Below, one piece after another: positions 1-64,000 of a DNA stretch of 64,000 nt. Made by a program: the position numbers and the translations under genes. How positions within the stretch are numbered: position 1 is the first letter of the stretch; every line of letters begins with the position of its first letter. The notes under the pieces are model-generated. The model was not told where the DNA came from, did not search any database, and saw only the letters and a list, made by a program, of their open reading frames with translations. Origin of the DNA: Hormiphora californensis (taxonomy: Eukaryota > Animalia > Ctenophora); NCBI GenBank assembly GCA_020137815.1, contig CM035355.1, positions 7,316,001 to 7,380,000 of the forward strand, in the 5' to 3' direction.

Positions 1-45
1 ACATTCCAGGAGGTTATAACAAAAGTGAACCTATATCGTGTGTAC

Positions 46-12572
<12,527 letters not shown>

Positions 12573-12969
12573 CCTACTTCGAAGTGGTATGGATGTATAT
12601 GTTAATTTATAGCTTAAATAAAACAAATCGGATCATATTTAGGTCAAGTCACAGATATAATACACGATCACTTATTATCTCATTATCAAAAGTCACATCA
12701 GTAGGATATTATTAGGATTTCGATATACGTATCTTTTCCCAACACCACCTACATACTGTCACAGCCATTGTAATAGTTTAGATTTGTTATCGGTTTATCA
12801 AAAAACATAATCCATATTGTATTGGTAATTGGTCTTTTAATCCCTGTTATATACAAATTCTGAGAGAGCAGCCCCGATTTTGATAAAACTCAACATTCGA
12901 GTTTCATTCAATTCGGGGCTGTTCTCTCTCACTTTAATGATCAATTTTCCTATATAATTTCCACTATAG

Positions 12970-13885
12970 TTAAAATGGAGAATACAGATTTCGAACATTC
13001 TTATACTGAACTTCAGTGTCCGAGTTCCATGGGTCTGATTTAGTTTTTCTGGCAACTCCGGAAGGATTATAAAATTCGGCAAGAGTCTTTGGAGATTTTG
13101 GGCTCGACATACGCTTGTGGGTCCTCAACCACTCCTTATATTTTGCATCTGCTTTTTCTTTTCGTTCCTTCTCCGACTGTTCCATCTTCTCTTTCTCTTC
13201 TTTCTCTTTTTCACTTGCAACTTTTTCTTGCTCCTCTTTTTTGTCTTTCCAACTCTTGACAGCGATAATGGACTTTTCCAAAATTTCTTGTTTTTCCGCC
13301 TCTTTCTTAGCTTTTTCTTCCTCAATTTTCTTACATTGGGCCTCCTTCTTTTCCTTCAAAACAACCAACTTTTTCTTTTCCCATTCTCTCACAGCAGATT
13401 CATTTTGTTTCAGTTTCTCTTTCGCCTTTTTCTTTTCTTCTTTCAACTTCTTCTTTTCTTCTTTTTTCCGTTTCCGTTCCTTTTCTTGACAAAATGACAT
13501 CTCTTCGGCCTTTTTGAGAATCCACTTTTCCCATTCAACACTTTCTCCGCAGTCCTGAAGTAAATTGAATTTAAAAAGCAAACAATTAATTCTGCTAAAC
13601 TTGTTATTTTGATCCTATGATATAAACATACTTTATTGGTCAGTGACTCACCTCAATAATGCTATCATCGTTCACAGTAGCTGTTTTCCGAATCCTTCTC
13701 GAGCTACTCCTTGTAGAATGGCGGGGTGTTGAGGACGGTAGACTTCCCTCAAAGTCATCTTCGTACACAGTGTCGTCGTGAGAAACTGAAATGAATTTTT
13801 GCTAAAATTCCGTTGTCAGAGTAATTGTCGAACAATATTTAGTTTTGGCTTTACCGTGTTTGACTGTCGTGGTAGATTCTGACAT
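12970..13885 (-). CDS. CCDC34: Coiled-coil domain-containing protein 34-like (3 exons)
   Basis: Exons 13885-13855, 13785-13652 and ~13555-12970 with GT-AG sites. K/E-rich coiled coil with spaced Trp motifs (WEKWILKK, REWEKKK, KSWKDKK, YKEWL) and C-terminal FYNP...PW, resembling CCDC34. Confidence 0.6.
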
Positions 13886-14886
13886 TGATTTGGAAAAATT
13901 GACCGCTAGACTGATGATAGGGACTGTGGATAGGGAATTGAATGATTCAGAGCTCCAAAATAGCTACCAATTCTGAACTAGAAACTCAAAATGGTTGCTA
14001 CTTGCTGTTCAAGTCTTTATTTTTTCAGGAACAGGAGATATGAACCAAAATGGAGTGTAGCTTCCCTTCAAATGGTGTACTGAACTCGATTTTGGTTCAT
14101 ATTTTTAGTTTATGTCTTATGATGAGGTATAGACTCAATTCAATTGATCAAATCCCTCAAAACTCAAAAAAATGACGGGCGCCGTTACTATCTGGGTGTT
14201 TGGAGGCCTGTTTACAGGTGCGCGCTGCCAAAAAAGTTGATTCACTAAAACGGCTCTAACCGCCAAACCACTCAACCGTTTTGGCTGATTCAAAGTTTAT
14301 CTGGTAGGGAATGTCAAGGCCTAACCCCAACCCTAACCCTACTTTAGCCCTAACCCTAAAAAACCTTTTGTCAGCACTCCCAAAACACCCAGATTTTAAC
14401 GCTGGCCAAAAATGACAAAACGCGTGTTTTTTACTTTTTCGAAAATCAAAATTTAAAAATAATAATTCTATCTTGCGCGCCGCGCTGCTAAGTTTTTCAG
14501 TACACTGCCCATTGATTGGCGCGTTACTGCAGAACCATACCAGGTCGTTGAATTTGAAACAAGATTGTTTTGCTTTCAAGAAGTAGGACAATAATTAATC
14601 ACATTCACAAATAACACACCTCTTAAGCTGTCAAATACCATCAGAAAATCAGTTAGTTTCTAACTTAGCCATTGCACACTTTGAATTAAATATGCGTACG
14701 ACGTCCATTTACGTAAAATTTATAAGTATAAGAACTAGAAGACCTGGCCTAAGCCTAAATCTAAAACATTTTTAACCCAACTACACTGAATGTCTCATTT
14801 TCTGGAATAACCGCACAGCGACTAAAAACTAAAAAACAACATCTTCTAAGGGACCGTCTGTCCGCTTCCCCCTAAATAACCAACAA

Positions 14887-17800
14887 TCAAGAATTAAACC
14901 ATGATGAGCTCCAGGGTGCAGCTTCCCGTTTTCCCGCCGTCGCACTATCAGTCAGTTCTTTAGCCTCTTCCTTTGTTAGTTGCAGCACCGTACTTAGAAC
15001 AGGGACCAACCTCTCCTTCGCAGCCGCATCCTGTAGTACTGACATACTGGAGAGAGAGATGAGGGCGTTATATTAGAACAACACAGGAAAAGTTATGTCA
15101 CCGTTATAGGAATTATCAGTAGGGCTGCTGGTACACTTTTTGTGACCAAAAGGGTCTGACTGAGTCAAGGTTCTGTACATTCATTAGTCACTGGCCTACA
15201 AATTACGGTGAGGATCGTTAACCGATGTATCACATGCACAATCTTTACCTTCAGTAAGATGTTTTTGAGGTATTCCACATTAGTGTTGTCTCGTCCAATC
15301 ATCTTCTCCAGCCTTCTAACCTCAGTTTTTAGCACCATACATTGCTCCTGCGAGGGGAATTATAATAAAGGACTGTATACAACTTTAGACTTTATTATGG
15401 TGAGCAACTAATTCACAGAATGTGTTGGAAAGAAGGAACAATTTGTATTTCAAACTTTTCAACACTACTTTAAACAAATTAATTTGAGTTTGCCGTCAAT
15501 CGTTCCTGATAACTGTGTTAGCATCTATTCTCTAATCTTTTAGATCTCTGTTAGGCCTACTTTAACTTAACTTACGAGTGATATCAGTGAAGAGTTTGTT
15601 GTTGGCCGGCGTGCAACGGGTGTTTTAGGATGACCGTTACGAGTAATTATGACATATGTATCACTAAGAGTGATTTTGAAGACGTGTTAGCAGGAGAAGT
15701 ATTTAGTAATGATTATAAGGGTAGTGATTTGTTAGTGTGCCTTGGGAGGGGTGACACTGTTTGTCCGTCGTCTGTCCATAAACCTCAGTTGTGGCATCTT
15801 CTCAAAGCCTGTTACAACATGCTTCCGGCGTCGGCACCGTTTTCTGTTCCTGGAGACCAGACTGATCTGAGAGAGTCGTTTGCAAAGCTGCACAAGGATC
15901 TGGTTTCCACTATCTCTGCTTTGGTCAAACCTATGGAGAATAGTAGAAGTGATATTGGTGGTGGTGATCCAGAGGAACCGGTTACACCTACGATGAAACA
16001 CTATGTGAATATTAAAACTGGCATCAATGAGGAAGGAGGGCCAGGATTCTGTGCGAAGAAGTGGACTGATGAGGTCAAACCCAAAGTGGAAACTGCGTTG
16101 AAGACGATACCGGTGGTGAGATCCAGAGTGAACAGTGACCATACCCGGCTGTATTTCCCTGATGAAGACCAGATGAAGGAAGCAGAGAAAGTTTTGACTC
16201 CACTTGCACAGGACTGTTCCATGTCATTTTTCTCAGAGGAGGCCAAGAAGCTTGAACCAAAGGTAACTATAAATGATTTGGACCCAGACCTACTGAAAAA
16301 GGAGACTATCCTGGCAGCGATTTTGGACAAGAATGTGGATATCAGAAAACTTTATCATGAGGACAAGAAGTTGAAGGTGGTGTTTGTGAGCGAAAGAGAC
16401 AGGTATGCAGTGATCCAGATGGCTCCAGAGATCCGGAGGCTTTTGTCTACTAACGGGGATAAGATCAACTTGGGTCTTCGGCAACACTTTGTCAAGAACA
16501 GGTATCATGTGATACAGTGTTTTCACTGTCAAGGATTTGGGCATATAGCAGGATCGATTTACTGCCCCCAAAAGGATACTCCAATATGCTGCTTCTGTGC
16601 TGGATCGCATCAGACGAAAGACTGTAGAGCAAAGAAGAACAACGAGACTGGTAGGATGAAATGTGTGAACTGTGAAGTTGGAGGATCAAGAGAGGACAAG
16701 AAGTATTCGAAGACCCATACGGCTTCAAGTATGTGGTGCCCTTCCTACATCAATGAACGAGCACGGCTTATGGAGAGGACTGCAGGTGTAAGCAAAGAGG
16801 AAAAAAACCTGTACTGGACGAGGACCAAGGAGGAACTACACAGGAAAAGACTTGGAAGATTGGGACACTAAATGTCCGCTCTCTTATTAACAAAACTGGA
16901 GGTGTTATTTCGCATCTGGAAGAGGAGGATTGTGATATTTGTCTTATACAGGACTCAGGAGACATTTTTGAAATCAACGGACACTGGAAAACTTCAAGAA
17001 ATCAGAGATAATGGATGGGACATTTTCTCATGCCCCAGAGGAGACAGAGGAGGTGGAGGAATCGGAATACTTTTTCGAGATGGCATAGTTCTTCGGCAGT
17101 GTCCAGTGAAGACCAAGTATAAGTCTTTTCAAGTACAAGAGGTTCTGATCAGTGACAGAGATCAACCGAAGAGAATCTGTAATGTCTATCGTCCTCCGTA
17201 CACACCGAGGTCGAGACTTACAGAAGCAACTTTCCTGTCGGAGTTTGGTGACTACCTTTCCGAGCTTGTTATGAAGCAAGGTACTCCGATCATCGCTGGT
17301 GACCTAAACTTCCAGGTGCAAGATGATAATAACTTCTATGCAAGGAAACTTTTGGAGCTGCTGGATTCATTTGATCTTCAACAAAGAGTACCAATGTTGC
17401 CTACTCACCAGCTGGGAGGAACCTTGGACTTGGTGATAACTACAAGAGAAACTTCTCTAGGTGACATATCCATATTTCCTAATGGTACTACATCAGATCA
17501 CTTCCTAGTACAGTTTGGGATTCAAGTGAGACCTGACCTGTCGAACTCCTGTCTGAAGAAATCAGTGCATCGAGAATACATGGATTACAAGTCAGTGGAT
17601 TTGGAAGGATTTAAAGAGGACTTGCGGAAGGCAGATTTTGAAGGAGGTAGGGATCCAGAGGAGGGCGTGGTGAATTTCTATCGTTGGCTGGAAGGTATAG
17701 TGGAGAAGCGAGTACCGAGGAAACGGGTGAGGACTGGTAAAAAGTTTAAGCCATGGAGGGATGAGGAACTTAGAGGATTACTTCGAGAGAGGAGGAATGC

Positions 17801-20800
17801 AGAACGGTGTTGGCGGAAACTTGGAACTGTGGATGCGAAACGGAGATTTAATGACCTGAAGAAACTGTATGGAAAGATGGATAGGGAAAAGAGGTCACTT
17901 TTCATTAAAGAGGACTTGGTTGCTGCCAAAGGTGACCCAAAGAAACTGCAAAGTAAGCTCCAGAAACTCCTTGGAAAAGCTGAAACAATTCTTCCTGAAA
18001 CAACAAACACCAAGAACTTGGCAGATGATTTCTCCCAGTTCTTTAGTTCCAAAGTGGAAAAAATTCGAACCCAAGTCAATGAGGAGCAGAAGCAAGCTGG
18101 CGACTTTGAGGAACCCGGAAAAGCCTGTCATTCAACATGGAAGGAATTCAAAGAGATATCGGAGGAGGAACTTGTTAAGGTGGTGAAGTCTATGTCAAGC
18201 AAACATTGTGACCTTGATCCGTTGCCCACTTGGGTAGTAAAGGAGTGCATTAGGGATCTTGCTCCGGTATTAACATCGATGGTAAACCAATCTCTACATC
18301 AGTCTACAGTTGCAGAATCTCTCCAGAAAGCTATCGTGTTTCCTACCATCAAGAATCTGTACGGAGATAGGGAAGCTCTCAGTAACTATCGTCCTGTCTC
18401 AAATATCCCATTCCTTTCTAAGCTCCTAGAAAAGGTGGTGCTCACGCAGCTGAATGAGTACCTTGAAAGCAATTCACTTCTGGGCAAGCATCAATCCGGT
18501 TATCGTGCTGGTCACAGTTGCGAAACTCTGTTAGCCAGCATGTTTGATGATGTATTAGGTGAGATGGATAAAGGAAATGTTGTTGCTCTGATCTGTTTGG
18601 ACATGAGTGCCGCATTTGATACGGTGGATCATGAAAAGTTGTTGGAGGTGTTGCAGAAACGGTTTGGAGTGGATGGTGATCCTCTTCAATGGTTTAAGAG
18701 CTACCTGAGTTCCAGATCTTTTAGAGTCTCGGTTGGTGATTGTCTCTCGGATACCCTGGCCTTACTCTGTGGAGTGCCCCAGGGGTCTCTTCTTGGTCCT
18801 ATTTTGTTTCTACTTTACATTGAAGCTGTGCAAGATATTGTGGAACCATATGGACTCCGGATAAAGTTATATGCAGACGACTCCCAGCTCTATGTGAGTC
18901 TGGTTCCTACGGATTCTACTGGCTGGTCTAGGACGAAGGTGGATATTGAGGAGTGTCTGGCGAAGGTGAAGCGGTGGATGGTGGGGCAGTGGTTGAAGTG
19001 TAATGAGGCCAAAACGGAATTCATCCTGCTTGGAAAGCGCAGTTCTTTGAGTAAAATCTCTTTCGATCCAGTTATCAACTTTGGAGGAACAGAAATCTTC
19101 CCCAGTGAATGTAGTGGAGCAGATGGGAAAACCTTGGGAATACTCTTGGACCACAATCTTAATCTTGAACGACAGGTTAACAATGTGAGGAAACAGTGTG
19201 GGCTGATACTACGGAATCTTTGGCAGTTACACAGATGTTTTGATATTCAAACGAAGATAATGTTGGTGAAACAATTGATTATATCGAGGATTGATTACAG
19301 TAATATTCTGTACTGTGGACTTCCGGCCCGAGTTCTTGGTGGACTCCAGAAAACACTAAACTCCTGTGTACGCTTTATATTCAACATCCATGGGCATCAG
19401 GAGGATTACTCGGAATACTTCAGGCAGTGTCATATTTTACCCATCTCCTACAGACTGGACTTCAAAGCCTGTCTAATCGCTTATAAGATAGTCTATGGAA
19501 CGGCACCAGGTTACCTCCAGGAGATGGTTCCTCTTGATAAAAGCTGGGGAGTCTCCAGGACAACAAGGATGACTAGTGTTATTGATCCTTACAGATTAAA
19601 ACACCCCAAGATGACCAGTATCAACGCCAATTCTAAACTGAGACGTAGGAGACTATCAGTATTTCTGCCTGCTATTTGGAATGAGCTACCCCTCGAGTTA
19701 AGGTCGATCCCCAACGTTGATACCTTTAAAGCTCGCCTGAAAACACATCTCTTCGTTGGTGCATTTGGAGTGAGTGATGGGGAACCCATGGCTGAGTTGT
19801 AATGTTTGTTGTAGTTGTGGGGTCTGCGGGCAACCAGTGTCATCCTCTCTCTAGTCATGTTATTAAATCACTATCTGGTATCCTTTTTTGAGCAGGTGTG
19901 AGTATAGCGTGTTTAAAATTATATCTACAGGTTTATGGGACCAGTTATTCCCCCAGTTTGATAAGTCCAGTTAATTTGGTTTTCCATATATTGTCTTTTT
20001 CAACCAGAATTGTTCGTGTGCGATATTTTTACTCTAGGATATACCGCTCTGATGACTCGTCGGAACATCGCCAATATTTTGACATGTTTCCGTCGGGTAT
20101 GGGCGGTATATAAGCGCGGAATATTATTATTATTATTATTATTTATTTTGTACTTAGCTCCCGGAAACGGTCGAGCTGGAAATCATTTACAAAGAAAAAA
20201 GGGTTCGATAATTGATTGTTTAATTTTCATTCAATAAAACTAATACCTGTAGGGCAGCTGCGTTGTGTTCGCTCTCTCGTAACAGGGTACTAAGATGGGA
20301 TACCTTACTTTGAGTTATGTCATCTTCCTTCGGTGTCGTATCTAGTGGGATCGGGAGGGGGTATATGGATTATGTGGTATATGGGGGTAGCGGGTGGTGT
20401 TGACTGTTGGTTGTACAGGATAGTTGCATGGTATTGGGTACCAGGACCCGTGCCAAAGTCTCAAAGACAAACTAAACTTTGAATTACCTGACATATTAGA
20501 AAATGAAAATCGAGAGTTGGACCGAGAGAGGGCAGAGTTGTTCAGGACTTCCTCAAGACCAGAAATGGAGGGTGCAGGACTTTCTGAACCTTCTGCTCCC
20601 AAGCGTACTTGCTGAGGGTACAATATGGGGTTTGGGGGACTACTACATAAAACACCGCCAGTGAACTGTCTGGCGGCGCCGACCAGATCTGAGCGCCAGA
20701 CAGCCAGTGGGCACACTGGGCAGTGAACAAGGCAAGTATGAATGAAATATCAGACAGTACCTTAGGGCCTACGGGGGTTGAGCACTCTGCTAAATGAGGT

Positions 20801-23800
20801 TGGTAAGGTACAGATTGGGCAGCCTCTAATGGGACTTCTGATCGCTTCTGCAGCTCCTCTTCAAGTCTCTCAATCTTGTCTTGGAGTATCTGAAAGAAGG
20901 ATAGGAATGGGTTTTAAGTTCCACAAATTTAAGACAAAGTTGGCTATTTTACAGTGCTGCTTGTAGTCGTATTACCGTAATAGAAATACAGTAATGAGAC
21001 GCACACGTTGCATAACGCGCGGCAAAAAGTGCATGTGTTCAGCACGTACTAGCGCCCTGATTGGCCACGGTTGTGCGTCGTCTTACTGTATGTCAGTTTT
21101 CCATTACCGTTTTCCCACTACAAGCGACCGTGTTAGATTGTATACGTAGCACGGACACAGTGTCAGGTGACTCAAAGACAAAGGGGGTTAGACAACTTTA
21201 ATTTGACACGCGGATGTTTGTTGATTTACCTGTATGGTCTCAGAATGAGATGCCTGACTTTGTTCTATCGTTCTGGTATATGATTCTGAGAGTGCTGACC
21301 TTTGGGCCGCTGCACTTTCTCTACTCCGCATGACGTCATTGTCTCGTACTTGGAGGGCCTCCTCTAGCTCTGTTATCCTGGAGTAGTGTGAGATGGTTAA
21401 TTATGGTAGTGGGGGGGGGGGGAGTGGAGGAGTAGTGGGAGATGGTTAATTATGGTAGTGGGGGGTGGGGAAGTGGAGGAGTAGTGGGGGATGGTTAATG
21501 TTAGTGGGGGGTGGGGAAGTGGAGGAGTAGTGGGGGATGGTTAATGGTAGTGGGGGAGTTACAGTTATAGTGGGAAGGGGGTAGTGGTTCATTTCTCGAA
21601 AAAGACTCTCAATGTACATGTGTAGGTGCTTCGAAATTGAAACTTATAGGGGTCTAAGGAATGTTAACAAACCTTTCGAGGTAAAACTTTTCCCGATCAT
21701 TGTTCTGCCTGGATGAACTTTCTAGATTCCCAGTCACTACCCTAACCTCAGCCTCCGCACTGTCCCTCTGAAGCGTGATATGGCTGATAGTCTCCCGGGA
21801 TTGTACCAACTCGCTCCGCAGCTCCTCAACTTCATGACTCAGCTGAGATCTGATAGTGTGAGAGGGGATTAGGGCACGTTTTCAAATCACCTAACCGCAA
21901 AGCTCGGCTGTTTTTGAGTCGTCTACTGCACTACTCAGTACTCATTGTATCGTAAAGTTATCATTATATCAGTTGATCTCCCCCCCCCCTGTGAATTGGG
22001 ATCATAACTCACACTATAGCATCGTGTTCCGACTGGGCGACAGTTGTAGTTTCACTCGATTTCTGTTGTTTTAGTACACTGTGTACTCTGACTTTGTATC
22101 CCTCGAACTCTCGGGATATCTCTTCTCTGAGTTTCCTCTCTGAATCTGCATCAACCTATACAGGTTTTTGGGTAGTCTCTAGAAGGCTTCATAAAATAAT
22201 CCAATTCAAGATAGAAGGAGAAAGCATTGTGGTTAAGATTTTTCAAGACAATTTCAGGAGAATTACATAACTAAGTCGTTATAAATGGTAAACCTTTAAC
22301 CTGGATGAGTAAGTTACCTTTAGTTCCTGAACTTTGTTCTCTAGATTCTTTACCACAGCACCCTTTTCCGCTGATGTAGCCCTGTGTGTCTCAATGGTAT
22401 TCTCCAGCATCCCTTGAGTAGTGGCTAGCTCCAACTTAGACTCTTCCACCATCTGGACAGACTTCTCTAACTCGCTCTTCATATCTTCAACATCCTTCCT
22501 TGCCTCTTCCTCGGCTATTTTCCCATCTGCTGCTTCTTTCTTGGATTTCTTTACTAGTACTGAAATCAGTAAGGTGGTTGAAGAAACGAAAATTTATATC
22601 CGATCAAAATTGATCAATTCATTTTTTTTGAGTGTGTGAAAAATGAATGGCAACCACCCCATGTGCACGCGCGCCACGTCCAACAACGTGAAATGTGAAC
22701 GCGCACCCTTTTATCACAAGAAATGCGTTCGGCGGAAAGAACGCTCACAAGACGCGGAATTTTTGTGCCATGGGACATCTCAAATAAGGAGGAATATGAT
22801 CGTGTGTAAACACATCTCAATCTCTACACATCCCAAACTCACATTTTAGTTTCGTAATCATATCATCCTGAGAGAGACGGAGTTTTTCTGATTCCCTCAG
22901 TTCGCCAGCCACCTTGCTCAGTTGACTCTCCTTCTTTTCTAGAGTGGCCCGTGCTTGCTCCAACTCTGTCTTACTCTGTAAATGTGTTAATTTGTTATGC
23001 ACACTGGCAAGTGCATGCAGCATGGCACAACATAATTATCCGGCACCAATAGGGACTGGCTGTCCTAAATAAGAAAAAGCGTGTTTCTAAATGTACCAAA
23101 AACTAGGAGTATACTCCATTTTTTTCAACTGTTCACCCCCCAAAGTCGTGCGCGGAATTGTTTTGCGCGTTTATCACATGTTAACGTATAGCGCGCGCCA
23201 CCCAAATTCTGATTTTTGTTAAATTTCAGTTTTTTGGGTGAACAGTTGAAAAAAAATGGACTTTATGATATCTCTCTCTCTCATCGGAAACTCACGGTAT
23301 TAAGTTTTGCCGTAAGTGCATCAGTTGACCGCTGATAATCCGCTAGTTCCATGGTAATTAAACTCTGTGACCCCTGATTATCCTCCCTCATCCCATCTAT
23401 CTCTGCTCGGGCCTGGGTGATCTGATTCTCTAGCTCAGAGATCTGTTCTTCTCGCTTCAGTAACATGCCTCCTAGCTCCTTGCCTGAGCTTTCAAGGGTG
23501 GTAATTCTTGATCTTTCTGCATCCAATTCCCCTGTTAGTTGTGTCACCTAGAGTTGGGAAGGGGTGATTAATTTCAACCATAGGAACCAGTAACTAGTCA
23601 ACACTGTGACGAGTAACAATAACAAATAATAACCATCGCGTTTCATTCACGATCTCCCGACGCGATATCACTTTCTGCGATAAAGTTTATCCCAAAAACC
23701 CTCTCGATAATTGTTTATTTATTCACCTGTTCCTCAAGCAAGAACACTTGGCTGGTTGCATTATCCCTCTCAAGTTCTAGATTCTGCATCTCCTCCTCTC

Positions 23801-26800
23801 TCTGAGCCCTATCCTCATCTCTCCGTGTTGTTTCTCCCTCCCACTCTCCCCTCATTTCATCAATCCTTTCTTCGACACTCTGCCGCGATAATTCAAGATC
23901 CTGTTTCGTTCTTTCTAGTTCTTCTTGGAGTGTTTCCAGCTCCTCCTGGTGGACGTTTAGTAAGACTCAATATATGGAGAGAAATTTTGTAAATGTATTA
24001 CCATATATAATGGTAATAGATTCACAAAATTGAAACTGATTTTATTACCTGTTTGAGAGTCATGGTCTCCAGGATCCTCTCATTTTCACCCTGGAGATCC
24101 TCTCGATCACGCTGGATCTGATTCAACTGTGCACAAAGGTACTGTTTCTCTTCATTAAGGGCGGCAATTTCCTCCTCTTGGGCGTCTAGCTCCGCTCTGA
24201 TGTTCTGAAAGAGTGTGGTAATATAGTTTTATAGTATGAGCTGTAGAATGGTATTTTGGTTCGCTCTCCCCTCGGTTCACATCGGAACTATGTGATAGTA
24301 ATAACGATGCTGAAAGAGTAGGTAGAGTGGCACAGTATATTGTGTAATAGGTCCTACTCAAAGGGGATTCAAGTATTGAAAAGGAAGAACAAAGTGAGGC
24401 CTTCTATTACCATCTGTTTATTACGATATCTGTATGTAAATGTAAATGTTCGTCTGTCTGTACTGAGTTTTCGAATGTTTAGTTATACATATATGCTTCT
24501 GCTGTGTTGCTTCGGATTTGGGTCAAAATATGCAATATGGTAAGACTGAGCGGTTAGAATAACTGATGATATGATTATTGATTATTATTAATTAATTGTT
24601 AATTAATTAATTAATTAATTAATTATTGTTAATGGTTATTGATTGATTTATTATTTTCATGTCTCCCTTCGAGTGTTATCTCACCAAGTCTGAATCGTCT
24701 TGTGTCTGTCGGTGTCGTTCCACCTGAAATTTGATAAGATAACACCCTGCCTTGTCTGTAAAATACCGCCTCTCTGTTTTGGAAGCTTGCCATACAGCTG
24801 ATAATACATATTATTTGATGTATGTAAAGAGCGTCATGTACACACTTTCAATGTATAAACATGCACACAAGAACGAACGTGATTTCAATCTGAGGGAGGG
24901 ATCATTTTCACAGCTGACACCACATCTCAGTGTATTTATTACCTGCTCCTGAAGATTAGCACTCTCAGTTATAAACTCATCTAGGTGATCTTTCATCTTT
25001 CTTTTCTCCTCCTCAGCCCGTTCCAAAGCTCCAGATAATTCCAATATATGACCCTGCAGCTCCTCAACATTACTATCGAGTTGGTTCCCCTCTGTCTCAT
25101 CTTTATCGGGCTGATTTTCTTGATCCAAAGTGAGCTAAAAACATAAAAACACACTCAAAAACGCATGCTCAATAAGAACTAACTGTTGAATAGCTCGATA
25201 CGACACATCAAGGTGCTCAAACCTTGCACACCACACGGCCTTCATGGAATAAACAATCCAAATTCCACACTGACCTGATTTATTTTCTCCGTAAGACACT
25301 GAATCTCTTCCTCCTGCTGTTTTATCTTCTCCTCCAAACAACCCACTTCCATGGAAGATGAATGTATCTCTGTTACTTCTTCTCCCCCAGCAGATGAAGG
25401 TACTTCGGTTACTTCTTTTCCCACGGCAGATGAAGGTACCTCTGCTGTTACACCACCACCCCCGCTAAGAGAGCTGAGTGCTTGTGCAAGGGTTTCCGTT
25501 TCCAATGTGAATTGAGAGTTGTAATCCCTAATCATCGATTTCAGAGATTCACCTTCTTCCCTCAGACTGGAAATGTCACTCTTAGTTTGGATGAGTTCTG
25601 CTTTCAGGGACAGTGATTTCTCGGCATCTTCCAGCTTTAGTTGTGTCTCTGAGAGGAAGATTATTTTTTATAAACGCACCTCTCTACAACTTGAGGGGGC
25701 TTCAAAACTTTATTTATGGATATGGTTTTATGGTTTTTTACTCTGCCTCTACCTATCCATCTCTAGCTCTTTAGTATCTTTTATTCTCTCTAAAAGAACA
25801 GTGATTTAGAATTCTTCGTAGCGTCCTTTATACGGGGTGCTTATCCACCCCTAACTAAAATCGTTTTGAAGGTGAATAGGAGGGAGAGATAAATACCAAA
25901 AATAATAAAAAAATCTCTCCGCCCTTTTCTCTCTGACCGCCCATTGGAGGTAATGGGCGGTTAGAGAGAAAAGGAAGGTTATTTGTACTATGTTTGGTAT
26001 TTATCTCTCCCTCCTATTCACCATCAGAACGCTTTTTAGTAAGGGGTGGAATGTGGATCTCTTATAAAGAACGCTACAAAGAACTTAGAATGGCGCTTGT
26101 GATTTGATAGCTGCTCGCTCTTATAGCTAATACCTCGTAACAAAGCATTCGTAGTTTTAGAAACAGGAAAGTTAGTTTTGATTTTTTCCCTTGAAGCTTT
26201 AATTGCCTTCTATTTCTGCCATCATGCCAATCATCAAGAGATTTTGACAAATGATCCAATCATTACCAAACAGCACTATTGAAATCCCCATACAGAATCC
26301 AAATATACCCATTTGAAAGTTTCTCTCATTTAGTATGTAAATTGTAAATAGATTCAACTTTGAGATGATCGGAGGATTTGTTGTACTCCTGATTCTTGGA
26401 GTAGCACTTCGTGGAGCTGCTGATGAACAAGTTGATGTTGCCAGTGCTACTTCAAGGACTTTGTATCTAAGCAGTAGCGACTGGAAAGCCAACAATGTAC
26501 TAGATGGTAACACTGGCACTTTTTACCATTCCGATGAAAGCAGCCAAGAGCAGTGGCTAAAGCTGGAGTTGACGGAACCACACGATATTGAAAAAGTAAT
26601 TATCATTAACAGGTACTTGTATGAATATCACAATGAAACATTGAAAATAGAATAGCGACTGGCTATTTGAAATGGCGGCTAATTTGAAACACCCCCTCTA
26701 CAGGCCAGCAAGTGCACTAAATTTGGATTTTTAGACATCAGTGGGCTTGGCATGAGTTCTGACTAGCCCACTAAATAATGTCTAAAAATCCAAATCTTAG

Positions 26801-28621
26801 GGGGTGTTTCAAATTAGCCGCCATTTCAAATAGCCAGTCGCTACCCTACCATTCAGTCTTCAGATAATTTCTACAGAATATTAAGCGATATTGTATCTTG
26901 TCTAGATTGTCTGATAGAGCATTTATAGCAAACCGTCTACTGGGTACAGTGGTCTCTCTTATCGGTGCTACCAGTAACACAACATGTGGGACTATCAACT
27001 ATGTCAACTCTAATGGTCAATCTGAGAGTGCTCAAACCTACACGGTTTCCTGTCCCGCTACTACCGAGAAAACGAATGCAGTTTTTATCTCTGATAACGT
27101 TATTGAGGAGACGGAGGACAAAGACCACAACCGTATGATCATGAACGTAGCAGAAGTTATGATCTACAATTTTACAGGCAAGTTTGACGTTTTGCGCTGA
27201 ATCTGACTTGATTCCCAATCAAAAATTTATCTATCACCAGATTGTAAAATGAACATATGATTTGATTATCAAAAGAAATTGTTAGAGTAGCTACTTGGTA
27301 GAAATAGTGTAAACTGTAAGAAAATATATTTCACTAAATTGAGATATTTCCCAGACTTAAAGTGCCCAGACGTCACTATAGACGGATCGGTGACCCATTC
27401 CTGGGATGATCAAGATGTAGGAGATACTATCGAAGTAGAATGTAAGAAACATCATTTTCTAATTGGGGAGGCCAATCTGACATGTCAGGGAAATTCAACG
27501 TGGCAACTGTATCCCAAGTGGAGTGGTGAACTACCAACGTGTAAAAAAATGGGTAAATATAAACTCATTCAACAATTCTTTATTTTCGAATAAATTTTAA
27601 CAACTCAGTCCCTATATATTTTGCTTCAGATGCCATGTCAACGATAAAGTTAGCGTTAAATGTGCAAAGAAAGCCAGCCGGCTTGACCTGCACCCGGCAG
27701 TAGTCGATATGGCCACCAAAACTTAAATTTGCAACTACCAACTCAATACCCTAGATATCATTCAATAAGTAATAAATATGAGTTATGTTTAGGGTTATTC
27801 TTTGGCCACGTCGTGCCCCCCCCCCCATGTGTTCATCAAAAAAGTCAAAGGGTAGGTCTTTCTCAATCACTGGGTAAGCCTGCGGTGCTTTTCCCCGATT
27901 CAAAGCCTTGCTATGCCCCGAATGAGAGAAAGTTTAATCATGCAACTAACCATTCAACGATGTCTCCAGCGAGTCACACAACTTCCTCCACTCATCTGCT
28001 TCTGTATCTCTCTTCTCCTTTTCCGCTGCCAGCTCCCCCTCCAGATCTGCAATCCTTGCATTATTCCGGGAATCATTCTCCTGGAAGTCCATCATCACCT
28101 GCCGCATCTGGTCCCGGGTATCCCTCAGGACAATCAACTCCGAAAGGAAATCTTCCCGTTCACTCGATATGTGGGATATTTTCTTTTCCAGGGCTAGAAT
28201 TTGTGTTTCCGATATTTTGTTGTCTTCTGTGATTGAGTCTTCCATCAGCTGGAGGTCTGTTTTCAGCTTCTGATTTGACTGGTACATTTGTTCATTCTCC
28301 AGGGATAACTGGGAGAGCTGAAAAAAAACCTCGATGATGAAAAATTTCAAAAGTAAATAGCATAGTGTATTGAATCTATGAAGGGAAACACCAAATACAG
28401 ACACGCTGTCATACTTTGCCACGAAGCGATTCATTGTCTTGTCCTAAATCCGATATTTCTTGCTTCAATGTTGTCTTTGCTGCATCATTATCAGAGTTTG
28501 ACTTTTTCAGTAACAGCTGCTGCTTCTTCAACAGCTTGATGAGGTCCTCCTTGGATGCATTGTCCAACTTGGAGCTTGGGGTACCTCTTGACACGGGCGT
28601 TGTACGCCCTGAATCTGACAT
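14887..28621 (-). CDS. GCC2: GRIP and coiled-coil domain golgin (GCC2/GCC185-like), many exons
   Basis: N-terminus SKLDNASKEDLIKLLKKQ resembles the GCC2 N-terminal motif. Long coiled-coil exons at 27951-28317, 25275-25648, ~23296-23547 and others. HLSTLLRESEHNAAALQ at ~20247-20340. GRIP domain NVEYLKNILLK at 15249-15347 and KERLVPVLSTVLQLTKEE...WSSSWFNS* ending at 14887. Confidence 0.85.
15448..15488 (+). other. Genomic copy of the ctenophore spliced-leader exon at the 5' end of a LINE
   Basis: TTTCAAACTTTTCAACACTACTTTAAACAAATTAATTTGAG matches the Pleurobrachia SL exon as I recall it (needs verification). It is followed by TTTGCC, not a GT donor, so it is not an SL-RNA gene. Confidence 0.85.
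15630..16871 (+). CDS. LINE ORF1, gag-like nucleic-acid-binding protein
   Basis: 413 aa with three C-terminal zinc knuckles: CFHCQGFGH...C, CCFCAGSH...C and CVNC...H...C. Confidence 0.9.
   Translation: MTVTSNYDICITKSDFEDVLAGEVFSNDYKGSDLLVCLGRGDTVCPSSVHKPQLWHLLKACYNMLPASAPFSVPGDQTDLRESFAKLHKDLVSTISALVKPMENSRSDIGGGDPEEPVTPTMKHYVNIKTGINEEGGPGFCAKKWTDEVKPKVETALKTIPVVRSRVNSDHTRLYFPDEDQMKEAEKVLTPLAQDCSMSFFSEEAKKLEPKVTINDLDPDLLKKETILAAILDKNVDIRKLYHEDKKLKVVFVSERDRYAVIQMAPEIRRLLSTNGDKINLGLRQHFVKNRYHVIQCFHCQGFGHIAGSIYCPQKDTPICCFCAGSHQTKDCRAKKNNETGRMKCVNCEVGGSREDKKYSKTHTASSMWCPSYINERARLMERTAGVSKEEKNLYWTRTKEELHRKRLGRLGH
16853..19802 (+). CDS. LINE ORF2: AP endonuclease + reverse transcriptase (7-bp insertion near the 5' end)
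   Basis: The APE start WKIGTLNVRSL...DICLIQ is in the -1 frame from 16853. After the CAGGACT insertion (16949-16955) it continues QETF...GDLN...TLDLVIT...SDH. RT motifs [23 protein letters not shown] and YADD. Confidence 0.93.
21378..21560. repeat. G-rich tandem repeat (~45-50-bp unit, ~4 copies) next to a GCC2 acceptor
   Basis: Repeated GGAGTAGTGGGRGATGGTTAAT...GGTAGTGGGGG units. Confidence 0.85.
23116..23260. mobile_element. MITE
   Basis: Inverted repeat TCCATTTTTTTCAACTGTTCACCC ... GGGTGAACAGTTGAAAAAAAATGGA. Confidence 0.7.
25812..26083. mobile_element. Fold-back/MITE element (near-complete 270-bp palindrome)
   Basis: Arms GGTGAATAGGAGGGAGAGATAAATACCAAA / TTTGGTATTTATCTCTCCCTCCTATTCACC with central CCGCCCATT-GGAGGT-AATGGGCGG. 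Confidence 0.85.
26365..27703 (+). CDS. Secreted F-type lectin (fucolectin/F5-8C fold) + Sushi/CCP protein, nested antisense in the GCC2 intron 25649-27950
   Basis: Signal peptide MIGGFVVLLILGVALRG. F-type lectin motifs ANNVLDGN, FYHS, WLKLEL, VIIINR, NRL, CG and VAEVMIY. Sushi domain CPDVT...VECKKHHFLIGEANLTCQGNSTW...PTC. Exons 26365-26612, 26906-27177, 27355-27552 and 27630-27703 with compatible phases; intron 2 is GC-AG. Confidence 0.8.
26655..26841. mobile_element. TA-flanked MITE in intron 1 of the nested lectin gene
   Basis: Perfect ~40-bp TIR GCGACTGGCTATTTGAAATGGCGGCTAATTTGAAACACCCC with TA on both sides. Confidence 0.88.
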
Positions 28622-28761
28622 TTCTACCTTATTAGAGAAAGAAACGTGGTTAACAGCTTATAAAATATCAGTTGAAGGCTTTCATGACATGAAGAAAAAA
28701 AATTAGGTATATAAATGAGGAGAAAGGAGGAAAAGCTGAGGAAAGAAACAAAAAATTCAGT

Positions 28762-29929
28762 TTGGCATACGTTGCAGGCCCCTTATAATATAATATAAGG
28801 GGCCTGGAGGGAATACCGCGCTAGGGGGGAATACATAATCAATCATATCTCCGGTTCCAGATAAGGTACAGAAATCGTTTTGGTAGCGTTGGAAAGAGGA
28901 AGATAACAGCTTTTAAATGCAACCGGTTTCAGGTCTCTATCTTATCAGGAACAGGAGATATGAACCAAACTCCGCAAAATCGAGTGCGGTAAAATAAAAA
29001 ATTCGAGATTTTAATTCAAATTTGAAACAAAGTGTCCCTGCAGGGACCTGTGACGTCACTTTTTGAAAACAACCAATCTTTGAACGGCTATTGCTCAGCC
29101 TCCTCAAGTCCAATTAACTTCTCTCAAAAACAGCAAGGTAGATAATTGTCAGATCTAACAGCTAGTGAAAGAATCAAGCAAAACGGACTTCAGGGGCCAA
29201 AGTTATTGGCATACGTTGCAGGCCCCTTATAATATAATATAAGGGGCCTGGAGGGAATACCGCGCTGGGGGGGAATACATAATCAATCATATCTCCGGTT
29301 CCAGATAAGGTACAGAAATCGTTTTGGTAGCGTTGGAAAGAGGAAGATAACAGCTTTCAAATGCAACCGGTTTCAGGTCTCTATCTTATCAGGAACAGGA
29401 GATATGAACCAAACTCCGCAAAATCGAGTGCGGTAAAATAAAAAAATTCGAAATTTTAATTCAAATTTGAAACAAAGTGTCCCTGCAGGGATCTGTGACG
29501 TCACTTTTTGAAAACAACCAATCTTTGAACGGCTATTGCTCAGCCTCCTCAAGTCCAATTAACTTCTCTCAAAAACAGCAAGGTAGATAATTGTCAGATC
29601 TAACAGCTAGTGAAAGAATCAAGCAAAACGGACTTCAGGGGCCAAAGTTATAAGCACCGCCGTTTTTTCGACCGCAAAGTTATTTTCGACCCAGCCGGGC
29701 TCAGGCCAAACGCGCGCGCGGCATTCCCTCCAGTCCCCTCGTTGCGGGGGTGCGCGCATGAGGGGGCTGCAGCGCATTCCAACCAAAGTTATAAGCACCG
29801 CCGTTTTTTCGACCGCAAAGTTATTTTCGACCCAGCCGGGCTCAGGCCAAACGCGCGCGCGGCATTCCCTCCAGTCCCCTCGTTGCGGGGGTGCGCGCAT
29901 GAGGGGGCTGCAGCGCAGCCGCATTCCAA
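28762..29929. mobile_element. Non-autonomous TIR element (MULE-like) with both ends tandemly duplicated
   Basis: ~444-bp unit x2 (starts 28762, 29206) followed by a ~132-bp unit x2. Imperfect TIR TTGGCATACGTTGCAGGCCCCTTAT / ATGAGGGGGCTGCAGCGCATTCCAA. Flanking direct repeat AAATTCAGT at 28753-28761 and 29930-29938. Confidence 0.75.
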
Positions 29930-30712
29930 AAATTCAGTTTGAGATCTTTTTTTGTGATCTGAAATTTTCAATTTCTCGATCAGCTTCAGATCACATGATG
30001 CGCGGCGTCCATATTAATTATTGCGCGGTTTTGTTTTGCGCGCACAAAATAGCACTCAATTTTCGCGCGAGATGCACCACTTGGTTGGCGTTTGTTCGCT
30101 AGTCCAAATTGCTCTCATCTCGCCGAAAGCGTCCCATGGCTGGAGCAAGCGTAAATTTAGTTTCGTCACGTTTTACAGACTATAACAGTGCACTGTCGCT
30201 CTACACACACACACACATGCAGAGTGTATAATACAGTGCCGGGACAAGTAAAACAGGAGATATTTTCCTATAAATCAACAATATATATAACATCGTGTAT
30301 TAATACTCTCTCTTACACGGTATATACAAGTCTCTCTCTTTCAACCTGTGCGAAAAACAGCAGCGATCAAATTCTAAACATACATTTTGTTTTGTCCCTT
30401 TCCATTCAATTTCATAAACTCTCCCATTATCACCTTTTACTTGACCCCAAAGTATGTATAATCCATCTCTTTCTCTCTTTCGCTTTTTCTCTCTTTCTCT
30501 CTCTGCCTTTCTTTCTTTCGGTTTGACAACTCTTAAGCCCCATACTTCTGTCAAAGGTTATCCCTTTTTTGCAATACGCAAGTTCTCTCAATAAACCTCC
30601 CTCTCTATCCCCTAGATTTCTCTCTGTCCCTTCAATTTTTCAGTTTTCTCTCTCTCTCTCACTCTCTTTCCCTCTCTCTTTCTCTCTCTTTCTCTCTCTT
30701 TCTCTCTCTTTC

Positions 30713-30780
<68 letters not shown>

Positions 30781-31263
30781 TGTCTCTCTCTTTTTTTCTC
30801 CCTACCCCTCTCTTCTCATTACCCCAAACGCATCTTATTCCAAAGACATCTTGCCCTAAATACCGAGAAACCAGATATTGATTAAATATATTATATTTAA
30901 TATCTCCAACCAAGTCATATATATCTCACTCACTATCCCTCTCTATTTCTCTCTTAGGAGAGAAGTAAAACGAAAAAATTTTTAAAAGAAACCAACCCTT
31001 TTTAAAATGTAGTTATACTGCATGTATTCGCTCTACTATAAGGGAGGCCTCCCCCAAAACAACACACTGACACAACACACATACATAAACACAGAATTGA
31101 CACAGATTGATGCGTGCAGGACCTGCAGGTTCAATAATCTCTCTCTCTCACTCTCTCTCTCTCACTCTCTCTTTCTCTACCTCTCTACACAAACGAGAGT
31201 GGCGGGAAAACATCTCTTGAAATCCCCTACTCTCTCTCTCTCTTATTTTACACACTAAATAGT

Positions 31264-33260
31264 CTACTGTAACATTAGCTGCCGGAGATTGTTTTGGAGG
31301 ATCGTATCTTTCACTGCTGAAAAAACGTACTCAATGTTTTTAGTGTCTGTGGCGGTGGTGAAATGGTGAAATAACGCTCGGTCCCGATTTCTCCTCACAT
31401 TATCGAACATGTCAAGAAGGAAATCTTGGACCTCCTTTATCACTCTCGGATCTCCCTTGAATTGGGGGAAAAACCGACTGAAATCGGAGGTTGGGAGCTT
31501 CTTTTTCAGCAGATCCGTCTTGTTGAGAAAGAGAATGATGGAGACATCTTTGAAGCACTTGTTGTTCACAATCGTGTCGAAGATGTTACAGCTCTCCTCC
31601 AGTCGCGGTGTCCTCTTGTCTTCCACTATCACCTGGGTAGAGGGTTGTTATGTTCAAACCCATTTTATTTAATGGGGGTATAGCTAGGGAGAGGGTTGTT
31701 ATGTTCAAACCCTCTTTTACATTTGTTGCAGAGCCAGGAGAGAGAGGGTCGAAGCAGGCAAGAGGGGATAGATTTAAGTTAAAAGTTAGTCAAGCATTAT
31801 AGCTTCTATAATTTTAGCGTTTATAGAAGATTCTATGGGAGGCAAATTATTGGAGGGAGAGAAACTTGGAAGAGTTAATTTAAAGATGGGAAAGAATTTT
31901 TAGGACAGATTTCGATCTGCCGAGCCCAGACTCTAAGAAATTCATATATTCATGAAGTCCATTTCCTAGAATCTGTATATATGGGCCGGGGCCCAGATGC
32001 ATCTAGATGATCTATAATATATGTATATATTGTTCGGGGATTAATTAGGATAATAGTTTAGTGAGAACTGAGAGTTGGAGCAACAAGTGGGAGTTGTCCC
32101 TGTTGAAATGGGCAGATAATGGAAATGGGTAGACAATTGCTAACACAGGGTGGGTTCATTAACAGGTTGGGGAGAGTGGGCGTGCCACAAAGTCTAATAA
32201 AGAACGATTTAAATAATACATCACTGCGCTGGCAAGCGCAAAGGTGACCACCACCTCCCCCCAGCCGCGCGTGCCAGAAAGCAGTAATAAGTTTTTTCAG
32301 TTTTTAGCCAAAAATGGCATTTTGCGACGCCCATAGCGAAGCCCCCACTGCACCAATCGGTCTGAAATTTGGTATACAGTGTCACGTAGACTAGATCTAC
32401 CAGTGTTCAAAAGGGCAAGTCTCTATCTCTTTTAGTTTCAGAGTTCTGACATGGTGAAAAAAGCAATAAATGTCCCTGGTCTATATATGTACATACATAC
32501 ATACATATAGACGCTTTTTTACACAATTTGCAGACAGTTTTCTGGAAAGACTACATAAGATAGACACTTCTCGTTTGTTGCATTCGAAAGATAATCGTTT
32601 GAATTGTGTTATTGGACGGTTTTCATGTTCCAGGTCCAACCAGAACGTCTTAAAATACTGTCATAAAGTTAAGACATTTTTCAAATAAACCAAATTTCTT
32701 TGAGCTCAATTTACACATTGAAGACGGCTTCTGATTGAAAAATGGAGACCACACTTGCGAAAGGTAATCGTCTAAACTTTCAGAAACTATATAGCGAATT
32801 TGTGAAATTCTATTTTCAAGGGTCTTAAATCGCGTCTGAAGTATTAAGACTGTATGAAAATAGATATGACGATAGTGTGTTTTTCGCCATAGCGACCTCA
32901 AATCTCGTCCAATCGATCTCAAACTTGGTCAGCATCTTTATCTAGATGAGCCTGATACTAATTTTTTCACTAGCATGACGTTATAACGTCGTGACGTCAC
33001 GCTATGACGTCACAATGACGTCAAAATTGAAATTTTCGTATTTTAGCGATTCCTGACGGTCTCTACAAGTTCTACTACGTCCAGACATGTCTTACATCGT
33101 ATTTTAAATCAGAAAATACCAAAAATATACCTAAATTATGCCAAAAACTAACAGAAATTAGTTGGCTGGAAAGGTGACCACTTTTGTTGTCAAACTGACA
33201 CCTTTGCCCGGCCCGGGTTACTGAGAGAGAGGGAGCTGGATTGAGGAAGGAGGAGAGAGG

Positions 33261-33336
<76 letters not shown>

Positions 33337-36300
33337 GAAATCATAGTGATCAGAGAGGGAAAGATAATGATGAAAAAACCCGGAGAGGGCAAAGGTGTCA
33401 GTTTGACAACAAAAGTGGTCACCTTTCCAGCCAACTAATTTCTGTTAGTTTTTGGCATAATCTGTCAATAACTTTTGTTTTGTTATATTTGTTTCACTAA
33501 AAGGCTTCCTTCCCCTATAGACTGATCGTCCTTTAATAAAATATCCCAAAATTGACCTTATTTAGTAAACCAACAACTAGCTCTCTCCATTTAATAGGGA
33601 TCACTGCGCTGGCAAGTGATTATATACCACTCGTTTTACCTGATCATAAGCAGAAGAAGCAACGAAGAAAAGAACGGATGTAACGGACTGATCGAAGCAC
33701 TTAAACCATTTGTGTCGTTGTAACCGCTGACCACCCACATCTACCATATGGAATGGAACCTCTGGAAGAAATTATCAAATTATAATAAATTATAAATTAC
33801 AATTTAAAAATAAATATAAAATAAGAATGCTTTATTCTAGAATGTTCAAGAGGGTCTTGACGCAAGAACACTGAACCACGATAGATGAGTCATCCTTTTA
33901 TGGAGGTAATATTCAATAAAAACGAATCTTATGACATATTGTGATAAGAGCTTCCTTAGAACAAATTCTAATTTCGACAGTCCTTCTATCAAATTGTATT
34001 AAGCACTAAATTGACACTCGGCACACTGTCTGGTGTCTCGAAATTTAGAAAACAGTTCCTACTTTTTATTTGGAAGATCTCTTCCTTGATTCCCGTCGTT
34101 TTCTTCCGGAGTCTCAGCAAGTCTTGTTGTACCGGATGGACGTTCTGGAAATGAGGCGTATTAGAAAGTAGATAGAATTGAAGCAGGAACCGACCGAATC
34201 TGGAAACACTGGTCCCTGATTGGCTGATAACCAGTCACGTGACCTAAATAACGAGTTCTGATTGGTTGTTTACTTGTTTCGGTCGGTTCCTGAATTGAAG
34301 GAATGAAAAACACAGTTATTAAAGTCGGTGGCGGCAGATTGCGAATGTATTGTAGAATGAAAGAAAAATATTATTTTATGGGGGTTGCACAAGATGGAGA
34401 GTATAATTTCATAACGACATATACCACTAAGTATTTATCCCTAAACCGCTTAACCGGACTGTCGAGAGATCAGTAAGAGGGCGATAGAGCAGACAAGATA
34501 AAACCCCACATACGACATACACCCCCCCCTTATTCCTTAATCGCAGAAAGACACTACTAGCTAAATAAGGGATATGTAATTTGTACGTGTTTGGGGGTGT
34601 TTATTTTTTCTCGTCTTTCCCTCAGTAGGATGATTAGATTCCCTTTTACAATTTCCACACGGCTATAAACCTAAGCCGTGCTATACCCACGTCCCACATC
34701 GTTGTATACTGAATACCAGAGATTCAATACACATAAACACTTGCCATATTCTAACCCTCCTTTACATTTGTACCTTCGAGAGAGCAAATAAACCGAATAA
34801 ACGCCCCTTCTCAGACAGAATGATTGGTGAGTGGTATTCTGGTTAAATGCCCAGCCTCTCCTCCCTTCTAAACGGTTACGTATTGCTGCCCCACCCTCTT
34901 ATAAACGGTTACGTATTGCTGCCCCACCCTCTTGTAAATGATTCGCTGCAATATCATATTCTTTCTTTTCCGCAGTAAAGTACTGCACTTAGAGAATGAA
35001 GCATGTATGGAATTATTATATGGAGAGTGAAGTATAATATGGGTGTAGTAAAACTCAAATAAAAGATAGATAGATAGATTAAGATAGTTGTGTGTAGAAC
35101 TTAAATAAAAGATAGATTAAGATAGTTGGGTGTAGAAGTTAAATAAAAGATAGACGAAGATAGTTGTTATAATATCCTGCTGTTAGCGGCGGTAAGTTAT
35201 TTTTGCCACAAAAAGGAGGGAGATACAATTCTCTTGCTGCGCTTACCTACCTTTGAGGCCCCTATTCTCTCTTTATCCCTCTCTATCTTTCTCTCCCATT
35301 TCTCTCCCTCTCTCTCTTGTACACAAAAACAATATGGTAACAATGAACTACTATATACGTATTATAGACCTCTGAGGCCTCTTTTGTTTAGGCCACTGCA
35401 CTGGGACAGAGAGAATGGGAGACAGAGAGAATGGGAGACAGAGAGAATGGGAAATAATGAATGATGAAACAAAGGATTAAACAACAAAAAAGTGTGAACA
35501 AAGGGTGAACAAATTGTGATATATGAATCAAACAGGATTTCACGACAAACAACAAAGATCTACGATCTAAGTTTACTCTCATGTTTCGATTGCTTGTTTC
35601 TAATAATAGCTTTGTCGTAATATTTGTTTGGTTATATTCTCATTATAAGGAATGAAAGTTCATTAAAAAAGAATACCTCCAGTCTGATATTCGACCCAAC
35701 ATGTGTGTCGTAGGGGAGAGAGAGAGAGAGAGAGAGAGAGGGGGGTGGGAGAGAGAAATTGAGAACGCGAAATATGATATAGTAAACACGGACACACGGA
35801 CACACACCGTGTGTGCTAAGATTGTGAGAGCTTCTACGGGGAATGAACTAATGATGAGAATTTGTCCAGTGACCCACATTTAAAAAAAGTATAATGTTTT
35901 AGGTAATCTGAGTGAAAATGACGACAGAAAATAAATATGATTCTGATCAAAAGAATTATTATATCCGGCCTTTAAGAACTTGTAACATTACATGATAGGC
36001 AGCTGTCTTGAAACATTGTCCGGGAACAGTTTCAAGACGGCTGCCCATGTCCGCATGAAGAATTCAACAGCCGCCCCGTGGCCCGTTGTATTTATTATTT
36101 CGACATGACATTTCGCCCAGTTTCACAATTTGAGTGAATCACAAATCTACTCAACTACCATATTAAACCTAGACAGCAAAATTATCCCAACCATGGACTC
36201 TTCACTCTGCTAAAAAGTTTGGGGAATTCAGAAAACTAATGAGTTTACCCTCGATATAATAGTCATTTCCTGCTTAATATTGGGCTCAAAGATGTATTCA

Positions 36301-39300
36301 CAATACACAGGGAGAGATGGAAGTTCAACTTCTATCACAGATGCCCCACTCCTCCCCCACAGTTGGCCAAGTGCCCAGTATTCACCACATTTGGCCCAGT
36401 GCACCCCCCGCGCCATAAGCTAAATAGGTCATTATACTCACGGGATCTGAGAGGCGGTCCAAGTTGTCAAAAGAATATCTGCGTGATGTTGTTGAAATAG
36501 AGAAAGGGGGGGGCATATAACCATGGTAACCACCTATAACCATGGTAACCACGTATAACCATGGTAACCACCTATAACCATGGTAACCACACATAACCAT
36601 GGTAACCACCTTTAACCATGGTAACCACATATAACCATGGTAACCACCTATAACCATGGTAACCACCTTATATGCCCATGGTAACCATCTATAACCATGG
36701 TAACCACCTATAACCATGGTAACCACCTATAACCCTGGTAACCACCTATAACCATGGTAACCACCTTATATGCCCATGGTAACCATCTATAACCATGGTA
36801 ACCACCTATAACCATGGTAACCACCTATAACCATGGTAACCACCTATAACCATGGTAACCACGTGTAACTACGGTAACCACCTGGGGTGGCCCCTGCACC
36901 TAGCGATCGAGGTGCCGCGAAGTGGCGCCGAGGGAGCTGCGGCAGGGGGTTTGGGGGGCGCAGCCCCCCAACGGGGTCCAGGGGCAGAGCCCATGGTGGG
37001 GGCTAGGGGGCGAAGCCCCCGAAAAATTTTAGTTTTTGGTGAATTTTAAGCATTTTAGAACAACTTTTTTTAACAATTTTCAGCCCTTTTAGAAAACTTT
37101 TTCAACGAGTTTCAGTCATAAGGGGCGAAGCCCCCTGGAAATTTTAAAATGAATTAAAGCAATTAGAACAATTATTTATCGATTTCAGCCCTTGGTGGGG
37201 GCAATTTTCAGCCCTTTTAGAAAACTTTTTTAATAAGTCTGAAACTGTTCTGCCAGGAGGAGTGTCAGACGGAAAGTTGGCAGGGGATTTTGCAGAGTTC
37301 TTCAGTGGGAAGATTGAGAAGATTCGGACAGCGGTTCGGGATGAGCAAGAGGAAGGTTCTGAGGAGCTCACTGTGGATTCTCTGCCTGCGCCTACCTGTA
37401 CTCTAACCAAGTTTGAGGAAATCAGAGTTAATGAATTAGTTCGGGTTGTCAAGGAATGTCATCGAAGTCTTGTGATCTGACCCTATTCCGACGCTGGTTG
37501 TGAAAGACTGCCTTGAAGAACTAGCGCCGATCCTGACGGACATTATCAACAAATCCCTCTACGATCTACTGTTCCAGATATTATGCAGAAAGCATTGGTG
37601 ATGCCAACGATAAAGAACCCCAATGGGGACACTGATTATTTTCGAACTACAGGCCGGTTTCTAACATATCGTTTGTATCGAGGTACTGGAGAAAGTTGTT
37701 GCTCAATCAGTTAAACTCATACCTATGGATGAACGACCTACTCAATGCAGACCAATCTGGTATAGGGCGGGGCATAGTTGTGAAACACGCTTGCTGGAAT
37801 GTTTGATGACCTGTTGAAGGATTTGGATTCTGCAAGTATCGGCCCTTCTGCTGCTTGACATGAGTGCGGCTTTCGATACTGTGGATCATTCGAAGCTGAT
37901 TGGAATTTTGGAGGCAAGGTTTGGGTAAGAGTCTGCGCTTGAATGGTTTAGAAGCTACCTTAGCAAAAGGACTTTTAAAGTGAATGTTCGTGGGGAACTC
38001 TCGGCGGCGATTGCACTAATCTGTGGAGTCCCACAGGGGTCCCTTCTTGGACCTGTTTTATTCTTGCTGTACATTGAGGAACTTCAGGATATTGTTCGTC
38101 CCTATGGCCTAAAGATCAAACTGTATGCAGATGACTCTCAGATATACTTTGGACTGGTTCCGAGTGATGCAGAGGGGTGGAGTTCCAGTAAAAGACCCTA
38201 GAGGATTGTCTCAAGATGTCAAAACATGGATGGTTACCATGGCTTAAGTGTAATGAGGACAAGACGGAGTTTCTACTGTTGGGAAAGACAAGCTCCTTGG
38301 AAAGATGGCATTTGATCCAGAGATCCAGTTGGAGGTTCGGTGTCAGGCCTATGGAATGTAAGGGGACGACAGGAAAGACCCTTGGTGTTCTCATGGACCA
38401 TCAGTTGACTCTTGAGAGACAGATATTCAATGTTAAGAAACAGTGTGGCCTTATGCTCAAGAACTTGTGGCAGGTCAACAAGTGTCTTGACAAAGATACC
38501 AAGATTATGTTGGTCAAGCAACTGGTCATTTCCCGGATTGATTACTGCAACATTCTTTACTATGGACTACCTAAGAGGATATTGAGGTATCTTCAGAAGA
38601 CCCTGAATTCTTGTGTGCGTTTCATTTTCAATCTAAAGGGACATCAGGATGACTACACAGAATACTACAAGGAGGCACACATTCTACCTATTAGCAGAGG
38701 CTGACTTTCAAGGCATGTCTTTTGGCGTACAAGATTGTACGAGGCACTGCACCCAAGTATCTGATGGACCTGGTCCCTCGTGATGACAATCTGAACTGTA
38801 AAACTACCCGATCTACCTCAGTTCCAGATTTCTTCAGGTTGAAATATCCAAAGCTCTCAAGTGTAAATGCGAATTCTAAGTTAAGAAGGAGGAGGATCTC
38901 TGTATTCCTGCCGGAAGTGTGGAACTCCCTGCCATTGGAGTTAAGGTCTGTTCACCCTGTTGAACTCTTCAAGACAAGGCTTAAGACCCGCTATTTAAGG
39001 AAGCTTTCGTTGATCCAGAGAGCAGTAGCACCTGAGTCATCGTCTTGTGCACTGTTCTGTTCTGGTCTGGGTTTAGTGTTCCCTTGGGCAGACGTTTATT
39101 TAGACAGTGTTATTCCTCATTACATTTACCGGGCTTGCAGTAATAGCTGCTGACTTTTAATAGCTTTGAGAGCTGCTGTCTTTGAGTAGCATGAGAGCTG
39201 CTGACTTTGTAATTTAGCTTATTCAGTGTGAGAGCATTTTTATGCCTATCTAAGTTGGTTCGTATTTTATGAGGCCCGTATTTTCATCAATAAAAGTCTA

Positions 39301-41850
39301 TCTATGGTGTGTTTAAATCCAGATTTTAATAGTGTGTGTCATAAGTAAGGAAGGTGTTATAATTTAGGTATACCGCTCTGACGCTGAGCAGTGTCAGTCA
39401 AAATTCAGTTTGCTGGCCCTGTTTTGCCTGGGCGGTATACAAAAACTTATATTATTATTATTATTATTATTATAATATTCAGCCCCTGGTGTGGGTAAGG
39501 GACGAAGCCCCCGGAAAATTTTAGTTTTTGATCAATTTTAAGCAATTTGAACAATATTTTAACGATTTTCAGCCCTTGATGTGGGTTAGGGCAAAGCCCC
39601 GGAAAATTTTAGATTTGATCAATTTAAAGCAATTTAGAACACTTTTTAAAGCTATTTTACCACCCCCAACAACCCCTGTTTGAAAAGTTTTGGGGGGGGG
39701 GGGGTGGCCACCCCCCACCACCCCAGGCTGGGGCCACCACTGCCACCTATAATAACCATGGTAACCATGTTTACTACGGTAACCAGTATAACTGCCTATA
39801 GGGTATACTAACACAGCTGCAGTGACGGATCTGTTCCCAAGGGTAATCGCCGGTGCTAGTTAAACAAACACATATCAGCTTGTTAAAATATTCTATCAAG
39901 GCCGAATTTTACTACATCCCCTGCTGCATTATATATCCCAACAATGAAATCTAAATTTAACCTCCTTTTATTAAAACATTCTTTTATCATGTTTTTAAAA
40001 TATTGCTACAGCAGTTCGCTCCGGCTTAAACGCACATTCACACACATATCGCTAGCCCCTGTTTTCCAAGCTTTCGAGTCGTTTATTACTATTTCTCTCT
40101 CTTTCCCTCTCCCTAGCCCTCTCTTTCTCTCAAGACAGCAATTTTAAACATGTCATCTTTCACACTTGACCACGTATATTACACTGATAGAGAGAGAGAG
40201 AGAGAGAGAAAGAGGCAAAGAGAAAGAGAGATAGAGAGAAAGGAAAAGAGAGAGAGAGATAGAAAAGTGAGATAGAGAGAGGAAAGAGAAAGAGAAAAGA
40301 GGAAGGGAATAAAGTCAATTCTACATGCATATAATACTGAGAGAGCTTTAATGCTAAACACACGCAGCTAAATTCTCAGTCCTCAATCACCATGAAACCT
40401 CATTATTTACCCCTTTCTCTATTAACAGGTGCCTAGACATGTTTGGTGTTTATGAATTTTTTCTCTTTGTGTGTACAGGTTGTTCGTCTGTATGTGTGTG
40501 TGTTTATGAATTAATTTACAATTGTTTGTTTGTGTTGTGTATTTTTCAACACACAGTCCATGTGTACAAGACACCACGTGTGTACATTTTATAGGCTTCG
40601 TATTTCCCTACACACACTCACTTACAGACACGAACAGTGTATAAAAGTAGTAAATTATCTCATACAGCAGCTGTAGTGAGAGGACTCAGCACCATCTCTC
40701 CCGTAAAATGCAACATTATACTTTATGTCACAGTCTCGGCACGGTGTGACATGGAATTTACAGTGCAGTGTATGTGTGTGTGTGTGTGTGTGTGTGTTTT
40801 CATGAATGTACTAGTTGAAATTAGCCAGTTAATGACCGTAAAGCATGGTAAATGCAAATTTTCTCTCTCTCTCACACACACTCTCTTTCCAATTCAGTAT
40901 TCCTTTCTTGTATCTCTCATTCTGCAATACATTTACAATATAGCAAGGGAGTACATCAACTAACAGTCACCAACACATCCATGATAATCGAGGATTACTT
41001 TGGGGAGGGAGAAATAAAGTAGCTTCTGACGTACGTCTAGATACTATCGCTACATAAATAGACAGAAAGTCGAGGCTTGAGGGGTATACCCACCCAGGTA
41101 GTGGGGTAAGCTCACGAGAGGGGACAGTGTGTCGAAACAGAAATTCAACTCTCAAGGGGGACATTGATCTGACCAGTACAACAACCCTTCCTACCTAAAA
41201 TTAATCTGCCTTGAAGGAGGGTCTTCATGTTTCTGACAATATTATGGATTATGGGGATTTTGCACCTCGTCAGATCATCTGCCTCATAACCCTGGGGGGA
41301 TGAAGTTTGGAAATGAATGACGAATAAATAGGAATTACAATGATAAAGATAATATACTAGTCATGATTAGATCAATATATTCATAATATTCCATCTACCT
41401 AGGTGGAAGTAATAATGATTTAATAAACGATAAGGAATAGCCGTGAATATGCATTTATTTATAAATATGAAGCGGCTACTTACGGGTCCATGGATAATCC
41501 TCATCTGCTTCAAGAACGTACTCTTTCCGCTCTCCCCGGCACCAAGCAGTAACACCTTCACCTGTGTAGACATATTGTGTGAAAGGGAATCCTGCTTGTC
41601 ACTAACTTCCCATTATTTAGTCTAACCTAAGCCTTGCTCGACCATGTCTCACCGCACCCCGGTTTGACCAAAACAAGAAGAATATATTCAAACCGTGAAG
41701 CGGTATCTGTTTTCATGGTGAGCTGCCATCACCTCCGATACATACTATCAGCCGGGGTACCTGTTTTCGAAGGGTTTGTTGCTCTCTACGCAGATCATCA
41801 TCTATCTTCTTGCTCTCCTGTGACTGCTCATCCTGCACGCAGCAAGGCAT
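31264..41850 (-). CDS. GNA13: Heterotrimeric G-protein alpha subunit, G12/13 class
   Basis: Exons: 41850-41761 (MPCC...[11 protein letters not shown]); 41561-41484 ([22 protein letters not shown]); 41291-41195; ~36480-36441 ([10 protein letters not shown]); ~34144-34062 ([14 protein letters not shown]); ~33761-33640 (DVGGQR...KWFKCFD); 31632-31264 ([27 protein letters not shown], the G12/13 C-terminal signature). Part of the helical domain was not resolved. Confidence 0.9.
33136..33460. mobile_element. ~74-bp perfect inverted repeats enclosing a (GA)n tract (MITE-like)
   Basis: ATGCCAAAAACTAACAGAAATTAG...CACCTTTGCCC (33136-33209) and its reverse complement (33387-33460). Confidence 0.75.
34184..34292. 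mobile_element. 109-bp hAT-type MITE
   Basis: TIR CAGGAACCGACCGAA / TTCGGTCGGTTCCTG with a perfect 8-bp TSD AATTGAAG at 34176-34183 and 34293-34300. Confidence 0.92.
36516..36881. repeat. Minisatellite (TATAACCATGGTAACCACC)n, ~19 copies; resumes at ~39743-39790
   Basis: Directly visible 19-bp units. Confidence 0.95.
36882..39742. mobile_element. Non-autonomous DNA transposon (hAT-like, GC-rich ends) split by a LINE
   Basis: Imperfect TIR CTGGGGTGGCCCCTG / CTGGGGCCACCACTG. Internal GGGGCGAAGCCCCC...AAAATTTT repeats on both sides of the LINE. No clear TSD. Confidence 0.6.
37233..39473 (+). pseudogene. 5'-truncated, frameshifted L2-group LINE (divergent subfamily)
   Basis: Fragmented ORF2 ([51 protein letters not shown]) homologous to the 16853-19802 ORF2, with many indels. 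3' UTR ends GGGCGGTATAC followed by (ATT)n. Confidence 0.9.
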
Positions 41851-44230
41851 ATTCAGGAAATCCAGAGTGCCGTTTTTCCCTATCTTCACAACGCTTCTTA
41901 GGTCATTCTACATCTACAAAATTCAAGTGAATAAGTCACAGTCTATCTAAAGATCTACAACCAAGGGAATAAGTCACAATACATCGCATCGAAATATCAC
42001 AACGGGATATGGTTTCGTTATTGAAGGGTGACGTATGATAGTACGCATCATGTACATGATGTAGCAGTACAGCAAACGGCATCTCTTCGGAGTTATATGG
42101 GCGCCCAAATGTCCAATGTGATTTTGTGTTGAGTAGCAATGATGTTATAAGTTTTGTTTTGGTTGTTAACTACTTTCGCCCACTTTGGATCCTGCAGCGA
42201 TGAAACCCCAATGTTCTGCCCTGTTTCTTTGATTTCTAGTCATTGAATCAACTTCGTATCACGTATGGAGCTACACAAATGGTTGAACCACTATGATAAT
42301 GGATTTGTGTACCGTTTTATCAAGTTATTTGTAAACATAAAAATTTAAACTGAATCGATTAGGATGTGTGTACATTGAAACTGTAAGATCTATCATGCAC
42401 AGTGCACACTGCACATAAAATGTTAAGTCTCCACTCTCCTGTCAAGTGTACAACCGGATTAGGGTCTAGGGATCTCAGTATTATCTGGCGGCTGGCATTT
42501 TATCAGTCCGCGACTTAGATCTGACGGTTTGCCATAAGTCTTCCTGAAGTTTACAGATTTGCTACCGCTGCGGAAGAGGTGGTAGTGTCGCTTGAGTGTG
42601 ACAGGTCCAGCTGGAGTAAACGAATTGTCAAACCAGTGAAGTTGGATGAGCGAGTGAATGAACTTCAATATTTATATAAGAGTCATATAAGTGACTCTTC
42701 CCGCTCTCACACTATAGACATATACAAAGTGTGACGGGTGTGTGACGGGTGTAATAAAAATCAGAGTTCGTCGGTGGAGCTAACCCGTCTCGATTGCTAA
42801 AATCGATGAATTGTTAGCGCGAGGCACCAATAGTTTAACTTTTGCAATTAATACATTTCGAGATGGGTGTCAGGGCCCACGCCCCACGGGCCACGGGTGA
42901 GTTAAAAAAAAGTAAAAAGAGGAACAAAAAATCCGGAACTGAGGGTTTTATGAATTTTTACGTGTACTGTCGCGAATCGGGCCGCGCGCGGCGTTACCCA
43001 AATGCGTGTCACATGCGAACTTTTTCGCGTGTTACGTTTATTCTCACACTTTGCAGCGCTAAATTTAAAACTTCAAGTGCCGCGGCGCGCCGCGGATTTG
43101 CATTTTCAAAATAAAATGTTTGTTTTGAGATTTTTGACATTTCCAAATTTTTGGCACGCTTTTGGCGGTGTTTTGGCCTTTGGTAACAGAACACAGGTAA
43201 ACTTTGGGCTCTGGCATTAGCCCCCAGTTTGCGTGTTTTCGACCGCTACATGGCAATGCACCGTAGACAAAGGCAACCGTTAAAATTTTAAATTTAGGTG
43301 TTTTGAGTGTCAGCACTTTTAGGGGCGGCAGCTCCGCCTTCCGGTCAGAAGTTGTGACCCGTTGTGAAACCACCTAATTGCGGGGTCCAGGAGCCCAGCC
43401 CCAGTGGGGTGTAGGGGCAAATATTGAGGCTTTAATCCCTGATGGGAATTAATGGGTCAAATATTTTTGCTGCATGCGGAAATCACATGTGGGCGGTGTC
43501 TCGCCCACCAGGAAAAACTGAGTAACGCCATCGTGGATTTGGATGATTCTAGGGACCCATTACATGGCCATAGGGACCTAATATAGCGAAGGAAATATTT
43601 CCTAGCTCTAAGCTAACTTCCCCTTGGCCCTTAATACATTGCTTGAGTACTCTACCATTGAGATTATTGCCTAAGATTGGGCATCAATTATTGATGGGGG
43701 TCACAGGTCACTGGTCATTTATCATTTTAAGTACTTAAACTAAACTGTTTAAACGAGATTATTTCATAAACTACCTTCCCTTCTAGTGCTACATCGATAG
43801 CATCACTTGATCAACCACAAAGATCATCATCAAGTCTAATGGACCATTAACCGGTGTTGCCCGCGATACATTACAGCGGGAACTAAATGGATTCCCCAAA
43901 ATGGACACCGCTAGCAGAGTTTCTCCAGGCTGAGAAACTCTCTGAGTATATTCCGACGTTTTCTACACTTGACTTGAAGGTACGGCAGAGATAAGGAGGA
44001 CATAAATAAATGTTGTTATCATCCATAAAACGCATAAAATCTTTCTTTTGTGCTGTGGAAGAACTGGGAATATTTCGGTCGGAGTAATAATAAATTCGAC
44101 ATAATCAATAATCATTGCTCTTTGTGAATTGTGTCACCTTTAAAATTTATCGTTCTTCCAGGCGTTTAGCAATCTTTCTGTTTCTGATATTGATAAGCAA
44201 GTCTCACCGATTTATGACAGACGCCGAGTT

Positions 44231-46916
44231 ATGGAAGCCGTAAGATTTGCCAGGTTAGTTAAAACTTTTTTAACAATTTTTTAAAACAATTTGAATACCC
44301 TTATTCTCATTCTTTGCAATTTCATTTTTGCAATAATATTGCGTTTTCAAGAAAGTTGTGTCATGTGCTTTGAAACAATATAAAAAGCTTGTTCTGTCTT
44401 CTTCACCGTTCTCTCATTCCTCAATCTCTATCAGGAGGCTTGTATCGGAGAACAATGATGAAGATGAAGATCCACTGAGTTTGAGTAAAATGACCACTCC
44501 AACAAACCACGATTACCTGAAAACTCCAACTAAAGCCCCGCCAACTACTTCAACCCCTACCAAGCTGTACATGACCAATGTGGGAATGCTGAAGGCATCT
44601 CTCCGGCCTACCAAATCCCTTAGTCCTCCTATGGTATGATCACTAACAAGCTCCTCACTCACTCACCCTGCTCCTTTATAAATCTCACTCCTCACTCACC
44701 CTGCTCCTTCATAAATCTCACTCCTCACTCACCCTGCTCCTTCATAAATCTCACTCCTCACTCACCCTGCTCCTTCATAAATCTCACTTTGAGAACGGAT
44801 TCTCTCTCTCAGACCTGGCTTTTATTATGCGAGATGCCGGGTATTATATTTCCCCTGACAAAGACCACGCCGTGTCATCCACTCACTATTTTCTTCTCTT
44901 TTCAACTCTTTTAGGGTCTTTGTGTTTGAACCTTCTCGCAGCGGACTGGTTATCTCTCAGAAATCTCAATCATTCTCTTGCATTGTATCTCGTGTTAGTG
45001 GCATTCATTTTTCTTCCCATCTCCCTGTTTATTTCTAAATTTACCCTCTCCTGACAGAGTGAGACAAGAGAAACGGGGATTTAGTGACACAAAGCCCCCC
45101 ACATAGCTTGCGAAACTTAACCACTTTTTGAGAGAGAGGGAGCGAGAGAGGGTGTTTACCTTTGATTACCTTTGACAAGGTTTAGCTGAAGTAGCTTGGA
45201 ATCCACTTTAGTAATGGACCCGTTGGAATGTTCCTGCTGGTCAATAGTTAACAACAGGAACACTATAGCAAACAAAGAAGGCAATTTAATGAAATAAATG
45301 AAAAGAAGAAACTTAAATGAATAGCACTCACAGTAAGTACTACTGTGTCCCCGAGGAGACCTCCACCACCTCGCCTCCTTTGATCCTAAACGACTTCCCA
45401 GGGCTCCGCTCCTTCTCCTCTTTCAACTTTTTCACTAGGACCGCCCGGGCCACTCTCTCCTCAGAAGTAAGGTCGGGAGAGATGTAAACTCGGGAAAACA
45501 ATTCACTCTCTCTAAGTCGTGTCTTCTTACTAAGAATACACGACTGCATCTCCTTGCTTGCCAGGGATATCTTCATGGGTCTAGTCTGACCCGCTATGAA
45601 TCTCCCCAACCGCTGAGCACTCTTTACCAAGGGCTTCTCTGCCAGCGTTGTCCACAACTCCGGTAGTAGTTCCTCTTTGTCTCCAGGACTGTCAGTCAGT
45701 CCGTAGATGACAATGTTACACGATCTGTCCTCGCTGGCTGCAGCTACAGCCCGCTGTATCCGTTGAGGAGCGAGGGATGTCTTACACTCCTTCTCCAGAA
45801 CAGTAGAGAAGCTTCGCATCTCCTCCTTTGCCGTTGTCTTCACATCAGTGATGACTTGCTCTCTCTTCTCAAGTAGTTGCTCCTGCAGCTTCACTAACTG
45901 CGCCTGGGCTCCGACCAATGCTCTTTGAGCAGAGATTAGTTCCTCCTGACGCTCCATCAACTTCTTCTCTACCTCACTACACTTCTTAGCTACACTATAC
46001 TGGCTCTTCATCACAGGGTACACCCTCTCAATCAATAGCCTTCCTGCCATCTCCACCCACTCAACTAAATCCTTCTGACTCACTTTTTCAAGTTTATACT
46101 TGGATGGGGTGGACAAGGAGTCCCACAAGCTCTCCTCTGCACCGTTATATTCTCCACTAAACACGCCCGTACTTGGACGCGTTCCAGCCATCGCCATGAG
46201 TGCCTCAATCAATTCGACAGTTTCAACATGAATATTTTCAAGCTCAATATCATTCAATGACTGGCTGCCACTCACCCTCACTCGACTAGTATTCCCACTC
46301 ATAACGGTGAGAGGGGGCCGTTAGCTATAAAGATAAAGCAAGAAGGGTGAAAACGAGAGCAGCGACCAATCTTGCAAAGGAAGTAGAAAAGAGAGAGAAA
46401 GAGAGCGAGAAACAGAGAGAGAGAGAGAGGGAGAGAGGGAGTGAGAGAGAAACGAGTATGGTTAGCAGTGACATCCACCGCTACCTCTCTTAAATTCGTA
46501 TTCCACATTTTGTTTGCTAGAATGTTGCTCCTTGGCTTCCGACTTTAAATTCAATCTCCTCGATCCACTGCAGGCACTCTCTCTGTTCGATGCAAACCTT
46601 CAATCTTGAGGTAGCAGTAGTTACAACGTGTGTGTAAATTGGCTCTTGTCCAAATCAAACAACGACCACACAACTCTCTCACATGCACCACCATGTGTAG
46701 CGGTCTCTGTGTTGTTTTATGGGAACGGAATTAAAATTGATATAACATACATAAACATAGAACAGTATCAAATATATACAGAGTTATAAAATTAATCCTG
46801 TTTTCAATTTCAGAAACTCAAGACCCCAAGTAGACTGTCATCCTTCGTCCATTCCCTACCACTGTGTGATAGCGAGGAAGCGATGAGCGAAGAAGATGAC
46901 TCTCCTCAACGAGCAG
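44231..46916 (+). CDS. 5' exons of an unidentified spliced gene (S/T/P-rich N-terminus); probably continues rightward
   Basis: Exons 44231-44253, 44435-44633 and 46814-46916 join in frame with GT-AG sites: MEAVRFARRLVSENNDEDEDPLSLSK...SPPM|KLKTPSRLSSF...DDSPQRA. A possible further exon lies at ~53840-53966. Confidence 0.55.
44651..44788. repeat. 33-bp tandem repeat, about 4 copies
   Basis: CTCCTCACTCACCCTGCTCCTTCATAAATCTCA units. Confidence 0.95.
45340..46302 (-). CDS. Intact LINE ORF1-type protein (coiled coil + RRM/CTD of CR1/L2 ORF1) with no adjoining ORF2
   Basis: 320 aa intronless ORF: heptad region, then RSCNIVIYGL, RLGRF, RPMKI and VYISPDLTSEER motifs typical of CR1/L2-type ORF1. Only ~190 bp follow before an AAAGGTAA(TC) duplicated tail and GA-rich DNA. 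Confidence 0.8.
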   Translation of the reverse strand: MSGNTSRVRVSGSQSLNDIELENIHVETVELIEALMAMAGTRPSTGVFSGEYNGAEESLWDSLSTPSKYKLEKVSQKDLVEWVEMAGRLLIERVYPVMKSQYSVAKKCSEVEKKLMERQEELISAQRALVGAQAQLVKLQEQLLEKREQVITDVKTTAKEEMRSFSTVLEKECKTSLAPQRIQRAVAAASEDRSCNIVIYGLTDSPGDKEELLPELWTTLAEKPLVKSAQRLGRFIAGQTRPMKISLASKEMQSCILSKKTRLRESELFSRVYISPDLTSEERVARAVLVKKLKEEKERSPGKSFRIKGGEVVEVSSGTQ

Positions 46917-46980
46917 GTACTGCAATTAGGAGATTAGGAATATTATACATAATGAGATCAGTAATATACATCATATATAA

Positions 46981-47153
46981 TAGTCGGGCACCGATTTACC
47001 GGGCCCCGATTTACCGGCACCTCGATTTACCGGGCAGATAAAATTCCCTATAACATAGGGATCCTACTAACATAGGGACTTTACAATACGTCACCCCGAT
47101 CTAACATGCAAAATCATTTCCCCCGAGAATCCCGGTAAATCGGGGTCCGACTG
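46981..47153. mobile_element. Tc1/mariner-type MITE (CAGTCGGACCCCGATTTACCGGG family)
   Basis: Terminal inverted CCCGATTTACCGGG motifs, ends ...GGTCCGACTG followed by TA; same family as 54257-54411. Confidence 0.8.
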
Positions 47154-47943
47154 TATTCATCCGTTATGTCTAATTACTGTAAGACTCCAATTAGGTTTAA
47201 TACGCTATATATTGCTTTAAACCGTTCATAAAACTACACTAGTCTTAGTCTTACTCCTTGATTTGTACTGTCTAGTAGTACACTCTGCCTATACATTATA
47301 ATGGCCGAACCGCAGCTGTGAAATTCCTACCAGGTGCATGCAGGGTGCTAGAACAGTGTTGTGTCATTTGTCCTTTTATCACGGCTATGTAGTGCCGTCT
47401 CGATTATTAAATAGTTTAGGCTCTATCTAAACATGATCTAGATTATAGACATGATTTAGACTTGATCCAGACACATGTGTTGTGTAGCAAGATACACTCC
47501 TTCCGGCTTTCACACACACTCCACCATCTCATCTCAACTTCCTTGGTTTCTAGTTTGATACATTCCACCAACTTCCTAGGTCACATTGCCATTTTAGGGA
47601 GATAGAGACTTTTGTGTAACAGGTATTTTAGTGGTGTGTTACAGAAGTAGGTTAGTACACCTGGTACACCAACCTTGTACCAAAATCAGAATTTGGGATG
47701 GATGGGGGATATAAAGAGAGAGCATGGAGGAGGAAGAGAGATATTGAGGGAGAGAGATAGGGAAGAATGAAAGGATATATGGCTTGTTATTAGGCTTACA
47801 GCTTTTGCTCACAGTAACTGATATTACATCTAGGTTCCTAGCTGCGTGACACACACACACTAGGTTTAATAAACACTGGCTGTATCAACAATAAATTGTG
47901 GGATGGGAGATCATGATCCAGTGATTGAATGAAGAGCTTCCGG

Positions 47944-47988
<45 letters not shown>

Positions 47989-47989
<1 letters not shown>

Positions 47990-50226
47990 AGGTATTTAAC
48001 TGCTGCTTCAAGCAAGGCATTTACCCCTGGAACGCCAGTATAATCACCCCGCTCCATAAAAAAGGGAGTACAAAGAATCCGGACAACTACCGAGCGGTCT
48101 CCGTGAGTAGTGCAATTGGTAAGCTAATGAGTTGCATATTACTGGAACGACTAAAGGAGTTCAGAAGTATCAAATGTCCTGACCACCCCAACCAACTTGG
48201 TTTCCGGAAGAAGTGCCAGACGAACGACCATATCTTCACAATGCTGACACTTACCCAGAAAGCTAAACAGCAAAAGAAACCCCTGTACGCAATAATGGTC
48301 GATTTCCGCAAGGCTTTCGATAGCATTCCAAGAGAGGCACTTTTCCTAAAACTAGCAAGGATGGGAATCACCGGGAATTTTTACAACATTCTAAGGGATA
48401 TGTATGGAAAATCCTCAGGGAGAATCAAGCTATCAGGCCATGTAAGCAGGGAGTTCCCTATCAGAAAGGGGACCGAACAAGGGCACCCACTCTCACCTGA
48501 GTTGTTCAAGATTTTCTTGTACGACATGTCCCCACTCCTGGATAAAGGGACTGACAGCAGTGAGAATCCATCCCTCAGAAATATCAAGGTGACACACCTC
48601 CTGTTCGCCGACGATCTGATTATGCTCTCCCTTTCGAGAAAGGCTGCCCAAAAGCAGGTTAAAATACTTTGCAATTATTGCTCAACCTGGGGGCTAGAAA
48701 TGAACCTCGGAAAGACCAAGCTACTTGCTTTCAATGAGATTGATAAAGCCCAAAAACAACCCATATACCTATCCAGCACAGAGAAACTTGACGAAGCACC
48801 CAGCTACTGCTACCTGGGCATCAAAATGACATCCTCTGGAGACTTCAGTATTGCCTCAAGAGCAGACCTCCACCTCAAAGCCACCAGAGCAGTATATGGA
48901 CTCAAGAGGACCATTAGGAGAGACAAGGTATCCTTCAGTGCTGGGAGAGCGCTATTTAATTCACTGATCAAGCCAATTCTACTGTATGGAGCTCCAATTT
49001 GGGCACCTATGGACACCACGGTATCTCGGATCATCAAGGAGTCAGTACACGGGGAAGCCAACAGCAGCCTTCTTCGAAAGATCTCAGCCGATAAATCTGA
49101 ACGACTCCTGCTCTCCTACCTGAAATGGCTCACAGGCGTTCATAGCAAAACACAGAATGCAGCAATCTGGGGTGATAGTAATACCATCCCCCTCAATGTG
49201 GAAGCACTCGACATAACTGTCAAGTACCTATCCAGGATTAAAACCCTCGATCCAACCTGGCTGGTCAATGCTGCATACCATGAGCAGAAGAACCTTGGAC
49301 TACCCTGGTACAGATCATTAGTTCGACTCCTTAACACTGACCCCCTCTATAGATTGAACCACTTTGATGCCCTGGAAATCAAGGAAGGACGGAGGAAAGA
49401 ACCGGAATTACCAAAAGTTAAACCCGCCCGAGCACAGACCCACGCCCCGAGTAGAATCTTCAGAGTCCCCTTAATTCAACAAAGAATTGCATCAACTTAT
49501 TCCAAAGCCTGGAGAAACACTATCACTACCTCAAGGAAACTCGACTTCTATCAGAACTTCGACCGGGAAAACGGTGTACAATCCTACCTGGCTAATGTAA
49601 CGAATTTTACCCATCGAGCAGCCCTGGCCAAGCTGAGAATGAGCTCACACTCCCTTAACATTGAAGTAGGGCGTCACCAAGGAATCGCCCGGGAGAATAG
49701 AAACTGCCCATACTGCAACATCACAATGGGTATAAGCATAACGGAAACCGAGCTCCATGTGATCGACACCTGTGACCTCTACAACCCGGAAAGACAGACC
49801 CTGCTAACCGACCTCCCCAAAGGACAAGACCCCTCCCAGCCCATTCCCATTATCTCCTCGATCATGTACACCACATCAGAGCATTCACCTCGAACCTCCG
49901 GGCTCCTTGCGCGTTTCGCCAGCGCTATCGAGTGCAAGCGCGAGCGTTGGATGTCATCAATGACACCTCCCACTTAGCTTTCTCCCCTGTACTAGCTAAG
50001 AAGTGGCAGCAGGCTCCTTTTGTTTAAGACCCCCTTCAGCGTTTATTGTTTTAATACCTAACGACCCCGGAATTTATATGTGTGTGAGTGGATTTTTAAC
50101 TTGATGTTATAAGTTTCACGAACAGGAAAGTGCTGATCAAGGGCAGTGCTCTCCAGTTCTTACACTCATGGGAACATGAGTAGAACTATTTTTCAAACCG
50201 TGTCAAAACCGTGTCAAACCGTGTCA
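47989..50226 (+). mobile_element. 5'-truncated RTEX-like non-LTR retrotransposon embedded in a (CA)n tract
   Basis: Open RT frame to 49977 (NYRAVSV, VDFRKAFDSI, GTEQGHPLSP, LLFADD) with C-terminal LRMSSHSL..E.GR...CPYC...HVIDTC zinc motif. The 3' end is (AAACCGTGTC)x3. (CA)n lies on both sides (47945-47987 and 50226-~50380). Clade is inferred. Confidence 0.85.
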
Positions 50227-50996
50227 CACACACACACACACACACACTCACACACACACACAAACTCTCAAACACACACAGACACACACGCTCACTCACA
50301 CAAACTCTCAAACACACACACAGACACACACACACACACACACAAACACACAAACACACACACACAGACACACATACACACATACTCATGTACTGACAAA
50401 TACAACAGGCAATCAGGCATGTGTAATTATATTGCATTGGCTGATTCTACACACTGAAACACGGACATGGTACACGCTAATTCACCGATATATTTGTACC
50501 GAGAGAGAAACGTGCCAATATTTAACAAGCATTCATGATGTACAACAACAAGTTCATCGCGGTACCATCATAATTCACATGTGTGTATTATAATTTCTGT
50601 CCGTTTCTACACTGTTCCAACACTGTTCCACGTACGTGTGTCACAATAGATTCATTGTCTGGAATATTATTGTATGTCTTCACACGTTACTGACAAATCA
50701 CATACAAGATTTATCTGAGCGGGTCCATCGAGATTTACTCTCACCTTAGTTAATGTAACAATCTTTCTTACTCTCGTTAGTAAAAGTATCGATCTCACTT
50801 TCAAAGCTGCTCCACTATCATGGGGTATGATAAGTATGTCACAAAAAGAGGTTTCCTAGAAACGAGTGGATTAAAGATAAGTATTAAGACCTTGTATCGT
50901 ACTGCAGAACTCTTACTATGGCTGGTGGTACTTTGACCTTGGTACCACCTATATAATGAGCTACATTTGTAGTCAGTGGTTTGATCGGCTCCCGGA

Positions 50997-51188
50997 CTCC
51001 TGACCGACTGGACGCATGACCGAATGAAATTCAATCACCCTTATTTTTTAACCCCACACCCCAAACCCTCACCCTAACCCTAACCCCAACCCTAACCTCA
51101 CCCTAATCCTAACCCCACCCTAACCCCCACCATTAACCTAAAACGTAGCCCTAAAATGTGGTCGGTCATTATTCTAGTCGGTCAGGAG
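50997..51188. mobile_element. MITE carrying degenerate (CCCTAA)n repeats
   Basis: Inverted CTCCTGACCGACT...ATGACCGA / TCGGTCAT...AGTCGGTCAGGAG around telomere-like repeats at ~51060-51155. Confidence 0.7.
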
Positions 51189-51722
51189 CCCGCACACTGG
51201 TTTGATCTACCGAACCCTCAGAAATAAAATGTGAGCTACACAATGGGTGGTACCACTTATAAATAAGAGCTATGTTTGCACAGTGAGTGGCACTGAGTAT
51301 GATCTGCGTTTTAGGGGTTCTCTTTCTTTCGCTCTATCGCTCTCTCTCCCTCTAGCTCTATCGCTCTCTCTTTCTTTCTCCATCACCCACTCTCTATCAA
51401 AAATCTCCAGCCAAACGTGCTGCACTTTTAGGAATCAGGAAGATTGAGCTCTGTAACTCACACTGCTGTGCAGCAGATGATAAATTTTAGGGAGTCCTGA
51501 TCGCTGGGACATGGATAGAGAGGGTGGTTGTGGAATCCTCTCTCTCTCCCTTTTTCTCTCTCCCCCTTTCTCTCTCTTTTCCTATCTCCTCTCATTTCTT
51601 TTTATCCCTCGCTCCCTCTTCCTCCACGCCCCCTAGTGCGATCTAGACAGTGTTGCCAGACAAAGTGTACACCAGCCGCCGCCAGTGTACAAGCAAAATG
51701 GTGCAGGAAGCGACTCCCCCAT

Positions 51723-51775
<53 letters not shown>

Positions 51776-52645
51776 GGGCACGGCACCAGCATAATAAAAA
51801 CTACTGTTGTAGGGGGTGGGACGTGGGTGGAAGGATGGGTGTGGTAGTAAATAAAAGGATTGTAAAGAAAAGATTTGGCCATGGGGAGAGGGTTGTTACT
51901 ATTTTTAGTAACACTTTCAAGACAAAGAAATTTTGGGGAGCATTTTGACCCTGCATAACTCTCAACAACAGCTCAGTACGCGACTTTTCTACCTGCAATA
52001 TCAGCAGCACTAAATAGGCTCAATGCAATAATATAGAAATCAAATTACATAATGTATTATACAATTGCGTTTTGGAGGAAATTTGGAAGAAGATCTAGCT
52101 CAACCAGTAAGAGTACAATAGCTTAATTTGTCACTCAATCGTTATGTTATATTTATGAGAGTGAGTGAGAGAGAAACAGAGAGATAGTGTTTGCGGGAGA
52201 GACAGAGAGAAAGAAATATATAGCGAAATAGAGAGGGGAGAGAATGATAGAGAAAAAGAGAGAGAGGAAGAGATGGAGATTGAGGGAGAGAAAGAAATAT
52301 ATAGAGAAAGAGAGAGGGGAGAGAATGATAGAGAGAATGAGAGTCGAACCATAAATGTCCTTTTCTGCTGAAAGTCACGCAGCTCTCGCAAAGATGTGTC
52401 ATTCCGTCGTCTCTGTGAACGGCGAACGTATGCCCTTCGTTCGAAATTTAACTTCTCTATCGTTATTCATTCGCTATCTCCTTATCTGTCGCTCTCTCTA
52501 TCGGCTTCCTAAGATGTGTGCTCTTCTCAGATCTGAATGAATCATTTCCTCCATTTTAGTTTTGCACCTGTTATCAATAAATAACATAATATATCGTTTC
52601 AACAACAAGAGATTGGTTAAAATGTTAAACTCTCACTCTCCCTTC

Positions 52646-52689
<44 letters not shown>

Positions 52690-53049
52690 CTCTCGCTCTA
52701 TCTACTCCTCTCTCGCTCTCTATCTCGAGATCATCTAGTCTCTCACTCTTAACGCAACGTCTCTCGCTCTACGCTAGCGATCGTATCGCTAGCGCTACAT
52801 CTGATCCGCGCGAGCTCTCTCTCTCGTCGTCGATTCTCGCTATCTCTCCTCTTCGTCTCCACGATCTCCTCTCTCCCTCTCTCTCTCTCCATTGCACCTG
52901 GAATTGTATACGGTTTTAGTGTAGGTCTGTTTTCGATAAAACGTAATAAGAGTTACAGTTGTTTTGGGTTATTCGTCTATTTCCTGCCTCAAGCCTCACT
53001 CCTCCCATACAATATGTTATTTATTCTCTCGCTCTCTCCTCTCCCCTCT

Positions 53050-53116
<67 letters not shown>

Positions 53117-54256
53117 AATCATTCATACAGCCTACAATATTTCTCAAATTTCATCACAAATACGCCCGATATGTCTCGCGTAACGCAAGAAACACTTTTC
53201 TGAATATTTTATAATCTCTATCTGTTTATCTCTTCATTTCGTGATCTTGCGCTGGTTGTAGTCAGTTAGTTAAATAACTGATCCATGTTGATGAGATATG
53301 TGCAGTTTATCAGTCACAGTTTATTATAAAATAAAAAAGAAAGGTATTGAGGAAGATTGGGGAAGAGAACGCGGGAAGAGAACATACTAGTCGTGTTCTT
53401 ATTTCGATAATATCTGTGACAGCAAATATCATCCAATATCTCTTTCATTTTATTTTTCTCATTCTTACTTTCTGTCTCACTCTCTATCTCTCCATCTGTT
53501 TCTCTCTCTTCCTCCCCATCGCAAATGATACTTTGGTCGTTCTTAAACCCGAGCTACTCAGTAGTGTCAGTTTAAGAGTTTATTGCTTTTCTAGCATGCT
53601 ATTTAAAAACCTCTCATTCTGTAGTGGGTGGTCCTAATTGCAATATAACCATAGAGTATAGGGCTTGACTCAGGAGGTCTATCAGCCATTTTTTTATTTC
53701 CTCGACTTAAATCATCATCTTTTGTACTTCCTCTAATAACAAATCCACGCTTGTTATGATCATCTTGTGATCATTTAGTTTTGTGGCGGTTATATCGATT
53801 TAACTAATTCAATCCTAATAAGGATGATGGACGGTTAGGTTGGGTTGCCATGGCGATATGCCCCACAGAAGCTATAACACATCTTCTTCTTCCACATCGT
53901 CATGTCCTAATAGACGCCGGTTTACCGTTGGTGGCACCGGGCAAACCATTCTTATCCAAGTTACAAGTAAGTGTGTTCCTGAAATACATTCTCAAATCCG
54001 TTATGTTACGAAGTATGCTACATATTTTGTTTTTCGTCCCACGTCAGAGAGCTAAAGAGGTATTTTTAGAAAAACCTAAGGTGGTCTCCTATGATGACGC
54101 TGTTGTTAAGTTGTTACAAGCTGTGAGGGGTCAAGCTTTTTATATATGCAGATTTGTATAAAATGCCCTTAAATGGTTATGTTTTGAGTCCTGCAATCTG
54201 CACTCGTATATTTAGTTTTTTATGAGATTTGATTCAGATTAAAAATAAAAGTTGTA

Positions 54257-54411
54257 CAGTCGGACCCCGATTTACCGGGATGCTTGGGGAAAGGGTTTTG
54301 CCCGGTATATCGGGGTGCCCGGTATATCGGGGTCAAATACAGTTAATCTCCTATATCGGGGAAGTTTATCCTCCCGGTAAATCGGGGTTCCGGTAAATCG
54401 GGGTCCGACTG
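54257..54411. mobile_element. Tc1/mariner-type MITE with TA TSD
   Basis: TA-CAGTCGGACCCCGATTTACCGG ... CCGGTAAATCGGGGTCCGACTG-TA. Confidence 0.9.
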
Positions 54412-56188
54412 TATTGCTTTATTTAGCATACTCGGAGTGTTTTCAGCTAAGAATGCAGCTGAATGCACCAAACCCCCCATGTTAGGGATGATAGCTTGGG
54501 CGGTATGTGTTGTATGCGTGCAGCTGAGACGATGTGAGACTTATTTTATTCAACATACAAACTGTGAGGTCCTCAACTTTATAGTTTTCTCATGTATAAT
54601 AGTCATTCTAAAATACCTAGTACCCATGAGATTTGGTCGGGGAGGGAGTTTTAAAATTTAACGAGCCCTGGCCCATGGGGTTACTTATTAGGTTTCCAAA
54701 CATAAACATCCTCAATAGCATATTTTATGCGAACTGAATAATATTTTTATTATGCTTTTGCATTCATGAAGTATCCGTGTCCCGGATTTTCCGTGGAACC
54801 GGACTCTTGGCAAAGTGCCCAAAAAGTATCGCGACTGGCAGGAAACATATTCGACTGTCATATTTGTGGCACTCTTGTGTCTTCACACAGAACTGCGAAG
54901 AAGGGGAGTGAGCTAGTTTGAGATTAGCTGTGAGAGTAGTTGTAGAACTATGAAGTATGAAGTTCATTTTCGGTAACAGGAGCTCCGCTTGTTGAATATG
55001 AGAATGGAATGATGCAGGGAATGTATGTGTTACTGCACACGCTGAAATTCTCTTTCTCTCTCTCTAGTCTCTCTCCCTCTCTCTAACGATATTTCATATT
55101 ATACATGTACAGCTTGATGACAGTTATACGCCCGTCTTTTTTCTCTCTCTCTCTCCCCCTCTCTCTCCATCTCTTTTTCATTTCCCTGGTTATTCACTCT
55201 CGCCTATTTTCGTGTCTCGTCTCATATGCAACAAGTAAAATGATCCACTCTTCCCATGATAATAGCCATGCGGCCATCTGAGAGACCCAGACATTAACCA
55301 CCTGGTTGAGGCAACAGGAATAAATGATAGAGAGAATGATATGGAGGGAGAGGGAGAGAAAATGAGAGAGTGAGAGGGTAAAAGAAAGAGAAATAGTTAT
55401 AGTGATAGAGAGATAGTTAGAGGACTTTTACACCAATCATACCCGACGGTGCGTGGCGGTAGGAACTAGGATGCTCCTATATACGCACCGGTGTATCAGT
55501 TACTTACCCCAATCTTGTCTCCTCCCGCTACCTAGAAGGGAGAATCATAAAGGGAGAATCATAAGATAAAAAGGGGAGTCCAAAAGAATGAGTTGAGAAG
55601 GTATTTTTAGGTTAATATGGGGAGGTTAAAAAGAGTAAGAACGGTTTTTGGCACTGCTAAACTGTGAGTTAAGTAGACTGGAAATATCTAACTTTTTTTT
55701 GTCTGTTTTAAAAAACAAGCCGGGTGTTTTGGCCTTTTCTCAAATTCCTCTCAGTCTCCAGACACCACTTCTCTTTCTTCCTCTTCTCTCTCCCCTCTAT
55801 CATTGCCACTGTTTCCTCTCAGCCACGCGGTTCTTCATACAAAGCGATAAAAACATCCGAGCTGGTAAAATGGCCTGGTGAGATAACGAAGCTCACGGAA
55901 ACATAGGGCCCACTGGAATTGGTGTGGTCTCACTTTACAGGGGTTATTTCATGTGCGATAGTCCCCTAGTGGGTTCCCAAAATACCCTAATATAAGAAGA
56001 AGACGGAGTTATATCATTATAAGAAGTAGACACTGGGGATTGTCCGAGTGTAGTAATGTTCCCCTGGGCGCTCTTCTTCTTGCACTGACAGCTCAATGCA
56101 CATAATATATTTAATTTTATCATCTTGCCAGAGAGGCTAAGTATTCTCCAAAAATAACCTTTTAGGATCACTTCCTTTCCCTTCTGCA

Positions 56189-56242
56189 GAAAATAAAAAT
56201 GGGAGAGAACCAGAATTCTGGTTCTCTCCCATTTTTATTTTT
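56189..56242. repeat. Near-perfect spacerless palindrome centred on GAATTC
   Basis: AAAATAAAAATGGGAGAGAACCA-GAATTC-TGGTTCTCTCCCATTTTTATTTT. Confidence 0.9.
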
Positions 56243-58914
56243 CTATCTCCCCTACTCAATTTTTTCAAAGAACATCTGTTTTCTCTTGGAGTATTTTACG
56301 ACCCTCCTGAGCCACCTGAGCATGAAAATAAAGGACGTTCAGGGAAATGATAAGCGAGAGAGAGGGGGTAATTTGTGAGTGAGAATGTGATTTCCTTAGC
56401 CGGTTATAGAGCTTTGAGGAAGTTACACTTATGAAAGTAAAGCCATGATACTGAACAGAAGAAGAGTGAGTGATATACAGACTCTATGGAACTCACTCTA
56501 TTATACAATCGAGTGAGATATAGAGTTAGATACAAGAGAAGATAGGGAGGGGAAAAAACATGGGAGGTTGTTTAAACACTTTTTTAGTCTGCTTTTTTTT
56601 TTTTCCCGTTCTTTTTTGCACACTTTTTCCCATTTTCCACTTTTCCATTTTTTTTTCGCCCTATTTTTTGTTTTACAACACAACAAGTAAGAAAAGGGGA
56701 ACAAGTGTCGTTAAACCCCCCCCCCCTTTCCCCTTCTCTATTCTTTCCCTTCTCTCTCTCTCTCTTCCTACTCCTTTCTTTCTTCCCCTCTTTCGTTTCT
56801 CTCTTCTCCTTCTCCCCCTTCTCTCTCTTTCCTTTCCCTTTTCAGTGCACTGGAAAAAAGAAAATTGCAGGAATCAAATTAAGGGGTTATGCATGCTCCT
56901 TTTTCTTCCACCTTTTTTCCCTCTTTTGTTTTCCAAACATCGTCTGAAAAATGTTACACCCCAAATATAACCTTCATCGCCCTTTTGTGAAATGAATCTC
57001 ACACACCCGCCCCCATTTCAAATTTGATTTGAAAAGGCTGCAGAAATGAGATAAAGAGGGAGGTCAGAAAAAGAAAAGAAGAAAAAGAAAACAAAAGAGA
57101 AGTTCTCATTACCGAGTTAAGTGAGATAAGATGAGGTCATTATATTGCTGGAGAGAGATAGAGTGTCTGAGAGAAGTGTGGAAATTGGGGGGGGGCGAAA
57201 GAAAAATATTAGGTCTCTGTTTCCTTCTCTCTTTTTTTTCATATTATACCCTCACTCTCTCTCTCTCTCTCTTCTTCCTCTCTCTCTCTTCTCTTCTCCT
57301 CTTCTCTTCACTTCCATTTTGGGAGAAAGATAGAGACAAAAATGAATTAAAATCGGTGAACAGAAATAGAAGTGAGTCATTTTCATATTTTCTTTTATGA
57401 CGACTCGCCCAAAACTGCTAATTTTTGGGTTTGAAAATCAAGGAAATCGGATGAATTTCATCAATGAAAAAAAGAAGTTTGTTTTCAGAATGTGTTTTTC
57501 CCCCCCCTTTTTCCGGGTACTAATTTACTCATTTTATGCATGAGCTGCACGCCAATCCATTATAATACTCTCTGTTGAATAATACACATCATGTTACAAA
57601 CGAACAAACATCCGGACAACAAAAAATAGTGAAAATATGCATGTTATTACTCACTGCAAATATTCGCCCCGTAGCTCCCTCGTGATCCCAATTTTAGAAA
57701 AACCTCCACTTCCCATCTCCCGACATGACCCTGGCATTAAAGTTCTTATATTTCTGCTCAAGTCTCAACTCATAGACTATTAATCAGCAAAATTCTACAA
57801 TTTCATCACATTATTGTGACGTAATATTTGATCTTAATTTTAGAAAAATCTCCATTTCATATCTCCCTTCATGACACAGTTGTAAAGTGTAAACTATATA
57901 TCCAGGCTCTATAACTGGTATACCAGATCTCATATTTCCGCTCAACTCATAGACTATTAATCAGCAAAATTCTACAATTTCATCACATTATTCCTTACTT
58001 AACATCACATTATATTGTGACGTAATATTATTAACCTATGACGTCACACTGTACTCAGCGTCACCATTCCTGGACACCCTGCTAAGTCTGAGTAAAGTGG
58101 TGGGGGAGGAGTTAGGGAGACCAGCCGCCAAATCTGACCCACCTGACTTGTTCTCCCGCACATCGTCATCAGGTTAAAACTGCAGTAATTAGTAATTAAA
58201 ATATTGTTAAATAACAGTGCAGTAATTAGTAAAATACCATGGTAATCATTGATCAATTATATAGTACATAACGTTCTGCACGCAGTGCAAGCGCGCCATA
58301 TACGCTCTGCACTGCAGAGCGTATATGGAGGTGAAATGCACGACAGCGGAGCTGGAGTGCATTTCACATCTATATTGCACGAGTGAAACGAGTGCGATAT
58401 AGGAGCGCTTGCACATGCCGTGCAGGACGTTATTGAGTATATATTCCGCGAGAAAACACATGACAAGCAAAAACAATCCTAATTTTGGGTGATTACACAC
58501 AGAGAGATGTGACAAAACAAGGTACAAACTAAGCAAAAACAAACCCAAAAATACTAACAGACACTACTACACCGGTTACACACAAGGGAAACAAGGTCAA
58601 ACAGTGAAAAGAAGAGAGAGTTAAAGAGAGAGATGCGAGAGAGGAGATTGGAATTCTTGGAAATAGCAAACAACAAAACGTGATAAGGGGGTAATTAGTG
58701 AGAGAAAGAGGGAGAGTGAGTGTAATTTGACAGACTTTGTGTCGTGTAGTACCTTGTCAGTCATATTCTGTGTGTTTGTGTGTGAATAAGGTGTAAAAAC
58801 ACTTTTCTCACTTATATCCCGCTACCTCTATATCTGCACGCTCCCGCGGAAGCACAGTGCATATTTCAGCGTGCAAATGGTCGCGCACAGCGGGAGTGAT
58901 ATGTGCACTCGCGG

Positions 58915-61900
58915 TATATATATGTTCGCAAAAGGCAAGCTTCCCCTCGTCCGACCCGAAGTTGCTAACATACAGTCCGATATTTAATAATGGGAACCGG
59001 GGGCGCATTAAACAAAATTCGATTTGACAAATATTCGTTTCTCGGTTCAGGATCTAATGGCACACTTTGTTTCGATTGTTAAAGTCCATTTATTTTTCAC
59101 CCAAAAACTTAAATTTAAAACTTTTGTGGCGTGCGCTACACGTTAACTATATTGTTTATAGCAAGAAAGGGCTATTTCACAACGAATTCCCTGGTTACTA
59201 TGGTAACCAACTCCGTTGTCATGGTAAATTAATCGAACTCTATCGAGTCTATCGCCAGCAACTGTATGAAACTTTCACAAAGGCTCAAAGTTTGAATATC
59301 AAATTTGCCAAAACTGTGCAGGGGCAAAAGTTTTAATTGATTATTATTAATTAATTAATTAGAAAATCAAAAATCCGGCTCCGTTATGACTCGTATTTAT
59401 ACTACTAGAACATACATACAAAGTTTCATTTCGAAATTTCAAACGGTGTGGCCACAGTTTGAATATCAAAGTTGCAAAAATTGTGCAGGGGCAAACAAAA
59501 TTGTGCAGGGGCAAAATTTTAATTACTTATAATTAATTGGATAATTAATTTTGACTATTCCCACTTTTTGTCGATCTTTCTATATGCATGAACTACATTA
59601 CTACAAAATTTTAGGTCGTTATTTATAGCAGAACAGAAAATATACCATTTTTAGTTGCCTTGTTCAGGAAATGTGCAGGGGGTCGAAATCAGCGGTGCAG
59701 GGGAAAGATGGTGCAGGGGCAAAATTTTAATTACTTATAATTAATTAGTTAAATTAAAAATAAGAAATCCAGCCTTTTTATGACTCGTAGTTATACTACT
59801 AGAACATGCATACAAAGTTTCATTTCGAAAAAACAAACAGTTTGGCCACAGTTTGAATATCAAAATTGCAAAAAATGTGCAGGGGTATTTGCCCCTGTAC
59901 ATTTTCAAAAAAAGTGCAGGGGGCCCTAAAAAAGTCAATTTTTGCATGCCTATAACTAATTAATTAATTAATTATCAATACTCCCACTTTTCGAATATCA
60001 TTTTTTATGATTGAAGAACATTCCTACAAAGTTTCAAGTCGATATTTCAAGCAGAACGGAAGATAAACCGTGTGCAGGGGCACGCGTGCAGGGGCAAAAA
60101 ATCAAAATGTACAGGGCAATGTGCAGGGGCAAATTTTGATAGCTTATAATTAATTAATTAATTAAAAAATCAAAAATCCGGCCACGTTATGACACGTAGT
60201 TATACTACTAGAACATGTCTACAAAATTTCAGGTCTATATCTCAAACGATGTGGCCGCAATCGCTGCCTGAAATTTGCCCCCCCCCCCCCCCCCCCCCCC
60301 CCGAAAATCTTCTATTCTTTGTATATATGTTCGCAAAAGGCAAGCTTCCCCTCGTCCGACCCGAAGTTGGAATCATATGGGTTTAGTTTGTCGAACCGGC
60401 AAGTTGCTAACATATTTCAAGTCTTCACTACTTCTCAAATGATCTAATCCCATACATTCAGTCTAATACCAAAATAAAATTGTAAATCCTATTAAAAATA
60501 GAGACAAAAATAATGGCACCAAAATGTGAAATGCCCTTGTAGTTAGTGGGAGCAGAACAAAATCAATTTCTTATCTCACCACGTTAATAAATAATTAATT
60601 AAGTTGATGCTCTTATTTGTTTTAGAGGTGCTCAAGTTCTACCGCCAGCCACTGGATGAAATTTATCCATTTCATTGTGCACAATGCACAGGCTTTGGTT
60701 ACGAAGTTACCCCTTGCCAGCGCGTGCAAAGGTCGCCCGGCGACAGAGTGTGAGGTGTCTTCGATACCAAGCACAGGCTTGTGTAACAAAAAGGGGCATT
60801 TTTATAGCTTATTGTTCATCATAACCTGAAATAAATAATTTTCATTACTTTCACAAAGGCTCAAAGTTTGAATATCAAATTTGTGTAGGCGCAAATTGGT
60901 GCAGGGGCAAAAGTTTTAATTGATTATTATTAATTAATTAATTAGAAAATCAAAAATCCGGCTCCGTTATGACTCGTATTTATACTACTAGAACATACAT
61001 ACAAAGTTTCATTTCGAAATTTCAAACGGTGTGGCCACAGTTTGAATATCAAAGTTGCAAAAATTGTGCAGGGGCAAACAAAATTGTGCAGGGGCAAAAG
61101 TTTTAATTACTTATAATTAATTAATTAATTAAAAAATCAGAAATCCGGCTCTTTTATGACTCGTAGTTATACCACTAGAACATGCATGCAAAGTCTCATT
61201 TCGAAATATCAAACGGTGTGGCCACAGTTCGAATATCAAATTTACCGAAAATGTGCAGGGGCAACATTTGCCGCAAATGTACAGGGGCAAAATGTGCAGG
61301 GGCAAAATTTTAATTGCTTATAATTAATTGGATAATTAATTTTGACTATTCCCACTTTTTGTCGATCTTTCTATATGCATGAACTACATTACTACAAAAT
61401 GTTAGGTCGTTATTTATAGCAGAACAGAAAATATACCATTTTTAGTTGCCTTGTTCAGGAAATGTGCAGGGGGTCGAAATCAGCGGTGCAGGGGAAAGAT
61501 GGTGCAGGGGCAAAATTTTAATTACTTATAATTAATTAGTTAAATTAAAAATAAGAAATCCAGCCTTTTTATGACTCGTAGTTATACTACTAGAACATGC
61601 ATACAAAGTTTCATTTCGAAAAAACAAACGGTTTGGCCACAGTTTGAATATCAAAATTGCAAAAAATGTGCAGGGGTATTTGCCCCTGTACATTTTCAAA
61701 AAAAGTGCAGGGGGCCCTAAAAAAGTCCATTTTTGCATGCCTATAACTAATTAATTAATTAATTTTCAATACTCCCACTTTTCGAATATCATTTTTATGA
61801 TTGAAGAACATTCCTACAAAGTTTCAAGTCGATATTTCAAGCAGAACGGAAGATAAACCGTGTGCAGGGGCACGCGTGCAGGGGCAAAAAATCAAAATGT

Positions 61901-62310
61901 ACAGGGGCAATGTGCAGGGGCAAATTTTGATAGCTTATAATTAATTAATTAATTAAAAAATCAAAAATCCGGCCACGTTATGACACGTAGTTATACTACT
62001 AGAACATGCCTACAAAATTTCAGGTCGATATCTCAAACGATGTGGCCGCAATCGCTGCCTGAAATTTGCCCCCCCCCCCCCCCCCCCCCCCCGAAAATCT
62101 TCTATTCTTCTGCTATATAGGGCCGTCACTTTTTGGATTTGGTGCAGGGGCAAAAATTTTTTTTTTCGTTTTTTCTGTTTTCTTCGGGTCGGAGGTGCCT
62201 GCCGGCACCTAAATAGGGCCGTCACTTTTTGGATTTGGTGCAGGGGCAAAAATTTTTTTTTTCGTTTTTTCTGTTTTCTTCGGGTCGGAGGTGCCTGCCG
62301 GCACCTAAAT
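58915..62310 (+). mobile_element. Non-coding Helentron/HINE-like element with internal tandem arrays and a ~1-kb duplication
   Basis: Subterminal inverted repeat TCCGACCCGAAG (~58950, repeated at ~60355) / CTTCGGGTCGGA (~62182, ~62278), followed by the hairpin AGGTGCC-TGCC-GGCACCT. Interior built of GTGCAGGGGCAA...TAATTAATTAA units; 59270-60320 is duplicated at ~60848-62110. Confidence 0.6.
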
Positions 62311-62899
62311 ATTTTAATGATCAATCATCACAATTAGAATTCATGGCAGCTGGTATTTTAGCCTGATTTAAGCCTGATTTGTAGTGTTAGTACACAATCA
62401 TTGCCTAATTAACACGCTGATTCTATCTTGATGTGTAATTGGGATCATCACTGCTTTATTATTTTATTATCAACGTTTTTTTGACTGATGAATCATTTGA
62501 ATGACAGGTCAATTTAAATTCTCGTAATTTGTATCTTGCGAAATTCTTTACACGTCAACTTTATATTCAAGTTTAATAATTATTACCATTACGTACCATG
62601 TCTCCACAATAACGAAATTAGGCGGAATTAGATAACCACAAAATATGAAGTGTTCGTAGATGTATAATAATTGATTCAAGGAGTGGCAAAATTTACCGCC
62701 TTGCATAATATCTTGGATCTAAATTTAGAATCATTTTTCGGTTGATTTATCTTTAAAAATGACCGTTTTAGGTAAATTTTCCTTTATTCTAGATTTTAGA
62801 ATTCTACATTCTTTTCTCAAAGAAAAAATGTGCTGACGTTTTTCTCTGCTCACTTTTCTCACCTCCATTCCCCAATTTAAATAGCTCAGCACTGCCCAA

Positions 62900-63710
62900 T
62901 AGGGTGTGCTATTTCAAATTTTTTTCGACTAGGCCATTCAGTATCTAGCTAATGTGAAACTATGGACAATTCTCTATCACATCAGCAAAACAGAATCGAG
63001 ATAGTGTTTGTCAGTTACGTTGGCATCGCGATTTAAAAAGTGTAGTTTTTAACCGAAAAATGGTAAAAACAGGGAAATATGTGTGGTTTTCACCAGTTTT
63101 TGACATGTTCTTGATATCAACTTTTTATGTTCAGGATCGTGTTCAGCACCTCGAAACTGACAAGAATTGATATGCATCATTAAATGATGCTAAAGTTCAT
63201 TTTTGACCTAAAAATGTTCATTTTTGACAAAAAATCTTCATTTTGGACATGTTCTTAAATTTTGAGAGCTTTTTCATGAACGGGATCGTGTTCCGCAGGC
63301 CAAAATTAGTCGATTACAACCGAAATTTGCTTTCCACCAAGAAAAAACTAAAAAAATTAAAATTCGTCCCCACGATTCTGCAAGTTGGTAAAATTAGCAA
63401 GAAAAAAAGAAAGAAAAATTTTTATTTTTGTTCATAAAGTGGATATCTGAAGACTCAAACTGAAAGTAACAGTTGTATAAGTTGTCACGAGACGATTTAT
63501 ATGTGTGTTTTGTTCGAAATCACGCCCTAAAACAGACTTTTTGAAATGAATATGCCCATATATGGGCATAGCTCGTGCCAACGTAATTGGGCCATGGTAG
63601 AGCCAAAACTTTGTGATAAAATGTTTTAGAATGATCGTAGGAGCTCATTTAACCCGATACCAAGTGAAATTTTGAATTAAATTAGGCATTTGAAAAAATA
63701 GCACACCCTA
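62900..63710. mobile_element. Non-autonomous TIR DNA transposon
   Basis: TIR TAGGGTGTGCTATTT / AAATAGCACACCCTA with flanking near-direct repeat CACTGCCCAA / CAGTGCCCAA. Confidence 0.85.
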
Positions 63711-64000
63711 CAGTGCCCAACCCCGAATCAGACTTTTTTTCTCTACCATTTACGCCATTGCATTCAATTTCAATTGATTCTCGACCCCCTCGAGGGGCTC
63801 ACACTATTTTTCTTAACCAATTTTGTGACCCTTTTCTTGGGGGGGTAATTTTAAAACTATTTACTATTTAAATTTGATTGGGTTTTCTCCCGACTTCAAT
63901 GATTTACACTTTTACAGAAGCCCCCAAATTCAAATTTACCCTCGTTTTCTAATAAATGCATTTATAGATGAAGGGGGAGAAAAAAAGACAATTGTGGATT

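Follow-up and report, generated by a model that had tools for sequence, protein, structure and literature searches.

The window, by which is meant the whole 64,000-nt stretch of DNA analysed (Hormiphora californensis GCA_020137815.1, contig CM035355.1, positions 7,316,001-7,380,000, forward strand), contains an APE/reverse transcriptase (RT) LINE of a pleurobrachiid comb jelly that is headed by the host spliced leader (SL). The element lies in an intron of a golgin gene on the minus strand, which encodes a coiled-coil protein ending in a GRIP domain; the intron now spans 15350-20246 (exon ends picked by eye) and was about 200 letters long before the insertion. The element itself is on the plus strand, antisense to its host gene, and consists of an SL copy (15448-15488; 41 of about 43 letters), a 5' UTR of 141 letters with a T-rich start and no upstream ATG (15489-15629), ORF1 (15630-16871; 413 amino acids, with three CCHC-like knuckles towards the C-terminus), an ORF2 region for the APE endonuclease and RT in the -1 frame that overlaps the end of ORF1 (16802-19802), a 3' UTR (19803-20122), and an (ATT)7 tail (20123-20144), the repeats of which (20123-20143) run into a match to the target, TATTT, at 20140-20144. 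A second, 5'-truncated copy of the family with 88.8% identity and an (ATT)n tail is found on the minus strand at 8945-10560, and the leader is absent from its 5' junction. An earlier note on this DNA had described a full-length SL-headed LINE; its leader, 141-nt UTR (the same length was measured from leader to first ATG), ORF1 and (ATT)n tail were borne out, while ORF2 proved to be broken and the target site duplication (TSD) to be wrong.

A Pfam search with ORF1, which has 18 homologues, returned no match, RRM included, and three CCHC-like patterns are present. With ORF2, domains PF03372/PF14529 and PF00078 were detected above cut-off, together with at least 120 homologues that carry no clade names; its C end presumably resembles those of L2/Daphne/Crack. 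In the window copy the supposedly intact ORF2 is interrupted: 7 letters inserted at 16949-16955 part the first endonuclease motif from the remainder, and this insertion is missing from contigs of three sequencing runs and from relatives such as locus L007. ORF2 does not naturally begin with the ATG of position 16872, and mostly has no ATG 5' of its first motif. A slippery heptamer, A AAA AAC, is positioned in the ORF1 frame at 16802-16808 and kept in all seven clade members; it is the predicted site of a -1 ribosomal frameshift, and the sequence suggests that this is the likely route from ORF1 into ORF2. No stimulatory hairpin was found 3' of the slippery site (z -0.7 to +1.4).

The empty allele was recovered as a contig (run X5, record 25), in which the leader is missing apart from TTT; the insertion is thus polymorphic. 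Position 15450 corresponds to letter 358 of this contig and position 20155 to its letter 369, so that the empty site exceeds by 11 letters the length predicted from TTTGTA, the TSD proposed in the earlier note, and the offset fits TATTT exactly (15446-15450 = 20140-20144). A TSD of 0-5 letters, TATTT, is therefore possible. The TATTT of the left junction (15446-15450) is present in the empty site, and as its last TTT (15448-15450) belongs to target and leader alike (microhomology), the inserted leader letters that are certain number 38. Judging from the length of the empty site, of which the 10 letters in between are not displayed, both TTTGTA copies likely pre-date the insertion.

LINEs normally depend on an internal 5' promoter, and ctenophores use SL trans-splicing. 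Positions 15448-15488 match the 44-letter H. californensis SL published in PMC8527503 at 41/41 over its final 41 letters; the earlier identification of this 41-mer as the host SL is thereby upheld, also by the mRNA-like appearance of 23 of the 34 loci retrieved in an SL search. The 41-mer occurs once in the window, where the chance of an exact match is approximately 1e-18 (log10 -23.3 + 5.1). Between the leaders of Mnemiopsis and Hormiphora only AATTTGAG is mostly conserved, according to that paper (PMC8527503). An SL RNA gene, locus L022, consists of the leader and a GTAAG donor in a 778-letter unit with 5S rRNA, and carries conserved upstream sequence of its own. Compared with this gene and three mRNA-like loci, the SL copy of the element is without the 5' AG. 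It is followed by TTTGCC and, as previously claimed, no GT donor; since TTTGCC stands here where L022 has GTAAG, an SL RNA gene is rejected, as is an insertion into one, the target being a golgin intron. The joint between leader and UTR falls exactly at the GT donor boundary of the SL RNA gene.

The presence of the leader is attributed here, with a probability of roughly 0.7, to the origin of element copies from RNA onto which a new SL is trans-spliced in every cycle. Contigs of sister copies bear on this proposal. The SL/UTR junction was recovered at a depth of 1475 against 36.1 for the flank in DNA run X1, and of 3040 against 75.2 in DNA run X4, in both cases with no extra letters; the depth of the UTR interior was similar to that of the junction (965-1250 in X1 and 2490 in X4). 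The junction is thus at approximately 40 times the flank in each run, contig depth not being equal to copy number, and the high-depth junction contigs are short, with 12-27 leader and 14-49 UTR letters, under the 31-letter bridging rule. None of the contigs over 15471-15590 (0/6 in X1, 0/7 in X4) starts at 15489 with non-SL sequence upstream; in run X5, eight of 25 contigs over this interval were listed. The sole X11 contig begins 3 letters 3' of the SL/UTR junction, contigs of run X22, a guessed RNA run, barely cover the element, and the remaining runs among X9-X20 were left out of the comparison for their small shares. The SL head is apparently family-wide among sister copies.

Relatives were found among the 34 loci of the SL search, for which an exact 29-letter SL pattern was used; their SL identity is thus partly selected, and they cannot tell how many LINEs are without an SL. 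The 23 mRNA-like loci look like an SL, a short UTR and a host ORF, and the 11 others comprise 10 element-like heads and one SL gene array. Six of the 34 loci are SL-headed LINEs of the element's clade (ORF1 36-85% identical), with long open frames in all six and unrelated flanks. One of these, L007, is a 4.6-kb contig from another dataset that is 84% identical, with the same SL/UTR junction at a different insertion site; the other five are SL-headed with different UTRs and ORF1 identities of 36-47%. An SL also heads L020, which has an unrelated ORF and an endonuclease. The ORFs of L016, L031 and L032 appear LINE-ORF1-like by eye and were counted as element-like only; no supporting Pfam or pairwise match was obtained for them, nor for L032 any match in PDB. 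In viral_contigs, the SL pattern had no matches and none of the 8 pattern matches to ORF1 was confirmed, so that the relatives compared here are biased towards SL-headed ones. The concern that the SL head was a one-off event is answered by the junction depth in X1 and X4, where no other upstream sequence was seen, and by the six SL-headed clade relatives.

Chimeras between LINEs and small nuclear RNAs have been described and SL RNA is abundant, and hence the RT might be thought to jump from element RNA to SL RNA or a free SL exon, giving a chimera with no trans-splicing of element RNA. Such a jump is highly improbable in view of the identical junction in high-depth contigs and L007, exactly at the SL donor boundary, and no leader was present on the internal loose ends among those listed. 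The truncated copy, too, is without a leader, which indicates that a leader is not added wherever a copy happens to break off. A junction this exact, a single leader and no tandem relics could be products of ordinary SL processing, with no reuse of the terminal GAG, if one or a few master copies with a normal promoter and outron were trans-spliced like host mRNA and their SL-headed daughters were promoterless dead ends. The window copy is dead anyway, being antisense with a broken ORF2, a single-copy master might escape the contigs, and comparable flatworm loci were interpreted as plain integration products (PMC12582326). Contigs prove presence and not absence, and a master copy that is rare and has a natural outron could go unseen; however, no outron-type contig was among the 13 listed in X1 and X4, while single-locus contigs at depths of 17-69 were retained. 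A LINE family would, moreover, persist only if new copies turned into masters, and six of six clade relatives, albeit SL-selected, are SL-headed with long open frames. Master copies of this kind are accordingly considered improbable.

The 5' UTR is 96% identical between the window copy and L007, while silent sites are 69% identical, indicating constraint far above that on silent sites; with such conservation, leader identity inside the family is no proof of renewal. Between families, silent sites are 20-46% identical and so at or near saturation. A long UTR hairpin was predicted for L003, L008 and L034, with double changes in 6 of 48 pairs over the three sequences; it is weak over five sequences, the z-scores of single sequences lie mostly close to 0, and no weight is placed on it. 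The end of the UTR carries a conserved block, GGTGTTTTAG followed by GATG (15619-15632), which is identical in five of seven clade members and places an acceptor-like TTTTAG one letter 5' of the ORF1 ATG. In 8/11 elements, which are related and not independent, TTTTAG or TTTCAG lies no more than 12 letters from the first ATG, compared to 0/23 mRNA-like loci; a direct joining of the SL to this ATG-proximal acceptor was seen in no contig of four runs.

UTR conservation and the pre-ATG acceptor could also signify that each lineage captured the leader a single time and now inherits it as DNA. Leader and conserved UTR would then form an internal promoter or start element, and the element would provide the leader itself, possibly with cis-splicing to the pre-ATG acceptor. 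In line with this, GT directly follows the leader in L015 and L021, and a nematode SL has an internal promoter role. A like proposal was made for dinoflagellate SL relics (PMC6050394). Inheritance as DNA is nevertheless unlikely, as deeply diverged families and unrelated elements must each keep 43 letters while ctenophore SLs change fast, and the conserved upstream sequence of the SL RNA gene is separate. It must also accommodate the loss of 5' letters in 10 of 11 copies; the 5' ends of the elements fall 0-8 letters short of the leader start. In favour of renewal, and despite silent sites at or near saturation between the families, the 14-letter part of the leader lying 5' of the search pattern agrees with the SL gene over 9-14 letters in 10/11 elements. 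Given that only one of the 11 holds all 43 letters, the leader end would erode if it were not renewed. Tandem SL relics, another feature raised in the earlier note, failed to appear in any of the 11 elements, where two 10-letter matches were at chance level.

Renewal of the SL by trans-splicing would proceed as follows. Transcription would begin upstream of the SL/UTR junction, either by read-through or from a promoter inside the conserved UTR that fires within or before the relic, and the spliceosome would swap the old relic for a new SL at the last AG of the relic. Such replacement would keep tandem relics from piling up and repair 5' erosion. Target-primed reverse transcription would then proceed nearly to the cap, and the cDNA end could join the target by the short TTT match. 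The second acceptor, TTTTAG, may yield a short, host-like translated mRNA, with the -1 frameshift giving access to ORF2. As the window copy is antisense and its ORF2 broken, it is unlikely to be the read-through template itself. The final GAG of the leader makes a poor acceptor; hand-picked host introns in the window end in CAG or TAG in 11/11 cases and in GAG in 0/11. UTR constraint and the GAG end speak against easy acceptance of the earlier note's suggestion that the relic AG is reused as acceptor and no internal promoter is needed. A broader reading, put forward tentatively and as rather doubtful in its entirety, is that this LINE clade has abandoned a 5' end that starts by itself and depends on host trans-splicing at two acceptors: given any transcription from upstream, the weak relic AG would renew the genome RNA, the strong, conserved TTTTAG would make mRNA, the -1 frameshift would set the ORF1:ORF2 ratio, and many of the 718 Hormiphora 'leader loci' would be retroelement heads and not SL RNA genes.

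LINEs rebuild their 5' end and promoter with every copy. Were the rebuilt end a host RNA-processing tag, 5' erosion would be repaired independently of an internal start site. A literature search, conducted without most subscription papers, Repbase and the supplements of PMC8527503 and PMC12220107, revealed no paper on SL-headed ctenophore LINEs, and an animal LINE clade that regularly has the SL as its 5' end, and that likely reaches ORF2 by a -1 frameshift, is likely new. The conserved -1 slippery site, if used, would represent an unusual route to LINE ORF2 expression. The question posed by dinoflagellates, whether an integrated SL acts as promoter or acceptor, can be put directly to the test in an animal for which both a chromosome-level genome and Iso-Seq data exist. 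For annotation, the number of SL genes may be overestimated when leaders are counted in a genome, since 10 of the 11 non-mRNA-like SL loci are element-like heads and one is the SL gene array.

The non-LTR elements NeSL-1 and CRE/SLACS/CZAR insert into SL RNA genes by means of a restriction-like endonuclease; they are alike in their tie to the SL, but the window element has an APE, resides in a golgin intron, is itself headed by the leader and belongs to a family at scattered sites. The Jockey-superfamily (CR1/L2 group) APE LINEs with type I ORF1, as described by Metcalfe and Casane (2014, PMC4120745), share the two ORFs, APE and RT, three CCHC-like knuckles, a simple-repeat tail and 5'-truncated copies; the window element differs in its host-SL 5' end and in the overlap of ORF2 behind a conserved -1 slippery heptamer. 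Host SLs on mobile-element RNA are also indicated for parasitic flatworms, in which SL pieces beside LINE and LTR loci were read as integrated trans-spliced transcripts (PMC12582326), and for Hydra, in which about 30% of TE Iso-Seq reads bear the SL (PMC12220107). The flatworm cases are discarded loci with partial leaders and those of Hydra are RNA only, whereas elements of the window family and clade regularly begin with an almost complete leader, joined at a single exact point, and an empty allele exists for the window element. The SL-relic retrogenes of dinoflagellates, as portrayed in PMC3229502 and PMC6050394, arose from trans-spliced RNA that was reverse transcribed and reinserted with its leader; their cargo is a passive gene of the host, and they show tandem relics, with cutting at an inner AG, while the window element is autonomous in kind (ORF1, endonuclease, RT), has a single leader and inhabits an animal. 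The trypanosome L1Tc/ingi elements are LINEs of a trans-splicing host confronted with the same 5'-end problem, and their solution, the internal promoter Pr77 with unspliced transcripts, is opposite to that proposed for the window element.

The LINE at about 15448-20144 (plus strand) begins with the host spliced leader (SL): AACAATTTGTA is followed by a 41-letter stretch at 15448-15488 and then by TTTGCCGTC. This 41-mer occurs once within the window, has a negligible computed probability of matching by chance, and is identical to the last 41 letters of the 44-letter leader described in the available text of the H. californensis genome paper, which reports it on 56% of Iso-Seq reads and at 718 genome occurrences (PMC8527503); its earlier recognition as the host SL is thereby confirmed. 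Judging from this leader, a pleurobrachiid ctenophore is very likely the host. An exact 29-letter SL search of metagenome contigs returned 35 matches at 34 loci. Twenty-three of the 34 were named mRNA-like by eye (leader at the contig end, long host-type ORF; molecule type not recorded), with the first ATG 1-41 letters past the leader (median 6, n = 23). Ten of the 11 others were element-like, a count that leaves out LINEs lacking a leader since the loci were found through it. The SL RNA gene itself is represented by L022, with GTAAG after the leader, and stretch 263-1513 of this locus holds the gene and its 5S rRNA linkage in a 778-letter tandem repeat unit. That the window leader is itself an SL RNA gene was rejected, as TTTGCCGTC follows it rather than GTAAG. 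From run X22, possibly RNA, 494 contigs mapped, with depth nearly all on the leader and diverse sequences behind it. Because the SL gene and the mRNA-like loci share an AG before the 41-mer, the leader is likely about 43 letters long and the window copy short by two. The 11 SL-headed elements compared keep 35-43 leader letters, and only one has the complete 43. A diverged single-locus copy, seen with runs X1, X4, and X5 on 15530-15570, resembles the leader and UTR start upstream with internal deletions. One single-locus copy has a leader that keeps the 5' AG and lacks 12 internal letters.

Junction depth points to a head shared across the family. Over 15471-15590, a 40-letter X1 contig (depth 1475) spans the leader/UTR junction and carries nothing else, and X4 gave a 45-letter junction contig at depth 3040 and two more at 1485 and 600; UTR-interior contigs have depths of 965-1250 (X1) and 2490 (X4). 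The junction thus stands at about 40 times flank depth, this being contig depth rather than copy number, with junction contigs below bridging-rule length. A start at 15489 with non-leader letters upstream was found in none of the six X1 and seven X4 contigs on this interval, although contigs cannot prove absence; for X5 the listing covered 8 of 25 contigs and omitted one loose end. Locus L007 (4.6 kb, 84% identical to the window element) has the same leader junction at a different insertion site, and L003, L008, L015, L021, and L034 match ORF1 (36-47%) and ORF2, differ in their UTRs, and are leader-headed. Together, the junction depth and the leader heads of L007 and these five clade loci argue against the one-off event that the earlier note had entertained.

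Other relatives were observed. L020 is leader-headed with an endonuclease and an unrelated ORF; it carries 364 letters of flank upstream of the leader, other SL matches in its dataset resemble mRNAs, and should the molecule be RNA, L020 would represent a read-through transcript left unspliced. L016, L031, and L032 are ORF1-type elements by appearance only. L032 (462-1620) has a leader, a short UTR, a lone 318-aa ORF, and an (AAT)n tail, and looks like an ORF1-only, non-autonomous retroelement; the L016 ORF is related to it and frameshifted. In the first 50 letters past the leader, all four have a tiny ORF ahead of the main start codon and resemble one another in a GC-rich motif, and three have TTTCAG or TTTTAG directly behind the leader. 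The window also holds a 5'-truncated family copy at 8945-10560 (minus strand; 88.8% identical, RT frame open for 427 aa), a frameshifted relative at 37235-38991 (plus; about 66% DNA identity), a distant ORF carrying an RT, preceded by a (CA)n run, at 47929-49974 (plus), the latter two being LINE relics with no leader match nearby, and a large diverged tandem array at 59271-62311 with units of several hundred letters.

We infer that the leader was first captured by trans-splicing, because in each of the 11 elements it ends exactly at the SL gene donor. Between families, silent sites have reached or nearly reached saturation, and the heads still match the present SL gene; leaders are reported to vary among ctenophore lineages in the available text of PMC8527503. 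Renewal of the head by trans-splicing is the likely mechanism. In its simplest reading, a fresh SL would be spliced at the last AG of the relic, the DNA-encoded leader copy, but that AG sits in GAG, whereas each of 11 host acceptors chosen by eye reads CAG or TAG, and no RNA read showed such splicing. Dinoflagellate retrogenes, as described in the accessible part of PMC3229502, receive a fresh leader at an internal AG and hold tandem relics, which are absent from the 11 elements here.

Judged by its conservation, the UTR is not inert: between the window element and L007 it is 96% identical, versus 69% at fourfold sites, and among L003, L008, and L034 it is 76-82% identical, versus 32-37%. It terminates in GGTGTTTTAG|GATG in five of seven clade members. 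An acceptor-like TTTTAG or TTTCAG lies at most 12 letters from the first ATG in 8/11 elements and 0/23 mRNA-like loci (the elements are related, so that the count overstates independence), and at least three T occur in the first five letters past the leader in 9/11 and 1/23, respectively. A direct leader-to-GATG join was absent from contigs of four runs. Within the UTR there could be an internal promoter, an outron or intron that has been retained or, more doubtfully, a hairpin hiding inner AGs.

Directly after the leader come the 141-letter 5' UTR (15489-15629), ORF1 (15630-16871; 413 aa, three CCHC-like knuckles), the endonuclease and RT region, and, at the 3' end, an (ATT)7 tail. The empty allele anticipated earlier was recovered in one X5 contig, with 15450 at its letter 358 and 20155 at its letter 369, and flank depth is equal on both sides (36.1 in X1, 75.2 in X4), as expected if one contig crosses; the predicted sequence proved 11 letters too short, and TTTGTA fails as the target-site duplication (TSD) by the same 11 letters. 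A pre-insertion site TTTGTA-TTTAT-TTTGTA, its intervening letters deduced from the offset, fits with TATTT at both junctions, and the TSD is therefore 0-5 letters. At one junction the target matches the tail, and at the other it matches the leader TTT. The insertion lies within a minus-strand gene with a GRIP domain, in an intron of about 200 letters, and the element is thus antisense to this gene. By eye, a compact Lys/Glu-rich gene (about 12950-13800, minus) lies just downstream of the GRIP gene, also on the minus strand, and beyond it come exons resembling a vWA-domain gene. A 7-letter insertion (16949-16955) breaks ORF2 of the window copy and is missing from X1, X4, and X5 contigs and L007; the window copy is likely a dead end.

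Expression of ORF2 is predicted to involve a -1 ribosomal frameshift. An A AAA AAY heptamer in the ORF1 frame (16802-16808 in the window) is present in all seven clade members, 70 letters before the ORF1 stop (58 in L021), even though the codon ahead of it specifies five different residues among them. From the heptamer, the -1 frame extends into the first endonuclease motif, before which Met is absent in five of seven members. Amino-acid constraint in both frames could contribute to this conservation; a search past the heptamer found no stimulatory hairpin. Such a frameshift would be unusual for a LINE. HeT-A and TART are the only non-LTR elements named in the available text of a frameshifting review (PMC5009743).

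The SL head on ctenophore LINEs is real and clade-wide; the literature search, supplements aside, found no published account of it. The anatomy of the window element fits the Jockey superfamily of APE-type LINEs as outlined in the accessible part of PMC4120745. In flatworms, 597 loci with partial leaders beside LTR and LINE elements were excluded as likely integrated trans-spliced transcripts (PMC12582326, available portion), and in Hydra, about 30% of transposable-element Iso-Seq reads bear the SL (PMC12220107, available portion).

Follow-up and report, generated by a model that had tools for sequence, protein, structure and literature searches.

A conserved slippery heptamer at the ORF1-ORF2 junction of a LINE family with a member in Hormiphora californensis: comparative evidence for programmed -1 frameshifting

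A full-length APE-type LINE in the ctenophore Hormiphora californensis probably expresses its second open reading frame (ORF2) as a C-terminal extension of the ORF1 protein (ORF1p), by programmed -1 ribosomal frameshifting at a conserved slippery heptamer. The element lies in a stretch of 64,000 nucleotides (contig CM035355.1 of assembly GCA_020137815.1, positions 7,316,001 to 7,380,000), here called the window, in whose coordinates all positions are given unless a relative is named. Comparison with related elements shows the heptamer to be a real conserved feature and, as far as sequences can speak to mechanism, makes a strong case that a wide LINE family uses programmed -1 frameshifting. It is from the arrangement of the frames, their conservation and the lack of start codons that we infer slippage, a fusion protein and the ratio of the two products.

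Organisation of the element

The element occupies approximately 15448-20142 on the forward strand and has the marks of a LINE, i.e. a short-repeat 3' end, 5'-truncated sister copies and no LTR. On its motifs it is tentatively placed in the L2/CR1 group. Its features are as follows, with relatives numbered L001 to L025.

15448..15488 (+): copy of the spliced leader at the element's 5' end, matching the printed ctenophore leader at 41 of 41 bases
15489..15629 (+): 5' UTR, no ATG; the first ATG past the leader is at 15630
15630..16871 (+): ORF1, 413 aa, with three Cys/His zinc knuckles (about 16518-16739) and a TAA stop at 16869-16871; Cys/His columns invariant in alignments
16757..17011 (+): open -1 frame of the window copy with the endonuclease N-terminus and no ATG; the Asn of NVRS is 16871-16873
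16802..16808 (+): slippery A_AAA_AAC heptamer in phase with ORF1, where a -1 frameshift is likely; unchanged in contigs of four runs
16802..16871 (+): dual-coding overlap, comprising the ORF1 C-terminal tail (20 codons past Asn) and the -1 linker into the endonuclease
16809..16825 (+): segment just past the heptamer with complementarity to the tail hairpin's 3' strand; candidate long-range partner, weakly supported
16949..16955 (+): copy-specific 7-nt insertion breaking ORF2; absent from run contigs and the sole ORF gap relative to L001
16956..19802 (+): ORF2 body (remaining APE endonuclease, reverse transcriptase), otherwise open; PF03372, PF14529 and PF00078 above cut-off
20044..20106 (+): predicted 3' tail hairpin, of which 20086-20102 could instead pair with 16809-16825; predicted in all seven tail-bearing elements
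20122..20142 (+): (TAT)n 3' end repeat

The leader printed for H. californensis is 44 nt long, and bases 15448-15488 match its last 41 (PMC8527503, in the part that prints the sequence). Similarity of the window element to L001 and L005 likewise begins at 15448, and the presence of the leader at the 5' end indicates that the window copy is 5'-complete. A spliced-leader-like head, exact or variant, occurs in eight of the 25 relatives (L001, L004, L005, L006, L008, L010, L013 and L015), in every one of which the following ATG is in the ORF1 frame; GT stands immediately 3' of the leader in three relatives. The preliminary description of this DNA had remarked that an ORF1-ORF2 fusion would suit a spliced-leader-capped mRNA, and the leader head fits that remark, being compatible with a capped mRNA scanned to ORF1. 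The final AG of the leader could act as a trans-splice acceptor, by which the same 5' end would be rebuilt in every cycle.

Pfam scans returned no match for ORF1, RRM domains included, and no protease family in the three frames; an Rfam scan of the window gave no match, and no convincing target-site duplication was found around the element. The inner sequence of the tail hairpin differs among the seven elements that carry it. In L2-type LINEs the reverse transcriptase recognises such a hairpin, and the one predicted here may act likewise.

Further copies are present in the window. A 5'-truncated sister at 8945-10560 (-), 89% identical and open at its reverse transcriptase end, differs from the full copy by four changes in the 5' strand of the tail hairpin and none in the 3' strand. 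A third copy at 37235-39480 (+), 5'-truncated and frameshifted, belongs to a related subfamily nearer L005 and has a tail hairpin of like type and a (TAT)n end. Other retroelements are represented by a reverse transcriptase-bearing ORF of 682 aa at 47929-49977 (+), unrelated to the LINE, and by a separate ORF1-like frame of 326 aa at 45340-46320 (-). Complex tandem and segmental repeats lie at 58900-62300, 28762-29651 and 36516-36883.

The junction in the window copy

The reading frames at the junction are as the preliminary description had set them out. The endonuclease N-terminus (KIGTLNVRSL...DICLIQ) is encoded in the -1 frame relative to ORF1, in a frame that opens after the TGA at 16754-16756 and contains no Met before the motif, and the ORF1 codons GAA AAA AAC at 16800-16808 place the heptamer in the phase required for tandem slippage. 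In the contigs of four out of four sequencing runs, from four studies, the heptamer shows neither substitution nor indel, although such contigs omit rare variants, whilst neighbouring places vary. L001, 85% identical to the window element, aligns over both ORFs with a single gap, away from the A-run. Together these observations rule out the concern that an assembly error in the length of the A-run had fused the two frames.

That single gap is a 7-nt insertion in the window copy, which had previously gone unnoticed. The seven bases are missing from the contigs of all four runs (two samples) and from the relatives; they are either a private insertion or an assembly error, two readings that the contigs do not separate. 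The insertion moves the remainder of ORF2 into the ORF1 frame, so that the -1 frame of the window copy stops at 17009 and this copy could not make the full fusion. The junction thus stands as described, in a copy that is itself broken. An ORF of 976 aa at 16872-19802, considered as an AUG-started ORF2, was rejected because it exists only through the insertion.

Conservation of the junction at the nucleotide level

Copies for comparison were drawn from sequencing-run contigs and from metagenome loci, the latter scanned by ORF1 alignment, with 80 loci kept of 182 confirmed. The window element and L001-L025, which combine an ORF1 match with a related endonuclease start, constitute the family (n = 26), and the other 55 loci were set aside. 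No relative was found among viral contigs, and prokaryote genomes yielded one short match (L081), which was left out. The family is probably a ctenophore one. Long low-complexity inserts separate endonuclease and reverse transcriptase in L005 (2732-3075) and L016 (3010-3197), both in frame, and a further such stretch is present at the 3' end of L002.

The preliminary description had proposed that the heptamer and the overlap be sought in the family, and both proved to be conserved. ORF2 lies in the -1 frame relative to ORF1 in 26/26 elements (L007 ends early and L022 is broken further on), and an in-phase slippery site is found at the same place, 16-31 codons 5' of the endonuclease Asn, in every one: A_AAA_AAC in 16, A_AAA_AAU in two, U_UUA_AAC in five, C_CCU_UUU in one and U_CCU_UUU in two. 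The strict X_XXY_YYZ rule accounts for 24 of the 26, the U_CCU_UUU of L023 and L024 having been chosen by eye afterwards. Upstream in ORF1, in-phase XXXYYYZ heptamers occur at only 13 of 8926 codons of the family, a background against which 24/26 at the junction (strict rule) exceeds chance. The three slippery classes track the endonuclease tree (24 rows, L007 and L022 being too short to include), on which U_UUA_AAC and Y_CCU_UUU form separate, well supported groups, although long branches meet between these two classes.

More distant LINEs present a different picture. None of the 15 set-aside loci with an endonuclease motif has a heptamer in the overlap, and their frames are mixed. One different LINE group (L039, L040, L042, L060, L063 and L071) lacks both a heptamer and any Met ahead of the endonuclease motif; its members have 'ITxNLxI/L' in common there, perhaps with a conserved non-AUG start.

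Constraint at the heptamer exceeds what the protein needs. Amongst the 18 A-type elements the Lys codon is AAA in 18, against 362 of 778 Lys codons upstream, and the preceding codon (GAA, ACA, GCA or TCA) ends in A in all 18. The six A's are therefore fixed in 18/18, whereas the third base is kept in none of 46 conserved degenerate columns of upstream ORF1, and four-fold sites have come close to saturation (median identity 0.30, range 0.10-0.74). The Asn codon is AAC in 16 and AAT in two, and across the 17 aligned A-type elements the invariant part of the site is the run of six A's. The elements are related and their counts not independent, for which reason these counts are given without a combined P value.

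The -1 frame itself behaves as would be expected if ribosomes entered it at the site. It contains stops at 152 of 1560 codons before the heptamer and at 0 of 449 between the heptamer and the ORF1 stop (26 elements), and in 16/26 it closes within three codons 5' of the heptamer, which places entry at or after the site. The absence of a conserved in-frame ATG for ORF2 is borne out in the family: no ATG precedes the endonuclease Asn in 19/26 elements, those of the other seven occupy scattered positions, and no near-cognate start codon is common to the 26.

Distribution at the protein level

All 24 rows of an ORF1 alignment have Lys-Asn at the junction position. A profile search over 50% clusters was used to follow the dipeptide more widely; of the best 150 of 8117 matches, 130 had a recognisable third knuckle and 20 were dropped. 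Lys-Asn occurs 16-25 aa past the third knuckle in 104 of these 130 representatives, compared with about 10% in windows elsewhere, in a survey whose profile contained the Lys-Asn columns and whose sequences are known as protein only. From Lys-Asn to the stop there are 0-20 residues in the 104, and the residue before the dipeptide lacks an A-ending codon in 0/104, as against 113/464 for Lys-Asn elsewhere. Since Ser is the commonest preceding residue (56) and no DNA stands behind these sequences, the survey adds little independent proof and mainly indicates range. The relatives of named origin belong to Pleurobrachia bachei (70% identity) and Mnemiopsis leidyi, both ctenophores, and distant relatives bear a PHD finger (PF00628).

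A weak search for natural in-frame ORF1-ORF2 fusion proteins found none among 7991 candidates. Three NCBI gene models from Mnemiopsis (P0170, P0208 and P0209) either fuse ORF2 to ORF1 at Ser-Lys-Asn or let ORF2 begin from an internal Met, and all three are without the first endonuclease motif. They are likely annotation workarounds for a frameshift; the joined models, which differ in join point and have lost that motif, were not counted as evidence of fusion.

Search for a stimulatory element

High-level frameshifting nearly always requires a stimulator, according to the sections of a recoding review that deal with it (PMC5009743). The preliminary description had suggested folding the sequence past the heptamer for a stimulatory stem or pseudoknot, and no such stem was predicted in the window, in the 26 elements or in the alignments. 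Local 3' structure gave z values of -1.1 to +1.1 in the window and a mean of +0.29 over the 26 elements, with none below -2; consensus folding gave 0 pairs in ten elements and, in six, a weak, non-covarying fold with a positive covariation term. Neither a stem-loop nor a stable first stem for a pseudoknot was predicted 5-9 nt past the heptamer. Hairpins beginning at the first base past the heptamer, noticed by eye in some elements, were discarded with 0 consensus pairs.

Three of the five U_UUA_AAC elements carry a GC-rich hairpin 9-11 nt past the heptamer that ends near the ORF1 stop (L018:758-790, L019:1309-1341, L021:1059-1088), a layout more classical than that of the A-type elements; its whole-window z is not significant. 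In the 17 aligned elements, UA (of a Tyr codon) at +4/+5 and G at +15 past the heptamer (16812-16813, 16821-16823) are invariant, and are candidates for a linear stimulator or for a protein constraint.

Pairing of the bases behind the heptamer with the 3' tail was modelled in the seven elements that have both a junction and a tail hairpin of the window type. Bases 1-24 past the heptamer paired with the last 28 of the element's own tail hairpin better than with permuted partners (p 0.0012), as did bases 6-26 (p 0.009), for windows that were chosen after looking and elements that are kin. The pairing was in the top 0.7-2.5% of element windows in 5/7 and ranked first of 250 offsets by mean energy and third by cognate advantage. 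However, two elements, L006 and L016, do not show it (45% and 54%), bases 6-26 have weaker support from shuffling (Fisher 0.076 and 0.013), the local tail hairpin beats the long-range pairing on co-folding in 4/7, and the pairing starts within the ribosome footprint. Another candidate pairing, of GACGAG (16817-16822) with the tail hairpin's 5' strand, was abandoned, being only 6 bp long and absent in L003 and in the second copy in the window. The modelled pairing with the tail is thus a weak hint, which we treat as a lead only.

Proposed route of ORF2 expression and its alternatives

Programmed -1 frameshifting would operate as follows. The RNA, as the leader-headed copies suggest, would be trans-spliced and capped, ribosomes would scan it to its first AUG (15630), and most of them would end ORF1 in the observed frame at 16869, releasing the 413-aa zinc-knuckle protein. 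In a minority, tRNA-Lys and tRNA-Asn on AAA AAC would slip back by one base, and translation would continue through a linker of about 20 codons into the endonuclease, giving in an insertion-free element a fusion of about 1,390 aa (393 + 47 + 948). With no protease detected, this fusion would presumably stay uncut, an outcome that would set the ratio of ORF1p to ORF2 protein (ORF2p), low for the fusion, and would tie the enzyme to an RNA-binding protein on its own RNA. The stimulator appears not to be a local hairpin; the heptamer might suffice for a low rate by itself, or be helped by a linear element on its 3' side, by a protein bound to the RNA or by base pairing with the tail.

One alternative is that ORF2p is made separately, by reinitiation or from a non-AUG start after or inside ORF1, the heptamer having some other use. 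In the parts of two reviews that treat LINE translation (PMC2881922, PMC3894237), human L1 uses an ORF1-dependent unconventional initiation and SART1 a UAAUG coupling, and in the window the TAA of ORF1 is directly followed by ATG (16869-16874), as it is in L001-L005. This ATG, however, is in frame with ORF1, arises incidentally from the Asn-Val codons and in each of the five relatives begins a frame of just 5-30 codons, so that no ORF2-frame AUG lies over the ORF1 stop as SART1-type coupling would have it. In L006-L025 the stop is 17-71 nt 5' of the Asn codon, no ATG or near-cognate codon is held in common, and reinitiation leaves the fixed A's and the switch between three heptamer classes unexplained; we regard it as very unlikely. 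A second alternative is that a polymerase slips in the A6-7 run and adds one A, correcting the frame in the RNA. That the six-A run is the invariant part of the A-type sites, with AAT tolerated beside AAC, would suit such slippage. Against it, sister groups have U_UUA_AAC and Y_CCU_UUU at the same place, sites that suit tRNA re-pairing, the longest run in U_UUA_AAC is of three, and an added A should pass into new insertions, yet no indel is seen in the run (in contigs only) and the -1 offset persists in 26/26; this reading is extremely improbable.

Lys-Asn could also count as protein within the dual-coding overlap, and it may be asked whether the dipeptide is kept for ORF1p function alone, with the overlap inherited without recoding and ORF2 reached through a second trans-splice, an intron or the like. 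The ORF1 tail does have other conserved residues (Tyr two codons on), the host trans-splices, and two of the Mnemiopsis models join the frames at Ser-Lys-Asn. A protein constraint nevertheless fixes no synonymous bases and explains no Leu-Asn or Pro-Phe versions, and an AUG ahead of the motif would be required even if the ORF2 RNA were spliced or given a new leader; the differing joins of the two models, both lacking the first endonuclease motif, suggest prediction artefacts. We give this explanation scarcely any credence. All three rivals fail on the switch among three slippery classes at one position, for which frameshifting at the heptamer accounts.

Discussion

The three classes found here are tandem-slippage heptamers of the kinds (A_AAA_AAC, U_UUA_AAC and U_CC type) that available accounts describe for retroviral gag-pol, coronavirus 1a/1b and flavivirus NS1'. 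The flavivirus NS1' site is Y_CCU_UUU. The first two are amongst the most shift-prone heptamers, and U_CC is a known exception, in the review passages on slippery sites (PMC5009743). The likeness to gag-pol, which the preliminary description had drawn, extends to a zinc-knuckle RNA-binding ORF placed 5' of a -1-frame polymerase, and a fusion of that kind gains comparative support at the level of sequence. It ends at the frameshift, as no protease family was detected; unlike retroviruses, the window element also lacks an LTR and an integrase, no stem-loop is predicted 5-9 nt past its heptamer, and the full fusion could not come from the window copy.

Amongst non-LTR elements the closest parallels are Dictyostelium TRE5-A and TRE3-A, which like the window family have two ORFs with APE and reverse transcriptase. 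Both require a -1 frameshift for ORF2 according to a figure legend (PMC5911963), and the available part of PMC5006619 adds nothing further on it. The TRE elements differ in host and ORF1, in being targeted to tRNA genes and in ending in poly(A), and the material available for them gives no shift site; the window family, by comparison, conserves a phased heptamer over a wide family, its class changing between subgroups. Drosophila HeT-A, also non-LTR, is said to need a frameshift, within gag and with no ORF2; the non-LTR passage of the recoding review (PMC5009743) names only HeT-A, TART and mammalian L1.

With L2/CR1 elements of ORF1 type I the window element has in common three knuckles, an APE-RT ORF2, a short-repeat tail and, in distant relatives, the PHD finger. 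Type I ORF1 consists of RRMs and three CCHC knuckles, with or without PHD (Metcalfe and Casane 2014, PMC4120745); in the portion available that article does not discuss the ORF1-ORF2 junction, the terms overlap and frameshift being absent from it. SART1 and mammalian L1, as described in the available excerpts, likewise make ORF2 expression dependent on ORF1, with ORF2 a minor product, but they make a separate ORF2p, whilst the present family has no common start codon and its stop-adjacent ATG is out of frame. The main text of a 2026 survey of CR1 (PMC13343379) has no mention of frameshift, slippery or overlap, and no report of a conserved heptamer in this LINE group was found in the literature outside subscription papers and Repbase reports.

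The possible partner in the tail, about 3.3 kb downstream where copying starts, recalls barley yellow dwarf virus, in which, in the account available, a stem-loop close to the shift site pairs through its bulge with an apical loop far away. In contrast to that virus, the window family has no local stem-loop, its partner strand is already engaged in its own hairpin, and two of seven elements misfit. The joint proposal that a spliced-leader-headed ctenophore LINE radiation both makes its reverse transcriptase as an uncut -1 fusion and has the shift switched by its own 3' tail is one we hold to be unlikely. Were it true, the 3' strand of the tail hairpin would pair behind the heptamer, so that enzyme would be made from full-length RNAs only, and enzyme bound to the tail would switch the shift off.

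How ORF2 of LINEs is initiated is treated as open or as reinitiation in the sections of the reviews cited above (PMC3894237, PMC2881922). The worked cases, L1 and SART1, point to reinitiation, whilst the comparative evidence presented here speaks for a third route, one that offers a defined position for mutation and a mark carried by at least 104 ORF1 clusters at 50% identity. It would also supply -1 sites from animals that have no obvious stimulator nearby, and would mean that annotations of such ORF2s begin too late or invent introns. For the elements themselves the prediction is that ORF2p comes into being already joined to ORF1p, and this would bear on RNP assembly, on cis preference and on the design of LINE-based insertion tools.
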